IMG/VR virus record: IMGVR_UViG_3300047560_001714 | Span: 96,001 to 160,000 of that record | Reading direction: 5' to 3' (one strand) | Origin: a virus | DNA length: 64,000 bases | Shown: positions 1-64,000 of the stretch, piece after piece | Position numbering within the stretch: position 1 is the stretch's first letter | How the letters are laid out: each line of letters starts with the position of its first letter | Program-made: the position numbers and the translations under genes | The notes under the pieces: model-generated | The model's database searches: none | Told to the model about the DNA's origin: nothing | What the model saw: the letters and a program-made list of their open reading frames with translations, nothing else

Positions 1-1
1 T

Positions 2-781
2 GAGGTAACGCAATATTCTCGTTCTGGTAAAGAATTTAACAATTTCACTGCTATCAAAGAACGATTCGCAACGGTTGCCTATACGCTAACTAAACCATTG
101 GTATTTGATGGCGAGGTTATGAGTACATCATTCCAAGATCTAATGAAACAGGCAAGACGTGAAGAAAATGTTGAAACTGAGAATTTGCAATTAAATCTGT
201 TTGATGTAATCCCACTTGAGGATTTTCTAAAAGGCAAGTGTCAAATGCCGCAGGCATCCAGATCTGCATATCTTAACCTATGGTATTCTGAAAATTCGTA
301 TGCCTTACCAAATATCAATGTTCTCCCACAGCTCGAGGTTGATTTAGATACTGAGGAAGGTATTGCTGAGTATAATGCATTCAACGATAAAGCCTTGATC
401 GAGGGATATGAAGGTATTATGGTTAAAGACCCACTTGCACCATATGAATGCAAAGTTGGTACTAACTGGATGAAACGTAAACCATTTATTGAGGTAACAC
501 TTGCTGTCATTGGATATGAAGAAGGTGAAGGACAATTTGAAGGTTCGCTTGGTGCATTGATTTGTCAAGGTGTTGATGATGGAATTGCAATAACTGTAAC
601 AGTTGGTGGCGGTTTCACCCCACAAACTCGTGCTGAAATTTGGGCAGACCGTGAAAACGTTGTCGGACGCATGGTAGAAGTTCGTGCTGGTGAAATTACA
701 CAAAATCAAAATGGAAATTACAGTTTAAGATTCCCACGTTTCAAATGTTTTAGAGGATTTGAAAAAGGTGAAAAATTGTAG
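2..781 (+). CDS. ATP-dependent DNA ligase, 5' truncated by window edge
   Basis: Frame is open from position 2. Ligase motifs VFDGE (III), EGIMVK (IV), WMKRK (V) and the OB-fold RFPRF (VI) are present. Confidence 0.93.
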   Translation, partial: EVTQYSRSGKEFNNFTAIKERFATVAYTLTKPLVFDGEVMSTSFQDLMKQARREENVETENLQLNLFDVIPLEDFLKGKCQMPQASRSAYLNLWYSENSYALPNINVLPQLEVDLDTEEGIAEYNAFNDKALIEGYEGIMVKDPLAPYECKVGTNWMKRKPFIEVTLAVIGYEEGEGQFEGSLGALICQGVDDGIAITVTVGGGFTPQTRAEIWADRENVVGRMVEVRAGEITQNQNGNYSLRFPRFKCFRGFEKGEKL

Positions 782-809
782 TTGACAAAAACAAAAAACC
801 GAGTATAAT
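782..809 (+). promoter_or_regulatory. sigma70-type promoter upstream of pmoC
   Basis: TTGACA (782-787), 16 bp spacer, TATAAT (804-809). Confidence 0.85.
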
Positions 810-832
810 ATACCACAACTTGGAACCAATCG

Positions 833-840
833 TATAAATA
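833..840 (+). promoter_or_regulatory. T4-like late promoter motif upstream of pmoC
   Basis: Exact TATAAATA inside the inverted repeat tcgtat-aaata-atacga (830-846). Confidence 0.55.
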
Positions 841-888
841 ATACGAAATACCATACTAATTTAGTATGGAATACAGAATCTCCCAACC

Positions 889-922
889 CGTGACTTGACG
901 GGCGTTAAGTCACGATTTTTTT
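889..922 (+). terminator. intrinsic terminator-like hairpin within the pmoC leader
   Basis: cgtgacttgac-gggc-gttaagtcacg (11 bp, one G-U) followed by ATTTTTTT, 25 nt before the pmoC ATG. Confidence 0.65.
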
Positions 923-947
923 ACATTTTTTACCACTGGAGGTAACT

Positions 948-1700
948 ATGTCTGCTGTTTCAACAGATGTACAATTAGCGGTTGCGGAAGCACCGATGTT
1001 AAATAAAAGAAATATGTTTGCTGGCGCTGCCTTATATGTTTTATTTTATGGGTGGGTTCGCTGGTACGAGGGTGTTTATGGATGGTCTGCAGGTTTGGAC
1101 TCATTCGCACCTGAGTTCGAAACATACTGGATGAACTTTCTCTATATCGAAATGGTACTAGAAATCGTAACTGCTTCAGTATTATGGGGATATATCTGGA
1201 AAAGCCGTGATCGTAAAGTGATGTCAATCACACCGCGTGAAGAATTGCGTCGTCATTTCACACATTGGGTATGGTTGGTAATGTATGGTATCGCTATCTA
1301 TTATGGCGCATCTTACTTCACTGAACAAGATGGTACATGGCATCAAACAATCGTTCGTGACACTGACTTTACTCCAAGTCACGTGATTGAGTTTTACTTA
1401 AGTTATCCAATTTACATTATTACTGGTGTTGCTGCTTTCTTATACGCAAAAACACGGTTACCATCATATCAAAAAGGCTTACCTTTACAATATATGGTAT
1501 CAGTAATTGGTCCGTTCATGATTCTTCCTAATGTTGGTCTGAACGAATGGGGTCACACATTCTGGTTTATGGAAGAATTGTTCGTAGCTCCATTGCATTA
1601 CGGGTTTGTATTCTTTGGTTGGGCTGCACTTGGGGTTTTAGGTGTGGTTAACATTGAAGTACAAGCAATTTCAAGATTGCTTAAATCCGAATTAGCTTAA
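948..1700 (+). CDS. pmoC: particulate methane monooxygenase subunit C (auxiliary metabolic gene)
   Basis: VRWYEGVYGWSAGLDSFAPEFETYW; EQDGTWHQTIVRDTDFTPSH (CuC ligands D/H/H); GLNEWGHTFWFMEELFVAPLHYGF (CuD ligands N/H/H); SD GGAGG. Confidence 0.98.
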   Translation: MSAVSTDVQLAVAEAPMLNKRNMFAGAALYVLFYGWVRWYEGVYGWSAGLDSFAPEFETYWMNFLYIEMVLEIVTASVLWGYIWKSRDRKVMSITPREELRRHFTHWVWLVMYGIAIYYGASYFTEQDGTWHQTIVRDTDFTPSHVIEFYLSYPIYIITGVAAFLYAKTRLPSYQKGLPLQYMVSVIGPFMILPNVGLNEWGHTFWFMEELFVAPLHYGFVFFGWAALGVLGVVNIEVQAISRLLKSELA

Positions 1701-1719
1701 CAAGGTTATTATGGGAGAT

Positions 1720-1746
1720 AAAAAGGGGACTTCGGTCCCCTTTTTT
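1720..1746 (+). terminator. intrinsic terminator of pmoC
   Basis: aaaaaggggac-ttcg-gtcccctttttt. Confidence 0.92.
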
Positions 1747-1811
1747 AATGCTGGTATTTTTACAAAATACCATTTATAATGAATCAACTTTAACAATTAC
1801 GGAGATTACGC

Positions 1812-4800
1812 GTGGCTAAAAAGCAATTCATGACATACGATGAAGCAAAATCATACATTCAATCAGTTGAATTTAACGGTAAGAAAATCCAATCCTCACT
1901 GCAATATCGGAACTGGAGAAAATCTGGTGCAGTTACACCTATGACGTTTCCTCGTAGTCCTAATTCTGTTTATAAAAAAAATAAATTCAGCTGGGGGGAT
2001 TTCTTGGGAACTGGTAGAATAACAACTTTGGGTAGAACATATATGTCATATGATGAGGCAAAGACATTTATCCAATCAATTGAATTTAATGGTGTAAACA
2101 TCCAAACTGAAAAACAGTTTAATGAATGGCGGTGTCTTGCGGATAACGTCCCAGATAACTTACCTCGTTCTCCAAAAAGTGTATACCAACGATGCCATTT
2201 TACATGGGCTGATTTTCTTAATACTAATACAAAACGAAATGCACCATTTATGTCATATGATGAAGCAAAAACATACATTCAATCAATTGAATTTAATGGT
2301 AAAAAAATAACTACATCCACACAATTTTGTGAATGGCATAAAACCGCATCAATCCCCTATAATTTTTCAAGATCACCGGACAAACGTTACCGCCGTGATA
2401 ATTTCAGTTGGGGCGATTTTCTTGGAACTGGGAGAATATCAAACTCTCGCAGAACATTTATGACGTATGAGGAAGCGAAAGAGTACATACAATCAGTTGA
2501 ATTTAACGGTGAGTACATTACGACTGAAAAAAAATTTATTGAATGGACGAACAGCAACCATTATAATACTTCAATACCAAAGCGGCCACATCGTTATTAT
2601 ATCACTGCTACTTTTAAATGGGCCGATTTTCTGGGGACTGGTAGATTTAGCCGTAGAAACATACCATATATGAATTATCAGGATGCACAGAAATATATAC
2701 AATCCATTAACTTTAATGGGGGACCTATCACCTCCGGTGATATATTTAGAGAATGGATAAACTCCGGTGTTGAACTACCAGAAATGTTTCCTACACAACC
2801 AGGATATGCATATAGAAATCAAAATTTTAAATGGAGGGATTTTCTTGGCACCGAGGGCTTGACCTATTCAATAAAGAATTATATGCCATATGAAGACGCA
2901 AAAGCATATATTCAATCAATTGAATTTAATGGTGCGAAAATTAAATCAAAAGAAATGTATCATAAATGGTATGACTCTGGAGTTGAATTACCGGCAAAAC
3001 TACCAAGAACGCCGTGGACAGCGTATCGTCACCATGGGTTTTGTACTTGGGACTTTTTTGGAAAACCCTACAAATATTTGTGGAATACAGAACGGTTACG
3101 GAACTTTTTACAATCAATGGCTGCCACTATTGATAAATTATCATCAGTTGAACGGTACAGTATTTTGGCTGCGGCAGGATTACTAGACTTATCGACAAAC
3201 ACAAAAAACCAAGCCTTCAAACGTGTTATTTCCAATGCACTAAATGGTAAACAATATAGCGTAGATGATTTAACTGATTTTGATATTGATGATAATGATA
3301 TTGATATTGATATTGATATTGATGATACCATGCAATTTGCCGAGATAGAACCAATGATTAACGATATTTCCAAGCATAATATGTCTGTACCAGCAATTTT
3401 AGACACTATTGATACAGTTACCGAAATTCAAAAACAATTTAGTGGTGATGTCTTAGGTGATTTCTTTGTAAAAACTCGTGTGATGATGTGCTGGAACCTA
3501 GTAATCAATACGAACAAGCCAGTTGACGATGTAATTTCAGAAATCACACATCATAACACTGGTGAATATGGTACCAAAATTAAGAATGAGTTTTTACATG
3601 AATTTGATGAAACTTATAATATGTTGTTACCAAATGGATATTCATTCCACAAAAATGGGCAATTGGTGCAACCAAACTTAATGCAGAAATATATTTCTCA
3701 TGTTCTGACAACTAGAACTAGATATGGACAATGGTCAGATATGGGAGCAGGTAAAACTTTGAGTGCTATTCTTGCTTCAAGAACATTAAATTCAAAATTA
3801 ACAGTTGTAATTACGGTTAATAATACGGTACATGATGAATTTACTGGATGGGCAGGTGAAATTAAAAATGCATTCCCAGATTCACATGTATTATTAAAAG
3901 ACACAACATATCTCCAGTTTGATACTACCAATCCAAATTTTTTATTGTTAAATTATGAAAAATTTCAATTACCTGGTACACAGGATATGATTATCAACTT
4001 GGTTGAGAACCATAAAATTGATATGATTGTACTTGATGAAATTCATAGTGCGAAAAAACGTGATAATACCAAAGAAAGTATCCGACGTGCTAATATCAAT
4101 GCATTTATTACATCGGCAACCACTAAAAATCCAGCATGTCGAGTTCTCGGTATGTCAGGTACTCCAGTAGTAAATGATTTGGCAGAAGCAGTGTCGTTAC
4201 TGGAAATGGTTACTGGTGACGATTATAGTTTCTTATCGACGACTAATTCGATCAACAATGCTATAGAAATTCATAAGTATTTGGTACTTAATGGCATCAG
4301 ATTTAAACCAACATTGCACACTATGCACTTAAATGAAACAATTATTGATATTCCTGTTTCAGATGTAGAAATAATTAAAAATATTGCGGCATTACCAAAA
4401 GGAGCAATGCTTCAAATGGAACAACAGTTATTGCAACCAAAAATCCAAACGATTATTGATAATTGCCAACCACAAACTATCATTTATACACAATATGTTG
4501 ATGGTATTGTGGATGAAATATCAGAGGTTCTTAGTAAAAACAGTATTTCACATGGATTCTTCACTGGTAATGATAAGGCTGGATTGGAACAATTCAAGAA
4601 CAAACAAATTGATGTTTTGATCGCATCTAGCCCGATTAGCACAGGGGTCGATGGGTTGCAATATATTTGTAATAAAATGATAATTGTTTCTTTACCATGG
4701 ACACATTCATTGTACCAGCAATTGGTGTGTCGTTTATATAGACAAGGTAGTAATTTTACTGATATTGAAATTGTAATACCAAAAGTTATAATTGAGAATA

Positions 4801-4979
4801 ACGGTGATGAATGGTCGTGGGATAATACCAGATTGGAACGTATCAAATATAAACGTACTCTCGGTGATTGTGCGGTAGATGGGGTTATTCCAAACAGTAA
4901 AATCCTATCTGAAACACAAGAGTTCGACAAATGCAAAGAAGCGTTGAATATGATTATCAAAAAAATTGAAAACAAATAG
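1812..4979 (+). CDS. SF2 helicase/ATPase with six N-terminal ~70-aa repeats
   Basis: Walker A MGAGKT, DEIH, MSGTP and motif VI QLVCRLYRQG. GTG start follows GGAG. Confidence 0.85.
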   Translation: MAKKQFMTYDEAKSYIQSVEFNGKKIQSSLQYRNWRKSGAVTPMTFPRSPNSVYKKNKFSWGDFLGTGRITTLGRTYMSYDEAKTFIQSIEFNGVNIQTEKQFNEWRCLADNVPDNLPRSPKSVYQRCHFTWADFLNTNTKRNAPFMSYDEAKTYIQSIEFNGKKITTSTQFCEWHKTASIPYNFSRSPDKRYRRDNFSWGDFLGTGRISNSRRTFMTYEEAKEYIQSVEFNGEYITTEKKFIEWTNSNHYNTSIPKRPHRYYITATFKWADFLGTGRFSRRNIPYMNYQDAQKYIQSINFNGGPITSGDIFREWINSGVELPEMFPTQPGYAYRNQNFKWRDFLGTEGLTYSIKNYMPYEDAKAYIQSIEFNGAKIKSKEMYHKWYDSGVELPAKLPRTPWTAYRHHGFCTWDFFGKPYKYLWNTERLRNFLQSMAATIDKLSSVERYSILAAAGLLDLSTNTKNQAFKRVISNALNGKQYSVDDLTDFDIDDNDIDIDIDIDDTMQFAEIEPMINDISKHNMSVPAILDTIDTVTEIQKQFSGDVLGDFFVKTRVMMCWNLVINTNKPVDDVISEITHHNTGEYGTKIKNEFLHEFDETYNMLLPNGYSFHKNGQLVQPNLMQKYISHVLTTRTRYGQWSDMGAGKTLSAILASRTLNSKLTVVITVNNTVHDEFTGWAGEIKNAFPDSHVLLKDTTYLQFDTTNPNFLLLNYEKFQLPGTQDMIINLVENHKIDMIVLDEIHSAKKRDNTKESIRRANINAFITSATTKNPACRVLGMSGTPVVNDLAEAVSLLEMVTGDDYSFLSTTNSINNAIEIHKYLVLNGIRFKPTLHTMHLNETIIDIPVSDVEIIKNIAALPKGAMLQMEQQLLQPKIQTIIDNCQPQTIIYTQYVDGIVDEISEVLSKNSISHGFFTGNDKAGLEQFKNKQIDVLIASSPISTGVDGLQYICNKMIIVSLPWTHSLYQQLVCRLYRQGSNFTDIEIVIPKVIIENNGDEWSWDNTRLERIKYKRTLGDCAVDGVIPNSKILSETQEFDKCKEALNMIIKKIENK
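1821..3065 (+). repeat. six tandem ~210-bp degenerate repeats (integrase-repeat-like unit)
   Basis: Unit MxYxEAKxYIQSIEFNG...W...PxxPxxxY....WxDFLGT recurs six times. Confidence 0.9.
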
Positions 4980-4982
4980 GTG

Positions 4983-5011
4983 TTGTAAATTTTTCAAAAT
5001 CAACGTATAAT
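4983..5011 (+). promoter_or_regulatory. sigma70-type promoter of uvsE
   Basis: TTGTAA-17 bp-TATAAT. Confidence 0.7.
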
Positions 5012-5042
5012 CTATTTTTCACTACTAACACTTGGTAATACT

Positions 5043-6062
5043 ATGACACACAAAATTGGTTTCGCATGCAAATGGATTGACAACGCATCACAAGTCGATG
5101 GCATCAAATCATCCGACGATTGCAAAAAATATAACACTGGTACAACCACTGTTGCGTGGCTTGACCGCCAAACCCCACATACTGCTGAGAAAAAATTATG
5201 GGACTTACTCAAACAAAATATCGAGGCAACTCGCAAGTTAGTTCACAAAGTTTCTACACTTGCTGAACCATTGCGTATGGTGCGTCTAAGTAGTGACATA
5301 CTCCCAGTATATACACATACTAAATATGCTGAATTTTATCGTCGTCCAGATGTTGTTGCCTATGCCGCACGTGAGTTTGCTCGTATTGGCGAGATTGCAC
5401 GACAAACTAATACCCGTCTATCATTCCATCCTGGCCAGTTTTGTGTATTAGCGTCAGACCGCCCAGATGTTGTCGATAACAGTATTGCAGAATTTGAATA
5501 CCACGCTGATATGGTACGTTGGCTTGGTTTTGGTACCACTTTCCAAGATATGAAAATTAACGTGCATATTGCTGGTAAACTTGGCCCTACTGGTATGCTT
5601 GCTGCATATGACCGATTAAGCGATGTTGCTAAAAATTGTATTACTATTGAAAATGAGGAGATTTCCTTTGGACTTGATGACTGCCTTACCCTTGCTAGTA
5701 GAATTCCTGTGGTTTTGGATATACACCACCACTTTATTAAGACAGGAGAATATATCCAACCCAATGACCCGCGTGTACAACTTGTTATTGATAGTTGGCG
5801 TGGTTGTCGCCCCACTATGCATTATTCTGTTAGTCGGGAAGATGTACTACCAACCCATTGCAAATCAACTTTGCCAGAACTTCAACTATTGCTTGAGGCT
5901 GGACTAAACAAACAGAAATTGCGTGCGCATTCCAATTTTATGTGGAATTCTGCTGTTAATCAATGGGCGTTAACATTCTTAGATAGTTTTGACATTATGG
6001 TCGAAGCCAAAGCAAAAAACCTTGCATCGTTTGCGCTATATGAGTTATCTAAAAATAGATAA
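5043..6062 (+). CDS. uvsE: UV-damage endonuclease (UvsE/UVDE family)
   Basis: IGFAC, MVRLSS, RLSFHPGQF, ITIENEE, LDIHHH, MHYS, AHS, MVEAKAK TIM-barrel motifs. Confidence 0.93.
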   Translation: MTHKIGFACKWIDNASQVDGIKSSDDCKKYNTGTTTVAWLDRQTPHTAEKKLWDLLKQNIEATRKLVHKVSTLAEPLRMVRLSSDILPVYTHTKYAEFYRRPDVVAYAAREFARIGEIARQTNTRLSFHPGQFCVLASDRPDVVDNSIAEFEYHADMVRWLGFGTTFQDMKINVHIAGKLGPTGMLAAYDRLSDVAKNCITIENEEISFGLDDCLTLASRIPVVLDIHHHFIKTGEYIQPNDPRVQLVIDSWRGCRPTMHYSVSREDVLPTHCKSTLPELQLLLEAGLNKQKLRAHSNFMWNSAVNQWALTFLDSFDIMVEAKAKNLASFALYELSKNR

Positions 6063-6065
6063 CTA

Positions 6066-6094
6066 TTGACATGGTGGGAAGTATATGATATACT
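6066..6094 (+). promoter_or_regulatory. sigma70-type promoter overlapped by a 13-bp inverted repeat
   Basis: TTGACA-17 bp-TATACT with extended TG; ggtgggaagtata/tatacttctcacc hairpin may also end the uvsE transcript. Confidence 0.75.
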
Positions 6095-6121
6095 TCTCAC
6101 CTAAATTAATTGGACATACCG

Positions 6122-6274
6122 ATGACCCTTAAAACAATTTATGCGGTGCGGCAAGAGGATGACGTAATTGCCGCATATGAAAATAAACAAGATGCATTAG
6201 ATTATGTGGACTTTATCACTGAGCAAGATTCTTCTTGTGATGTTATAGAAATACCATATTATTATGGTGCATAA
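6122..6274 (+). CDS. small hypothetical protein (50 aa, not in ORF track)
   Basis: MTLKTIYAVRQEDDVIAAYENKQDA..., directly downstream of the promoter. Confidence 0.55.
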   Translation: MTLKTIYAVRQEDDVIAAYENKQDALDYVDFITEQDSSCDVIEIPYYYGA

Positions 6275-6338
6275 ATGACACCACCTATTAAAACACACAG
6301 TAAATACAGAGAGGAAACCAAAATAATGGACGGATAAT

Positions 6339-6575
6339 ATGCAAAAAATACCTGAAAACATTGAACATAGAATTCAATTGAAAAAAATTGAAATTAAAAA
6401 TTATGAACAATCAATAAAAAACTACCCGCCACAACGTATGCAAACACATGGCGAACCATATCTTCGACAGCTAAAAAACGAGTTAATAATTCTCAATAAT
6501 GAATTAGAAGACCGTGAAAAGCAGATACGTAAAGACATTTACCATAAACGTAGGAATAAGAGAAAAACAGTATGA
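6339..6575 (+). CDS. hypothetical protein
   Basis: ORF in a coupled + strand run. Confidence 0.55.
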   Translation: MQKIPENIEHRIQLKKIEIKNYEQSIKNYPPQRMQTHGEPYLRQLKNELIILNNELEDREKQIRKDIYHKRRNKRKTV

Positions 6576-6766
6576 TGCAAACCATTACATTCGAAACATT
6601 CTTTATTATGGATGGTGAAAAAATATTAGTTGGCCCATTGTCAAATGCAGGGTGTGCTTTGCGTAAGAAAGCAACCTACAAAAAGAGATACTACCCAAAT
6701 TTGACAATTGCCAAAAAAATTAATACAGTGGAACTACGAGTAAATGGCGACGGAATCAGAAGATAA
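6572..6766 (+). CDS. hypothetical protein
   Basis: ATGA overlap with the upstream ORF. Confidence 0.5.
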   Translation: MMQTITFETFFIMDGEKILVGPLSNAGCALRKKATYKKRYYPNLTIAKKINTVELRVNGDGIRR

Positions 6767-6917
6767 AAGTAACTATACTAAAAATATCTGCCCAGAATGT
6801 GGCGGACCATTATTACTGTTCATGTCAATGAACTTAAAATGCTGCAATGATTGCAGGCGAGAATATACGTGGCTATTGTCACCGAAACAGAAACCCTTAG
6901 TACAACATCAGAGGTAA
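6744..6917 (+). CDS. small zinc-ribbon protein (57 aa, not in ORF track)
   Basis: MATESEDKSNYTKNICPECGG...KCCNDCRREY; CxxC...CxxC. Confidence 0.6.
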   Translation: MATESEDKSNYTKNICPECGGPLLLFMSMNLKCCNDCRREYTWLLSPKQKPLVQHQR

Positions 6918-6919
6918 TT

Positions 6920-7171
6920 ATGAAAGAAACCAGTATTGCAGCGATAATCACGGGTGCCCTTATTGTTATTTTAGTAGGTGCTGTCGGATTTGCGATATAC
7001 AATGAGTCACAATTTGAAACAAAGCTGCAAAATCAGACACCATCTGGCTGCACATTTTTAGGACAAGCACGCGATTTACGTAAAGTAGCTTTTTATGCCT
7101 GCGGTTCTGATAAAGAAATTATTATGGCATTTTCTGGCAATCAACCAAACTATAAAGGAGACAATAAATGA
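6920..7171 (+). CDS. small membrane-anchored protein
   Basis: SD GAGGT before ATG 6920; N-terminal hydrophobic helix. Confidence 0.6.
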   Translation: MKETSIAAIITGALIVILVGAVGFAIYNESQFETKLQNQTPSGCTFLGQARDLRKVAFYACGSDKEIIMAFSGNQPNYKGDNK

Positions 7172-7542
7172 GTGTTTTTACAGATCAAGAAAAATTTATG
7201 ACAGCATGTGACCAATCGGTTGATAAGTTCAACGACCCACAATATAAGCTGTATATCGACTTAATCAAAGAAGAAGTCCAAGAATTGAACGATGCCATCA
7301 AAGATGGGGATCTTACCGAACAATTAGATGCATTGATTGATATCTTAGTTGTAACAACTGGTGCTATTCATTCGGCTGGGTTTGATGCAAACGGCGCTTG
7401 GGACGAAGTTATGAAAACTAACTTTGCTAAAATCGACCCAACGACTGGTAAAGTTAACAAACGAGCCGATGGGAAAGTACTAAAACCAGAAGGCTGGGTT
7501 GCCCCCAACCTAATTCCATTTTTAAGAAAACGCGGAGAATAA
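7168..7542 (+). CDS. MazG-like/PRA-PH-like all-alpha NTP pyrophosphohydrolase
   Basis: LIKEEVQEL, DALIDILVV, EVMKTNFAK, RADGKVLKP. Confidence 0.85.
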   Translation: MSVFTDQEKFMTACDQSVDKFNDPQYKLYIDLIKEEVQELNDAIKDGDLTEQLDALIDILVVTTGAIHSAGFDANGAWDEVMKTNFAKIDPTTGKVNKRADGKVLKPEGWVAPNLIPFLRKRGE

Positions 7543-7543
7543 A

Positions 7544-8209
7544 ATGACAACATTGACAAAAGAATTGGTATATACGCCGATGGTGCGTGTTTATAAAAAC
7601 ATGCTATTATCGATTTTAACGACCTTTGTCACTATTTTTTTCGTTGGAACACACTTTCCATCGTTTACATTTTTGTATAATGGTGCGATGTTATGGGTGA
7701 CAATATTATTACCACTCCCAGCAATATTTGCGGTATCATCTATTTTACAGAATTGCAAAACAGATGCGCTTAACTATGCTGCATTTCTAGGATTTGCTGT
7801 TTTAATGGGTCTGTCGTTGGCGCCTGTGGTAATAGTGTCCCCATTAGAATTAGTTGGAACCGCATTTGGTTCAGCGGCGTTACTGTTTACCACAATGGCT
7901 GCGTATGGTGCATATACCAAACGAGATTTATCTAGTTGGGGCAGTTTCTTAATGGTTGGATTAATTGCGTTAATTATAGCTAGTTTTATTAACATTTTTG
8001 TGTTAAACTCTATGCTAAATTTAATTATTAGTGGTATTACTATTATTGTGTTCTTAGGACTAACTGCGTATGATGTACAATCGATTCAAGAAATGATTCG
8101 TTATGAACAAAATACTGGTTTAGAATTAATGGGCGCATTATTGTTATACATGAATTTCATCAACTTATTCCTAAGTATCTTACGAATACTTAGTGAAACG
8201 CACGATTAG
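7544..8209 (+). CDS. Bax inhibitor-1/YccA family membrane protein
   Basis: ~7 hydrophobic segments; TKRDLS, GLTAYDVQ and LYMNFINLF motifs. Confidence 0.88.
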   Translation: MTTLTKELVYTPMVRVYKNMLLSILTTFVTIFFVGTHFPSFTFLYNGAMLWVTILLPLPAIFAVSSILQNCKTDALNYAAFLGFAVLMGLSLAPVVIVSPLELVGTAFGSAALLFTTMAAYGAYTKRDLSSWGSFLMVGLIALIIASFINIFVLNSMLNLIISGITIIVFLGLTAYDVQSIQEMIRYEQNTGLELMGALLLYMNFINLFLSILRILSETHD

Positions 8210-8218
8210 ATTACATTT

Positions 8219-8246
8219 AAAGCCCTGGAAATTTCCAGGGCTTTTT
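8219..8246 (+). terminator. intrinsic terminator
   Basis: aaagccctgga-aatt-tccagggcttttt. Confidence 0.85.
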
Positions 8247-8263
8247 ACTACACAGGAGATACT

Positions 8264-9076
8264 ATGAGAAAAAGTTATTGGTCATGTTCAGAGTTTGCTG
8301 ATTGGTTGCGTGGAACTAAAAAGTTACCGTATGGTACAAGCGATGAATGGGATGATTGGGATTCTTTAGCAAAAGCAAATAATCAAATTAGATTTTGGCT
8401 GGCTGAAACCGCATTGGACAAACTACAGGATATTATAATGTGGCCGATTGACACAATTTATAATATCAAATATTATTGTGTAAACCGATGGGTAACCAAA
8501 ACACACCAACTTACAGCTGCGCCGCAGGACATTAAACCAGGTGAATGGTGTGATGTAGGTAATAGGTTTTTGCCTTGTTTATTCAACGAATTAGTCAATT
8601 TTGTTGAGGTTGAGCAAGCGTGGCATCATATTGCGTGGGATGAGGATGCTAGTAAAAAATACGAGGCACCATTCAATGCTAGTGGATATTTTAATACTCG
8701 AACTTGGAGATGTCCGGAAGCTGGGTTAGAATATTTAGACTGGGCAAGTGAATTAAGATACGATGCCAATATAATGGCATCTGATCATCCTAAGTTTGGC
8801 CATCTTACTGACCAAGCATTAGCGGCACGTGAGATTAGAGAACTTTACTACTGGTGGAAAGTGCAACGCCCACAGCGGGTTGACCCATATGATGCCAGTG
8901 GGTTTAATGAGTTAATTGACCAGGATGCAAAATTTTTTACATCTTTGAAAAACATGGATAAAGACAAATCTAAAAAAGCTAATGAAATGATACGAGATTT
9001 GGAAGAACTTTACGAAAATGAGGATGAAGAAATGATGATTAGGCTAATAAAAATTAGGCAAGGATTGTGGACATGA
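8264..9076 (+). CDS. Trp-rich hypothetical protein
   Basis: SD AGGAG; 270-aa ORF overlapping the first radical SAM gene. Confidence 0.75.
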   Translation: MRKSYWSCSEFADWLRGTKKLPYGTSDEWDDWDSLAKANNQIRFWLAETALDKLQDIIMWPIDTIYNIKYYCVNRWVTKTHQLTAAPQDIKPGEWCDVGNRFLPCLFNELVNFVEVEQAWHHIAWDEDASKKYEAPFNASGYFNTRTWRCPEAGLEYLDWASELRYDANIMASDHPKFGHLTDQALAAREIRELYYWWKVQRPQRVDPYDASGFNELIDQDAKFFTSLKNMDKDKSKKANEMIRDLEELYENEDEEMMIRLIKIRQGLWT

Positions 9077-10446
9077 CTAATGAAGAAAGAATTAGAATTT
9101 TAGACGAAAAGCGAGAAAAAATCGATGAAATAAGTCCTAGTTTTTGCACAGCAAAATGGTTGCAAACAACTTTATATCTACAAAACGGGTATAACCATAG
9201 TTGCCACCATCCTAGTCCTCATAAGATTCCACTTGCTGAAATTAAAATAGATCCTGCGTCATTGCACAATAGCTCTTTTAAAAAGTCGCAACGTGTTATG
9301 ATGAAGCAAGGTCAACGACCGCCTGAATGTGAATATTGTTGGAAAATTGAAGACCTTAATAAAAATTATTTTTCTGACAGGCATTATAAAACATCTGATA
9401 CGTGGGCATGGCCCCGATTTGATGAAATTGCCGCATCTGATCCTACCATTAACGTATTTCCGAGTTACCTTGAAGTTAGTTTTAGTAATGCATGTAACTT
9501 TGCATGTGCGTACTGTTCTCCAGAAATAAGCAGTAAATGGATGGAAGACATAGTTGAGTACGGCCAATATCCAACTGAACATAGCAGTCATAGTCTAAGT
9601 TATTTAGAGAGTGTCGGTAAGATGCCGTATAAAAACAATGAAGAGAATCCATATGTAGATGCATTTTGGCAATGGTTCCCAGAAGCGTTACCTAACTTAA
9701 AAGTTCTTCGAATCACTGGTGGCGAGCCCACTATGGCAAAATCAATGTGGCGATTGTTAGATTACCTAATTGAGAATCCAAATTTAGATCTAAATATTGC
9801 GATTAACACAAATGCATGTGTTGACAATAAACTGATTGATAAACTAATCGAAAAGATCAACAAATTAACAGAGATTGGGATATCTGTTGATATATACACA
9901 AGTCTAGAAAGTATTGGTGAGCAAGCCGAATATGTGAGAGATGGGTTATCATACGATCAATGGTGTAGGAATGTACATCGTTTTCTCTCCGAAACTTCGT
10001 CAACAGTTTCATTAATGACAACTATTAATATATTGAGTCTTCCGACTTTTACGAAGTTCATCTCATTAATTATGGAATTTCGTAAAATTTACAATAAAGA
10101 TTTTGCATACAATCGAATCCCATTAAGTATAAATTACTTACGGTGGCCACCGCATTTGCAAGCAACGCTGTTGGATCAAGATACTAGGACAACTTATGCA
10201 ACTGAAATTGAAGAGTTTTGCGAACAATGGTTGAAATACTATAGTCCAGAACTTTATGCAAGAATTTACCTTGAAGAGTTTGATCAAATAAAAAGATTCT
10301 GTGATTATTTAAGAACATCCGTCACTGAATTAAATTACAGAAAAGACTTTGTGAACTATATAAATACATACGATTTTCGACGAGGAAAAAATTTCGCAGA
10401 ATGTTTTCCAGAATATAAAAACTTATTAGAGAAGTGGAATGCCTAA
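9073..10446 (+). CDS. N-terminal Twitch-domain radical SAM protein 1
   Basis: N-terminal FCTAKW...SCHHP...CEYC; CNFACAYC; ITGGEP. Confidence 0.92.
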   Translation: MTNEERIRILDEKREKIDEISPSFCTAKWLQTTLYLQNGYNHSCHHPSPHKIPLAEIKIDPASLHNSSFKKSQRVMMKQGQRPPECEYCWKIEDLNKNYFSDRHYKTSDTWAWPRFDEIAASDPTINVFPSYLEVSFSNACNFACAYCSPEISSKWMEDIVEYGQYPTEHSSHSLSYLESVGKMPYKNNEENPYVDAFWQWFPEALPNLKVLRITGGEPTMAKSMWRLLDYLIENPNLDLNIAINTNACVDNKLIDKLIEKINKLTEIGISVDIYTSLESIGEQAEYVRDGLSYDQWCRNVHRFLSETSSTVSLMTTINILSLPTFTKFISLIMEFRKIYNKDFAYNRIPLSINYLRWPPHLQATLLDQDTRTTYATEIEEFCEQWLKYYSPELYARIYLEEFDQIKRFCDYLRTSVTELNYRKDFVNYINTYDFRRGKNFAECFPEYKNLLEKWNA

Positions 10447-11890
10447 AAAACCAGAAGAAAGTTTAAAACAATACCGAATTCGTGTATTAGATAGCAAGAG
10501 CAATAGCTTTTGTGGTGCAAAGTGGTTTAATGCAACCACATGGTTAGGTAGCGGAACAACTGCTAGTTGTCATCACCCTCCTGCACACACTATTCCAATA
10601 TCCGAAGTAAACGAAAATTTTACAGCGATACATAACACCTCTCATAAAAAAGCAATGCGTCGAATGATGCAAGAAGGTGAAAGACCTCGTGAATGCGAAT
10701 ATTGCTGGAAGATGGAAGACATGGGTAAAGATGCTGTGAGTGATCGTGTTTTCAAAAGCATAATTTACACAGACGAAGAACTTGATATCGCATATAATAC
10801 ACATCAAGATGAAAACGTGCAACTTAAAACATTTGAAATCGCATTCGACCGAGTATGTAATTTAGCATGTTCGTATTGTAATGCATCTTTTTCAACTACA
10901 TGGGCTAAGGACATTAAAAACAATGGTCCTTATCAGAACTTAGTCAGTGACGGTGCAGGCGCGTATCATCATGCTGGAGATTGGGCTCAACCGTTTAAGG
11001 ATGATCAAGAAAATCCATACATACAAGCATTTTGGAAGTGGTGGGACAATGGTCTTTCGGACAGTTTGCAAGAACTAAGAATTACTGGCGGCGAACCTCT
11101 AATGAGTGGAAATACGTGGAAGTTAATGGATTGGTTCGAATCACAGAACTCAGATATTCGATTTGCGATTAATACCAACCTAATTGCAAAAAAAGATATT
11201 ATTGACGCACTAATAGATAAATCGCATAATATTAAGAATTTTGATTTATATACTAGCTGCGAATCAGTTGGTGCTCATGCTGAGTATATCCGAGATGGAT
11301 TAGATTACAATCTATGGTTAGCAAACTTGACTAGAGTTTTAACTGAAGCTCGTTATCATGAGGTAAATGTAATGATGACCATTAATAGTCTTTGCTTGTT
11401 TAGCATTACTGACTTTTTAGATGAAATTTATAAATTAAAAGAATTAACACAAAGTAAAAGTCCTGCTGTTAGTTTAAACTTACTTAGATTTCCTAGTTTT
11501 CAAAGTCCTCTCGCATTACCAACACACATAAAAGATGTATTGCATAAAAATCTTTCAGAATGGTACGAACAGAAAAAATCATTGCCGTATTGGGATACCT
11601 TTGAAAAAACAAATATTGAACGGTTAATCGATTACTTAATCACGGTTGATGCTCCACACCGCCGCACAAGTAATTCAATTACATTATGGAGAGATTTTAA
11701 AACATTCTATAAACAATACGATGTCCGTAGAAACAAAGATATAAATGTTTTCCCTCCGATATTAACCGAGTGGATTGAAAGTATTCCGGATACTGATTCT
11801 GCTATTCAAGAATTAGCTGAGAAAGAAGGTTGGATATTAACACCTGATAACAAAAATATAGATAACCCAACGGCAACATATGACAAATAA
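10439..11890 (+). CDS. N-terminal Twitch-domain radical SAM protein 2
   Basis: FCGAKW...SCHHP...CEYC; CNLACSYC; ITGGEP. Confidence 0.92.
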   Translation: MPKKPEESLKQYRIRVLDSKSNSFCGAKWFNATTWLGSGTTASCHHPPAHTIPISEVNENFTAIHNTSHKKAMRRMMQEGERPRECEYCWKMEDMGKDAVSDRVFKSIIYTDEELDIAYNTHQDENVQLKTFEIAFDRVCNLACSYCNASFSTTWAKDIKNNGPYQNLVSDGAGAYHHAGDWAQPFKDDQENPYIQAFWKWWDNGLSDSLQELRITGGEPLMSGNTWKLMDWFESQNSDIRFAINTNLIAKKDIIDALIDKSHNIKNFDLYTSCESVGAHAEYIRDGLDYNLWLANLTRVLTEARYHEVNVMMTINSLCLFSITDFLDEIYKLKELTQSKSPAVSLNLLRFPSFQSPLALPTHIKDVLHKNLSEWYEQKKSLPYWDTFEKTNIERLIDYLITVDAPHRRTSNSITLWRDFKTFYKQYDVRRNKDINVFPPILTEWIESIPDTDSAIQELAEKEGWILTPDNKNIDNPTATYDK

Positions 11891-13202
11891 AATCGGAAAA
11901 TATTTTTGTGTTGCTCCATGGACTCATACATATCTAAGTCCACAAAGTGAACGCCGTATATGTTGCGCAAGTCGGGAACCAGCAGCATGGCAACGGCAAT
12001 ACATAGATTCGAAAGGTACAGACTGCGATACATACTCTCCAAAAACTCTTGAAGAACATTGGAATAGCGAACACATGAAAAGTGTTCGCAAACGAATTCT
12101 AGCAGGGGAAAAAATCCCAGAATGTCAAGTATGCAATGATCAGTTACTAAACCTTCATACTTATAGACAATATTTTACAGATTCTTTATTTCCTCATAAA
12201 ATAGAAGATATTATAAATTCTACCGACGAAACCGGCTATACGACAATGAATCCGATTAGTTTTGATTATAGAATTTATAACTTATGTAATTTTAAATGTC
12301 GTATGTGTGGAGAACAGCTATCTAGTTCTTGGGAATCAGAAAAACGCCAGATGAATAACTGGAGTTCAATTCACGACAAGTGGATGATTTTAGAAAATAA
12401 ACAGTTAATCCAGGAGTTCCAGCAAGGAGTTGCTGAACAAGAATTATGGAAAAGTGTTAAAAATCATACTATAGAAGAAATTTATTGGGTAGGCGGTGAA
12501 CCATTGATGTACAACATTCACTGGGATGTTATGAACTACTTAGTCAAATCAGGGCATAGCAAGAACGTGGTTGTTAGATATAATACTAATTTAAGTCGTA
12601 CTAGTTATAAAGATAACAATTTATATGATTTACTAACTCATTTTAAGAGGGTGAATATATGTGCAAGCATAGATGCAACAAAAGAGATTGGAGAATGGAT
12701 ACGAACCGGTCTTAACTGGAACGAATGGCTCGACAACTTTAAATCCGGTATTTTTTTAAATGAAAAATATGGAATGGACGCAATGGTGTTAGATGTAACA
12801 TTAACATTACCTGGTTTACTAGGAATCAAGGATATGATCGATTTAGCGGTGGAATTAAATGTTAAAAGTTACGTGAAGATTACATTTGATTTTGATTCTA
12901 GTGCAATTATGAGTCCAATGTGTTTACCTAAAGAAATTTTAAATGAAATTTGTAATGATTTAATCGAATACGAAACCCAACATGGAAATTTATTAACTAG
13001 AATCTATAGTCAAACGTTCCGAGATATGCTGAATCGACCGACTTTTGAGGATAAATATCCTGATTATAGACAAGGACTAATTAAAGGTAAGGAACGATAC
13101 AAAAATATCGCAGAATTTAGGAAAGACGGCCAAATAGCTGTGACAATAGAAGATATCTTCAAAAAAAATAACAAAATTTTTAATTGGTGGAATTCTATAT
13201 GA
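11880..13202 (+). CDS. N-terminal Twitch-domain radical SAM protein 3
   Basis: CVAPW...ICC...CQVC; CNFKCRMC; VGGEP. Confidence 0.92.
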   Translation: MTNKIGKYFCVAPWTHTYLSPQSERRICCASREPAAWQRQYIDSKGTDCDTYSPKTLEEHWNSEHMKSVRKRILAGEKIPECQVCNDQLLNLHTYRQYFTDSLFPHKIEDIINSTDETGYTTMNPISFDYRIYNLCNFKCRMCGEQLSSSWESEKRQMNNWSSIHDKWMILENKQLIQEFQQGVAEQELWKSVKNHTIEEIYWVGGEPLMYNIHWDVMNYLVKSGHSKNVVVRYNTNLSRTSYKDNNLYDLLTHFKRVNICASIDATKEIGEWIRTGLNWNEWLDNFKSGIFLNEKYGMDAMVLDVTLTLPGLLGIKDMIDLAVELNVKSYVKITFDFDSSAIMSPMCLPKEILNEICNDLIEYETQHGNLLTRIYSQTFRDMLNRPTFEDKYPDYRQGLIKGKERYKNIAEFRKDGQIAVTIEDIFKKNNKIFNWWNSI

Positions 13203-14356
13203 GTACCTTATGTCCTCTACCGTGGATACATTTAGCAAGTCACCCAGAAGGAAAGGTTACACTATGTTGTATTAGTGAACATGCTTGTAATATGAGTGCT
13301 GCTCGAACAAACGGCGAGACCTTAAATTTAAACAAACACTCTGTATTTGAAATTGTAAATAACGATTACTTTAAAAAAACAAGACTAGAAATGTTAGCCG
13401 GAGTCAAACCTACCGCGTGTTCTCGATGTTATCGAGAGGAAGAGTTAACCGGAAAAAGTAAGCGATTATCCGAAAAATTAAAATTTAGTGTCGATTATTC
13501 AACTAATACAGACGGATCTATTATTCCTAATTTAAAATTTATCGAACTTCGACTAGGTAACCTATGTAACGTTAAATGCAGAACATGCAATCCTGCATCT
13601 AGCACACAGTGGATACAAGAATATAATAAATTACAACAGGAATTAAATTTTGTAGCAAACTATGACACTAAGATTAATACAGATTGGACACAAAGTGACA
13701 AGTTTTGGGATGATTTATTAGAAAATAGTAAGGACATAGAATTAATTTATATTAACGGTGGGGAGCCCACGTTAGTTGAGAAACATTGGACTTATCTTGA
13801 AAGATTGATCGACGCAAATTTAAATGAACAAGTTACTCTTTGGTATAACATTAATATGACAAATGTACCAGACAATCTTGTTAATATCTGGAGACAATTT
13901 AAGAAAGTTATTGTTCACGGGTCAATCGACGATATTAACGAACGCAACTCATATATTAGAAAAGGTACTAATTGGAATTCTGTAGAATCTAACTTAATTA
14001 AGTTAAAATCTTTAGATTGGATCGAGTTGCATGTCACTCAAACCGTCAGTTGGTTAAACATTTACTATGTTCCCGAATTTAATGATTATTTTGAATCACA
14101 CCAGATAAATACGCATATTAATTTAGTCTATGATCCGATTTTTTTAAGCCCATTTGTAATTCCAAATTATGCTAAAGAAGAATTATTTAAAAAATTTAGT
14201 GGAACAAAATTTAACTGGCTTATACCGTTAATTAAGACAGGAGAAGACTTAGAAATATTCAAGCAAGGCGTTGAATATAACAGATGGTTAGACCGATCAA
14301 GAAACGAAAATTTTCAAACACATTTTTCCGAATGGACAACTATTTTAAGGATATAA
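13199..14356 (+). CDS. N-terminal Twitch-domain radical SAM protein 4
   Basis: CPLPW...LCC...CSRC; CNVKCRTC; NGGEP. Confidence 0.92.
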   Translation: MSTLCPLPWIHLASHPEGKVTLCCISEHACNMSAARTNGETLNLNKHSVFEIVNNDYFKKTRLEMLAGVKPTACSRCYREEELTGKSKRLSEKLKFSVDYSTNTDGSIIPNLKFIELRLGNLCNVKCRTCNPASSTQWIQEYNKLQQELNFVANYDTKINTDWTQSDKFWDDLLENSKDIELIYINGGEPTLVEKHWTYLERLIDANLNEQVTLWYNINMTNVPDNLVNIWRQFKKVIVHGSIDDINERNSYIRKGTNWNSVESNLIKLKSLDWIELHVTQTVSWLNIYYVPEFNDYFESHQINTHINLVYDPIFLSPFVIPNYAKEELFKKFSGTKFNWLIPLIKTGEDLEIFKQGVEYNRWLDRSRNENFQTHFSEWTTILRI

Positions 14357-14357
14357 C

Positions 14358-15215
14358 ATGACACAATGCCCCAATAACGACACCCTCTCTGAATTAAAAC
14401 TAAGGAGTCCATTACTAGCGAAAACTCCATCAGACATACTGTATTACAGTAACATGCAAAATCGAGCCGAATTAGCTCAAGGTTTCCCACCACCGGGATT
14501 TCACACGTTTATAAACACACAAGAAAAAAACAGAAGTAATAGTAACTGGGAAGAGCCATTCTCGTATTATATCAATGAGCTCGGCTTTAGAGGTAATTAT
14601 CCCCGAACTGATATAAAAAATATTATAGGATTTTTTGGATGTAGTTGTACATTTGGTGAAGGATTGCCAGAAACTAGGCTCTTTTCATCTATTGTCGGAT
14701 CACACAGAAATTATCCGATACTTAATTTAGGAATGCCAGGTACTGGATGTCATCGAATTGCCATGACTTTTTCGGCTGCTGCAAACATATGGAAAATAGA
14801 TACTGCTATAGTAACATTACCGAATTACAGCCGATTTAATTATGTATCTAAATACAATTTAATGTATTCGATTTTACCAGCACATCCTACTATGCCCGAT
14901 GAAGCTGAAACTGTTAGGCTTGACCTTGTTAAACATTTTAGTGAAGAATATTTTATATCTGCGGCTAAAGATGCGATTACATGGATCGTTACAACTGCAC
15001 GTCAGAAAAAGATTAAACTCATCTTAGGTTCTTGGGATCCGCATACATTAAAAATAATCGAAACTGTAACTGAATACAACCCACCCTTTTTTAATATGTA
15101 CCCTATAGGTTCTACACCTGCTAGAGATACGATTCATCCAGGAACTGCGGCTAACCGGATGTATGCAGAAACGCTAATAAATTACATGGATAACACCAAC
15201 TATGTGCAGACCTGA
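14358..15215 (+). CDS. SGNH-hydrolase-like protein
   Basis: FFGCSCTFG (block I), NLGMPG (II), RDTIHPG (V, DxxH). Confidence 0.7.
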   Translation: MTQCPNNDTLSELKLRSPLLAKTPSDILYYSNMQNRAELAQGFPPPGFHTFINTQEKNRSNSNWEEPFSYYINELGFRGNYPRTDIKNIIGFFGCSCTFGEGLPETRLFSSIVGSHRNYPILNLGMPGTGCHRIAMTFSAAANIWKIDTAIVTLPNYSRFNYVSKYNLMYSILPAHPTMPDEAETVRLDLVKHFSEEYFISAAKDAITWIVTTARQKKIKLILGSWDPHTLKIIETVTEYNPPFFNMYPIGSTPARDTIHPGTAANRMYAETLINYMDNTNYVQT

Positions 15216-16020
15216 TAAAATAAGTATCGCTATAATTACATTTCATAATGACTTTGAGTTGCTAAAAAAATTATTAAATTCAATATATGCTTACTGGGAC
15301 CCGGTAGAAATAGATTCTATTAAAATTGTATTAAATGACGGTCCTGAATATTACTCTCAATTTAATGAGTTAATCGACGAGGTCACGGTTCCTGACTTTA
15401 AAATAGATAAAGTATTCCATTATGAATTAGCACCAAAAGTATTTTTGTTAAATTGGACTAGCCAACAATTATTTAAATGTGTAATATCTAAAAAAATTAC
15501 AACAGAATGGTATTTAATAAACGATTGTAAAGATACTTATAATGCTCCTACCGGAATTACCGATTGCTTTACTCAAGACGGAAAAGCTATAATGCATCTC
15601 GATCACAATCGGTATACCGATCAAAATGAACCAATGACTCATTGGGGGTTTGGACCGTTTAGTTCGGCATTTCGAAACTCGTGTCTTCTTTTTAATGTTG
15701 ACCCCGAAGATTGTAAAAATTATCACTTACCATTTTTAACTCCGTTTTTAGTTAAAACATCTATGATGCAAGATATGGTACAAGATGTTAAAAGTATGAT
15801 GCAAGGAATGTTTCCGTTTTTATTTGCGATAAATCTTGACGGTGCGTTCTTTGTAACTGAATTTTTACTATACAACGCATATTGTTATTCAAAAAACAAA
15901 TTAACTGATTATGCCGACTGGGAGATAAATTATCGAAAATTTTTTAGTTCGGTGAGCCAATCTATTGAACAACGGAGTACAACTGGGGTTAGGATTATGG
16001 ATTTTTCTAGAAATGAGTAA
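15202..16020 (+). CDS. putative GT-A fold nucleotide-sugar transferase (DUF6492-like)
   Basis: IAIITFHNDF N-terminal strand; WTSQQLFK...WYLINDCKD; TPFLV. Confidence 0.55.
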   Translation: MCRPDKISIAIITFHNDFELLKKLLNSIYAYWDPVEIDSIKIVLNDGPEYYSQFNELIDEVTVPDFKIDKVFHYELAPKVFLLNWTSQQLFKCVISKKITTEWYLINDCKDTYNAPTGITDCFTQDGKAIMHLDHNRYTDQNEPMTHWGFGPFSSAFRNSCLLFNVDPEDCKNYHLPFLTPFLVKTSMMQDMVQDVKSMMQGMFPFLFAINLDGAFFVTEFLLYNAYCYSKNKLTDYADWEINYRKFFSSVSQSIEQRSTTGVRIMDFSRNE

Positions 16021-16816
16021 ACTTTTATTAAATCAACTGCAACCATCAAAAATACAAATCACTGACTTGTACATTTTAAATCATTTTGTGCATTGTTATT
16101 CACGCATGAATAATTTATTGGGTAAATCTTATTCAACTCGTGAATTGCTTCTTAGCGAGCCAAATGCAGTAAACGATCCTTGGGAGTATCGAATAAATCA
16201 ATATGGATATCGCGGCGACGATTGGGAATTCACATCGCCAACCATACCATTTTTTGGATGTAGCTTTGTATTTGGAATTGGTGTAAACATTCCGGTTTCT
16301 GAATTAGTTCAATCTCGTATTAACGTGCCATGTTATAATTTAGGTCAACCAGGTGCAAATATTCTTAATATTTTAAAAACATTTATATCATTTAATAATA
16401 TATTTCCGACTACGTATGCTATTATTGTATTACCTGGATTTCACAGACTTCATTTACCTAAATATAACGATATAACTAGAGAATGGGAATATCATAATAT
16501 CCATCCCATGCATGGGAGACTATTCGATGAATCAATAAGAATTATTACATCGGATGTTATATTAACATACGTTATTGATTACATAGATTGGGCATCTGCA
16601 CAAGCCCAAAAGTCTAATACAACAATTCTTTGGTCGGCATGGGATTCTGAAGTATTTGAACTGTTATGTGAGTTGTTTCCAAAAGAATATGTTTTTGACC
16701 CACCAAACCAAGTTGATTACGGACGAGACGCCGGACACTATGGACCAATTACTGTAAAGAACTGGGCAGATATTATATGTAATAAGTATCAGACACAACC
16801 ACCTGAATCAATATGA
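16013..16816 (+). CDS. SGNH-hydrolase-like protein (paralog of 14358)
   Basis: FFGCSFVFG, NLGQPG, RDAGHYG. Confidence 0.7.
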   Translation: MSKLLLNQLQPSKIQITDLYILNHFVHCYSRMNNLLGKSYSTRELLLSEPNAVNDPWEYRINQYGYRGDDWEFTSPTIPFFGCSFVFGIGVNIPVSELVQSRINVPCYNLGQPGANILNILKTFISFNNIFPTTYAIIVLPGFHRLHLPKYNDITREWEYHNIHPMHGRLFDESIRIITSDVILTYVIDYIDWASAQAQKSNTTILWSAWDSEVFELLCELFPKEYVFDPPNQVDYGRDAGHYGPITVKNWADIICNKYQTQPPESI

Positions 16817-18087
16817 CTATACAAATTAACTCAATTAAAACATTTAAAAAAACAGTTTGTCCAATACCTTGGATGCATTTAGCATTCGAACCAAGTGGTA
16901 AAGTTATTCCTTGTTGTTTAACCTCAGTTCATAATTACTTTGCTGGAGACCTCACCACTCAATCTATTGATGAAATCTGGAATAGTGATAATATGAAACA
17001 ACTTCGCAAACAGATGATTAATGGTGTTAAACCAGATGTATGTCGTAAATGTTTTGAACGGGAAGCAGTTACGGGTGAAAGTAGTAGAATACATCATGAA
17101 AGATATTTCCCAGATGTAATTGAACGCATACCAGAAATTACACTAGAAGATGGAACTTGTACTGAAATGAAACTTAAATATTGGGACTTTCGTTTTAGTA
17201 ACTTATGCAATTTCAAATGTCGTAGTTGTTGTGCCAGATACAGTTCATCTTGGGTACCAGATGCAAAAAAACTTGGATTAATTAATGAACAAGAAAAAGT
17301 ATGGTATATACAATCAGTCAATGAACGCGCAAATTTTGATTTTCTAGCAGAACAAGTGAAATATGTTGAAAAGATTTACTTTGCCGGTGGTGAGCCATTA
17401 TTAATGGATGAACATTGGCAAATATTAGACATGTTAACTGAAAATAAACGGTTTGATGTGACTTTAAATTATAATACTAACTGTTCGACATTAACTCATA
17501 ACAACAAAAATGTGATTGATTATTGGAAACAATGGGATTTTGGTAAAATAGAAATATGGGCTAGCATTGATGAAATTGGTGAACGTGCTGAGTTAATTCG
17601 TTCTGGTACTGTTTGGAGTAAGGTTGAAGAAAATCTTAAAGAATTAACAAAGTATGATAACATAATTGTAAAACCAGGTATTACCGTTGGCGCTTGGAAT
17701 GTTTCTAGACTACCAGAAATAATCACCTATTTAAATGAACTAGGTGTACTAAGAGAAAAACTTTATTATAGTAATTTTTTTATAAATTTAATAGAACACC
17801 CAACATATTATCATGTTCACATTCTCCCAGCAGATACTAGAAAAGATATTGTGAATAAACTGGAATCATTTATCCTGGATTATAACACCAACTATAATAC
17901 TAATATTACTAACTTATTTACACATATAATTCATGAATTAAAAAAACCACAATCGTTCAACGATACTAAGAGATTTGTATCTCTTACTGACAAACTTGAC
18001 AATATACGAGATGAAGATTTGTATAAAATAATACCAGAAATGCAAGTATTACTTCCACAGATTGAACCACCAAACAATGACATCTAA
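16813..18087 (+). CDS. N-terminal Twitch-domain radical SAM protein 5
   Basis: CPIPW...PCC...CRKC; CNFKCRSC; FAGGEP. Confidence 0.92.
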   Translation: MTIQINSIKTFKKTVCPIPWMHLAFEPSGKVIPCCLTSVHNYFAGDLTTQSIDEIWNSDNMKQLRKQMINGVKPDVCRKCFEREAVTGESSRIHHERYFPDVIERIPEITLEDGTCTEMKLKYWDFRFSNLCNFKCRSCCARYSSSWVPDAKKLGLINEQEKVWYIQSVNERANFDFLAEQVKYVEKIYFAGGEPLLMDEHWQILDMLTENKRFDVTLNYNTNCSTLTHNNKNVIDYWKQWDFGKIEIWASIDEIGERAELIRSGTVWSKVEENLKELTKYDNIIVKPGITVGAWNVSRLPEIITYLNELGVLREKLYYSNFFINLIEHPTYYHVHILPADTRKDIVNKLESFILDYNTNYNTNITNLFTHIIHELKKPQSFNDTKRFVSLTDKLDNIRDEDLYKIIPEMQVLLPQIEPPNNDI

Positions 18088-19315
18088 AATATGCCCAATA
18101 CCTTGGGTTCACTTAAATATTGATCCAAACGGGGATGTATATCCTTGTTGTCTAATGTCACATACTGGATACATCGTTGGGAATGTACATTCCCAACCAA
18201 TTTCACAAATATGGAACAGCGATGGTATGAAAACATTGCGAAAACAATTCATGAATGGTGAGGAACCTAGTGTTTGTTCTACCTGTTTTGATAGAGAACG
18301 GGTTACTGGTGTAAGTAATAGGATACATAGACTTAGAAATTTTCAAAACACCATTGATAATGTTTCATCTACCACACTCCCAGATGGTACCTGCACTGAA
18401 ATGCAACTAAAATATTGGGATTTTCGTTTTAGTAATTTGTGTAATTTTAAATGTCGAAGTTGCGGTCCGAAATACAGTTCATCATGGATACCAGATGCGG
18501 TAAAACTTGGAAGATCAACCTCTGATTCAAAAGTTACACAAGTATCCTCGATTTATGATATTAATACATATGAATTTCTTGAATCCCAAATTGAATACGT
18601 TGAGAGAATCTATTTTGCGGGTGGCGAACCCCTACTAATGGCTGAACATTGGCAAATTCTAAAATTATTGTTTAAACGTAAGAAATTCGATGTTGAAATA
18701 ATGTATAATACAAATTGTTCGACTCTTACCTTCGGTGGTGAACACGCAATAGATTATTGGAAACATTGGCAGTTCAAAAAATTAGATATTTCCGCTAGTA
18801 TTGACGAAATCGGTGTTCGGGCAGAGTTAATTCGGTCGGGAACTAATTGGAAAAAAGTTGAAGCTAATTTAATAACCATTACTAAACATGAAAATATCAT
18901 TATTCGCCCGAGTATAACAGTTGGTGCGTGGAATGTATTCCGATTACCAGAAATACTAACTCATTTGGTTGATATCGGAGTCATTAAACATTACGAAAAC
19001 CTAGCAAAGTATACTAATTTTCACTTAAACTTACTACAATATCCATCCCACTATCATGTAAGTATTCTTCCAAATGAATACAAAGATGAAATTATTATTA
19101 AACTAACCAATTTCATATCAGAGTTTAATAGTATGTATGAAACAGAAATCGACAGTATGTTTTTACAGATTTTTCATGAATTATCAAAACCATTTGATGA
19201 GACTGCGGCAAAATCTTTCATCAAATTATCAACGACACTTGATAACGTAAGAAATGAAAATATATTTACTATTATACCGGAATTAAATGTCATAAAGGAA
19301 TATATTGACAACTAA
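18077..19315 (+). CDS. N-terminal Twitch-domain radical SAM protein 6
   Basis: CPIPW...PCC...CSTC; CNFKCRSC; FAGGEP. Confidence 0.92.
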   Translation: MTSKICPIPWVHLNIDPNGDVYPCCLMSHTGYIVGNVHSQPISQIWNSDGMKTLRKQFMNGEEPSVCSTCFDRERVTGVSNRIHRLRNFQNTIDNVSSTTLPDGTCTEMQLKYWDFRFSNLCNFKCRSCGPKYSSSWIPDAVKLGRSTSDSKVTQVSSIYDINTYEFLESQIEYVERIYFAGGEPLLMAEHWQILKLLFKRKKFDVEIMYNTNCSTLTFGGEHAIDYWKHWQFKKLDISASIDEIGVRAELIRSGTNWKKVEANLITITKHENIIIRPSITVGAWNVFRLPEILTHLVDIGVIKHYENLAKYTNFHLNLLQYPSHYHVSILPNEYKDEIIIKLTNFISEFNSMYETEIDSMFLQIFHELSKPFDETAAKSFIKLSTTLDNVRNENIFTIIPELNVIKEYIDN

Positions 19316-19333
19316 TATAACGAATGGTATACT
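19305..19333 (+). promoter_or_regulatory. sigma70-type promoter
   Basis: TTGACA-17 bp-TATACT with extended TG. Confidence 0.8.
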
Positions 19334-19361
19334 ATATATAATAACTTAAATTGGAAATTGT

Positions 19362-20573
19362 ATGGCCAAAATTAAAAAACAAACTATATCGTTAGCTAAA
19401 AAACCAAAAAAATCAAAAATCACATCGGTTACAATTAGAGAAAATAGAGGTAAAGATTTTAGTCCAGTATGGACGGACGTTGACTCAATGACTGCACCGG
19501 AATATTTACTGCATTTTCAAACATCAATGCAATATTACAATATTCAATTCAATAGTAAAGATCTAAAACCCGCTGTACTTAAATGGATGGAACTTAATGC
19601 ATATGAACCTAAACTAATCCAAGAATTTAAGAAAACCAAAGATTGGCGATGTGGAACAACTATGGGTGCATTGGCGAGTTGTCTTTTAAGAGGTATGCCT
19701 GAGAAACGGGATGATTTTAACAAAGGCAGATGTGCAAAAGAATGGTTAAATAACGCAATTTATTCTGTAATTGAAGATAGTAAAGATGACATCGATGAGG
19801 ATGATGGTGAAAAGCCCGTAACTAAACAACAACCATCTATTCAAGAACGTGTAAAAGACGCAACCATCAGAATGGCGGAAGGGATTGAAGAAATAATTGA
19901 TAATTGGATCAATAATCCAGATAGTATAGATTTAAAACAGATAAAAATACTGAATATACTTAAAAGCAATGATGCTAAACCAGCCCACGCCAGAATTATC
20001 AAAGATTTCTATTCATCTGGGCTAAAAGAAATAACGGAATTACTAACAGAACCAGATGAACAGTTAAAAGAAGCATATCAACATAGAACAAAGAAGCAAT
20101 TAAACACATTATTATCATTATATAAAGAAATAGATGCTGCGTGTACTATGTTAATGGAAGAAGCCAAGCTTACCCGCGCCCCACGTGCAAAAAAAGCTGT
20201 TTCAAAGGACAAGATAGTCGAAAAATTAAAGTATTTGAAGACTTATGAACCCTTAAAATTAGTATCAATCAATCCAACCGATATTATTAATAGTAAAGAA
20301 CTATGGATTTTTAATACTAAGACTAGAAAACTAGGCAAATATGTGGCGGATGAATTAACTGGGCCGCTCACCATCAAAGGTACCACAATAATTGGCTACG
20401 ATGAACATAAAAGTATTCAAAAAACTATTAGAAAACCTGCTGAAAAACTATCTGAGTTTAAGACCGCCGGAAAAATTGCACTGAGAAAGTTTTTGGACGA
20501 TATAAATGCGACAGATACCAAGTTAAACGGTCGTATAAATGAAGAAATTATCTTGTTAAAAACCGCATCTTAG
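19362..20573 (+). CDS. basic hypothetical protein
   Basis: 403-aa ORF with its own promoter; no motif recognised. Confidence 0.75.
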   Translation: MAKIKKQTISLAKKPKKSKITSVTIRENRGKDFSPVWTDVDSMTAPEYLLHFQTSMQYYNIQFNSKDLKPAVLKWMELNAYEPKLIQEFKKTKDWRCGTTMGALASCLLRGMPEKRDDFNKGRCAKEWLNNAIYSVIEDSKDDIDEDDGEKPVTKQQPSIQERVKDATIRMAEGIEEIIDNWINNPDSIDLKQIKILNILKSNDAKPAHARIIKDFYSSGLKEITELLTEPDEQLKEAYQHRTKKQLNTLLSLYKEIDAACTMLMEEAKLTRAPRAKKAVSKDKIVEKLKYLKTYEPLKLVSINPTDIINSKELWIFNTKTRKLGKYVADELTGPLTIKGTTIIGYDEHKSIQKTIRKPAEKLSEFKTAGKIALRKFLDDINATDTKLNGRINEEIILLKTAS

Positions 20574-20634
20574 AATGTCGTATAAAGAGTTATGATAATA
20601 ACGCATAAATACAAGAAATGCGAGATAAAATAAC

Positions 20635-22104
20635 ATGACTCAAATACTTAATATCAAAGATGACAAGGTAATCGTCGAAAAACTAGTTGTATCTAGCCTA
20701 GAAGGTCCGATTGTATTACCAGATCAGTTACAAATCGGTGGATCTATATCATTAGGTGGTAACTTAACTGTTGCTAATACGATCACGGCCGATACAATAC
20801 AAGTAAAAAACTTAATTACAGATAATGGCCCAATTTATGACATTGGAAATTGGGCCACTAATACCGAATCTGAGCTTAATGGCAAAGGATTCTCATGGGC
20901 ATATGGCGATGGCTGTACACAATTGATGTATCGTTCAGGGAATACCTTATGGACCAACGCAAACCTAGATATTAGTCCAGAATCCTCGTATAATATAGAT
21001 GGTACACCTATTATTACGCTGAACACACTGGGTTCGACCATAATTAATAGTAATTTACGCAAGGTTGGACCTTTAAATTCGTTAAATGTCATCGGTGATA
21101 CCTCAATTGGTGAATTTCTATATGTAAATACCACATTTAATCGAGTTGGTATAGGTACGGATGAACCCTCCGCATCTATTACCATTATAGACAACGATGT
21201 TGAAATTGGAATTGGTAGTCACCAATTCGGTTCAGCGTCAATTGGTACATATTCAAATCATAATTTAGAACTTGTCACTGATGGTATACCAAGAATTCAA
21301 ATAGCAAGAAATGGTGACATCCATTTTGGTAATTCGACCACAAATGATAGTGTTGTAAAAATTCATGGCACCTTATATGCCAATAGCATTGTATCAGACG
21401 CCCATTCGATTGAATTTACCGCAACACCATCTAATCCAATCTACGGGAAAGGATTATTATGGATTGGGGATGGTGAAACCAAATATTTGGTACTAGAACC
21501 TGACCCAGTTAGGCTGCATTCATCAATTTCAATCGATTTATCACCAGATCAAGCCTATTATATTAATAACGCCCCTGTTTTAACCTCGGAAGGGCTAGGT
21601 AATGGTATTGTTCATTCTAATTTAGAACAAGTAGGGGTACTACGGTCACTACGTGTCAATGGTGAAGGCAATATTACAACACTTATATCTGAAAATATTG
21701 CCATATGTGGTGAAACCAATGTACTAAACATATCAACGACCGGTATTACCTCGGATGGCGCTATCACAATTCAATCAAACACCAAACCAGTACTATTTGC
21801 AGACGAAACCCAGATTATTTTAGGTGAACTTAGTACAAAATCCAGACCAGTTAAGATATTTGGTCAGTTGTCAGTTGGTGTTAACAACCCGGACCCAAGT
21901 ATTAGTTTATCGGTACAAGGAAACATAAGCTTCGCTAATAAAAAATTCATTACCGGCACTGAACCGCCCATTTCTGGGATATATTACAAAGGTGACATTT
22001 GCTGGCACTCTAATCCATCAGAGGAAGGGAACGTCGGCTGGATTTGTATTCTTGATGGTACCCCTGGGGAATGGAGAATGTTTGGCACCATCGGGACACA
22101 ATGA
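20635..22104 (+). CDS. virion structural protein (beta-rich, tail-associated)
   Basis: RVGIGTDEP/LSVGVNNP beta motifs, GDICW...GWIC...W C-terminus, upstream ATAAATAC. Confidence 0.6.
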   Translation: MTQILNIKDDKVIVEKLVVSSLEGPIVLPDQLQIGGSISLGGNLTVANTITADTIQVKNLITDNGPIYDIGNWATNTESELNGKGFSWAYGDGCTQLMYRSGNTLWTNANLDISPESSYNIDGTPIITLNTLGSTIINSNLRKVGPLNSLNVIGDTSIGEFLYVNTTFNRVGIGTDEPSASITIIDNDVEIGIGSHQFGSASIGTYSNHNLELVTDGIPRIQIARNGDIHFGNSTTNDSVVKIHGTLYANSIVSDAHSIEFTATPSNPIYGKGLLWIGDGETKYLVLEPDPVRLHSSISIDLSPDQAYYINNAPVLTSEGLGNGIVHSNLEQVGVLRSLRVNGEGNITTLISENIAICGETNVLNISTTGITSDGAITIQSNTKPVLFADETQIILGELSTKSRPVKIFGQLSVGVNNPDPSISLSVQGNISFANKKFITGTEPPISGIYYKGDICWHSNPSEEGNVGWICILDGTPGEWRMFGTIGTQ

Positions 22105-22442
22105 AAGAAATAGAAAATATAATTTTAAAACGAGAACTATCTATTAATGAAATTAATGATAGAAGACGTCGATGGCTATATGCTAGTTCGTTAGTATTCT
22201 TTACATTAGTTGTAACCATATTTAAATGGCCAAGTATTTCCGACATACATGAACCATCAATATGGTGGGTTGTTGTTGCAGTTCTCTTAGTGGTTAGTGT
22301 TAATTGGTGGTATTGGACATTACATGTTATTAACACATTACTAGAAAATCAACGATCCCAAATTGAGGTATTAAAAGTAATAATAGATAATTTACATGAA
22401 ATAGAGCACGATATTAACGATGATAATAAAAAAGGGGCATAA
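22101..22442 (+). CDS. two-TM hypothetical protein
   Basis: ATGA-coupled; two hydrophobic helices. Confidence 0.65.
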   Translation: MKEIENIILKRELSINEINDRRRRWLYASSLVFFTLVVTIFKWPSISDIHEPSIWWVVVAVLLVVSVNWWYWTLHVINTLLENQRSQIEVLKVIIDNLHEIEHDINDDNKKGA

Positions 22443-22454
22443 CGCCCCTTTTTT
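22428..22454. terminator. bidirectional terminator between convergent genes
   Basis: aaaaaaggggc-ataac-gcccctttttt. Confidence 0.88.
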
Positions 22455-22788
22455 ATTTTTTCGCTTTAGTACGAGGTTTTTTTACAGGTGGTTCATTAAC
22501 AATACTAACCACCTCGGCTGATACTGTCTCCACTTTTTTTCGTGTTTTACGAGTTTTAGGGGCAGTCTCGGTAATTGGTTCCACCGTTTCTTTTGGTTTA
22601 GGTGTACGCGGCTTGCTTACCGCTTTGACTGGTTTCTCGACTGCAGCAACCGTTGGTTTAGCTGCTTTCGGGCTTGATACGCCTGGTTTTTTAGTAACAG
22701 CCACTTTTTTTACTTTCTTTGGTGGTACTGGGGCAGGCGTTGGTGCAGGTAGCAACTTACCAAACAATCTTTTTATAAAATTAAACAT
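22453..22788 (-). CDS. Lys/Pro/Ala-rich basic low-complexity protein
   Basis: SD AGGAG and ATAAATAC motif upstream on the minus strand. Confidence 0.7.
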   Translation of the reverse strand: MFNFIKRLFGKLLPAPTPAPVPPKKVKKVAVTKKPGVSSPKAAKPTVAAVEKPVKAVSKPRTPKPKETVEPITETAPKTRKTRKKVETVSAEVVSIVNEPPVKKPRTKAKK

Positions 22789-22817
22789 ATTATTCTCCTT
22801 TTCGTATTTATTAAATA

Positions 22818-23108
22818 CTAATTTAACTTATCTATCGTTTTGAGAGAACTAACCGGTAAATCCCAAATATTTTTATTCTCAACCCCTTTTTGTTGAGCAA
22901 ATCTTTTGGAATCACAACTATGACATACGTGATAAACATTATTGTTTAAGCGTTTTGGATCCATTTTTCCGCGTTCACGATTAAACGTGCAACCACAACT
23001 GTCACATCTAAAAGTAATAATCCTCTTTTGACGAGTATATGTGTGTTCCTTTCCTAATTTACTTTTTCTAACATAATTAGAAACAATATATTCGGTTTTA
23101 ATAATCAT
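22818..23108 (-). CDS. small zinc-binding protein
   Basis: CDSC...CHSC. Confidence 0.7.
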   Translation of the reverse strand: MIIKTEYIVSNYVRKSKLGKEHTYTRQKRIITFRCDSCGCTFNRERGKMDPKRLNNNVYHVCHSCDSKRFAQQKGVENKNIWDLPVSSLKTIDKLN

Positions 23109-23183
23109 ACCTTTATTTATTTACATTAAGATTATAAAAAATTGTTGCTAAATACCTAATAATAATACCACGAGGTGTAACAA

Positions 23184-26100
23184 ATGACAAAACAGGTAAT
23201 TGATATTGGTGTACAGGGGAATGATGGAACTGGTGACAGTATTCGTGAATCATTCAGAAAAGTAAACGAAAATTTTGATGAAATATATGCTATATTTGGG
23301 GCAAGTGGCACGATTTCATTCTCTAGTTTACAAGATGGCGTTGCATATGATGCAAATCAACTCATTATGGGGGACTCAACTGGGGGGACTTTATCCGCGA
23401 GAGATTTAATTGCGGGGGTTGGTATAGAAATTGAACAAAGTGATACCGATTTAACTATTTCTGCAGCTGCAGCAAATTTACAATCAGACCATACCCCATC
23501 ATTATCAGGACCATTAAATGCTTCTGGGGTAACCATCGGCAACCTTAGATATCCATCCGTTGAAGCAGTCAATGATTATAACGCAGTATGGGCACCTAAC
23601 ACAACCACAATTGAACAACTACCAGCAACTGTTGGATATACAAATAACACGTTTGTTGCTAAAACAACAGATGGAATCGTTGGTACTATAACAACTGATG
23701 GAATCATCGAGGCACCATTACGTGTTAGAGATGAACCAATCTTAGCGGATACAACTGATCCCACCTACGATGATACCTTACTTGGAAACTATCTATCAAA
23801 TGAAGTAATGCCTAGAAAAGACACCGTTCGTCGTTCTGGCGACACCATGACTGGTGTTTTGACATTGAGTGATCATCCTGCACCACTTAGTGGGTACGGT
23901 ACGCCATTAAATGCGGACGATCTTCAAGCTGCAACCAAGTTTTATGTTAATAATAGCACGTTTTCTAGTAATATTAACTTATATGTTTCTGCATCAACTG
24001 GTGATGATCTACAAACGAATACACCTCCTGGTAAAGAAGGTAGATTTTGGAACTATGCTTATAAATCATTAGGTGCCGCCGCATTACAAGCTGATAACTT
24101 AATGGAACTTGCTAGTCAAGAACCTGGCCCATATCGCCAACGACTATCATATACAATTGGTGCCGATCAATCTTTTTCAACTGTACAATCAGCTACGTTA
24201 TCTGGTGGGAATGTTGCATTATCTGGATATACGGATGCATATGATCTATTACTAGCAAATAAGTCATTTATCCAATCTGAAGTTATTGCATATATTAACA
24301 AAAAATATGTAAATGATTTCAAATATGATAAAGTTAAATGTCAACGTGACGTTCAGTTAATTTTAAGTGCAATTGGGGACGACTTACTATTTGGAACGAC
24401 CTTCAATTCAACCCGTGCTGCAAACGAGTATTTTAATGCAACATCCGCAAAAGTCATAACAAATCAACTTGCACAAACTATAGATGCCATAAATTTTGTA
24501 AAAAATCAAGTGTTAGGGTTTTCTTACAACAATACTAACGTAATAACCTATGTTACTAATGTAATGACTGCATTAAAATACGATGTTGTATTTTTAGGAA
24601 ACTATCAAAGTATTCAAGTTGCTAGACAATTTGCATCGGCCGGAACTAACCTTGGTGTAACAGAAATTACTGGTATCTTAAATGATATTTCTGATAAATT
24701 AGAAGTTTTGCCAACTATAGCTGCATCGGCACAAATTGTTGGGAACGTAAAATCAAATATTCAAAGCATAATTGATATAATAACCGATGGATTTTACCCA
24801 ACTTTCTTATTCCCAGAAAAACCAAATACCACAATTGGCCAACTAAGTTCACGCGACTTAATTATTAATAATATTGAATTTATCCAAGCTGAATTAATCG
24901 GATATTTCAACGCGGAATATCCAACCTTGTTTATATCCCGTGAAACCATATCTTTAGAAATAGAAAAATTAGTATATGATATTGTTTATGATGTTTTATA
25001 TGGTGGAAACACCCAATCCCTAAACTGGGCAACATACCAAGGGTTATCAGCCAATACCGCAGCAGTGGCCGGGGCGTTGACATACGTTAACACATTAATG
25101 CAAGGTATTATTAATTCAACCACCCTTGTTGTATACCAACAAGGTGTAAAACAGTACCGTAATGAAACTTATGTCGGGGCAGAAACAACGTCGTCCGCTA
25201 TTTCAACTAGTATTACGTTAATTAAAAACAAGATTGTAAACAATACGTCCCCAACTATAGTTTATCCTATATATACAGACGTTGGCGATATATTAACTAA
25301 TGCATTCAATTCTATTACCACTAATACTAGCATATATGCACAAGCTGCAGGTGTTTATATTAATACCCATTATCCATCTGTAAATGATCCAGTAGTATTG
25401 ACAACAATAACAAATCTATTTGATATAATGATCGATGGGTTAACACTTGGTACCACATCGGTGCCAACTTATACTAGCCCAGCTGGAACTATGCCTGGCG
25501 TTACCCATGCTAGAGACGCATTATTGGCAAATCTATCATTTATCTCGGATGAGGTATCAGGATGGATTGCAACAACATACCCAACTTTTACTTATAACGG
25601 AAACCCAGTCACCGGATTGGCTAAATCTAAGCGTGATATTGCTTATATAATCGAAGCTATTTGTTATGATATTACATATGGTGGGACCACTGGAAACTCA
25701 GCAACTGTACACGCAAGTAATCAATATTGGACTGAGAATCCAACCAATGTATTCACATTAAATCTGATATCACCAGCTATATGCAGTGCAGCTCTTACAT
25801 ATATGCAAGGAATAGTTAAGTCCGTTGCAAAAAATGAAACAGTTACAACAACACACACCGCAACCCCTCAAGTACGCAATAGTGTTTGGGCGGATGGTAT
25901 CGCAGTGGCCTCACATACAGATACCTTGATCCAAATAATTGTAAATAGTATCGGTGGAACTCGTACCACAACCGCAATCGAACCAGTTACAACCGGATAC
26001 GATGATAACAACCTTGCGGTTCGTGCATTAATCAATACCAATGCAGCTACTATTGCGCAAAATACCACCAATTACTTGGATGATACTTATAAAGGTGGGT

Positions 26101-29100
26101 TTAATTACAACGAAGCCATTTGTAAACGTGATGTCGGATATCTTATTGATGGTATGGCGATTGATTTGGTAACTGGTGGAACATGGCAATCTGTCTATGC
26201 TGGTAAAAGTTATTATAAGAACTCATCAGCAAAAGCTATCGCAATTGGGGTTCAGTTAACCGAAACGTTAGATGCAATCAACTATGCTAAAACGGTTGGT
26301 TTGCAGGTTTTAAATCAAACAACCGCCACTAGATACCAATCAATAGTTCCACAAGTATTCAACAACGCAAAAGCACCCTCATCTGATGCAAAAACCACGT
26401 TTAATACGAATATGTCAACTGTTATTAGCATTATTCAAAACGGAATTAGTGCTGCGCCTAGTCCATCGTTCGGAACAGGTATATGGAGTGTTGTATTTAC
26501 AAATGGTGGTAAAGGTTATGTTGATCAAGGTTCGCCTAGTAATAATGATATTATCCCTGCAAAGGTATTGATCGGTTTAACATCAAGCGCGTATGGTAGT
26601 ATTGTAAAATATCTTCGCAGTACTGGTGGTAATGGAATGGATACCATTCAATTACGCCTAACCAAACCTGGGTTCTTTACTCCTGGTGAACAACTAGAGT
26701 TTGGTGAAACCGTTCGTGATTTAAACATAACAATAATGCTTGAATCTGGTATCTATTATGAAGACTATCCTATCAAATTACCAGAAAATTGTTCTATTAA
26801 AGGTGATGATTTCCGTAGAACAATAATTAGACCACTTGACAGAATTAGTCAATCTCCTTGGCGGAAAGTATTCTTCTATCGTGATGCTGTTATCGACGGT
26901 CTTGAAATCGGTGTTGTTAATTACACTGGTACTAATTATGCCCCTAGTACATCTATTACAATCAGTGATAATGGTGATACCCCTAGTATAACATTAGGAA
27001 GTGGCCAAGTTCCATCGAGTTGGATTGGTAGAGTACTTGCAGATAATAATATATCTAATGGTAATGCTAAACGCGGTAAAGCTGTTATCAATTCCGTTAG
27101 TGGTAATGTTATGACTTGTTCGATAATATATCCATTTAGTTCGTTAGCTATTGCAGCTGGAAACTGGTCATTATTTGATAGTCTTAACTACGGTCGTCAT
27201 TATTTAAGTGACCCATCTGATGTAAACAGTACTGCATTAAATAACAAAGAAATAGACGTACTGTTATGTAACAACTCCACTAGAGTATGCGATATTACAT
27301 TCCAAGGACACGGTGGGTTTGCGATGGTACTTGATCCAAATGGCCAAGTAAAAACAAAATCACCATATGGTCAAGTTTGTTCTAGTTTTTCGCAAAGTAA
27401 TAATAGACATCGTTTCGCTGGTGGCCAATTGGTTGACGGGTTTACCGGTCGTCTTATTGGTAATATCGTTGATATCGCGGATAGTGGTATCACTGTTACT
27501 ATTCAAGGAACCACTCGCGCCACTGCGACGTATAGTTCTGGTGGGGTTGCATCTACGACTATGCAACTTACAAACGTATACAACACCATATTGGTTGGCG
27601 CAGTTGTATCTGGGTCTGGGTTTATATCAAACCAAACCGTTCTATCTGTAACACAAACTGGTACCACTGCGACTGTTGTATTGAGTGCTGTCGCAGACAG
27701 TACACCTAGTGGTACTTTAGTACTAGGCAAAGAGTCAGGTTTAGATATTAGACCGCCGCAACCACCTTGTGCATTTTATTTACACGGAAACAGATATCAA
27801 ATTAATGATGTTGTTAGTTTTGATGCATCAACCGCAACAGTTGTATTAACATTGGATACTGCCACACCATACAATGCGGCAGCTGCCTATAATAATACTA
27901 AGTGTTCTCGTGACGTTGGTTTAATATTAGACGCAATCACTTACGATCTTGTTCTTGGTTCAAACTTTAGAACCGTTAGAGCTGCAACATCATATTTGCG
28001 TTCATATTCAAGTGTTGTACCAAGTTCGCAAAAAATACAAACAATCGCCGGGGTTAATAAAACTAGAGATTTAGCAAATGCGTTAATAACCAGCAATACT
28101 TCTGCACAAGCGACTATTAAAGCATTGTCAGCAATCGTAACAGGGGTAATATTTGATGGTATTACTTATGCACCATCTTTAGTATATGCAAATCCAGTAG
28201 GTATTTCTGATACATCAAATATCGCAAAAGCAAAAAATATTTTAATTGCAAATAGAGCATTTATACAAAATGAAATTACCGCGTACATCTCGGCCACCTA
28301 TTCAATCAAATTAATCAATAGATATAACGTATTGACATGTCAACGTGACGTTGGCTTGGTCGTTGATGCTATGGTTTATGATTTATTTTATGGTGGAAAT
28401 AGTCAAACCAGAGATGCTGGTGAAGCATATTATGCTTCTGGTGTTAGTAGTATTTTTGGTGAAGAAACGTACACTGTTGCTGCATATGGGCGATTAAAAA
28501 CCGTTATACAACAAATTGTTGCTGGTACCACCGTAACAAAAACATATGGAAATACCGAAACACAAGTTACAACAAACGCACCGTCTAGTATTACATATAC
28601 AGCAACAGCGACAACTAGTGCAATTACCGCAATTGGTACTAAAATCATTACATGTACTAGTGTACCATCTAATATTGGGATAGGTTCACCGATTAGTGGT
28701 ACAAATATACCATCTAATAGCTATGTAATTGGTTTTACCGATACGACTATAACCATTTCTAATAATGTTACGACAGCGGTTGCATCAGGTGTAACATTAA
28801 CGATCAATGGGTCTTTTGCAACGACATTGGCGTCATTGAGTGATATATTAATCGATTATGTGGCAAATGGTGCATATGATACGACCAGTTATATACTATC
28901 ACAACCAATTGTTACCGGTCAAAGCAGTGGTTTAATAACCGCACAATCAACTATCCTTGCAGGCAAAGCTGGTATTCAAACAAGTGTAATTGATTTCTTA
29001 AATAAAGGCGGTGGTGTATCGATTAACATAGAAATGGGTGGTAATAAATCTATGTTAGCTAACGATTTTGCTATGGTCAATGACTTAGGCTATGCAATTT

Positions 29101-32100
29101 TAGCAACAAATGGTGGATTATCCGAACAGGTTTCGACATTCTCGTATTATTGTCACACCCATTACTGGGCAAACAACGGTGGACAAATTAGATCGGTTGG
29201 TGGATCAAACGCACACGGTTCTTATGGGTTGCGTTCATCTGGCTATGACGTTACTGAGTTACCAGATTCGGTTACATTAGCAAATAATTTACTACAGACC
29301 GCTAAAATATATAAACAAGGGTCAACCGCCACATATATGGTTGTTAACACTGACAAAACCCAAGTGGTATCGATCTGGATATACGGATATGAATATACTC
29401 CGACTAATTTATGTGAAATTGAAATAGATCATTCATTATATGGTGGTCCTATTGCTAGATATGGGGTTTCAACAATTGAGCATACCAATATTACTATTAA
29501 TGGCCAAAATGTTCTTAAAGTAAACTTTTCGTCAACTGGTATGGATGGTACAACTGTTACTGGGTTAGCAACTGACTTATATAATGGGCAATTGGTAACT
29601 ATTATTTCATTCCAAAGTGTTAAATGTTACAATATTGATAACGTTAGACCGACTCGTCCGTCAACCGCATTGCAATATACAGATAATCTTGGAAGTATTT
29701 ACCGTGTTATTTCTTATAATTTAACAGAATCAACCGGTGAAACCCTTCCAGCAAATATTGCTATTTTACAAACAGATGCTGGATTTAACTATTACCAATT
29801 ACTTACCGATACATCAAGTTTAACAGTTGTTGACCCAAATGATCCCTCAAAAACACAAGGTTCAAAAGTTGGTGACACTAAAATTGCGATAGTTGCAATT
29901 TCACAAAAAGCAATTATCGACCAAATTAACAAAGGTACATATATTACCGCGTGGAGTGGAAGAATCCATAAGATATCTAGCTACACTTTACCACAAGTTA
30001 TTGCAACCGGTACTTACTATAGTTGGAATAGTACAACTAAGGTTTTAGTTGTATCATCTGTGTATGGGGTAATAGAGGTCAATGATATCGTGGTTGGTTC
30101 TGGCATTACCGGCAACCCAACTGTTGTAAGCTCAACTTATGACTCTGAAACTCTTAGAACATCTGTTACCTTATCAACCGCATCAGGAATAACAACACCA
30201 AGTGGTTCTATTACGTTTGGTATATCCGCAAATGCATATATTTCAATTGAATCCACACCAATCGCAAATAATTCTGCCGATGGAACTGTTATATCAGCAC
30301 TTACACACAAAAGTACAGCAACACAATTAAATAGTTTGACCGCAAAAACGGTTACTTTTGATATACCATACAGTCAATACAACGTTGTACCAGCAATTGA
30401 CAGTTATGTTACAATTGCTAATAATGCAACGACCGCATTTAATGGAACTTATCAAGTTATCGGTAATATTAGTCAAACTGAAATAGCGGTATCCTCTGTT
30501 TCAACACTAGCCGTTGGTATGGTTATATTACCACCGTCTATTAGTGGGGTTACCGCAAGTGGAAACGGGACCTCTATAACCTTTACCTTTGCATCACAAG
30601 CATCAATGCCATTTGTTGTTGGCGGTTCAATTAAAGTTGCAGGTATTATTCCAACCGCATATAATGGTGTGTATACTATTACTGGTGTTAGCTCAACATA
30701 CATTACGGTTGCCGGAACCGTTGCTAGCTCAATAACACAAACTGGTATTATATCTGCACACGATGGGTATATTCCTGATAGTTGTATTATTCAATCAATT
30801 AATAGCTCAACTAACTCTTTTGTGGTTAGTCCAGCGTGCTGGGTGCCATCGAATACGGTGATCAATGCTATTTTATTAGCAACACTAAAAGATATTACTA
30901 TCGTAAATGGTGGTTCAAATTATTCTTCCACTATTCCACCAACTATTTCTATAACAGGTGGTGGTGCGTTAGTTAATGCCCAAGCAACCTGTGTGGTAAT
31001 TGATGGAACTATTTCAAAAATTGTTATAATTAGCACAGGGTATGGTTATACCAGCGTACCTGCGGTGGCGGTGGCTGGTAATGCTATCCTAACCGCTAGT
31101 ATAACAAATACCACGTCAACGACCTTAACCGCTAATAGTGGTATTAATACCACCGCCATTGCATTAAGTTATGCGAGTGACCCAGGTACATTTACACTTG
31201 GAAGTGGTGCAAACGTACTTACATTATCGGCGGCTAGTACGGTAACAACTGCTAATCCAGATGTGCCGGAATATCCATATTACGATGTTACATTTACCAC
31301 CACTGGAACCGCACAAACTGTCGGTAACTACTTCAGAATAACTGGTAATAATAATGCATTATACAATGGATTCTGGAAATGTACTGCAAGTGCAGCAAAC
31401 TCGTTGACATTACGCATGCCATTAGATCCAGGTAAGGCTGGTACAGCCACAGAAACCACAAATGCAACCGCATCTATGGCTACTTCTAGCATTGCTGGTA
31501 CAACCTTAACCATCGGTGGTGCTGTCACAGGCACGGTGGCTATTGGTATGTACTTAACAGGTGGTACTATCCCATCTGGAACTTATATTACTAGCGGTTC
31601 TGGCACAACATGGACTATTAACCAAAGTGTTACACAAGCATCAACAACGATAACTGGAACTAACAATCTAATTACGTTGGGGTCATCAAATGGTCTTTCG
31701 GTTGGTGATCAAATTATATTTACTGGAACATCATTTGGTGGTATAACAGCGTCAACCGTATATTATATCAGTGAGGTGGTATCATCAACACAGATATCTA
31801 TAACAACTAGTTCTACCACACCAGCAGCAAGTGCAAATGTCACATTAACAACAGCCACTGGAATTATGTCATTCTATACCAATAAAGCAAATTTTGGTCA
31901 TACCTATACGGTATCGTCATTTGCTAGTAAAACTGGTACAGGACCATACTTAGTTACGTTAAATATTCCAACTGTGGTTACACCAATATTAGTTGGAAGT
32001 AAATGGATAGTTGCTGGTAACGCTACCACAGCATACAACGGAACTTACACCGTAACCGCAAGTACAACTAGTACAGTTCAGTTGAGTTATTCTAGTGATC

Positions 32101-34235
32101 CCGGTACCTATGGTGCTGGTACAACCACTATTATTAACACTTCGGTTGCAACACTTGAGATAACCGGTGCGACAAGTAATGGAATCGGTATCAGTAAACC
32201 ATTCTCCACCGCGACACAAGCAACTTTACGTGCTGGATATGCTGCAAATGTTACCGCGCAAATTACAACTCGAATCAGTACATGTCGTGCAACATCGCAC
32301 GATTTCTTAGATATTGGTACTGGTGGATACAGTACATCGAACTATCCATATCAAATTTACGGAAACCCAGCGCAATCAAAAGATCAATCAAAAGAGATTA
32401 AAGAAGATGGTGTTGGGCGTGTGTTTTATGTTAGTACTGACCAAGATGGTATTTTCCGAGTTGGTCGATTCTTTACTGTTGACCAAGGAACTGGTTCTGT
32501 AACATTTAGTTCTAACTTTGCGTTATCAAATATTGATGGGTTAGGATTTAAAACTGGCGCCGTTGTTCGTGAATTCTCAACCGATAGTACAATGACAACG
32601 AACGCATCTGATGTTATACCAGTTCAAAGTGCTATTCGTGGATATATTGACAAACGCCTTGGTATAGATCACGGTGGTAATCCATTAGTTGCTAGGGATT
32701 TGGTCGGTCCAGGCTACCTACCATTAACTGGTATTATTGCAATGAAAGGTACCTTATTAATGGGTGGGAACTCGATTACTAACTTACCATTACCATCATT
32801 GTCTGGTGATGCTGCCAATAAAGCATATGTCGATTCATTAAATTTATTAAGTAAACTTGGTGACGTTGACACTCTTACAAACGCACCTTCAAATGGCCAA
32901 TTTTTTGTATTTGATGGAACCACCTCAAAATGGAAAAATTCATCTATATCTGGAAATGTAGCTATAACATATTCTGGTGGTGTGCTTAGTACAGCAATCA
33001 ATACTGGTGTTATTACTGATTCAATGATTAATAGTAATGCGGCGATTGCACAAAGTAAACTAAGTTTAAATGCCGCGACAACACGAGTAAGTGCAGCTGG
33101 AATTGCCCAATCTGACCGTGGATTAGCAAGTTTCAACAATACCCAATTTACAGCAACCAATGGATGGATCGAGTTACAATCCGCAACATCGGCCGCAACC
33201 GGTGTTACTTATAGTAAAATACAGTATATGAGTAATGGTACCGTATTGGGTAACAATACTGGTGCAGCTGCAGTACCACGCGAAATAACATTTGGTGATG
33301 TTGTAACAAACGGTAATGGATTGAAAAATACATCATTTGCGTTCTCAGGTATTGTATCAGTGACTTATGATGGGTCAAATACCGCAAATAACACATACAC
33401 CTCTCAGGCTGTTACAACCATCGGGGCTAGTGATAGTTTGGTAAAAACTGACAATGCTGGAAAAATTGATGTTACCGCATTGAAAATCGATGGAAAGTTG
33501 ATTATTGATACAACCGCGTCACCAGCTAGTGTTGATTTCTACACACCAAACACATATAAATTTATGTCATCCACTGGTACAACGTCATCGGACACAGTTA
33601 CAACCACCTTTGGTACATTGGATACTGGTACTGGAACATTAAAAACCACGACCATCACATCTGGATTGACAAACTTAGTTCAAAACCAAGGTACCATTAC
33701 CGGTAATTGGCGTATGACGTCTGGTAGTATATTAGATTTAAATACCAATTCTACCACATTAAAAGCCTATAACATTACGACAGATGGTACTGATACTGGT
33801 GCTGGCACAATTCAAGGGGCTTGGACCTTAACTGGTGCTAGTAAGTTACAAGCGACTTATGCTGATTTGGCCGAATTCTATGAAGGTGACAAAGAATATG
33901 AACCAGGTACCGTGCTTGTATTTGGCGGTGATAAAGAAGTCACGATCTCAACATCGGTAAACGATACCGCGTTGGCTGGTGTCGTGACAACAAATCCAGC
34001 ATACATTATGAATGCAGAACAAGCTGGTAACAGAAACTGTATTGCATTGATAGGTAGAACACCTTGCAAAGTCATTGGTAGAATTAAAAAAGGTGAATTA
34101 CTAACAACATCTAATACACCAGGATATGCGGTTAAAGCATTAAATCCAACATTGGGTGCTATTATTGGTAAAGCATTGGAAAACAAAGACTACGGTGAAG
34201 CCGGTGTAATTGAAATTGCCGTAGGGAGAGCATAA
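23184..34235 (+). CDS. giant virion structural/tail-baseplate protein (3683 aa)
   Basis: T4 gp9/gp10-like N-terminus (NDGTGDSIRESFRKVNENF), repeated C-x-RDVG helical units, beta-helix-like segment, C-terminal ADLAEFY...GRTPCKV...IGKALE chaperone-like domain. Confidence 0.88.
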   Translation: MTKQVIDIGVQGNDGTGDSIRESFRKVNENFDEIYAIFGASGTISFSSLQDGVAYDANQLIMGDSTGGTLSARDLIAGVGIEIEQSDTDLTISAAAANLQSDHTPSLSGPLNASGVTIGNLRYPSVEAVNDYNAVWAPNTTTIEQLPATVGYTNNTFVAKTTDGIVGTITTDGIIEAPLRVRDEPILADTTDPTYDDTLLGNYLSNEVMPRKDTVRRSGDTMTGVLTLSDHPAPLSGYGTPLNADDLQAATKFYVNNSTFSSNINLYVSASTGDDLQTNTPPGKEGRFWNYAYKSLGAAALQADNLMELASQEPGPYRQRLSYTIGADQSFSTVQSATLSGGNVALSGYTDAYDLLLANKSFIQSEVIAYINKKYVNDFKYDKVKCQRDVQLILSAIGDDLLFGTTFNSTRAANEYFNATSAKVITNQLAQTIDAINFVKNQVLGFSYNNTNVITYVTNVMTALKYDVVFLGNYQSIQVARQFASAGTNLGVTEITGILNDISDKLEVLPTIAASAQIVGNVKSNIQSIIDIITDGFYPTFLFPEKPNTTIGQLSSRDLIINNIEFIQAELIGYFNAEYPTLFISRETISLEIEKLVYDIVYDVLYGGNTQSLNWATYQGLSANTAAVAGALTYVNTLMQGIINSTTLVVYQQGVKQYRNETYVGAETTSSAISTSITLIKNKIVNNTSPTIVYPIYTDVGDILTNAFNSITTNTSIYAQAAGVYINTHYPSVNDPVVLTTITNLFDIMIDGLTLGTTSVPTYTSPAGTMPGVTHARDALLANLSFISDEVSGWIATTYPTFTYNGNPVTGLAKSKRDIAYIIEAICYDITYGGTTGNSATVHASNQYWTENPTNVFTLNLISPAICSAALTYMQGIVKSVAKNETVTTTHTATPQVRNSVWADGIAVASHTDTLIQIIVNSIGGTRTTTAIEPVTTGYDDNNLAVRALINTNAATIAQNTTNYLDDTYKGGFNYNEAICKRDVGYLIDGMAIDLVTGGTWQSVYAGKSYYKNSSAKAIAIGVQLTETLDAINYAKTVGLQVLNQTTATRYQSIVPQVFNNAKAPSSDAKTTFNTNMSTVISIIQNGISAAPSPSFGTGIWSVVFTNGGKGYVDQGSPSNNDIIPAKVLIGLTSSAYGSIVKYLRSTGGNGMDTIQLRLTKPGFFTPGEQLEFGETVRDLNITIMLESGIYYEDYPIKLPENCSIKGDDFRRTIIRPLDRISQSPWRKVFFYRDAVIDGLEIGVVNYTGTNYAPSTSITISDNGDTPSITLGSGQVPSSWIGRVLADNNISNGNAKRGKAVINSVSGNVMTCSIIYPFSSLAIAAGNWSLFDSLNYGRHYLSDPSDVNSTALNNKEIDVLLCNNSTRVCDITFQGHGGFAMVLDPNGQVKTKSPYGQVCSSFSQSNNRHRFAGGQLVDGFTGRLIGNIVDIADSGITVTIQGTTRATATYSSGGVASTTMQLTNVYNTILVGAVVSGSGFISNQTVLSVTQTGTTATVVLSAVADSTPSGTLVLGKESGLDIRPPQPPCAFYLHGNRYQINDVVSFDASTATVVLTLDTATPYNAAAAYNNTKCSRDVGLILDAITYDLVLGSNFRTVRAATSYLRSYSSVVPSSQKIQTIAGVNKTRDLANALITSNTSAQATIKALSAIVTGVIFDGITYAPSLVYANPVGISDTSNIAKAKNILIANRAFIQNEITAYISATYSIKLINRYNVLTCQRDVGLVVDAMVYDLFYGGNSQTRDAGEAYYASGVSSIFGEETYTVAAYGRLKTVIQQIVAGTTVTKTYGNTETQVTTNAPSSITYTATATTSAITAIGTKIITCTSVPSNIGIGSPISGTNIPSNSYVIGFTDTTITISNNVTTAVASGVTLTINGSFATTLASLSDILIDYVANGAYDTTSYILSQPIVTGQSSGLITAQSTILAGKAGIQTSVIDFLNKGGGVSINIEMGGNKSMLANDFAMVNDLGYAILATNGGLSEQVSTFSYYCHTHYWANNGGQIRSVGGSNAHGSYGLRSSGYDVTELPDSVTLANNLLQTAKIYKQGSTATYMVVNTDKTQVVSIWIYGYEYTPTNLCEIEIDHSLYGGPIARYGVSTIEHTNITINGQNVLKVNFSSTGMDGTTVTGLATDLYNGQLVTIISFQSVKCYNIDNVRPTRPSTALQYTDNLGSIYRVISYNLTESTGETLPANIAILQTDAGFNYYQLLTDTSSLTVVDPNDPSKTQGSKVGDTKIAIVAISQKAIIDQINKGTYITAWSGRIHKISSYTLPQVIATGTYYSWNSTTKVLVVSSVYGVIEVNDIVVGSGITGNPTVVSSTYDSETLRTSVTLSTASGITTPSGSITFGISANAYISIESTPIANNSADGTVISALTHKSTATQLNSLTAKTVTFDIPYSQYNVVPAIDSYVTIANNATTAFNGTYQVIGNISQTEIAVSSVSTLAVGMVILPPSISGVTASGNGTSITFTFASQASMPFVVGGSIKVAGIIPTAYNGVYTITGVSSTYITVAGTVASSITQTGIISAHDGYIPDSCIIQSINSSTNSFVVSPACWVPSNTVINAILLATLKDITIVNGGSNYSSTIPPTISITGGGALVNAQATCVVIDGTISKIVIISTGYGYTSVPAVAVAGNAILTASITNTTSTTLTANSGINTTAIALSYASDPGTFTLGSGANVLTLSAASTVTTANPDVPEYPYYDVTFTTTGTAQTVGNYFRITGNNNALYNGFWKCTASAANSLTLRMPLDPGKAGTATETTNATASMATSSIAGTTLTIGGAVTGTVAIGMYLTGGTIPSGTYITSGSGTTWTINQSVTQASTTITGTNNLITLGSSNGLSVGDQIIFTGTSFGGITASTVYYISEVVSSTQISITTSSTTPAASANVTLTTATGIMSFYTNKANFGHTYTVSSFASKTGTGPYLVTLNIPTVVTPILVGSKWIVAGNATTAYNGTYTVTASTTSTVQLSYSSDPGTYGAGTTTIINTSVATLEITGATSNGIGISKPFSTATQATLRAGYAANVTAQITTRISTCRATSHDFLDIGTGGYSTSNYPYQIYGNPAQSKDQSKEIKEDGVGRVFYVSTDQDGIFRVGRFFTVDQGTGSVTFSSNFALSNIDGLGFKTGAVVREFSTDSTMTTNASDVIPVQSAIRGYIDKRLGIDHGGNPLVARDLVGPGYLPLTGIIAMKGTLLMGGNSITNLPLPSLSGDAANKAYVDSLNLLSKLGDVDTLTNAPSNGQFFVFDGTTSKWKNSSISGNVAITYSGGVLSTAINTGVITDSMINSNAAIAQSKLSLNAATTRVSAAGIAQSDRGLASFNNTQFTATNGWIELQSATSAATGVTYSKIQYMSNGTVLGNNTGAAAVPREITFGDVVTNGNGLKNTSFAFSGIVSVTYDGSNTANNTYTSQAVTTIGASDSLVKTDNAGKIDVTALKIDGKLIIDTTASPASVDFYTPNTYKFMSSTGTTSSDTVTTTFGTLDTGTGTLKTTTITSGLTNLVQNQGTITGNWRMTSGSILDLNTNSTTLKAYNITTDGTDTGAGTIQGAWTLTGASKLQATYADLAEFYEGDKEYEPGTVLVFGGDKEVTISTSVNDTALAGVVTTNPAYIMNAEQAGNRNCIALIGRTPCKVIGRIKKGELLTTSNTPGYAVKALNPTLGAIIGKALENKDYGEAGVIEIAVGRA

Positions 34236-35077
34236 TGGCACGTCAAATAATTAATATTGGAACAACAGTAAATGATCGCAGCGGTGACCCGCTGCGAACA
34301 GCATTTGATAAAGCAAATCATAATTTTACAGAACTTTATAGCGCGGTCGGCGCAGATATTCAAATTCCAGCGCAAACTGGTAATAACGGAAAATACCTTA
34401 CAACCAACGGTCAAGAACTAACGTGGGCAACGATAGAACCCCCTAGTTCGACACCATCCAATAGTATAGTGAATGGATCATATACCGTATCCGTTGATAC
34501 TTTTGGCGTATTAAATGTCCCATTATCTCAGTTTAATACCGCTCAAGTATTTGCCCCAACGAATGAAACGTTAATGTTAGGTAACAGTAGCCATTATGTA
34601 CAAATACGAGGGACAGATGGTGCAATTATGTTCCCTGATTATTCAGTACAATCCACCGCATATCCTGGAATAGTCAATCGAGCAAACGGAAGTGAAACAC
34701 TAGCGGTTGGTGTTAATATCTTGTCAGCCGATTTTTTACGTGTACGACTAGTGGCGGGAATGGGTGACACCTTAAATGTCGAAATTCAATACAATCGGGA
34801 TATTACCGCATCCGTTATATTGACATCAACAACTGTTGCTTACGGAGTGGCTGACGAATCTATGAACCTGTGGAACGGTAGTACGGTTCTACAGGCTAAC
34901 ACAACCACATGGTATACCATAAATGCCAATACTCTTACAACATCCGGTGATATGGTAACTGCAATTTTTGCAGATAGTAGTTATCATAAAATGTATCGAA
35001 TAACGGTAATAGTAAGACATATACCTAATATAACTACGCTCGGTGATGCCTATTGTTCGATAGAAGTCTTAAAATAA
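34235..35077 (+). CDS. gp9/gp10-like baseplate/fibre protein
   Basis: NDRSGDPLRTAFDKANHNFTELY; GKYLTTNG fibre motif. Confidence 0.75.
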   Translation: MARQIINIGTTVNDRSGDPLRTAFDKANHNFTELYSAVGADIQIPAQTGNNGKYLTTNGQELTWATIEPPSSTPSNSIVNGSYTVSVDTFGVLNVPLSQFNTAQVFAPTNETLMLGNSSHYVQIRGTDGAIMFPDYSVQSTAYPGIVNRANGSETLAVGVNILSADFLRVRLVAGMGDTLNVEIQYNRDITASVILTSTTVAYGVADESMNLWNGSTVLQANTTTWYTINANTLTTSGDMVTAIFADSSYHKMYRITVIVRHIPNITTLGDAYCSIEVLK

Positions 35078-35120
35078 ATTGAATTACCGCTGAAATAAAT
35101 ACACCATAGGATATTAAAAT

Positions 35121-35681
35121 ATGACAATTCAAACAATAAACTTAGGAAGTTACGCCAACGATGGAACGGGTGATGATTTACGAACAGCATTTCAAAAAGT
35201 AAATGCAAATTTTACAGAACTTAGCCATACGGTAACTATTGCCAACGCCGAAAATATCGGGAATGGTACTGGACTATTTGCGCAACGTGCTAATGCAAAT
35301 TTACAATTCAAATCATTGTTATCGGATGATAATAGTGTTATTATAACCCATTCGGCGGATTGGGTTAATCTTCAATCAGTAACACAGGTTGAGTTAGACA
35401 CCGCCCCGCTATTAGGGGCAAATCTCGGCCTTAATGGACATAATATTTATGGCCCAGGTGACGTTCAAACAACAATATGGGGTGAAGATATGAAACTTTT
35501 AAGTTCATTGGTTACCACATTATTATATTCTAATACTAACATTCATGTTGATCTTGGGTATATTAATATTCCAACTGGGGCATCATCGTTGAACCCTCGC
35601 GGGGTATCTTTGGATTTTGGTGGATTTCTTGGTAATCCTAGAAACGATGTTGAATTTGGGTTCTTTGATGCAACCCCATAA
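35121..35681 (+). CDS. gp9/gp10-like baseplate protein
   Basis: NDGTGDDLRTAFQKVNANFTEL. Confidence 0.75.
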   Translation: MTIQTINLGSYANDGTGDDLRTAFQKVNANFTELSHTVTIANAENIGNGTGLFAQRANANLQFKSLLSDDNSVIITHSADWVNLQSVTQVELDTAPLLGANLGLNGHNIYGPGDVQTTIWGEDMKLLSSLVTTLLYSNTNIHVDLGYINIPTGASSLNPRGVSLDFGGFLGNPRNDVEFGFFDATP

Positions 35682-35695
35682 TTACGAGAATATTA

Positions 35696-38026
35696 ATGAC
35701 TAATATATGGAATATTCGTTCTGGTGAAAATATTGGAACAATAAATGAACGAACCCCGGTGGATATACGATTGCCAATTTCGTTCGACCAGTTGCCATCC
35801 GATTTGACATTCACAGTCATTTCTGGTAGTCTTCCTGGTGGGTTATACATAAAAAACCAACATATAATTGGTATGGCATATGAGGTGGCAAGAAATACAA
35901 ACTTTACATTTTGTATAAGAGCATCATCCAGTGCTGGTATTTCAGATAGAACTATGGTTATAACTATAGCTGGCCCTGACACACCAGAATTTATCACATT
36001 GGCTGGGAATCAGATTAGAAATCTCGATATAGGGCCAAACCACCAATTATTTGTTGTATCTAACACGTATGTCGATTATCAACTAGAGGCATTTGACCCA
36101 GATACAGCGGCTGGCCAAAAATTAAGCTATTTTATACCAAGTAAAGACGGTGAATTGCCACCTGGATTATCATTGACAGAAGATGGTCGAATATATGGCA
36201 TTATAAAACCAGTCTTAACCTTAAAAAAATCTGATGGAAACGGTGCATTTGATACTGCCCAATTTGATGATACGCCATACGACTTTGGTATAAGATCATC
36301 AAATGGATATGACTCATATTATTATGAATCAAAATCTTATGACTTTTCATTACCGGCAGCACGTCCACAATCTCTCAACCGTAACTACGAGTTTTATGTA
36401 ACAGTTACTGACGGTGATTCATATGTCCGACGCAAGTTTGCAATATATGTTGTTGGTGATGATTACTTCCGCGCCGATAGTACAAGTTTCATTAATGATA
36501 CAGGATTCTTTACCGCAGACGTTACATATATGTCTGCACCAATATGGCTTACAAAATCCAATTTGGGTGAGTTTAGAGCAAATAATTATGTATTAGTTAA
36601 GTTAGATACCTATGATGTAAGTCAGGTAATCTATAGTATAGATAATATTAATCATTTACCACCAGGTATGAAATTTGATCCAATTACCGGTGATATATTT
36701 GGTAAAATCCCATATCAACCAGCTATTACCAAAACATATACGTTTACAATCACAGCCACACGGTATGGTAATAAGGATGAAACAGCAGAATCTTCTAGAA
36801 CATTTAGCATGTCCGTGTTTGGTGAACTGGATAGTGTGTTATCATGGGTGACTGATAGTAATTTAGGTTCATTGGATGCAAATTCTCCATCTGTATTAAA
36901 AGTATCGGCGGTATGTAGTCTACCATCATCAGTATTAATTTATCACATTACAAGCGGGTCACTACCACCTGGGTTAACCCTTGATGTAAATGGGGAAATT
37001 GTTGGAAATATTCAACAATTTAAAGATGTTTCTAAAAATATCAATGGTATTCTAGCATTTGATACTAACGATACCACTTTCGATAACAATACAACTATAT
37101 TTGACCGAGTATTCACATTTACAGTCCAAGTACGTGACCAATATAGTATAAACACTAACACTAAACAATTCACATTGAGTGTTAATACCCCAGACAAAAT
37201 TCCATATAGTAATATTAAAGTAATGCCACTGTTGAAACCTGCGCATCGTGCTATGTGGAAAGATTTTATTAATGACACAACCATCTTTCCACCTGATAGT
37301 ATTTACCGCACAAATGACCAAACTTTTGGGATTCAAACCAACATGGAAATGACCATATATGCCGGAATCAATACAACGGATGCCGCCGCATATATTAGTG
37401 CAATGGGTTTAAATCATAAAAAGAAAAGATTTAACTTCGGTAGTATAAAAAAGGCGTTGGCCAGAGAAACATACACTAGTGATGTGATATATGAAGTAAT
37501 ATACATCGAAATGATAGATCCATATGAACCAAATGGTAAAAAATTAGCACCAAGTTTATCAAAGTTAGGAAAAATGTCACCACCGATTACTGTTGATGAA
37601 AGTGTTGATTTTTGGGATATGCCTTTAAACCAATTAGATGCATCTCAAAATAGACCACATAATATAATAACGGTTGACAGCACCGGATATAAAAGTTCGA
37701 ACTCGCAGCCATCAACTTATTATCCAAACAGCATTTCTAATTGGCGTAAAAGAATTCGTGCGATCGGTTCAACTGATAGAAAATTCTTACCATTATGGAT
37801 GAGAACAATTCAATCTGAAACAAAACTAGAACTTGGATTTACTTTAGCGATACCACTCTGTTTTTGTAAACCAGGTACCGCTGATGACATATTATTAAAT
37901 ATAAAACACAGTTCATTTGATTTTAAACAAATTGATTACACCATTGACAGATATATAATTGATGCGGTCGATGGATATACCAATGATAAATATTTGGTAT
38001 TTAGAAACGATAGGATAACAATATGA
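35696..38026 (+). CDS. Ig-like (He_PIG-type) repeat virion protein
   Basis: Four LP(P/G)G(L/M) Ig-repeat signatures. Confidence 0.75.
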   Translation: MTNIWNIRSGENIGTINERTPVDIRLPISFDQLPSDLTFTVISGSLPGGLYIKNQHIIGMAYEVARNTNFTFCIRASSSAGISDRTMVITIAGPDTPEFITLAGNQIRNLDIGPNHQLFVVSNTYVDYQLEAFDPDTAAGQKLSYFIPSKDGELPPGLSLTEDGRIYGIIKPVLTLKKSDGNGAFDTAQFDDTPYDFGIRSSNGYDSYYYESKSYDFSLPAARPQSLNRNYEFYVTVTDGDSYVRRKFAIYVVGDDYFRADSTSFINDTGFFTADVTYMSAPIWLTKSNLGEFRANNYVLVKLDTYDVSQVIYSIDNINHLPPGMKFDPITGDIFGKIPYQPAITKTYTFTITATRYGNKDETAESSRTFSMSVFGELDSVLSWVTDSNLGSLDANSPSVLKVSAVCSLPSSVLIYHITSGSLPPGLTLDVNGEIVGNIQQFKDVSKNINGILAFDTNDTTFDNNTTIFDRVFTFTVQVRDQYSINTNTKQFTLSVNTPDKIPYSNIKVMPLLKPAHRAMWKDFINDTTIFPPDSIYRTNDQTFGIQTNMEMTIYAGINTTDAAAYISAMGLNHKKKRFNFGSIKKALARETYTSDVIYEVIYIEMIDPYEPNGKKLAPSLSKLGKMSPPITVDESVDFWDMPLNQLDASQNRPHNIITVDSTGYKSSNSQPSTYYPNSISNWRKRIRAIGSTDRKFLPLWMRTIQSETKLELGFTLAIPLCFCKPGTADDILLNIKHSSFDFKQIDYTIDRYIIDAVDGYTNDKYLVFRNDRITI

Positions 38027-38616
38027 GTAATATAAATTATGCAGCAATTGATGTCACATACCCGATTGCGGGACAAGACAATAATAGTCAAGGATTTCGT
38101 GATAACTTTGCGGCAATTCAGACCGCATTAAGCGAGGCGGATGCTGCAATAACAAATTTAGAAGCAAAAGCACTGTTAAACACCGATATTGGTGTTGAAA
38201 GTACAGACCCAGCTATTAATGATTTACTTGGTAGTAGTATTACCAATGGTTCATTTAATCAATTTTATAGTGTAATCAATGCTGACACCATTACAACGTC
38301 AGTCAAAGATGTTGATTTGAGAAATGGTTCATTCCAAACATTTACATATACCGCTAACCGTGCGATTAGATTTAACTATTGGCCATCTGAATTATATGCG
38401 GTTGTTAGACTTCACTTAATTAATGAATCTGGTGCTTCCAGAACCCCAACCTTTTCGACTGTTAATAACGGTACTATTCATATGGAGCAATCATTTCCTG
38501 AAGATTTTACTGTCCTCGATGCCACACAAGCTGTTGTTGAAGCATGGAGTTATGACGGCGGGTTAAATGTATACATGCGTTTATTAGGAGTTTTCGATGC
38601 ACCCGTTAGTGCATAA
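38023..38616 (+). CDS. virion structural protein
   Basis: YPIAGQDNNSQGFRDNF N-terminus; coupled to the Ig-repeat gene. Confidence 0.65.
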   Translation: MSNINYAAIDVTYPIAGQDNNSQGFRDNFAAIQTALSEADAAITNLEAKALLNTDIGVESTDPAINDLLGSSITNGSFNQFYSVINADTITTSVKDVDLRNGSFQTFTYTANRAIRFNYWPSELYAVVRLHLINESGASRTPTFSTVNNGTIHMEQSFPEDFTVLDATQAVVEAWSYDGGLNVYMRLLGVFDAPVSA

Positions 38617-38827
38617 CTTAGGGTCATCGACCACCGCAGAACTTGAGGCCAAAGCTGCGGATTTATCAAAAAAATATTTTATGACGCATAATACTGAGCT
38701 AAAATCTCAAATTGTTGCAATACTTGAAACATATAAAGACGAAATTGCATCACGTAGACAAGCTGAATTTAATGCATTAATGGCTAAAAGCGAAAAAGGA
38801 CTTGACAAACTCATTAATATCGATTAA
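38597..38827 (+). CDS. hypothetical protein
   Basis: Helical 76-aa ORF. Confidence 0.6.
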   Translation: MHPLVHNLGSSTTAELEAKAADLSKKYFMTHNTELKSQIVAILETYKDEIASRRQAEFNALMAKSEKGLDKLINID

Positions 38828-38830
38828 AAT
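38802..38830 (+). promoter_or_regulatory. sigma70-type promoter
   Basis: TTGACA-17 bp-TAAAAT. Confidence 0.7.
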
Positions 38831-38836
38831 AGATTA

Positions 38837-39340
38837 ATGAGATTAGATAACTATAATAACCCAATTTTCAGTGAGCATGATGTTTTTAATATCATGTACG
38901 AAGGTAATATCAATGTATTAGCTAATATACAAGTTGATATTACTGATGAACTAACTAAATTGACAGATATTTCAGATATAGATTTTATAACACCAATCGA
39001 TCCTGCTATATCTGTCAAATCATTAGACAACTCTCGACAACAAAGATGGTTAATGCCAGATGAATACAATTCATTTGATGTATACAACTATTGTCTTTCC
39101 AAATGCAATACTGAACTAGAAAAAACCAGAGTTACCGAGGAATTTGAAGCATTTAAATTATATAAAATGGAAAAGGTCCTCCAATGGCTTAAATATTTCG
39201 TTGATTCATGTACGGAACATAAGATTTTTTGGGGTGTCGGTAGAGGGTCTAGTGTATCTAGTTACATTTTATACCTTTTAGGGGTACATAAAATTAATAG
39301 CATTAAATACAAGTTAGACTGGCGAGAATTTTTACGTTAA
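38837..39340 (+). CDS. truncated DNA polymerase III alpha (DnaE)-like protein
   Basis: WGVGRGSSVSSYILYLLGVHKINSIKYKLDWREFL resembles DnaE VGPGRGS..GSLVAY.LGIT..DP..Y.LLFERFL. Confidence 0.75.
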   Translation: MRLDNYNNPIFSEHDVFNIMYEGNINVLANIQVDITDELTKLTDISDIDFITPIDPAISVKSLDNSRQQRWLMPDEYNSFDVYNYCLSKCNTELEKTRVTEEFEAFKLYKMEKVLQWLKYFVDSCTEHKIFWGVGRGSSVSSYILYLLGVHKINSIKYKLDWREFLR

Positions 39341-39357
39341 TACAAAAGGAACTTAAT

Positions 39358-39663
39358 ATGGCTAAAAAACAAATTATTCACAAATCAATGCGCGGTAAAG
39401 CTGTTGATATGAACAAGTTAATGAATCAAAATGAGATGACTTTAGCAGTTGGGAATGCTAAAGTTAACGCACGAGGGGATGAAATCGGCCCTGGTGGTAA
39501 AATCATATCAAACTTTGATAATATAACCACACCTGGTGGAATGGGTATTCAAAATCATCAGCCTAGACCCGCACCAGCGCAAGCAGAGGTGGTGGTACCA
39601 CCAAAACCAGCAAAACAAGTAAAAGAGGACAGCAATGATGTATTACCAGCGGGTGATGCATGA
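39358..39663 (+). CDS. hypothetical protein
   Basis: NARGDEIGPGG; coupled to groES. Confidence 0.7.
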   Translation: MAKKQIIHKSMRGKAVDMNKLMNQNEMTLAVGNAKVNARGDEIGPGGKIISNFDNITTPGGMGIQNHQPRPAPAQAEVVVPPKPAKQVKEDSNDVLPAGDA

Positions 39664-40049
39664 GTGCAATTGACTGTAATAAGTTAATACCATTGCACGA
39701 TGGCGTGATCGTTACCGATATGAACTTTGATGAACAAGTTACTAAGGCCGGTATCGTAATAACTAGTGATAATGGCAAATCGGAAGGAATAAAACCACGA
39801 TGGGGTAAGGTATATGCCATCGGACCGACCCAAACTGATGTAAAAATAGGTGATTGGGTACTTGTTGAGCACGGTAGATGGACTCGGAAACTCGCAATTA
39901 AAACACCTGGGGTTGAACCATTTGATGTATTAAGAGTTGAAACGAAATCTATACTATTAGTCAGCAATACTCGCCCAGATGATGTATATTTGGGACAATC
40001 TAACGCATCCACCACCCAAACATTTGACTTTAGCAGTCCAATGTTCTAA
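39660..40049 (+). CDS. groES: co-chaperonin GroES-like
   Basis: PLHDGVIV, TKAGIVI mobile loop, GKVYAIGP, VKIGDWVL. Confidence 0.88.
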   Translation: MSAIDCNKLIPLHDGVIVTDMNFDEQVTKAGIVITSDNGKSEGIKPRWGKVYAIGPTQTDVKIGDWVLVEHGRWTRKLAIKTPGVEPFDVLRVETKSILLVSNTRPDDVYLGQSNASTTQTFDFSSPMF

Positions 40050-40054
40050 AATAC

Positions 40055-40082
40055 AGTCGGGATTGCATATCCCGACTTTTTT
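40055..40082 (+). terminator. intrinsic terminator
   Basis: agtcgggat-tgcat-atcccgacttttt. Confidence 0.85.
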
Positions 40083-40111
40083 CATTAACAATCATCAAAA
40101 AGTAGGTAATA

Positions 40112-41047
40112 ATGGCCGCAAAAGAGCTGTGGACTGAAAAATATCGCCCATCAACACTAGACGGGTATGTATTTAAAGATAGTATTCAACAAAAACAGAT
40201 TGAATCTTGGGTTACCGACCGTTCAATCCCTCATTTATTACTAAGTGGCAGTCCTGGAACTGGTAAAACCACTCTTGCAAAGGTATTATGCCATCTATTA
40301 GAGATTCCAAAGCTAGATTTTAAAGTAATTAACGCATCTAGGCATACATCGATTGATTTTATCCGTGACACAATCGTAAATTTTACCCAAATGACCCCAT
40401 TTGGACCATTCAAAGTCGTATTATTGGATGAAGCGGACTATCTTTCACCTAATGCACAAGCGGCATTACGTGGATTAATGGAGGAAAGACATTCAACCGC
40501 TAGATTTATTCTTACATGTAATCATTCTAACCGAATTTTACCTGCGATTGTAAGTAGATGCCAGGGATTCCACGTCAACAAACTCGATATAACAGAATAT
40601 ACCACCAGAGTGGCTAAAATTCTAATTTCAGAGGAGGTGGTATTTGATTTGGATACATTAGATACGTTTGTTAAAGCCAATTATCCAGATTTACGCAAAT
40701 GTATTAACATGGTTCAGCAATATAGTATTGGTGGTAAATTGATTGCACCAACTGACACCGATGCAGATGGATCTGATTATAAGTTTGGAATGGTTGAACT
40801 GTTTAAGAGTGGTAAAATTAGCGAAGCTAGAAAGTTGATATGCAGTAAAGCTAGACCAGAAGAAATTGAAGATATGTACCGCTGGTTATATGATAATATC
40901 GAACTATTTGGTGACAATGAAGAACAGCAAGAGTTGGCAATCTGTGTAATAAAGCAAGGATTAGTTGACCATACCCTAGTGATTGACCCAGAAATCAATT
41001 TATCCGCCACATTAATAAAACTATCACACATAAAAAAAGGGCCGTAA
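40112..41047 (+). CDS. clamp loader small subunit (RFC/gp44-like)
   Basis: WTEKYRP, GSPGTGKT, LDEAD, SRC, DLRKCIN. Confidence 0.93.
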   Translation: MAAKELWTEKYRPSTLDGYVFKDSIQQKQIESWVTDRSIPHLLLSGSPGTGKTTLAKVLCHLLEIPKLDFKVINASRHTSIDFIRDTIVNFTQMTPFGPFKVVLLDEADYLSPNAQAALRGLMEERHSTARFILTCNHSNRILPAIVSRCQGFHVNKLDITEYTTRVAKILISEEVVFDLDTLDTFVKANYPDLRKCINMVQQYSIGGKLIAPTDTDADGSDYKFGMVELFKSGKISEARKLICSKARPEEIEDMYRWLYDNIELFGDNEEQQELAICVIKQGLVDHTLVIDPEINLSATLIKLSHIKKGP

Positions 41048-41057
41048 GGCCCTTTTT
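41032..41057. terminator. bidirectional terminator
   Basis: A-tract gggcc-gtaa-ggccc T-tract between convergent genes. Confidence 0.88.
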
Positions 41058-41774
41058 CTATTCTCCATAAATGCTCAATACTTCTTTTACTGCTGGATGA
41101 CGCTCTATGTCCTGAGCGTTAAAATTAGCAATATCAATATGATGTAAATCTGTTCTTTGTGATATCAAGGTACAAAAATCAATCAAACCGTTGTCTTTAA
41201 GACGATCCGCTTGTTCTAAATCCCCAGTTACCACCATAGTTGAGTTATCCCCTATTCTTGTTAGTAACATCTTCATTTGGTTTACGGTTGCATTTTGCAT
41301 TTCATCTGCAACTATATACGCATTTTTAAAAGTTCTGCCCCTCATGTACGCGAGTGGGCTAATTTCAATAACACCATCCTCCAAATATTTTACTATATCT
41401 CTTTGCTGATAATATTCTGAAAATACGTCAAAGATTGGTCTAGTCCACGGCGCCATTTTTTCATTTAATGTGCCAGGTAAAAATCCCAAATCTTCATCTA
41501 CAGATACGGCAGGTCGTGTCACAACGATTTTTTCAATTTTTCCTTCTTGTAATAACTTAATTCCATACTGAACTGCAAGCATAGTTTTACCTGTACCGGC
41601 GGGACCGATAGCAAATATTATACTTTTTCGTTCGTCTTGTAATTTACGCAAATAATCGCGCTGATGTTGATTGCGCGGTGATAATGATACCACTCGCCGT
41701 TTTTGTGGAAGGTATGGTTGAAAATCTATTATGTTGACTTCTGATGTAAAACGTTTTTTCACTTTTCTACTCAT
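41058..41774 (-). CDS. phoH: PhoH-family ATPase
   Basis: GPAGTGKT, TRPAV, LGFLPG, YMRGRT, DEMQN, GDLEQAD. Confidence 0.95.
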   Translation of the reverse strand: MSRKVKKRFTSEVNIIDFQPYLPQKRRVVSLSPRNQHQRDYLRKLQDERKSIIFAIGPAGTGKTMLAVQYGIKLLQEGKIEKIVVTRPAVSVDEDLGFLPGTLNEKMAPWTRPIFDVFSEYYQQRDIVKYLEDGVIEISPLAYMRGRTFKNAYIVADEMQNATVNQMKMLLTRIGDNSTMVVTGDLEQADRLKDNGLIDFCTLISQRTDLHHIDIANFNAQDIERHPAVKEVLSIYGE

Positions 41775-41895
41775 TCAGTATCTCCTACGATTTTGAGCAA
41801 CGTAGGACGTGTAGTAACTGCCATGTAAACTACATAGGTCCTACTTAAGTATTTATAATAACGGCTAAATAAAGATAACATATACGGGATTTATT

Positions 41896-42483
41896 ATGAA
41901 AGATGTATTAGACGTAATTAAAAACATCCAAAGTTTATATGAGAACAACTCCAATCTTTCAGCTTTGAAAGATTTTGAACGTGTTTTAGCAGAAATGGAT
42001 CTGTATGCATATAACAATTGGGAAGATGGGGAATTAGCGTATGGCCCCAAAATTGATAGACATTGGATTACCGCTGGATTTATGTGGCCACAGAAAAAAA
42101 TGCCTGATCCAATTGGTGCAAAGAGATTATTAGGTCTTGGATGCAAAGTTAAATATCAAAAATCACATTTACTTGAAGCACGCCCTATCCGCACACCAGA
42201 TGATATCAGACCTGGTACAAAAAAAGGAAAAGTTGATAGAAATCCAATTTGGATTGTCGAAATTCAGATGCCCAAAAAAGTCGCCTTTGATATGTACAAA
42301 GGATACATGGACAAGATGAAAGCTGAAAATGCTGATAATACTCCAGCATTAACGAATGCAACCGCACCAGCGACACCAGCACCAACCGCACCAGCAATGG
42401 CACCAGGAATGGCACCAGGCGGCGCCGCAGGTGGGGCTCCTAATATGTCGGCAGCAGGAGGGGCGCCAGCACCGGCGATTTAA
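41896..42483 (+). CDS. hypothetical protein with Ala/Pro/Gly-rich tail
   Basis: TAAATA motif upstream. Confidence 0.75.
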   Translation: MKDVLDVIKNIQSLYENNSNLSALKDFERVLAEMDLYAYNNWEDGELAYGPKIDRHWITAGFMWPQKKMPDPIGAKRLLGLGCKVKYQKSHLLEARPIRTPDDIRPGTKKGKVDRNPIWIVEIQMPKKVAFDMYKGYMDKMKAENADNTPALTNATAPATPAPTAPAMAPGMAPGGAAGGAPNMSAAGGAPAPAI

Positions 42484-42484
42484 T

Positions 42485-43228
42485 ATGGCAAATTTACAAG
42501 AAAGTTTACGAAAAAATGACCTTATACATTTAGTTGATAAAGTTTTTGAGATAGATGCATACCAAAGTAAAATCGGTGATGATAAAAACGTGGTCGTATT
42601 GAGCTTTACCGTTGACTCAGAAGACCCAGCAAAAGACTTAGAGAATTTTGTAGAAATGGGGTATGACTTTGTGTTAGATGCCGACGTCAGTCCTGGTGAA
42701 TCTGATGATGGTAAATATAAAGTTTTTATTGAATTAGAACGCAACCGACATACCGCTGAACAAATCCTAGAAATTTTAGATGGTGTTGAACGCATAACTG
42801 GGATGCCAGATATGAGATTTAGATACTTTAAAAACTTTACTAGTCACGATGCAAATTTAGAAAATCTAGCTAACATAATTCCAATTACAAAAGCATCATA
42901 TGAACGTGCAACCAACCCAGAAAGCATGGATAACTTTAGTAACTTTTTCTCAAATAGTTCATCCGATAAAGTTGATGTAATAGGGGAAACGATTAAATTT
43001 AATAAACTACGAGCTGACCCACTCTCGTTCAGAATTATCAATAGTGGGTTGAAAGAAGATGTGTATGCATCTATAAAAGGCCCAATTATGATAGAAAGCA
43101 AAGATATTGCCGAAGTAATGTTCTATACAAAATATATTGGTAATTACAATATTAATAAAATAGGAAATACTTTTATCTTTGAGAATAACGGATGGGCCGT
43201 ATCTATGGAGAGAAATAATGGCATTTGA
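42485..43228 (+). CDS. hypothetical protein
   Basis: Likely start MANLQES at 42485. Confidence 0.75.
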   Translation: MANLQESLRKNDLIHLVDKVFEIDAYQSKIGDDKNVVVLSFTVDSEDPAKDLENFVEMGYDFVLDADVSPGESDDGKYKVFIELERNRHTAEQILEILDGVERITGMPDMRFRYFKNFTSHDANLENLANIIPITKASYERATNPESMDNFSNFFSNSSSDKVDVIGETIKFNKLRADPLSFRIINSGLKEDVYASIKGPIMIESKDIAEVMFYTKYIGNYNINKIGNTFIFENNGWAVSMERNNGI

Positions 43229-43844
43229 TTTTAGCTTTACTGAAGCAAAACTGGCGCAATTATTACCAGGGAATAAGTACGTGGAGTACTGGTTTGACGC
43301 CCTGAATATGATTTTGCCAGATTATGAAATAAACACACTATTGCGTGTAAGTGCATTTATTGCGCAAACCGCGCATGAAAGCGGCAACTATAAATGTTTA
43401 AAAGAAAACTTAAATTATAGAGCAGTCACCTTACGTAAAGTATTCCCAAAATACTTTCCAACCGATGCATTGGCTGCACAATATGCACAAAAACCAGAAA
43501 AAATCGCAAATAAAGTCTATGGTGGCAGAATGGGGAACGGTCCAGAATCATCAGGTGACGGATTCCGTTACTGCGGTCGTGGCTTAATTCAGTTAACTGG
43601 TAAAACCAACTATACTAAATTTGCCGAATCTATCGATACACCATTAGCCGACATTCCTGAATATTTAGGCACGTTTGAAGGAGCACTTCAATCCGCGTGC
43701 TGGTTCTGGGAAGAAAATGGACTTAACAAATGGGCAGATAAAGGTGATATGTTAACGTTAACCAAACGTATTAACGGTGGAACTATCGGTCTTCAAGATC
43801 GTATTAAACACTATCATCATGCAATGCACGTTTTAGGACAATAA
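43218..43844 (+). CDS. glycoside hydrolase family 19 endolysin
   Basis: FIAQTAHES, ENLNY, YCGRGLIQLTGKTNY, SACWFW, TKRINGG. Confidence 0.93.
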   Translation: MAFDFSFTEAKLAQLLPGNKYVEYWFDALNMILPDYEINTLLRVSAFIAQTAHESGNYKCLKENLNYRAVTLRKVFPKYFPTDALAAQYAQKPEKIANKVYGGRMGNGPESSGDGFRYCGRGLIQLTGKTNYTKFAESIDTPLADIPEYLGTFEGALQSACWFWEENGLNKWADKGDMLTLTKRINGGTIGLQDRIKHYHHAMHVLGQ

Positions 43845-43873
43845 TATTAATAGACACGATTATGGAGTAAATT

Positions 43874-44374
43874 ATGTCAGCAAAAGATTACAACAAATTA
43901 ACCGCCGCAGAACAGGCGGGTGAAGATTTTATGTCAAAAAACTGGAGACCAATGATGGCAATCACATACATGATGACATGTATTTTTGATTTTATCGCTG
44001 GACCAATCCTTTATAATGTATTACAATACTACAATCCTGGGCAACATTTAGATATGTGGCAACCATTAACACTACAAGGTGGTGGTTTATACCATATCGC
44101 AATGGGTGTTGTATTAGGTATTACCGCACATGGTAGAACACAAGAAAAAATTAATGGAGCTGATGCCCCTGCACCAGCAATGCCTGGTATTGGTGGAATG
44201 ATTAGCAGTTTTGCACCACAACCAGCTGCACCGGCGCCACAGCCACAATTTGCACCACAGCCACAATTTGCACCACAACCAGCTGCATACCAACCGCCAG
44301 AACCGATGGCTGCACCTGTTCAAAGTGGTAAATTAGGCCGTATTGTTCCACAAGAAGATGACCCATTACTATAA
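43874..44374 (+). CDS. holin-like membrane protein (GTA 3TM holin-like) with Pro/Gln tail
   Basis: WRPMMAITY...FDF; GRTQEK; follows the endolysin; 18-bp repeat at 44237-44281. Confidence 0.65.
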   Translation: MSAKDYNKLTAAEQAGEDFMSKNWRPMMAITYMMTCIFDFIAGPILYNVLQYYNPGQHLDMWQPLTLQGGGLYHIAMGVVLGITAHGRTQEKINGADAPAPAMPGIGGMISSFAPQPAAPAPQPQFAPQPQFAPQPAAYQPPEPMAAPVQSGKLGRIVPQEDDPLL

Positions 44375-44383
44375 GGAAATTAT

Positions 44384-44644
44384 ATGAAATTTTTAGCAAC
44401 CATTTTATTATTAGTACCATTCACAATTTTAGCAGACGACGCAGTTGTTGAAAAAGCTGCTGAAGTTAAAGTTGAACAAGCGGCGGACGTTAAACCAGAA
44501 ACTGCTAAAGAAGAAGTTAAAAAAGAAGACGTTAAAAAAGAAGAAGTTAAAAAAGAAGACGTTAAAAAAGAAGAATCCAAACCAGCTGGAAAACCAGGAA
44601 AGAAAAAGCATCGTAAATACGAAGGCCGTAAAGTTCCTGTATAA
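44384..44644 (+). CDS. small exported K/E-rich protein
   Basis: Signal-peptide-like N-terminus; E(E/D)VKK x4 encoded by 15-bp repeats 44507-44575. Confidence 0.7.
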   Translation: MKFLATILLLVPFTILADDAVVEKAAEVKVEQAADVKPETAKEEVKKEDVKKEEVKKEDVKKEESKPAGKPGKKKHRKYEGRKVPV

Positions 44645-44653
44645 AAACAGTTC

Positions 44654-44682
44654 TTGACAGGTTACTCTAATTATTGTATAAT
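44654..44682 (+). promoter_or_regulatory. sigma70-type promoter of dnaJ-clpA
   Basis: TTGACA-17 bp-TATAAT with extended TG. Confidence 0.88.
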
Positions 44683-44715
44683 TACCTATATACAACTTTG
44701 GAGTAACCTAATTAT

Positions 44716-45561
44716 ATGACACATTATTCAACATTAGGCGTTTCTGAAAACGCATCTCAAGACGAAATTAAACAAGCATATCGTCGATTAGCAAATAAAC
44801 ATCACCCCGACAAAGGCGGCGATCAAGCAACATTCAAATCAATATCAGCCGCATACGATGTGGTGGGCGACCCCCAAAAACGTGCGGAATATGATAATCA
44901 TCAACGATATGAACAAATGGGGCATTCATTTGGTGGAGGTGGCTTTGCACATTTTCATCAAGGAAACTTTCATGATATATTTGGGCACGCATCACCATTT
45001 GGTGACATGTTTGGTAGACGCGCCGTTCATAAAAACCGAGACTTAAATTTAAACTGTACAATATCACTTGCCGATTCCTTTATCGGTAAGCAATTTGAAA
45101 CTAGATATAGATTACCAAGTGGTAATGAATCTAGTGTTGTAATTTCTGTACCAGCAGGGGTTGCAAATGGTGATACAATAAAGTATAATGGTTTGGGTGA
45201 TGACACTATTAGTAATATCCCTCGCGGAAACTTAAATATAACTATTTTAGTACAGCATGACGAAAAATTTGACAGAGTGGGCGATGACCTGTATACTACT
45301 GTCGAAATCAACCCAATCGAAGCAATAATTGGATGTACAAAGCAAGTACAAACAATTACCGGTGCAATGACAAAAGTTGATATTCGTCCAGGTGTTGAAA
45401 CCGGCACCGAATTTGCAAAACCAGGTGGTGGATTCAAAAATATCCATACCAACATGCTAGGTAGGTTTGTGGTACTTGTTAAGATTAAAACACCAACTAT
45501 CACTGACCGAGATTTACTCTCACAACTTAGCGATATAAACAATAAACTTAATTCACTTTAA
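44716..45561 (+). CDS. dnaJ: DnaJ/CbpA-type co-chaperone (class II, no zinc finger)
   Basis: J domain with HPDKGG, G/F region, C-terminal substrate-binding domain. Confidence 0.9.
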
Positions 45562-45577
45562 CAACGAGGTATACAAT

Positions 45578-47845
45578 ATGGTAGAGCCAAGCGCAGAATT
45601 TGAAGCAGTACTAGGTGTAGCGTTAGAAACAGCAAAAGACTTGCATCATGAATACATTACATTAGAGCATGTGATGCATGCAATGTTGTCAAGTGAAGAT
45701 TTCACTTCATATCTAGTGGGATATGGGTGTAATGTTAGTACACTAAAATCTAAACTTGTGGCACATTTACAAAATAAATGTGACGACATTATTAGCAAGA
45801 CACGTGTTGAAACGCCTCGTAAGACACCAGCATTTGAACGAATGTTAAATAAAGTGTTCACGCAAGTAATCTTTAACAATAGACAAAAAGTCGAAGTTAC
45901 TGATGCGTTTTTAACTATGTTAGCCGAAAAAAATTCGTGGGCTGTATATTATGCTAGTGAGGCGGGAATCGATAAAGCAAAATTTGCGGATTATATTCAA
46001 ACTAATGCAATTCTCGATGCCCCTGTACCATCCGGTAACGACAAACGGTCAACTAAAGCATTGCAAGCATTCGCAACGAATCTAAACGACGAAGTTAACA
46101 AAGGAAAAATCGATCCGGTAATTGGTCGTGCAAATGAGCTTGAAAATATTGCGTTAGCGTTGGGCAGACGTAGTAAAAATAATGTTATCCTAGTCGGTGA
46201 CCCAGGCGTTGGTAAAACTGCGATTGCCGAAGGTTTGGCACACAATATTGTAAATGATGTGGTACCAGAATTCCTAAAAGGATATACTGTGTACAACTTA
46301 GATATTTCTGCAATGTTAGCTGGATCTAAATATCGTGGTGATTTTGAAGAACGCTTTAAACAAGTTATCAAAGCATTGGATGAAAAAGGTAAAACCGTAT
46401 TATTCATCGATGAAGCACACATGATTAATGGTGCCGGTGCTGGGCAAAATTCTGCCAATGATTTGGCAAATATGATGAAACCAGCATTAAGTAAAGGTAA
46501 CATTAAAGTAATTGCATCGACAACATGGGATGAGTATCGTAAACATTTTGAAAAAGATCGTGCATTAATGCGTCGTTTCCAACGAATCACAGTTGATGAA
46601 CCATCACAAGAAATGACATTCAAGATTCTAAGTGGTATTAAAAAATACTATGAAAAACATCACGATGTTAAAATTAAAGATTGCGCATTACATGCGGCGA
46701 TTAAATTATCAGTCAAATACCAAGCTGATAAAAAACTCCCAGATAAAGCAATTGACTTAATTGATGTTGCATGTTCACGTTTTAACTTAAAAGTTGCGGA
46801 TCAGCGTGTTGTTGCTGAACGAGAAATTCAATTTGAATTGGCAAAAATGGTTAATTTACCAGAAGAGCAAGTTATGGAAACCGAAAGTGCCCATATTGCA
46901 ACTCTCCAAGAAAAAATTGAAAATGATGTCTTTGGTCAAGATTTGGCATTGACTGAAATCGTTGACAAAATTATCGTTGCGCAAGCTGGATTAAAACCCG
47001 ACAACAAACCAATCGGTTCATTTGTATTCATGGGTCCAACTGGTTGTGGTAAAACTGAAACAGCGAAATCATTAGCACACCACTTAAATGTTAAATTACT
47101 TAGATTCGATATGTCTGAGTATCAAGAAAAACATAGTGTTAGCAAACTATTAGGTGCACCTCCTGGGTATGCTGGTTATGATGATAATGCTGGTGCGTTG
47201 ATAACACAACTCCAAGAAAATCCAAATGCGGTGTTATTACTAGATGAAATTGAAAAATCTCACCCAGATGTATCAACCGTGTTGTTACAAATGATGGATA
47301 ACGGTTTTATTACTGGTAGTAATGGTAAAAAAGCGGATTGCAGAAATATTGTAATGATTATGACAACTAATGCTGGCGCTCAATCCGCTGAAAAAAATGC
47401 AATCGGATTTGGGTCGCAAGAGAAAGCATATTCGGATGCTGATCTAAAAAAATTCTTTACACCAGAGTTTCGTAACCGTTTGGATGGTATTATTACATTC
47501 AATAAACTTGGTAAAGAAAGTATGGTTAAAGTGGTTAATAAATTTATCGATGAAGTCAGAGCACAAGTTAAAGATAAAGGTGTTAAGATTAAATTGACAA
47601 AAGATGCCACAGCATGGTTACTTGATAACGGATTTGATCCAAAAATGGGCGCAAGACCATTACATAGATTGATTGATAAAGAAATCAAGCGTGATTTAGC
47701 AAAACTAATGTTGTTTGGCGAATTGCAAAACGGTGGAACATTAACCGTTGGCGTTGAAAATAATCAACTTTCACTATCAGTTAAACCAAAACTGGTGAAA
47801 GAATCACTACTTATAACAGTTGATACTGACGAGGTTATTATTTAA
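45578..47845 (+). CDS. clpA: ATP-dependent Clp protease ATP-binding subunit ClpA
   Basis: Clp N-domain (HEYITLEH), GDPGVGKT, GPTGCGKT, IGF ClpP-docking loop, PEFRNRLD, MGARPL. Confidence 0.93.
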   Translation: MVEPSAEFEAVLGVALETAKDLHHEYITLEHVMHAMLSSEDFTSYLVGYGCNVSTLKSKLVAHLQNKCDDIISKTRVETPRKTPAFERMLNKVFTQVIFNNRQKVEVTDAFLTMLAEKNSWAVYYASEAGIDKAKFADYIQTNAILDAPVPSGNDKRSTKALQAFATNLNDEVNKGKIDPVIGRANELENIALALGRRSKNNVILVGDPGVGKTAIAEGLAHNIVNDVVPEFLKGYTVYNLDISAMLAGSKYRGDFEERFKQVIKALDEKGKTVLFIDEAHMINGAGAGQNSANDLANMMKPALSKGNIKVIASTTWDEYRKHFEKDRALMRRFQRITVDEPSQEMTFKILSGIKKYYEKHHDVKIKDCALHAAIKLSVKYQADKKLPDKAIDLIDVACSRFNLKVADQRVVAEREIQFELAKMVNLPEEQVMETESAHIATLQEKIENDVFGQDLALTEIVDKIIVAQAGLKPDNKPIGSFVFMGPTGCGKTETAKSLAHHLNVKLLRFDMSEYQEKHSVSKLLGAPPGYAGYDDNAGALITQLQENPNAVLLLDEIEKSHPDVSTVLLQMMDNGFITGSNGKKADCRNIVMIMTTNAGAQSAEKNAIGFGSQEKAYSDADLKKFFTPEFRNRLDGIITFNKLGKESMVKVVNKFIDEVRAQVKDKGVKIKLTKDATAWLLDNGFDPKMGARPLHRLIDKEIKRDLAKLMLFGELQNGGTLTVGVENNQLSLSVKPKLVKESLLITVDTDEVII

Positions 47846-47852
47846 CATCTAC

Positions 47853-47889
47853 GCCCGGTTGATAAATACAATATCAACCGGGCTTTTTT
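47853..47889 (+). terminator. terminator hairpin with an embedded late-promoter motif
   Basis: gcccggttgata-aatacaa-tatcaaccgggc-tttttt; GATAAATAC at 47861-47869. Confidence 0.8.
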
Positions 47890-48264
47890 ATGCGTATAAT
47901 AGAATTACTAGAGACTATAAATTTTAAAGACGACGAATTTGTCAAACCAGTTGGCGACGAGGGAAAACGTGAAATAGCATTTGACGTTCCAGAAGATATT
48001 ATTTTTTATATGCGGAACGATGATAACGCATTTCGTAATCATTTATACCCAGTAATCGCTAAATGTTTAGATTTAATTTCATCTAATAAAAAAACACACC
48101 CATCTTTATTTGCAGATGCGGTAAAAGAATGTTATAATTCTTATATATCTGAATATCCAATCAGAGAACTAGGCAAATCTATCGATAAACAACATCATAA
48201 AGATACTTGTATTAAATTACATGATGAAGTTATTGATGAAATCAACAATGGAAAATATGATTAA
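47890..48264 (+). CDS. hypothetical protein, CTS-like N-terminus
   Basis: MRIIELLE. Confidence 0.7.
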   Translation: MRIIELLETINFKDDEFVKPVGDEGKREIAFDVPEDIIFYMRNDDNAFRNHLYPVIAKCLDLISSNKKTHPSLFADAVKECYNSYISEYPIRELGKSIDKQHHKDTCIKLHDEVIDEINNGKYD

Positions 48265-48285
48265 CACTACACAACAGGTACACAC

Positions 48286-48915
48286 ATGGGCGGACACGCT
48301 ATTCCAAATACATCACCAATCAAAAAAGATGATTTCAATGCTATAATTGAACAATTATCAACGTATCTACCAAATGGACTACAAATTTTTCCATTTGGTA
48401 GTGCTGGTAAAAAAATAATAAGCAATGACCTAGATCTATTCATAGATAATCATCAACTAGAGAAAATATTCGACTGCGATAATCCTAAAAAACACCTACA
48501 ACAATATTTTATTAATCAAGGCCTAACATCGTCTAGGTCAGGTATTGCTGTACACGTTGGTATACCATTTGACAATACAACAATTCAAGTTGATTTAATT
48601 GCGGTTGATTATCCAATGATTATACAGCAATTACATGACCATACATATGACGATGATACCGTATCTGGAAAAACTATCATCAGTATGTGGTGTGATTTGG
48701 CTAGAATGTCATCTCCATCTTTATTATTCAGCCCATATACTGGATTGTTTATTAGAGATACCAGAGAATTTATCACAGCTGATAAAAACACGATCGCAAA
48801 ATTTATTATTGGCCAACACGCCTCTGGTGATGATTTACGCTCGCCCTCACGAATACTAAAAGCAGTTAAAAACCAAGACGCAATTAGTGAACTAACAAAT
48901 AAGTATAATCTATGA
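48286..48915 (+). CDS. Pol-beta-superfamily nucleotidyltransferase-like protein
   Basis: FGSAGKK..SNDLDL and a third Asp in IQVDL. Confidence 0.65.
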   Translation: MGGHAIPNTSPIKKDDFNAIIEQLSTYLPNGLQIFPFGSAGKKIISNDLDLFIDNHQLEKIFDCDNPKKHLQQYFINQGLTSSRSGIAVHVGIPFDNTTIQVDLIAVDYPMIIQQLHDHTYDDDTVSGKTIISMWCDLARMSSPSLLFSPYTGLFIRDTREFITADKNTIAKFIIGQHASGDDLRSPSRILKAVKNQDAISELTNKYNL

Positions 48916-49952
48916 AAAAACTTGGCAGAGTATTTAATCACGTAGAAGATTTAACCTTTTTCTACGGGTCGGCGGGTGCGCGTGAAGCACTACAACATTT
49001 AACTGAAATTTGTGAATCACCACACCAACTTAGAATGAAATGGGACGGTGGATGCCAAGTATATTGGGGCAGAGACGACAATAACAACTTTGTTATGGCT
49101 AGTCACAATAGTTGGGCCAGAGGAGTTGCCGCATATACCGCTGAAGATATGGAAACCTTTATTGCTGATAACAGTGGCACTAAATCAGAACAACGTGATG
49201 CGTTTGCAAAGCAATATTCGCAACTATTTGGCATTCTTGAACAAGTTACCCCATTGCAAAGTGGATTTTATTACGCAGATGTATTATTTTACGAAAAACA
49301 GCTGCAGAGTAACTCGTATGATCTATATCCAAACTCAAAAACTGGATATCATATCAAAAAAAACACAACTATTGGGCAAATAATACCAGAATTGCAAGCA
49401 TTGATGGTGTGTCATGGGTTTTTTGACGAATTTGGCGAACCTGATTCAGCACAACAGCCTATAAGTTTTGAATATTCAAAACCACCAATTGTTATTTTAC
49501 CAGCCTATTACAACAAAACAGTACCATTTGTTAATTTTCATGCACTCGACCATCTTATTAATATCAGTGATAAGGTAATTGATGAATTTCTGCAACCAAT
49601 TGCTGGTGTAAGTGCATTTAAAGATTATTTGTATCAATATTCAAACTATAAAGCAAAAAGATATGAACTTGATACCCTTGGTCAAGATTTTGAACAATGG
49701 GTTTCAACAAGTAAACTTAGTTCTAACCAAAAATCTAAGATATTGGCTAGAAACTCTGAAACCAATGGTGCATCTATACTATTCAATGTTGTAAATCAGA
49801 TACGAATGTTAAAAAATACAATAATTGACCAGTTAGAAACCACAATTGGTGATATTAAAGTAACTAATCCAGAAGGATGGGTTAGATATGCAGACACCAC
49901 TAAACAATTTGGAAATATTAAACTAGTACCGAGGCACACATGGCAACCATAG
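48912..49952 (+). CDS. DUF6267-like protein with ligase-type KxDG motif
   Basis: HVEDL...MKWDG...PEGWV...IKLV. Confidence 0.6.
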   Translation: MKKLGRVFNHVEDLTFFYGSAGAREALQHLTEICESPHQLRMKWDGGCQVYWGRDDNNNFVMASHNSWARGVAAYTAEDMETFIADNSGTKSEQRDAFAKQYSQLFGILEQVTPLQSGFYYADVLFYEKQLQSNSYDLYPNSKTGYHIKKNTTIGQIIPELQALMVCHGFFDEFGEPDSAQQPISFEYSKPPIVILPAYYNKTVPFVNFHALDHLINISDKVIDEFLQPIAGVSAFKDYLYQYSNYKAKRYELDTLGQDFEQWVSTSKLSSNQKSKILARNSETNGASILFNVVNQIRMLKNTIIDQLETTIGDIKVTNPEGWVRYADTTKQFGNIKLVPRHTWQP

Positions 49953-50482
49953 GAATTAATTTTGGCAGATTTAACCCACCACACATTGGTCACATTAAAA
50001 TGTGGGAATCTTTAATAAATGATAACGATTTTGCATATATTGGACATAACCCAAACACAGTAAACAGTGATAACCCATTACCAGCAGATGAAAAAGAAAC
50101 AGTAATTAAGACATTATGTCCAATAATTAAACAACTTTACCAATCTAGTACGTTATTGACATTAGCATCACAAGCATATAGCGATACGAAGTTACTTAAC
50201 GAACCATTGGAACTAAATGTGTATTCAGATGAAGACTGGTTGATTACTGCTATTAGGTTATACAACAATAATGAAAATATGCATGGATATTTTAAATTTG
50301 ACACTATCAATCAAGTTAAAACTGAACGAATTACGTCATCGACCGCTGTTAAGGAAGCAGTAACTAATGATGATAGAGAAGCATTTACATTCGCATCAGG
50401 ATTTGATGCAGATACGCTAATTCAGATAAATACCAAAGGCATTAAGTTCTTTGACCTAGTGAGAGAACATATGAAAACTTAG
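49940..50482 (+). CDS. HIGH-class nucleotidyltransferase (cytidylyl/adenylyltransferase-like)
   Basis: FGRFNPPHIGH, NPL, TSSTAVK. Confidence 0.85.
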   Translation: MATIGINFGRFNPPHIGHIKMWESLINDNDFAYIGHNPNTVNSDNPLPADEKETVIKTLCPIIKQLYQSSTLLTLASQAYSDTKLLNEPLELNVYSDEDWLITAIRLYNNNENMHGYFKFDTINQVKTERITSSTAVKEAVTNDDREAFTFASGFDADTLIQINTKGIKFFDLVREHMKT

Positions 50483-50490
50483 GATATTTA

Positions 50491-51168
50491 ATGAAGTTAC
50501 GTGAATTATTTAACAATGAAGTACTTGACGAGATGTCAATGCTCATTGGACCAGTGTCTGATTCAAAGTTGTATGACCCAGTATCAAATCATACAATTTA
50601 TAAAACATATAAATCAAAAGCAGACATTATTGGTAAACTCAATAATAATATTACATTATACTATTGCACACGCGGTGGCCGCAATGCATACATGGCTGTT
50701 TATAGTGAAGGGAAACCTAACGATGAACAAATAGCTTATTTAATGGAATATTCCCGCGATACAAACCCACCTATTGGTCCACACGCCGTACAAAAATGGT
50801 TGTGGACCAATCCTAAATATCGTAATCTAATCGGTGATCTACCTACCAAGATATTCTTTGAATTAATTGACGATTATCATACCGTTACCGCCGATTTAGA
50901 ACAAACCCCCGCTGGCCGTGATTTTTGGATGCGCAAAATAAAGCAAGCATTTGGTCGTGGATTAAATGTGTATTACGTCGATTTTGAAAAAAATGATTTA
51001 ATACAATTGCGAACCCCTGCTGACATGAACCGAATAAACTTTACGCATGGCGTATGGACCCCAGCTGAATCATCTCTCGATAAAGTTTTTGCAATCTCAA
51101 CTAAAAAACTCACTAAACCAAAGTTCGCACCAACTAAACCAGCAAACCCGTTAGGAATAAAATTATGA
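50491..51168 (+). CDS. hypothetical protein, CTS-like N-terminus, possible GNAT-like fold
   Basis: MKLRELFNNE; PKYR...DLEQTPAGRDFW. Confidence 0.65.
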   Translation: MKLRELFNNEVLDEMSMLIGPVSDSKLYDPVSNHTIYKTYKSKADIIGKLNNNITLYYCTRGGRNAYMAVYSEGKPNDEQIAYLMEYSRDTNPPIGPHAVQKWLWTNPKYRNLIGDLPTKIFFELIDDYHTVTADLEQTPAGRDFWMRKIKQAFGRGLNVYYVDFEKNDLIQLRTPADMNRINFTHGVWTPAESSLDKVFAISTKKLTKPKFAPTKPANPLGIKL

Positions 51169-51962
51169 GAGCAAGAGAATTTATATTCGAAGCAGCAATC
51201 CATGATGCTCCACCAAATGCCGTTAGTCAAGAAGAAAAACACCGATTGGCACCAAATGGACAACCAAGTAACTTGAACCCAGTTCAATATGTTCAAGTTA
51301 GAACACCTGCCTTCAAATCATGGTTCGGTAACTGGGAATCGAGTAAAACATGCAGTAAAATCCTAGATGAAAATGGTGAACCACAGGTAATGTATCACGG
51401 AACATCAGCTGATATTGCCGAATTCTCAAGTGAGTTTCTTGGTACAGGAGTGGATCAATATGGCTCTGGTTTTTATTTTACTAGTGCAAAACACACAGCA
51501 TCTGGATATGCAAATGAAACTGGTGCAGTATACCCCACTTTTTTAAATGTTAGAAAACCATTACTGAATACAAAACTTGGTAGATTATCATACACACAAA
51601 TTCAAAGTATTATAATGCTTTCACCAGATTTAGATGATTCACTTGCCAATTACGGTGATGTAAAGTATGAAGGCAAACATAAAGTAATGCGTGAAGCAAT
51701 CATGGCGCATTTTGAATATCAAGATGGATCGACCACTATATTAGAAACATTACACGCATTAGGCAATGACTTTTTCAAAAATAGTGCCAGTGCGTTTTTA
51801 CAAGCAATCAAACAAGTATTAAAATATGACGGGGTTATGGTCAAATTCGACAATGAAATATTTGTGGTTGCATTTGAATCAAATCAAATTAAATCTGCAA
51901 TTGGTAACACTGGTGGATTTAAACGCAAGGTAAATACCATGACCAGCGAGGAATCACAATGA
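51165..51962 (+). CDS. ADP-ribosyltransferase-like (ART-PolyVal type) protein, CTS-like N-terminus
   Basis: MRAREFIFE; VRTPAFKSWFG...GEPQVMYHGT...GFYFT...YA...VYPTFL...DGV...FESNQIKSAIGN. Confidence 0.75.
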   Translation: MRAREFIFEAAIHDAPPNAVSQEEKHRLAPNGQPSNLNPVQYVQVRTPAFKSWFGNWESSKTCSKILDENGEPQVMYHGTSADIAEFSSEFLGTGVDQYGSGFYFTSAKHTASGYANETGAVYPTFLNVRKPLLNTKLGRLSYTQIQSIIMLSPDLDDSLANYGDVKYEGKHKVMREAIMAHFEYQDGSTTILETLHALGNDFFKNSASAFLQAIKQVLKYDGVMVKFDNEIFVVAFESNQIKSAIGNTGGFKRKVNTMTSEESQ

Positions 51963-53584
51963 GAGATATATTAAATAAACTTCAATCCATTGATGATATA
52001 GAAATGGACGAGGCCCCGCTTCCTCCAGAATGGGATAAAGAAGTTTTCAAACCTGATTGGAACAAAGGTGTAAAGACACCAAATCAAGTATACAAAGAAC
52101 GAATTAAGTATGCAGTAGAAAGAGCACAGAAACTAGGTAAAGGTTCATCGAGAACTGCGTTTGACATTGAATACGAAGGACGAGCAACCGTGCTTAAAGT
52201 CGCACATAATGCAAAAGGTATGGCGCAAAATGCCGCAGAAGCATCTGTGCTAAATGATGGATATATTGAGAGTATCGGAATTGTTATACCGCTAATTGAC
52301 TACGATGAAGAACACAACCCACCAGTATGGATACACACTGAAAAAGCAACCAAAGCAACACAGAAACAACTTTGCAGCATCATGAAATGCGGTACTCTTG
52401 AAAATTTGATTACGCTTGTTAAAATCAATGTTGGGGAACTTATGTATAGCTATACCCGAACACTAGATGAAATTCGCCAGCAATATAAATTATCAGACGA
52501 CGATGTTGAAACATTGGAAGAATATGTCAATCTGGTGTCAGATTTATCAACTGGTAAAAAAGATCTTTTACTAGCAGATTTTACATTACCTGGTAACTGG
52601 GGGTTATACAATGGTAATCCGGTTATTGTTGACGTTGGCTTTACCACTGGTGTACGCCAGGCGCATTACTTCCGTGAAAATAGAGATAATAAAATGAGAG
52701 ATATATTAGACAAATTAGAAAAAATTCAACTAACTGAAAGTATTCAATTAGATGAAAAATCAGTATCAAAGAACCAACAACAATTTATGGGTATGGTTCA
52801 CGCTGCACAAAAAGGTGAAAAACCTGCGAGTAAAGAAGTTGCAAAAGTCGCTAAATCAATGAAGAAAAAAGATGTAACAGACTTTGCAAAAACTAAACAC
52901 AAAGGTTTACCAACCAAAGTCGAAACAACAAAACACATTCCAGATGAAGATGAAATGGCTGATGAAGAATTGTCAATGTTTTCAAGACATAACGTTGGTA
53001 CACGTCGCGGTAGAGGGCAAGGGGATAACCCTTGGAATAAACTGCATAAACATGGGCGCGGTATGAAAGGTCGTACTAGAAAAGATGTAAAAGAGGAAGA
53101 CGTTTCAGAAGAATGCGCAGCTGTTGGTACTATTACTAAACAAAATACAACAAAAGATGTTAATAAAAAAACACCACAAAAAAACTTAGATGCATTCAAT
53201 TTAGAAGAAGCATTAATTGATATGTATAACTCTTTGATGGAAGGTGGTATTCATCGCTTGTCAAAAGAAGCACAGAATAGTATAAAAGGTGCGGTAACAA
53301 CACCAGACGCAAATAACAATGCCGGGGATGCATATAAATCATACCGGTTTGGATTAGCATTGGCTGGTGCGCCAGACTATCCAACAAAAGCAGTGAATGA
53401 TATTGGCGGTGATCCTTTGTTAACAACTTATACCGATGAAGAAATGAAAATGGTTCAATATGCTGGAAAACAAGTTGGGGTTGGACAAATCAAACGCCTT
53501 ACATCAAATAGAAGTAAAGAACGCGATGATACTAACACACAAAGTGCAATATCACCAGCAAAGAAAAATAAGTATGGTGTATAA
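51959..53584 (+). CDS. kinase-like domain fused to a DUF3008-like internal head protein
   Basis: LGKGSSRTAF, VLKVA, QNAAE, ADFTLPGNWG, VDVGF; then SKNQQQFMGMVHAAQKG...DFAKTKHKGLP; internal ATG at 52694 repeats the N-terminus. Confidence 0.7.
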   Translation: MRDILNKLQSIDDIEMDEAPLPPEWDKEVFKPDWNKGVKTPNQVYKERIKYAVERAQKLGKGSSRTAFDIEYEGRATVLKVAHNAKGMAQNAAEASVLNDGYIESIGIVIPLIDYDEEHNPPVWIHTEKATKATQKQLCSIMKCGTLENLITLVKINVGELMYSYTRTLDEIRQQYKLSDDDVETLEEYVNLVSDLSTGKKDLLLADFTLPGNWGLYNGNPVIVDVGFTTGVRQAHYFRENRDNKMRDILDKLEKIQLTESIQLDEKSVSKNQQQFMGMVHAAQKGEKPASKEVAKVAKSMKKKDVTDFAKTKHKGLPTKVETTKHIPDEDEMADEELSMFSRHNVGTRRGRGQGDNPWNKLHKHGRGMKGRTRKDVKEEDVSEECAAVGTITKQNTTKDVNKKTPQKNLDAFNLEEALIDMYNSLMEGGIHRLSKEAQNSIKGAVTTPDANNNAGDAYKSYRFGLALAGAPDYPTKAVNDIGGDPLLTTYTDEEMKMVQYAGKQVGVGQIKRLTSNRSKERDDTNTQSAISPAKKNKYGV

Positions 53585-53881
53585 ATGAGACAAATAAGAA
53601 TAACTACTGCTGACTTACTACCAGCCGAAGATAACGATTGCTATTTGTCACCAGATGATCCAATCCATGAACTTAAAAAAGCAAGTATGTTAGGTGGGTT
53701 AGGAAGTGCAGATGCATTGGCAAAATACGATAATTCAAGTTTACCAACTATTGTTGGTAATAACAATGCACAAATTATGCGTGAACAAAATATAAAACCA
53801 GGTACAGAAGAATGGTTTAAACTTTGGTTCTCGAAACCTAACTTAACTGGAAGTACAGATGAAAATAGCAGAAATTATTAA
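53585..53881 (+). CDS. hypothetical protein
   Basis: IKPGTEEWFKLWF. Confidence 0.65.
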   Translation: MRQIRITTADLLPAEDNDCYLSPDDPIHELKKASMLGGLGSADALAKYDNSSLPTIVGNNNAQIMREQNIKPGTEEWFKLWFSKPNLTGSTDENSRNY

Positions 53882-54047
53882 AGAAACCGCAACCACGGGT
53901 GCAACCTCATCATCTGATGTTAGCATCGGTAATGCAACTTACCCAAATAAAAAAGCCTCACGTAAAGGAAAAAACCCAGATGGTACAAAAAAGAATGCTA
54001 TTGATAGCAACGTTAACCTATTCACTGGGGAATGCCTTAAACGATGA
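53859..54047 (+). CDS. small protein, CTS-like N-terminus
   Basis: MKIAEIIKETATTGATSS. Confidence 0.65.
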   Translation: MKIAEIIKETATTGATSSSDVSIGNATYPNKKASRKGKNPDGTKKNAIDSNVNLFTGECLKR

Positions 54048-54072
54048 TAAATACTAGATACTGGAGTTAATT

Positions 54073-55149
54073 ATGACAACTAAACGAAATACCACTCAGT
54101 CATTATCTGAGTTTGCGCCACCTGCGGTGGTTGAACCACAAGCTGTATCAACACTACCTGATGGTGGAACTGATAAAGAGGGTGCAATGGCGAAAGCTGA
54201 TCTTTTTAAATTATCGAATTACAGTTATCGATTATTTAAAAAAATTGAAGACAACGATCAATTAGAATCTTGGGTTCAAGCAAAAATTACCAAAGCTGCT
54301 GATTATATTGCATCAGTGTACCACTACTTAGAATACGAAATGAAGTTTTCTGAATATGGTCACAAATTAGATAATAGCGATGTACTATCAGAAAATCAAA
54401 AAACTGAATTACGAAATAAATTAACTGAAGCACGTGCGTCAATTAAAGCTCTTAAATTAGCGCAAGCACAAAAAATGGATGAAGCAAAGAATCCAAAAAC
54501 TGACAAAGCTGATAAAGATTATGATGATGATGGTGAGATTGAATCTTCAAAAGATGAAGTAATCGGTAGTCGTCGTAAAGCGGCTGGACTTGATGAAACA
54601 GTTACCCCTGTTACGAAAACACCAAAGATTGCTGATAAAAAAGGCGGCAATACACCAGGTGCCCCTAAGAAAAAAGGCACAGGCGGCGATGAGTTTAAAA
54701 AAGCCCTTGAAAAAGAAATGAAAGAAGGTGCGGAAAAACCTAGTGCAGATCTTTCTAAAAAAGAAAAATCATCAGTTGCAAAAAAAGCACAAAAAGGTGG
54801 TGACATTGGTAAACCAGGTAAAAACTTTGATAAAGTAGCTAAAAAAGCTGGTGGTGGTGAAAAAGGTAAAAAAATTGCTGCCGCTGCAATGTGGAAAAAT
54901 ATCAAAGAAAGTGCTGAAATGGCGTTTGGTGAAGGCGTATATGAAACTGGTACCGATGAATGCATGATGTCAAAAGAAGCTAAGAAAGAACCAGCTATGA
55001 AACATAATGTAATTAGCAAAGGTAATTTTAAAAAATTAGAAAAATCAGGCAAAACACCATTTAAAATTGAAGATGCATCTGAGGAAAACGTTGAACAAAT
55101 CAATGAATCCACCGAACTTTCTACAATCAAAATGTTGAGTGGTTTATAA
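54073..55149 (+). CDS. putative internal head protein (K/E-rich)
   Basis: LESWVQAKITKAADY domain, many xxE sites, GATAAATAC upstream. Confidence 0.7.
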   Translation: MTTKRNTTQSLSEFAPPAVVEPQAVSTLPDGGTDKEGAMAKADLFKLSNYSYRLFKKIEDNDQLESWVQAKITKAADYIASVYHYLEYEMKFSEYGHKLDNSDVLSENQKTELRNKLTEARASIKALKLAQAQKMDEAKNPKTDKADKDYDDDGEIESSKDEVIGSRRKAAGLDETVTPVTKTPKIADKKGGNTPGAPKKKGTGGDEFKKALEKEMKEGAEKPSADLSKKEKSSVAKKAQKGGDIGKPGKNFDKVAKKAGGGEKGKKIAAAAMWKNIKESAEMAFGEGVYETGTDECMMSKEAKKEPAMKHNVISKGNFKKLEKSGKTPFKIEDASEENVEQINESTELSTIKMLSGL

Positions 55150-55150
55150 A

Positions 55151-55735
55151 ATGGATATGAAGAAAATTCTTCAAGCGTTATCAGAACCTTCTGTACCCAA
55201 AGAGGGTTCTGATTCTATGAAGAAATTTATTGGTATCATAAACGAGGGGGCATCACCCCATAAAGTTAGCTTACCAGTTCAAATGGCAATGAATCACTAT
55301 TCTACACCAGTTGAAAAACCAAAACCAGCCACTCTTTCATTATTTACAAAATACATAGCTGAAGCTGATGCGGCAATCGTCAAACAAAAGAATGATGAGT
55401 ATATTGCAAAACGTAACATAACAAATCAGTATGCAAAATATATCGCTGAACGCGTATTGATGAAAGATTCGATCCCTGGCCATTCCCCTGGATTTACTGG
55501 TGGGGTGGGACCTGGTATTCAACCAGCAATGGAGGAACACGATAATCCCAAAGATGTGGTTAGTATGGATATTCCATTGCTAATACGGTTGCTCGAATAC
55601 GCGCGGGAAGATGCCCAAACTGATATGGACCTGCATAATGTTACGGAAAAATTGATAGAATTAAGTGGCAATGGTGATGTTTTATCGATGCATGAATACG
55701 ATATAATTGTAAACAATGCTAACAAACGGAAATAA
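55151..55735 (+). CDS. putative internal head protein
   Basis: MDMKKILQAL; MDIPLLIRLLEYARED. Confidence 0.7.
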   Translation: MDMKKILQALSEPSVPKEGSDSMKKFIGIINEGASPHKVSLPVQMAMNHYSTPVEKPKPATLSLFTKYIAEADAAIVKQKNDEYIAKRNITNQYAKYIAERVLMKDSIPGHSPGFTGGVGPGIQPAMEEHDNPKDVVSMDIPLLIRLLEYAREDAQTDMDLHNVTEKLIELSGNGDVLSMHEYDIIVNNANKRK

Positions 55736-55736
55736 T

Positions 55737-57491
55737 ATGAAACAAAATAATATAAATGCCGCCGAGTATGCACAGCAAATGTCAATTTCATCGAATATGG
55801 CGAACGCATTGGTTGAGAGTTTTGGATATGAACCACAATTAGACGAACTTTCAATGCAAGATCTAGGTGATTTTGGGCGTGGTGCGCTAAGTGGTGCAAC
55901 CTTTGGATTTAATAAAAATATAGCGGCGGGTGCCAATAGTTTATTCAAAGGTACTAAGTATAAAGATGAACTTCAAAAACAAGTACAAGCTGACCGTGAA
56001 GCCGAAATGAGAAGTCCAAAAGCATACAATGCTGGCGACATCGCGGGGGCGGTAGCAATGCCAATTCCTGGCGCAACCGCATTAAAAGGTGCAATGGCAG
56101 CTGGAAAACTTGGAAAAACTGCAATGGCTGCATCAAACCTGGGTAAAGCTGCGACAATTGGTGGTAAAACAGCCGCTATAGGTGGAAAAGCGGCCTACCA
56201 AGGCATTGGCTCAATGACCGGTAAAGCTGCCTCGGATGCATTATCCGCACACACCCTAGGTGATACCGATAAAATTATGCAATTGCAACAAGAAATCGGG
56301 ACCACCCCGGATGGGAAATTTGGGCCTAAATCAAAAGCAAAATTAAAAGCATGGCAAGCGGCAAATAATTTACCAGTTACTGGTGTACCAGATGCAGCTA
56401 CAATGGACGTCCTTGGTCTTGCCGAGAGTATTGCTAGAATGGAAAAACGTCTTCAAGAAAGTTTTGCGGAAGGTCTTGGTGATAAAATTATTGGGTGGGG
56501 CGCAAAAGCTGCCAAAGATGCGTTTACTAAAGGTAGTTCTGGGTTTGGTAAAGCAAAACCATTCATTAGAAACGTCCCAAGTAACGCCTCAGTACCAGCA
56601 ACATCATCAAAAGCCGGTGAATTCATTCCAAAATCAAATTTACCTGCGACAGCAGCCCAAGCTGCTGAAAAAGACGCAATTGATTCAACCGCTACTGGTT
56701 TTAATGTCGCAAAATCATCAAAAGATGGTGAATTCATTCCAAAATCAAACTTACCTGCGAAAGCAGCCCAAGCGGGTGAAAAGGATGCAATTGATTCAAC
56801 CGCTACTGGGTTTAACGTAGCAAAAACACCGCCAACCACTGGCGAATATATACCAAGTATGAAAGTCGGTGGAAAAACCGCAAATGTTGATAAAAATATC
56901 GCGGATGGTTCATTTAGAGAAATTGAACAAAAAGCATTGGGTGATAATAGATTATCATCTGCTGATAAAGTATCAATTAATAAGAACGGTATTAAAGATT
57001 GGATTACTAAAAACCCTAAAAAAGCAAGTATGCTAGGATATCTAGGGTTAATCGCGGCGTCAAATCTTGGCGATAATGACACCCCGCCCGGTATGCCTGG
57101 AATGGCTAAATCGGCACCAGGAATGCCCGGAATGGCTAAATCGGCACCAGGAATGCCCGGAATAGCTAAATCGGAACCAACCGCTCCTGTCTCACCAAAA
57201 GTTGACGACTTAGGCGGACCATCTGATATGGATAAAGTGTTTCCAAAAACTGTAAAAGCTAATCCAAAATCAGCACAACCACATATTAGAAGTAAACCAC
57301 ACGCACCCACACCACCAACTGGTGATCCACAAATAAAACAATGGCAACGGTTATTGAATGCGAACGGTGCCAACTTAAAAGTCGATGGGAAATATAGTCC
57401 AGAGATGCAATCAGCATACGAGAAAATATTCCCACAATATCAACGCGAATCAAAAGAGCTAGAACGAATAGTTCAATTATCACGCAGATAA
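55737..57491 (+). CDS. Ala/Gly-rich protein with two peptidoglycan-binding-like domains and internal repeats
   Basis: LQQEIG..PDGKFGP....WQ....L..TG..D..T; WQRLLNANGANLKVDG. Confidence 0.75.
   Translation: MKQNNINAAEYAQQMSISSNMANALVESFGYEPQLDELSMQDLGDFGRGALSGATFGFNKNIAAGANSLFKGTKYKDELQKQVQADREAEMRSPKAYNAGDIAGAVAMPIPGATALKGAMAAGKLGKTAMAASNLGKAATIGGKTAAIGGKAAYQGIGSMTGKAASDALSAHTLGDTDKIMQLQQEIGTTPDGKFGPKSKAKLKAWQAANNLPVTGVPDAATMDVLGLAESIARMEKRLQESFAEGLGDKIIGWGAKAAKDAFTKGSSGFGKAKPFIRNVPSNASVPATSSKAGEFIPKSNLPATAAQAAEKDAIDSTATGFNVAKSSKDGEFIPKSNLPAKAAQAGEKDAIDSTATGFNVAKTPPTTGEYIPSMKVGGKTANVDKNIADGSFREIEQKALGDNRLSSADKVSINKNGIKDWITKNPKKASMLGYLGLIAASNLGDNDTPPGMPGMAKSAPGMPGMAKSAPGMPGIAKSEPTAPVSPKVDDLGGPSDMDKVFPKTVKANPKSAQPHIRSKPHAPTPPTGDPQIKQWQRLLNANGANLKVDGKYSPEMQSAYEKIFPQYQRESKELERIVQLSRR
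56616..56855 (+). repeat. 111-bp (37-aa) tandem repeat, 2 copies plus a partial
   Basis: GEFIPKSNLPA..AQA.EKDAIDSTATGFNVAK twice. Confidence 0.92.
57087..57176 (+). repeat. 30-bp (10-aa) tandem repeat x3
   Basis: PGMPG(M/I)AKS(A/E). Confidence 0.92.
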
Positions 57492-57494
57492 TAC

Positions 57495-57518
57495 AATGGG
57501 GTCTATGACCCCATTTTT
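57495..57518 (+). terminator. intrinsic terminator
   Basis: aatggggtc-tat-gaccccattttt. Confidence 0.85.
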
Positions 57519-57532
57519 AATTCAAAAATAGC

Positions 57533-57560
57533 TTGACATCTAACAAATTTTTGATATAAT
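57533..57560 (+). promoter_or_regulatory. sigma70-type promoter
   Basis: TTGACA-16 bp-TATAAT with extended TG. Confidence 0.8.
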
Positions 57561-57594
57561 ATACACTCTTTCAACGAACCACTAAAGGAAACAC

Positions 57595-57849
57595 ATGAGT
57601 AGAGCATATGGCCCTGAAGAAAAATCAAAACTCGATAAATTAATTAACGAAGGTGGTACGATACTTCGTGAAATTGATGATTTAAGAGAAAGCCTTAAAG
57701 ATACAGTTAAGGCGGTTGCTGAAGAATTACAAATTAAACCAGCAGTAATTAATAAAGCAATTAAAATTGCACACAAAGGCGATTTCCAAACTCATAATGA
57801 AGATTGGGAAGAAGTTGAAGCAATTTTAGATATTACAAAACGTATTTAA
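57595..57849 (+). CDS. small helical protein, possibly T4 DsbA-like dsDNA-binding protein
   Basis: REIDDLRESLKDTVKAVAEELQIKPAVINKAIKIAHK. Confidence 0.55.
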   Translation: MSRAYGPEEKSKLDKLINEGGTILREIDDLRESLKDTVKAVAEELQIKPAVINKAIKIAHKGDFQTHNEDWEEVEAILDITKRI

Positions 57850-57858
57850 GTTACCCCC

Positions 57859-57890
57859 AGTAGGGTTCAGGACGAACCCTACTTATTTTT
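57859..57890 (+). terminator. terminator-like hairpin upstream of DNA polymerase
   Basis: agtagggttc-aggac-gaaccctact-tattttt. Confidence 0.7.
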
Positions 57891-57927
57891 GGTAAGTGTA
57901 AGCCGCAAATTACACAAGGATGTGAAA

Positions 57928-60780
57928 ATGAGTTACGTCGATGCAATGTTTGACAAACAAGCCGATATTATTAAAGTTGTAGAACGCACAAATGGCAAAC
58001 GGACTTTCAGAGAATTCCCAGCCAAGCATACATTTTATGTCGCTGATACAAAAGGTAAACACGAATCAATATTTGGTTCACCCGTTCGAAAAATCAATTG
58101 TAAATCCACAAAAGAATTTCGTAAAGAACTTAGTATAAACAATAGTAGACAATTATTTGAAAGTGATTTAAATCCAATCTTTGTTTGTTTAAGTGAACAG
58201 TACGAACATCAAGAACCCCCAAAATTAAACATTGCTTGGTTCGATATCGAGACCGATATGCAACCATTTGCGGTACCATCTCAACAATTTGTTAAAATTA
58301 GAAACCATTCATCTCTTTCTGATATAAAAGAGGTTACGGTATTCCAATTAGGACAACTCGAAAACAAAGATTCGTATGATGTATACGATGATAATAAAAA
58401 CAAGTGGGTTAATGTACTAACCTGTCGGCATTTACAACCTGGCCCTGGATATGCCGCGCCAGATGATGCGTTTATGCCAATTACATCAATTGCTGTACAT
58501 TTACAGTGGCTTGATACGTTAATTTGTTTAGCGGTTCCACCAAAAACACTATCGATGGAGGAGGCGCACGAGTTAATCAAAGATATTCCCAATACTATAT
58601 TATATACAACTGAATCTGAATTATTAAATGCATTTCTTTCATTAATAGAGGATGCAGATGTTCTAAGTGGGTGGAACAGTGAAGGATTCGATATACCATA
58701 CACCGTAAATAGAATAGCAAAAACGTTAGGTAAAAACGATACTCGTAGATTATGCTTATTTGATGAATTACCAAGACGCCGCGAATACGAAAAATATGGT
58801 AAGAACGCGGTTACATATGATTTAGTGGGTAGAATCCACTTAGATAGTTTAGATTTATATAGAAAATATACATATGAGGAACGTCATAGCTATCGATTAG
58901 ATGCTATTGCGGAATATGAACTAAAAGATCATAAAACTGCGTATGAAGGTACGTTAGATCAATTATACAACAATGATTTTAGAAAATTTATTGAATATAA
59001 TAGACAAGATACCTTTCTTCTTGAAAAACTTGATCGAAAACTTAAATTTCTTGAATTAGCAAATGCGATTGCACACGAGAACACTGTATTACTACCAACA
59101 GTAATGGGTGCGGTGGCGGTAACTGAACAGGCAATCATAAACGAAGCACATCGCCGTGGGTTGCAAGTACCTAATCGTAGAAAAAAAGACGATAAAGAAA
59201 AAAGTATGGCCGCCGGTGCATATGTTGCACATCCAAAATGTGGGATACAAGATTGGATCGGTTCGCTTGATATTAATTCTCTATATCCATCAGTTATTAG
59301 AGCATTAAATATGGGTCCCGAAACAATTATCGGCCAACTTAGACCAGTATTGACTGATGCATATTTACGTGCCCAAATAGCAAAAGGAAAATCAATTACC
59401 GCAGCTTGGGAAGGTATATTCGGTTCATTAGAATTTCTTGCAGTTATCAATAAAGAAATAGGAACTGAATTAATTATCGACTGGGAAGACGGTACTAGCG
59501 ATCGTGTCAGTGCAGCAGAAGTATACAAAATAGTATACGAAAGTAACCAGCCTTGGATGCTAAGTGCAAACGGTACTATATTCACCACCGAGCGTGAAGG
59601 TGTGATTCCAGGCTTACTGGCTAGATGGTATGCTGAACGACAAGAAATGCAAGCAAAACTCGCGTTAGCAGAAAAGGCGGGTAATGCGGAGGAAGTCGAA
59701 TACTGGGATAAACGTCAATTAGTTAAAAAAATTAACCTCAATTCATTGTATGGTGCAATTTTAAACGAGGGATGCCGATTCTATGATAAACGTATTGGAC
59801 AATCAACCACATTAACTGGTAGACAAATCGCCAAACATATGGCGGCGTCAGTTAATGAATTTATAACCGGTGAATATGACCACGTAGGTGAATCTGTTAT
59901 ATACGGGGATACCGATAGCTGTTATTTCTCAGCATATTCAACCTATAAAAAAGATATTGATGCTGGGTTAATTCCTTGGACAAAAGAAGATATTATTACA
60001 TTATATGACCATATTGGTAATGAAGTAAATAAAACATTTTCCGACTTTATGTTAACCACGTTCCATTGTCCATTGTCTCGCGGTGCTGTGATACGTGCAG
60101 GTAGAGAAATTGTTGGAAGTAAAGCACTCTTTATTAAAAAGAAACGATATGCGGTAATGGTATTTGATAAAGATGGTAAACGTAAAGATAAAAACGGCAA
60201 AGACGGTGATATTAAAGCGATGGGACTTGATCTCAAACGGTCTGATACACCTGATTATATTCAAAATTTCTTATCTAAAATCTTAGAAATGGTGTTAGGT
60301 GGTGTTAACGAGCAGGAAGTGTTGCAATATATATCCAGTTTCCGTTCAGAATTTAAAGCAAAACCTGGCTGGGAAAAAGGAACACCTAAACGTGCCAATA
60401 ATACAACCAAGTACAGATTACTAGAAGAAAAAAACGGGAAATCAAACGTACCCGGACATGTTCGCGCTAGTATCAACTGGAATACATTAAAAAATATATT
60501 TGGTGACAAATATTCGATGGGTATTGCGGATGGTGCAAAAGTAATCGTATGTAAACTCAAATCTAACACATTAGGATTTACATCTGTGGCATATCCAGTT
60601 GATGAATTAAGATTACCACAGTGGTTTAAAGATTTACCATTCGACCATGCTGAAATGGAAGCGGTGTTGATTGATAAAAAAATAGATAATTTAATTGGCG
60701 TACTGAACTGGGATCTTAAAAGTACAAAACAACACAACACATTTAAATTACTATTTAAAAAGAAAACTGTTGACAAATAA
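57928..60780 (+). CDS. family B DNA polymerase (T4 gp43-like)
   Basis: FDIE, WNSEGFD, YNRQD, DINSLYPS, KINLNSLYG, YGDTDS; C-terminal TFKLLF clamp-binding-like motif. Confidence 0.96.
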   Translation: MSYVDAMFDKQADIIKVVERTNGKRTFREFPAKHTFYVADTKGKHESIFGSPVRKINCKSTKEFRKELSINNSRQLFESDLNPIFVCLSEQYEHQEPPKLNIAWFDIETDMQPFAVPSQQFVKIRNHSSLSDIKEVTVFQLGQLENKDSYDVYDDNKNKWVNVLTCRHLQPGPGYAAPDDAFMPITSIAVHLQWLDTLICLAVPPKTLSMEEAHELIKDIPNTILYTTESELLNAFLSLIEDADVLSGWNSEGFDIPYTVNRIAKTLGKNDTRRLCLFDELPRRREYEKYGKNAVTYDLVGRIHLDSLDLYRKYTYEERHSYRLDAIAEYELKDHKTAYEGTLDQLYNNDFRKFIEYNRQDTFLLEKLDRKLKFLELANAIAHENTVLLPTVMGAVAVTEQAIINEAHRRGLQVPNRRKKDDKEKSMAAGAYVAHPKCGIQDWIGSLDINSLYPSVIRALNMGPETIIGQLRPVLTDAYLRAQIAKGKSITAAWEGIFGSLEFLAVINKEIGTELIIDWEDGTSDRVSAAEVYKIVYESNQPWMLSANGTIFTTEREGVIPGLLARWYAERQEMQAKLALAEKAGNAEEVEYWDKRQLVKKINLNSLYGAILNEGCRFYDKRIGQSTTLTGRQIAKHMAASVNEFITGEYDHVGESVIYGDTDSCYFSAYSTYKKDIDAGLIPWTKEDIITLYDHIGNEVNKTFSDFMLTTFHCPLSRGAVIRAGREIVGSKALFIKKKRYAVMVFDKDGKRKDKNGKDGDIKAMGLDLKRSDTPDYIQNFLSKILEMVLGGVNEQEVLQYISSFRSEFKAKPGWEKGTPKRANNTTKYRLLEEKNGKSNVPGHVRASINWNTLKNIFGDKYSMGIADGAKVIVCKLKSNTLGFTSVAYPVDELRLPQWFKDLPFDHAEMEAVLIDKKIDNLIGVLNWDLKSTKQHNTFKLLFKKKTVDK

Positions 60781-60798
60781 CCAAAAATTCGATATAAT
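60770..60798 (+). promoter_or_regulatory. sigma70-type promoter
   Basis: TTGACA-17 bp-TATAAT. Confidence 0.85.
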
Positions 60799-60820
60799 AA
60801 TCAAAAATTAGGAATTATAG

Positions 60821-61552
60821 ATGAAAGACTTTTTAAAGGACTTAGTTTCACATACTCATAGTTTAGGGGTTATACCTATAATTAGAGTAACCGCAAACAA
60901 CGGTGAGGTACGTGTTGATTCATTAGCGGAAGACCATTCTGTTATTTTAAATGCAAAAACACACCAACCTGTCGCCAATTTAGATGGTGTATTTGGTATG
61001 CCTAATCTTAATAAGTTAGATTTGCATCTGAAATGTCCAGAATATAAAGAAAATGCATCTATCGATTTAATGTATGATGTAAGTTCAGAACAACAAATCC
61101 CATCCGGGTTGCTATTTAAAAATAGCGTTGGTGACTATACTAATGAATATCGATTCATGTCTAGGAAAATTGTTGACCAGAAACTTGATGAATTTGAATG
61201 CCCAGATGTTAGATGGGATATCGAGTTTCAACCAGCTCAAACAAGTATCCAACGTTTTAAATATCAAATAGGAACCCACTTAGAGGACCCATCATTTTCA
61301 ATTTCGTTACAATCATCTGATATTGTGTTTAAATTCGGTTCAATTGTATCACACGCTGGGTCCTTCGTGTTTCAATCAAATGTTTCTGGAAAGTTGCGGT
61401 CAACTTTGATATTTCCAAAAAATATCGTATTGAGTGTCCTTAACTTATCTGGCGACAAAACAATTAAATTATCTGATAGTGGTGCAATGCTAATATCAGT
61501 TGATAGTGGAATAGCAGTATATGATTATATATTTCCAGCGGAGTTAGATTAA
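60821..61552 (+). CDS. probable sliding clamp (gp45/PCNA-like)
   Basis: 243 aa, two-domain beta/alpha pattern, directly after the polymerase; clamp loader in window. Confidence 0.6.
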   Translation: MKDFLKDLVSHTHSLGVIPIIRVTANNGEVRVDSLAEDHSVILNAKTHQPVANLDGVFGMPNLNKLDLHLKCPEYKENASIDLMYDVSSEQQIPSGLLFKNSVGDYTNEYRFMSRKIVDQKLDEFECPDVRWDIEFQPAQTSIQRFKYQIGTHLEDPSFSISLQSSDIVFKFGSIVSHAGSFVFQSNVSGKLRSTLIFPKNIVLSVLNLSGDKTIKLSDSGAMLISVDSGIAVYDYIFPAELD

Positions 61553-61812
61553 TGGAAAGTTACATTACCCTAGACGAACTTGAAATGTTACGGCTAATCG
61601 ACAAAGCATTAGTATCAACAGTTCCAGCGGTTGTTCAATGCAGAGAACAGTTGTTAACGCTAGTTAACCTAGCGCATAGTGATGAAAAATTAAAAGGAGG
61701 CTGCATTGACAAACTATTATTTGAAAATACTATTTTGCGGGTCGCGGCTGACGTTACACGAAACACAGAAAAACAAAACTTTTTACAACCAACCATAATG
61801 AAAGGAATCTAA
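61552..61812 (+). CDS. hypothetical protein
   Basis: TAATG coupling. Confidence 0.6.
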   Translation: MESYITLDELEMLRLIDKALVSTVPAVVQCREQLLTLVNLAHSDEKLKGGCIDKLLFENTILRVAADVTRNTEKQNFLQPTIMKGI

Positions 61813-61814
61813 AA

Positions 61815-62054
61815 ATGGCTAAGAATTATAAAACATTCTCATATTTTGAAAGCAGACCCGATATCGTAAAAATCTTTGAAGATTTAGAATCATTCCACGA
61901 TTTTTGTAGAATTGAGTTGCGTCCCTATGATCCAGCTGAATTATATCGCAAAGATTCAAAATCCTGGAATGCATATATTGCCAGTAAACGTCCAAAAAAA
62001 CCATACCAAGGTAATAAACCTTGGACCCAGAAACCAAAGTTTGAAAAGAAGTAA
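61815..62054 (+). CDS. hypothetical protein
   Basis: SD AAGGA. Confidence 0.7.
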   Translation: MAKNYKTFSYFESRPDIVKIFEDLESFHDFCRIELRPYDPAELYRKDSKSWNAYIASKRPKKPYQGNKPWTQKPKFEKK

Positions 62055-62105
62055 AGGAACAATGGTGGGGGAGAAATCCCCCACCGTACTAAATCAAGGA
62101 ATGAT

Positions 62106-62477
62106 ATGGCACTTACATACCCAACTTATTCAATTAACGGTAACTATATAAGCACCACAACTGGTGCATACCCCAGTACTAGTACTAGTACTAGTTCTAA
62201 TACTATATCAGCTAATACATTTACAACCAGTGGTGGTACACCAGTATTCACGCTGTCAGATGGCCCACCAACCACATCATTATCTATCAAAGGTGACATT
62301 GTAATGAATGGTGAAAGTCTTGAAGACAGATTAGCAAGAATAGAAAATATGCTGTTTATTCCGCAACGTAAATTAGCATTAGAACAGAAATACGAAATAC
62401 TACGTAACGCGTGGTTAGCGTATCAAGAAGCTGCGGATGCTTGTAAAAATTGGGAATTGCTTAAAGGCGATGATTAA
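62106..62477 (+). CDS. hypothetical protein, Ser/Thr-rich N-terminus
   Basis: SD AAGGA. Confidence 0.65.
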   Translation: MALTYPTYSINGNYISTTTGAYPSTSTSTSSNTISANTFTTSGGTPVFTLSDGPPTTSLSIKGDIVMNGESLEDRLARIENMLFIPQRKLALEQKYEILRNAWLAYQEAADACKNWELLKGDD

Positions 62478-62503
62478 TAACACAACCTATCAATAACACT
62501 TAT

Positions 62504-62695
62504 ATGAAAATGAACTTAGATCTAAACGGATTAACGTTAACCCCACGTCAGCAAAACGCTATCAATAAACTAATCGATACAGTTGAACTCGATATTATAA
62601 ATGATAACCTAGTCAATACATGCGACTCTATTACATACAATGCCGATGGTTCTAAAACATATACAATAATAGGAAAATTCGATGAGTTTGAGTGA
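62504..62695 (+). CDS. hypothetical protein
   Basis: ORF in + strand run. Confidence 0.5.
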   Translation: MKMNLDLNGLTLTPRQQNAINKLIDTVELDIINDNLVNTCDSITYNADGSKTYTIIGKFDEFE

Positions 62696-62843
62696 ACAAG
62701 AATTAAAAGATAAAATAGCAATGGTGGAAAAAGATATATCATCGAATATATCAAATATTAAACATTTGAACGTTCTCTCTGAATATAAAGAGTATCTACA
62801 AGACGAACTCAAACAATTACAACAATTAAGCAAGAATAACTAA
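62682..62843 (+). CDS. small coiled-coil protein (53 aa, not in ORF track)
   Basis: MSLSEQELKDKIAMVEKD...; SD AGGA; fills the gap between neighbouring ORFs. Confidence 0.55.
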   Translation: MSLSEQELKDKIAMVEKDISSNISNIKHLNVLSEYKEYLQDELKQLQQLSKNN

Positions 62844-62844
62844 T

Positions 62845-63279
62845 ATGAAAGCACAAACACCTGCCGAAGGTATTTACAAAAATGCCGAATTTTGCGACTC
62901 TGTTTTTTATACCGTTCCATGTTCTTGCGGTAGTCCAGATGATGAAATTGAATTTTCAGTCGAGGTTGACGAATTTGATATCATATCCGTAAACACGTAT
63001 TTTACACCAAAGAATGCACATTGGAAAAAACTGGTTGACGAACACTCAAAATTTGACAGCATCTTTTTATGGAATTTAGAGTATAGTATTCGTTCATTTA
63101 TAAACGGGTTGTACCAACGTCTACTGGTTACTTACCAAGTATGGACACAAGGCTATATAAAAACGTATTCAACCACCATATTGTCAGAACAACAAGCATT
63201 AAATTATGCTAATGTTTTAAAATCAGCAATTGCTGATAAACAAAAATTTGCACAAAAACGGAAAAAAAATAATGATTAA
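62845..63279 (+). CDS. hypothetical protein
   Basis: PCSCGSPDD. Confidence 0.7.
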   Translation: MKAQTPAEGIYKNAEFCDSVFYTVPCSCGSPDDEIEFSVEVDEFDIISVNTYFTPKNAHWKKLVDEHSKFDSIFLWNLEYSIRSFINGLYQRLLVTYQVWTQGYIKTYSTTILSEQQALNYANVLKSAIADKQKFAQKRKKNND

Positions 63280-63649
63280 ATTTTTTAAAAAGTTTTTTTC
63301 TAAATCAAGTAAAGAATTACCTAGTACCCCTTTTCCACAAAAACCATTGACGGCAAAAGAAATTGCCAACAAAAAGAAAGAACCGTGGGTTGATGTAATC
63401 GGATTCAAAGTTAACAAGGATAACATTCGAAATGGGTTTTACGAACTTGACTGGAATGATTATTTTATTATAGAATTAAAAAAAGAAGAATATGGGTTCG
63501 ATGGTGATCCCGATGAAGAAATTGTTTCAAGATGGTTTAGAGATGTATGTATGAATGCGGCCGCTGCCGAAGGTATTGATATGACTGATAGAGCAGCTGG
63601 ATATCTAAACGTTACTAATTTTAACCGTAGCTTAGGGAATAACCAATGA
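63272..63649 (+). CDS. hypothetical protein
   Basis: KEPWVDV...NGFYELDWN. Confidence 0.7.
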   Translation: MIKFFKKFFSKSSKELPSTPFPQKPLTAKEIANKKKEPWVDVIGFKVNKDNIRNGFYELDWNDYFIIELKKEEYGFDGDPDEEIVSRWFRDVCMNAAAAEGIDMTDRAAGYLNVTNFNRSLGNNQ

Positions 63650-64000
63650 GTTCAACTAATCGTTCAAGTGCGCGTGATAAACATATTTCAGATTATTACG
63701 TTACACCAACCAAAAGTATCGCTGAATTCATTACTGCATTTGAAGCAGACTACGGATCTCTCGGTTCAGAAATATTAGATCCTTGCGCTGGCGGTGATAC
63801 TCATAATCCAATGAGTTATCCAGTTGCACTAAATGCAGCTGGGTATAAAAATATAACTACTATCGACTCAAGACTTGATTCATTAGCTGGTTTAAAAGGT
63901 ATCGACTATTTAGACTTTGATATAAGTACATTACCAACGCAACCAGATTGTATTATAACTAACCCACCATTTAACCAAGCACTTGAAATAATCAAAAAGG
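63646..64000 (+). CDS. amino-(N6-adenine-type) DNA methyltransferase, 3' truncated by window edge
   Basis: DYYVTP, ILDPCAGG (motif I), IITNPPF (motif IV). Confidence 0.88.
   Translation, partial: MSSTNRSSARDKHISDYYVTPTKSIAEFITAFEADYGSLGSEILDPCAGGDTHNPMSYPVALNAAGYKNITTIDSRLDSLAGLKGIDYLDFDISTLPTQPDCIITNPPFNQALEIIKK

What the first reader, a model, noticed from the sequence alone, without database searches (positions are those of the whole stretch)
9073..19315. 10-kb coupled operon of six N-terminal-Twitch radical SAM enzymes: a candidate unknown phage biosynthetic pathway
Seen: six paralogs, each with CxxxCxxC and GGEP, and with an auxiliary Fe-S Twitch half-domain at the N-terminus (C..PW...CC...CxxC) instead of the usual C-terminal position. 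All nine genes in the run overlap or abut. The block sits just upstream of the virion and tail genes. Established: an N-Twitch radical SAM family of unknown function is recognised mainly from uncultured aquatic sequences, and Twitch enzymes such as BtrN oxidise sugars. Inference: a multi-step radical pathway that modifies a glycan, nucleotide-sugar or virion/host surface. It would be an Fe-S-costly investment, so it is presumably under selection.
Basis: partly seen in the sequence, partly recalled or inferred. Interest (0 to 1): 0.85.

Follow-up and report, generated by a model that had tools for sequence, protein, structure and literature searches.

The report
Phage radical-SAM plus esterase-like tailoring operon
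An uncultured giant phage carries a tightly packed operon of six intact iron-sulfur "radical SAM" enzymes, two esterase-like proteins and one sugar-transferase-like protein; the same gene modules recur in many aquatic phages, and they most likely edit a sugar-containing molecule, but nobody has tested the chemistry.

Summary
Six + strand genes (9073-14356 and 16813-19315) each match NCBIfam NF033640 (N_Twi_rSAM) full-length at 303-369 bits against a cut-off of 170. All keep CxxxCxxC, GGEP and four N-terminal Cys, which align with BtrN's C-terminal twitch ligands (E 1.3e-7).

The three middle genes are two paralogous SGNH-like proteins (GCS...DxxH) flanking a DUF6492 protein. The DUF6492 model has a GT-A fold, closest to Stealth sugar-1-phosphate transferases and GT6 enzymes.

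All junctions overlap by 4-14 nt or leave a 1-nt gap, and the upstream gene 8264-9076 is coupled too.

The genes are co-conserved as modules. R1-R2-R3-R4-S1 and R1-R2-S1-D-S2 recur in the same order on other contigs. Of 80 IMG/VR loci fetched only by the SGNH-like motif, 58 have an N-twitch radical SAM gene directly adjacent. The same pairing occurs in rare Bacteroidota genomes, beside GT8 and capsule-type transferases.

The island sits in a variable hot-spot upstream of the tail-fibre genes.

The best reading is soluble sugar or glycan tailoring (about 0.45). Substrate and target remain unknown.

This scan has found similar islands before, in at least 24 other genomes. This one is therefore a new member of a known but uncharacterised kind.

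The parts
8264..9076 (+). g8264, a 270-aa protein with no family match. It is the conserved left border of the island and is translationally coupled to R1.
   Evidence: No Pfam, NCBIfam or PHROG match. Orthologues at 52-55% identity lie upstream of the R5-type gene in L015 and L018. Its TGA stop overlaps the R1 ATG.
8448..8476 (+). Sigma-70-like promoter candidate (TTGACA-17-TATTAT) inside g8264. It may drive the operon.
   Evidence: 11 of 12 consensus positions match. Sites this good number 12 on the + strand and 0 on the - strand, against about 2.5 per strand in shuffles. Its function is inferred.
9073..10446 (+). R1, an N-twitch radical SAM enzyme (CHH subtype)
   Evidence: NF033640 at 326 bits. 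Orthologues at 60-61% identity in L047-L049. Forms its own clade, sister to R2.
10439..11890 (+). R2, an N-twitch radical SAM enzyme (CHH subtype)
   Evidence: NF033640 at 303 bits. Orthologues at 66-71% identity in L047-L049, and 58% identity to Ralstonia phage RsoM2USA gp202.
11880..13202 (+). R3, an N-twitch radical SAM enzyme
   Evidence: NF033640 at 306 bits. A 76% orthologue lies in the same position in L047.
13199..14356 (+). R4, an N-twitch radical SAM enzyme (the ORF is open from 13184)
   Evidence: NF033640 at 334 bits. A 68% orthologue lies in L047, next to an S1 orthologue.
14358..15215 (+). S1, an SGNH-like protein with GCS in place of GDS and a DxxH motif near the C-terminus
   Evidence: Invariant G94, S96, G100, G102, N123, G125 and D257, with H260 in at least 90% of 25 sequences. 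hhalign against the bacterial GDSL neighbours gives probability 90.5%, E 1.4e-6. It has no Pfam match of its own.
15202..16020 (+). D, a DUF6492 protein with a GT-A fold, like a sugar or sugar-phosphate transferase
   Evidence: PF20102 at 34.7 bits against a gathering score of 22.9. The model has pLDDT 92.6. Foldseek top matches are GlcNAc-1-phosphotransferase 7s6n (E 2e-7, TM 0.51), CpsY 8j2n, the GT6 ABO transferases and LARGE1.
16013..16816 (+). S2, an SGNH-like paralogue of S1 (the ORF is open from 15965)
   Evidence: 28% identity to S1, E 2e-20, with the GCS and DxxH motifs aligned. DUF6473 at 23.2 bits, below its cut-off of 27. Orthologues at 38-39% identity follow D in L048 and L049.
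16813..18087 (+). R5, an N-twitch radical SAM enzyme and the constant member of the island in related phages
   Evidence: NF033640 at 369 bits. There are 1978 database clusters at E<=1e-5, and the best 120 are 60-73% identical. In L010, L011, L015, L017 and L018 it lies between the g8264 and g19362 orthologues where those are on the contig. The model has pLDDT 88.8.
18077..19315 (+). R6, an N-twitch radical SAM enzyme and an older sister of R5 (the ORF is open from 18062)
   Evidence: NF033640 at 358 bits. 56% identity to R5. It forms a separate branch inside the R5/R6 clade.
19305..19333 (+). Sigma-70-like promoter (TTGACA-17-TATACT with an extended TG) that starts the next transcription unit, marking the right border of the island

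Best explanation
**What it is.** This is a soluble, cytoplasmic, phage-encoded tailoring cassette built from reusable modules: [R1-R2], [R3-R4], [S1-D-S2] and [R5, R6]. It sits in a variable hot-spot between a conserved 270-aa gene and the genes that lead into the tail-fibre block. It most likely acts on a sugar-containing substrate.

**Proposed mechanism (all inferred).**
- D, a GT-A fold enzyme closest to Stealth hexose-1-phosphate transferases and retaining GT6/GT8 enzymes, takes a host nucleotide-sugar. It transfers the sugar, or the sugar phosphate, to an acceptor.
- Each of the six radical SAM enzymes cleaves SAM at its CxxxCxxC cluster to make a 5'-deoxyadenosyl radical, which abstracts a hydrogen from an unactivated C-H.
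- The fully Cys-ligated N-terminal twitch cluster takes up the substrate electron, as in BtrN. The outcomes could be oxidation, epimerisation, dehydration or C-C bond formation at different positions.
- The two SGNH-like proteins keep an intact Ser/Asp/His set and remove or move an acyl (ester) group on the same substrate.

**What is shown and what is not.** Shown: family membership, intact motifs, the GT-A fold, gene coupling, conservation of modules, and the radical SAM-SGNH pairing in both phages and bacteria. Inferred: every chemical step, the sugar nature of the substrate, and the target (virion, host envelope or a free metabolite).
For: **Family and motifs.**
- All six genes are full-length N_Twi_rSAM with every cluster ligand kept.
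- The twitch is homologous to that of BtrN, an alcohol-oxidising aminocyclitol enzyme, with all four Cys aligned.

**The middle genes.**
- D has a GT-A fold. Its top matches are sugar-1-phosphate transferases and GT6 enzymes.
- Other members of the D family are fused to a PIG-L sugar de-N-acetylase.
- S1 and S2 keep SGNH blocks I and V.
- They are homologous to the GDSL proteins that flank N_Twi_rSAM genes in Bacteroidota MAGs.
- Those bacterial loci also hold GT8, a Caps_synth/DXD transferase, AsnB and DUF6056.

**Co-conservation.**
- Collinear orthologous modules occur on L047-L049 and on the P0126 contig.
- 58 of 80 S-family loci have an adjacent N-twitch radical SAM gene. After removing near-duplicates the figure is 39 of 63.
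- A natural R1-type::R5-type fusion protein exists.

**Sibling islands and solubility.**
- Sibling islands carry a HAD+NTP_transferase, FkbM-type and other methyltransferases, and NodU/CmcH-type carbamoyltransferases.
- All nine proteins lack a hydrophobic segment.
- The best structural neighbour of the R5 core is BlsE (Z 13.3). Viperin and DesII, which also act on nucleotide or sugar substrates, rank high.
Against: - No substrate-defining feature was found. The structural matches cover only the generic radical SAM core, and peptide-modifying SkfB, anSME and SuiB score within about 1.5 Z of BlsE.
- The 188-kb genome fragment holds no nucleotidyltransferase or GT2. It holds only a truncated epimerase at its very end, so any sugar donor would have to come from the host or from the unsampled half of the genome.
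- DUF6492 is rare beside the S family (1 of 80 loci). The glycosyl-transfer step is therefore not part of the conserved core.
- Some relatives of S1 sit among 2OG-Fe(II) and AspH-like oxygenases, which are typical protein modifiers.
- No experimental work on the family was found in the searchable literature.
Confidence: 0.45

Rival explanations
1. The enzymes modify proteins or peptides. The radical SAM enzymes would install cross-links, epimerisations or oxidations on a virion protein, such as the neighbouring fibre proteins, or on an unrecognised precursor peptide. The SGNH-like proteins would act as esterases or peptidases.
For: - Most characterised SPASM/twitch enzymes act on peptides.
- SkfB (Z 12.6), anSME (12.3), SuiB (11.8), CteB (5wgg, 11.6) and EpeE (11.3) are near-ties with the best structural match.
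- The island abuts the fibre and baseplate genes.
- Sibling islands and S1-family loci contain AspH-like and prolyl-hydroxylase-like oxygenases.
Against: - There is no RRE/PqqD domain in the enzymes or anywhere in the genome fragment.
- The genes overlap, so the operon has no room for a precursor gene.
- No conserved small gene lies next to R1-R2 in the collinear loci.
- The GT-A fold partner, the carbamoyltransferase and the nucleotidyltransferase neighbours fit sugars better.
Confidence: 0.2
2. The enzymes modify nucleotides or DNA. They would act on NTPs, dNTPs or phage DNA, in a viperin-like or hypermodification-type reaction, to evade host defences.
For: - Viperin is the top Foldseek and sequence-profile match for the radical SAM core.
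- The operon may be driven by a host-type sigma-70-like promoter, the same type that precedes the DNA polymerase gene, so early expression is possible.
- Replication and nuclease genes lie upstream.
Against: - The viperin matches cover only the cluster-binding N-terminus and the core, at TM about 0.32.
- No base-modification enzymes (hydroxymethylase, dNMP kinase, DNA glycosyltransferase families) were seen in the operon.
- The conserved partner is an SGNH-like protein, and the bacterial counterparts sit beside capsule-type transferases.
Confidence: 0.1
3. The enzymes remodel lipids or the membrane. The SGNH-like proteins would act as GDSL-type lipases or acyltransferases, and the radical SAM enzymes would modify acyl or isoprenoid chains of host lipids.
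For: - GDSL/SGNH proteins include lipases.
- The bacterial partners begin with a hydrophobic stretch, judged by eye from the first 25 residues printed.
- There are weak matches to the tetraether lipid synthase family (NF045702; 7tom/7tol).
Against: - The matches to Tes are far below its cut-off.
- The phage proteins are all soluble.
- No lipid-metabolism neighbours were seen in the phage loci examined.
Confidence: 0.07

Closest known systems
NCBIfam NF033640, N_Twi_rSAM (twitch domain-containing radical SAM protein); a family with no characterised member
   Same: All six proteins match end to end, well above the curated cut-off, and have the N-terminal twitch Cys set, CxxxCxxC and GGEP.
   Different: The family name gives no function. 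These six copies belong to five deep orthologous groups (22-56% identity), and R1 and R2 carry a CHH variant of the second twitch motif.
BtrN, the 2-deoxy-scyllo-inosamine dehydrogenase of butirosin biosynthesis (PDB 4m7s/4m7t)
   Same: The twitch domain is homologous (E 1.3e-7) with all four auxiliary-cluster Cys aligned. It suggests the same working logic, with the auxiliary cluster acting as electron sink during substrate oxidation; that logic comes from established knowledge of BtrN.
   Different: In BtrN the twitch is C-terminal; here it is N-terminal. The proteins here are 390-483 aa against about 250 aa, with an extra helical C-terminal region. The substrate is unknown.
Hypervariable 'host recognition cluster' of pelagimyophages and cyanomyophages (Zaragoza-Solas et al. 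2020, PMC7029224)
   Same: Both are variable islands beside tail-fibre genes that hold glycosyltransferases and radical SAM gene cassettes differing between close relatives. Here, island content differs between contigs that share the flanking genes.
   Different: That cluster is defined in T4-like phages between VrlC and gp14. This phage is a jumbo phage whose R2 groups with that of the XacN1/RsoM2USA-type phage RsoM2USA. The paper does not analyse the radical SAM family or its SGNH partner.
Stealth hexose-1-phosphate transferases (GNPTAB, M. tuberculosis CpsY) and retaining GT6/GT8 glycosyltransferases
   Same: The DUF6492 model shares their GT-A fold (E 2e-7 to 1e-5, TM about 0.5, 240-260 aligned columns).
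   Different: Sequence identity is only 9-16%. Only 2 of 62 family members touch Stealth_CR2, and weakly. A metal-binding DxD motif is not clearly present.
Tandem N_Twi_rSAM + GDSL loci in Bacteroidota MAGs (L012, L014, L041-L046)
   Same: They show the same pairing of N-twitch radical SAM genes with homologous SGNH-like proteins, often in several copies, beside glycosyltransferases.
   Different: The bacterial SGNH proteins are about 400 aa, use GDS rather than GCS, and begin with a hydrophobic stretch. In bacteria the SGNH genes are the multiplied partner; in the phage the radical SAM genes are. Only 3 of 301 sampled Bacteroidota genomes reach the family cut-off.

Membership tests
NF033640 N_Twi_rSAM | Full-length match above the curated cut-off (170 bits) | tested here: met
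   303-369 bits for all six, covering model positions 1-2 to 394-397 of 398.
NF033640 N_Twi_rSAM | N-terminal twitch (half-SPASM) domain with four Cys ligands, followed by the CxxxCxxC radical SAM core | tested here: met
   C16, C35, C77, C80, C132, C136 and C139 are invariant. Pfam SPASM matches at residues 10-86 in four of the six. All four Cys align with those of BtrN.
Radical SAM superfamily | Binds [4Fe-4S] and reductively cleaves SAM | not testable with these tools
   Only the sequence motifs (CxxxCxxC, GGEP) and the predicted core fold could be checked.
BtrN-type twitch dehydrogenases | Twitch domain C-terminal to a compact radical SAM core | tested here: not met
   The twitch is at residues about 10-90, before the core. 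The resemblance is in the parts and the likely logic, not in membership.
SGNH/GDSL hydrolase superfamily (S1, S2) | Block I Gly-x-Ser nucleophile and block V Asp-x-x-His | tested here: met
   G94, S96 and D257 are invariant, and H260 is kept in at least 90% of 25 sequences. The Asp of GDS is replaced by Cys (GCS).
SGNH/GDSL hydrolase superfamily (S1, S2) | Significant match to a curated SGNH/GDSL model or to a solved SGNH structure | tested here: inconclusive
   - There is no Pfam GDSL match. DUF6473 scores 23.2 bits, below its cut-off of 27.
- The profile search of the PDB gives only E 0.38-0.88, to two GDSL esterases.
- hhalign against bacterial proteins that do match Lipase_GDSL_2 gives 90.5%, E 1.4e-6.
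- No structure model of my own was made.
GT-A fold nucleotide-sugar transferases (D) | GT-A fold | tested here: met
   The model has pLDDT 92.6. Foldseek gives 329 PDB matches at E<=1e-3; every row listed is a GT-A sugar or sugar-phosphate transferase.
GT-A fold nucleotide-sugar transferases (D) | DxD metal/nucleotide-binding motif | tested here: inconclusive
   D108 and K110 are nearly invariant, in the stretch 'NDCKD' that follows a strand. I could not place this as the DxD motif without coordinates.
Stealth sugar-1-phosphate transferases (D) | Stealth conserved regions CR1-CR4, detectable by sequence | tested here: inconclusive
   Only 2 of 62 family members touch Stealth_CR2, at E about 2e-3. 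The structural similarity is the top hit.
RiPP radical SAM maturases | RRE/PqqD-like recognition domain and a nearby precursor peptide gene | tested here: not met
   No PqqD match in the proteins or in the 188-kb record. The genes overlap, leaving no intergenic space.
Host recognition cluster (PMC7029224) | Non-syntenic island beside tail-fibre genes, holding glycosyltransferase and radical SAM cassettes that vary between relatives | tested here: met
   The flanking genes are conserved while island content differs in L010, L011, L015, L017 and L018. Fibre and baseplate genes lie downstream.
Host recognition cluster (PMC7029224) | Position between VrlC and gp14 of a T4-like myophage | not tested
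   I did not look for VrlC or gp14. The phage belongs to another lineage, and only a 51% fragment is held.

The most novel reading that the evidence does not exclude
The N-twitch radical SAM enzymes and the GCS-type SGNH-like proteins may form an obligate two-component catalyst of a kind not yet described. For example, the radical enzyme could act on a substrate held as an acyl-enzyme on the SGNH serine. Alternatively, it could chemically mature the invariant Cys next to that serine, as anSME matures sulfatases. This would explain why the two families stay adjacent across hundreds of phage loci and in Bacteroidota, whatever else the island contains.
Probability: 0.15. Interest if true: 0.8.

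Novelty: new member of a known kind. Interest (0 to 1): 0.55.

Why it matters
Radical SAM enzymes are costly and oxygen-sensitive, yet aquatic jumbo phages carry them by the handful. One family, N_Twi_rSAM, has no characterised member.

This locus is a compact example with clean boundaries: ten coupled genes, five orthologous groups of the family, one GT-A partner and two SGNH partners.

The analysis adds two usable facts. First, the family's most faithful partner is an SGNH-like protein, in phages and in bacteria. Second, cultured phages carry related genes: Ralstonia phage RsoM2USA gp202 is a close orthologue at 58% identity to R2, and Vibrio phages K566 and K567 carry distant family members at 23-27% identity. 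The chemistry could therefore be tested by genetics and biochemistry.

If the product decorates virions or host surfaces, it bears on host range and superinfection exclusion in the ocean. If it is new radical chemistry on sugars, it is of enzymological interest.

Tried and rejected
- **Nucleotide search.** A megablast of the 10-kb block against 50,697 phage records found nothing.
- **Pattern scans.** The scan with D in IMG/VR found no relative. The six-paralogue alignment was too diverse for a genome scan.
- **Sequence searches of the PDB.** D alone and the D family profile gave nothing significant. The S-family profile gave only E 0.4-0.9.
- **Fold searches with the R5 model.** They returned only the generic radical SAM core, so they cannot separate sugar from peptide enzymes.
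- **T4-type late promoter.** TATAAATA is under-represented, with 3 sites against 12.5 expected, so I did not use it to time expression.
- **Fe-S and sugar-donor genes.** No IscA-type Fe-S carrier, NTP_transferase or GT2 was found in the 188-kb record. The record is only about half a genome.
- **N-terminal extension of R5 fusions.** The extension fused to some R5 orthologues (P0311, P0312, P0315) looked GT-like by eye, but it has no Pfam, PHROG or PDB match, does not align with DUF6492, and is absent from this window. I make no claim about it.
- **Recurrent unknown neighbours.** Those of the S family had no Pfam or PHROG annotation.
- **Recent acquisition.** I rejected this idea. Island GC is slightly lower (0.337 against 0.368), but GC3 matches the rest of the phage.
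- **Literature.** Searches for the family, for DUF6492/DUF6473, for N-terminal twitch or SPASM, and for jumbo-phage radical SAM islands found no functional study.
- **Tree.** It is the quick IQ-TREE result because the careful search did not finish. Only the starred clades are used.

Full report
**Observation**

The window is bases 96001-160000 of a 187,935-base IMG/VR virus record that CheckV rates about 51% complete, so the source is a jumbo phage fragment.

Between 9067 and 19315 the + strand carries nine long ORFs. Six of them match NCBIfam NF033640 (N_Twi_rSAM) end to end at 303-369 bits, against a cut-off of 170. I call these R1-R4, R5 and R6. None of 14 control genomes reaches that cut-off.

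An alignment of the six shows invariant C16, W20, C35, C77 and C80, then C132/C136/C139 and GGEP. The same columns stay invariant or nearly so when 31 relatives are added.

A profile of that wider alignment matches the C-terminal twitch of BtrN (4m7s residues 163-248) with its own N-terminal positions 7-90, at E 1.3e-7. All four auxiliary-cluster Cys are in register.

With ATG starts, every junction overlaps by 4-14 nt or leaves a 1-nt gap. The upstream gene 8264-9076 ends in an ATGA overlap with R1.

**The middle genes**

S1 (14358-15215) and S2 (16013-16816) are paralogues: 28% identity, E 2e-20.
- Across 25 family members the SGNH block I Gly-x-Ser and the block V Asp are invariant, and the block V His is kept in at least 90%. 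The usual Asp of GDS is replaced by Cys.
- They have no significant Pfam or PDB match.
- Their profile aligns with bacterial GDSL-family proteins at 90.5% probability, E 1.4e-6.

D (15202-16020) is a DUF6492 protein.
- Its family is small, with 180 representative clusters among 1.84 billion proteins.
- The family is mostly viral, and one form is fused to a PIG-L sugar de-N-acetylase.
- A confident model (pLDDT 92.6) has a GT-A fold. It is closest to the Stealth GlcNAc-1-phosphotransferase and to M. tuberculosis CpsY, then to GT6 blood-group transferases and LARGE1.

All nine proteins lack hydrophobic segments.

**Are the genes co-conserved?**

Yes, as modules.
- Contig L047 carries orthologues of R1 (61%), R2 (71%), R3 (76%), R4 (68%) and S1 (44%) in the same order.
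- L048 and L049 carry R1, R2, S1, D and S2 in the same order.
- Another contig has S1 (62%), then DUF6492, then orthologue-sized genes of the two that follow the island here.

In close relatives that share the flanking genes, only the R5-type gene is constant, at about 65% identity. The rest of the island differs.
- One relative has other radical SAM classes plus an AspH-like gene.
- Another has DUF6071, two more radical SAM genes, a HAD+NTP_transferase and two methyltransferases.

A quick maximum-likelihood tree puts the six genes in five well-supported orthologous groups, with R1 sister to R2. Ralstonia phage RsoM2USA gp202 falls inside the R2 group. Pairwise identities are 22-56%. Third-position GC matches the rest of the phage, so the set is old, not a recent burst.

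**The strongest new result**

I scanned IMG/VR with only the S-family motif. That gave 287 loci, of which the best 80 were kept.
- 66 of the 80 hold a full-length N-twitch radical SAM gene within 9 kb.
- 58 have one directly adjacent, usually overlapping, and most hold 2-6 such genes.
- After collapsing near-identical copies, 39 of 63 S clusters have one adjacent and 50 have one in the flank.

The pairing is not confined to phages. Three Bacteroidota MAGs carry 5-11 matches to the family model (2-5 each at or above its cut-off), some in tandem. The loci examined hold GDSL proteins: directly beside the ~420-aa genes in L012, L014, L045 and L046, and beside the tandem pair in L043. They sit beside GT8, a Caps_synth/DXD transferase, asparagine synthase and DUF6056. 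The family is rare there, with 3 of 301 sampled genomes above the cut-off.

Natural fusions join an R1-type to an R5-type enzyme, and join R5 to a second, shorter radical SAM domain. Other recurrent neighbours of the S family are three further radical SAM classes, a NodU/CmcH-type carbamoyltransferase (16 loci) and unannotated proteins.

**Transcription**

Near-perfect sigma-70-type promoters number 12 on the + strand and none on the - strand, against about 2.5 per strand in shuffles. Several sit exactly in front of genes, including the DNA polymerase gene.

One lies inside g8264 at 8448-8476, after a hairpin I read by eye at 8219-8247. The next lies at 19305-19333, and the first strong + strand terminator is at 22425-22457. 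Host-type, possibly early, expression is an inference only. The T4 late motif is under-represented.

**Interpretation**

The evidence shows a functional, selected enzyme set whose conserved heart is N-twitch radical SAM plus SGNH-like protein.

I favour sugar or glycan tailoring (about 0.45) for these reasons:
- the GT-A partner;
- the PIG-L fusion;
- the nucleotidyltransferase, carbamoyltransferase and methyltransferase neighbours in sibling islands;
- the capsule-type context in bacteria;
- the BtrN-type twitch.

The rivals stay open because the fold searches return only the generic core. BlsE scores Z 13.3, SkfB 12.6, PFL-AE 12.6 and anSME 12.3, and viperin tops Foldseek. Against a peptide-maturation role, there is no RRE/PqqD domain anywhere in the record and no space for a precursor gene. 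Nothing identifies the target.

**Comparison with what is known**

The proteins are members of NF033640, a family with no studied member that I could find.

The island matches the published picture of hypervariable, fibre-adjacent clusters holding glycosyltransferases and radical SAM cassettes in pelagimyophages (PMC7029224), though in a different phage lineage.

Earlier notes of this scan describe similar islands in at least 24 other genomes. I used them as leads. The HRC paper I read myself. The SGNH and GT-like readings of the middle genes I re-derived from my own searches and models.

The locus is therefore a new member of a known but uncharacterised kind.

Noticed in passing
L007:36-1764 (G000:90036-91764, about 4-6 kb before the window start): There is a seventh radical SAM gene (270 aa) in the usual layout: CxxxCxxC at the N-terminus and a twitch/SPASM half-domain at the C-terminus. 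Its start overlaps the end of a HisC-like PLP aminotransferase gene (310 aa). An oxidising twitch enzyme next to a transaminase recalls the BtrN/BtrS logic for making amino-cyclitols or amino-sugars.
   Followed up: partly
window 782-60798, + strand: Twelve sigma-70-type promoter matches with at most one mismatch lie on the + strand and none on the - strand, against about 2.5 per strand in shuffles. Several sit directly upstream of genes, for example at 57533 before the DNA polymerase gene and at 19305 before the gene at 19362.
   Followed up: partly
P0310, P0314, P0324, P0311, P0312, P0315 (metagenome proteins): R5 orthologues occur naturally fused to three kinds of partner: an R1-type enzyme, a second short radical SAM domain, and an unannotated ~530-660-aa N-terminal region. 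Part of that region is multi-copy in related phage loci and absent from this window.
   Followed up: partly
L041 7139-11670, L042, L043 7002-9968 (Bacteroidota MAGs): These loci hold tandem arrays of two or three ~480-510-aa relatives of N_Twi_rSAM, at or just under the family cut-off. In L041 they lie beside asparagine synthase and a Caps_synth/DXD glycosyltransferase; in L043 beside a GDSL protein (L042 is a 4.5-kb contig holding only the three genes). They form a separate deep clade.
   Followed up: partly
window 7544-8209: A 221-aa multi-pass membrane protein has weak matches to the YccA/BAX-inhibitor-like FtsH modulator family (E 5e-8, far below the cut-off). Its orthologue is conserved in relative L018.
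   Followed up: no
G000:3-212 (start of the virus record, outside the window): The C-terminal end of an NAD-dependent epimerase/dehydratase gene is cut by the contig end. It is the only nucleotide-sugar enzyme found among the five sugar-related families searched in the record.
   Followed up: no
window 23184-34235 and 45578-47845: There is a 3683-aa fibre- or virion-like protein just downstream of the island, and a Lon-like ATP-dependent protease (phrog_4871, E 4e-243).
   Followed up: no
L031/L032 (contigs with an S1 relative at 41% identity): Here the S-family gene sits among several 2OG-Fe(II)/prolyl-hydroxylase-like and AspH-like oxygenases, tryptophan halogenases, a B12-type radical SAM gene, DUF6071 and an Mtd_N fibre protein. 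This is a different, oxygenase-rich kind of island using the same SGNH-like part.
   Followed up: no
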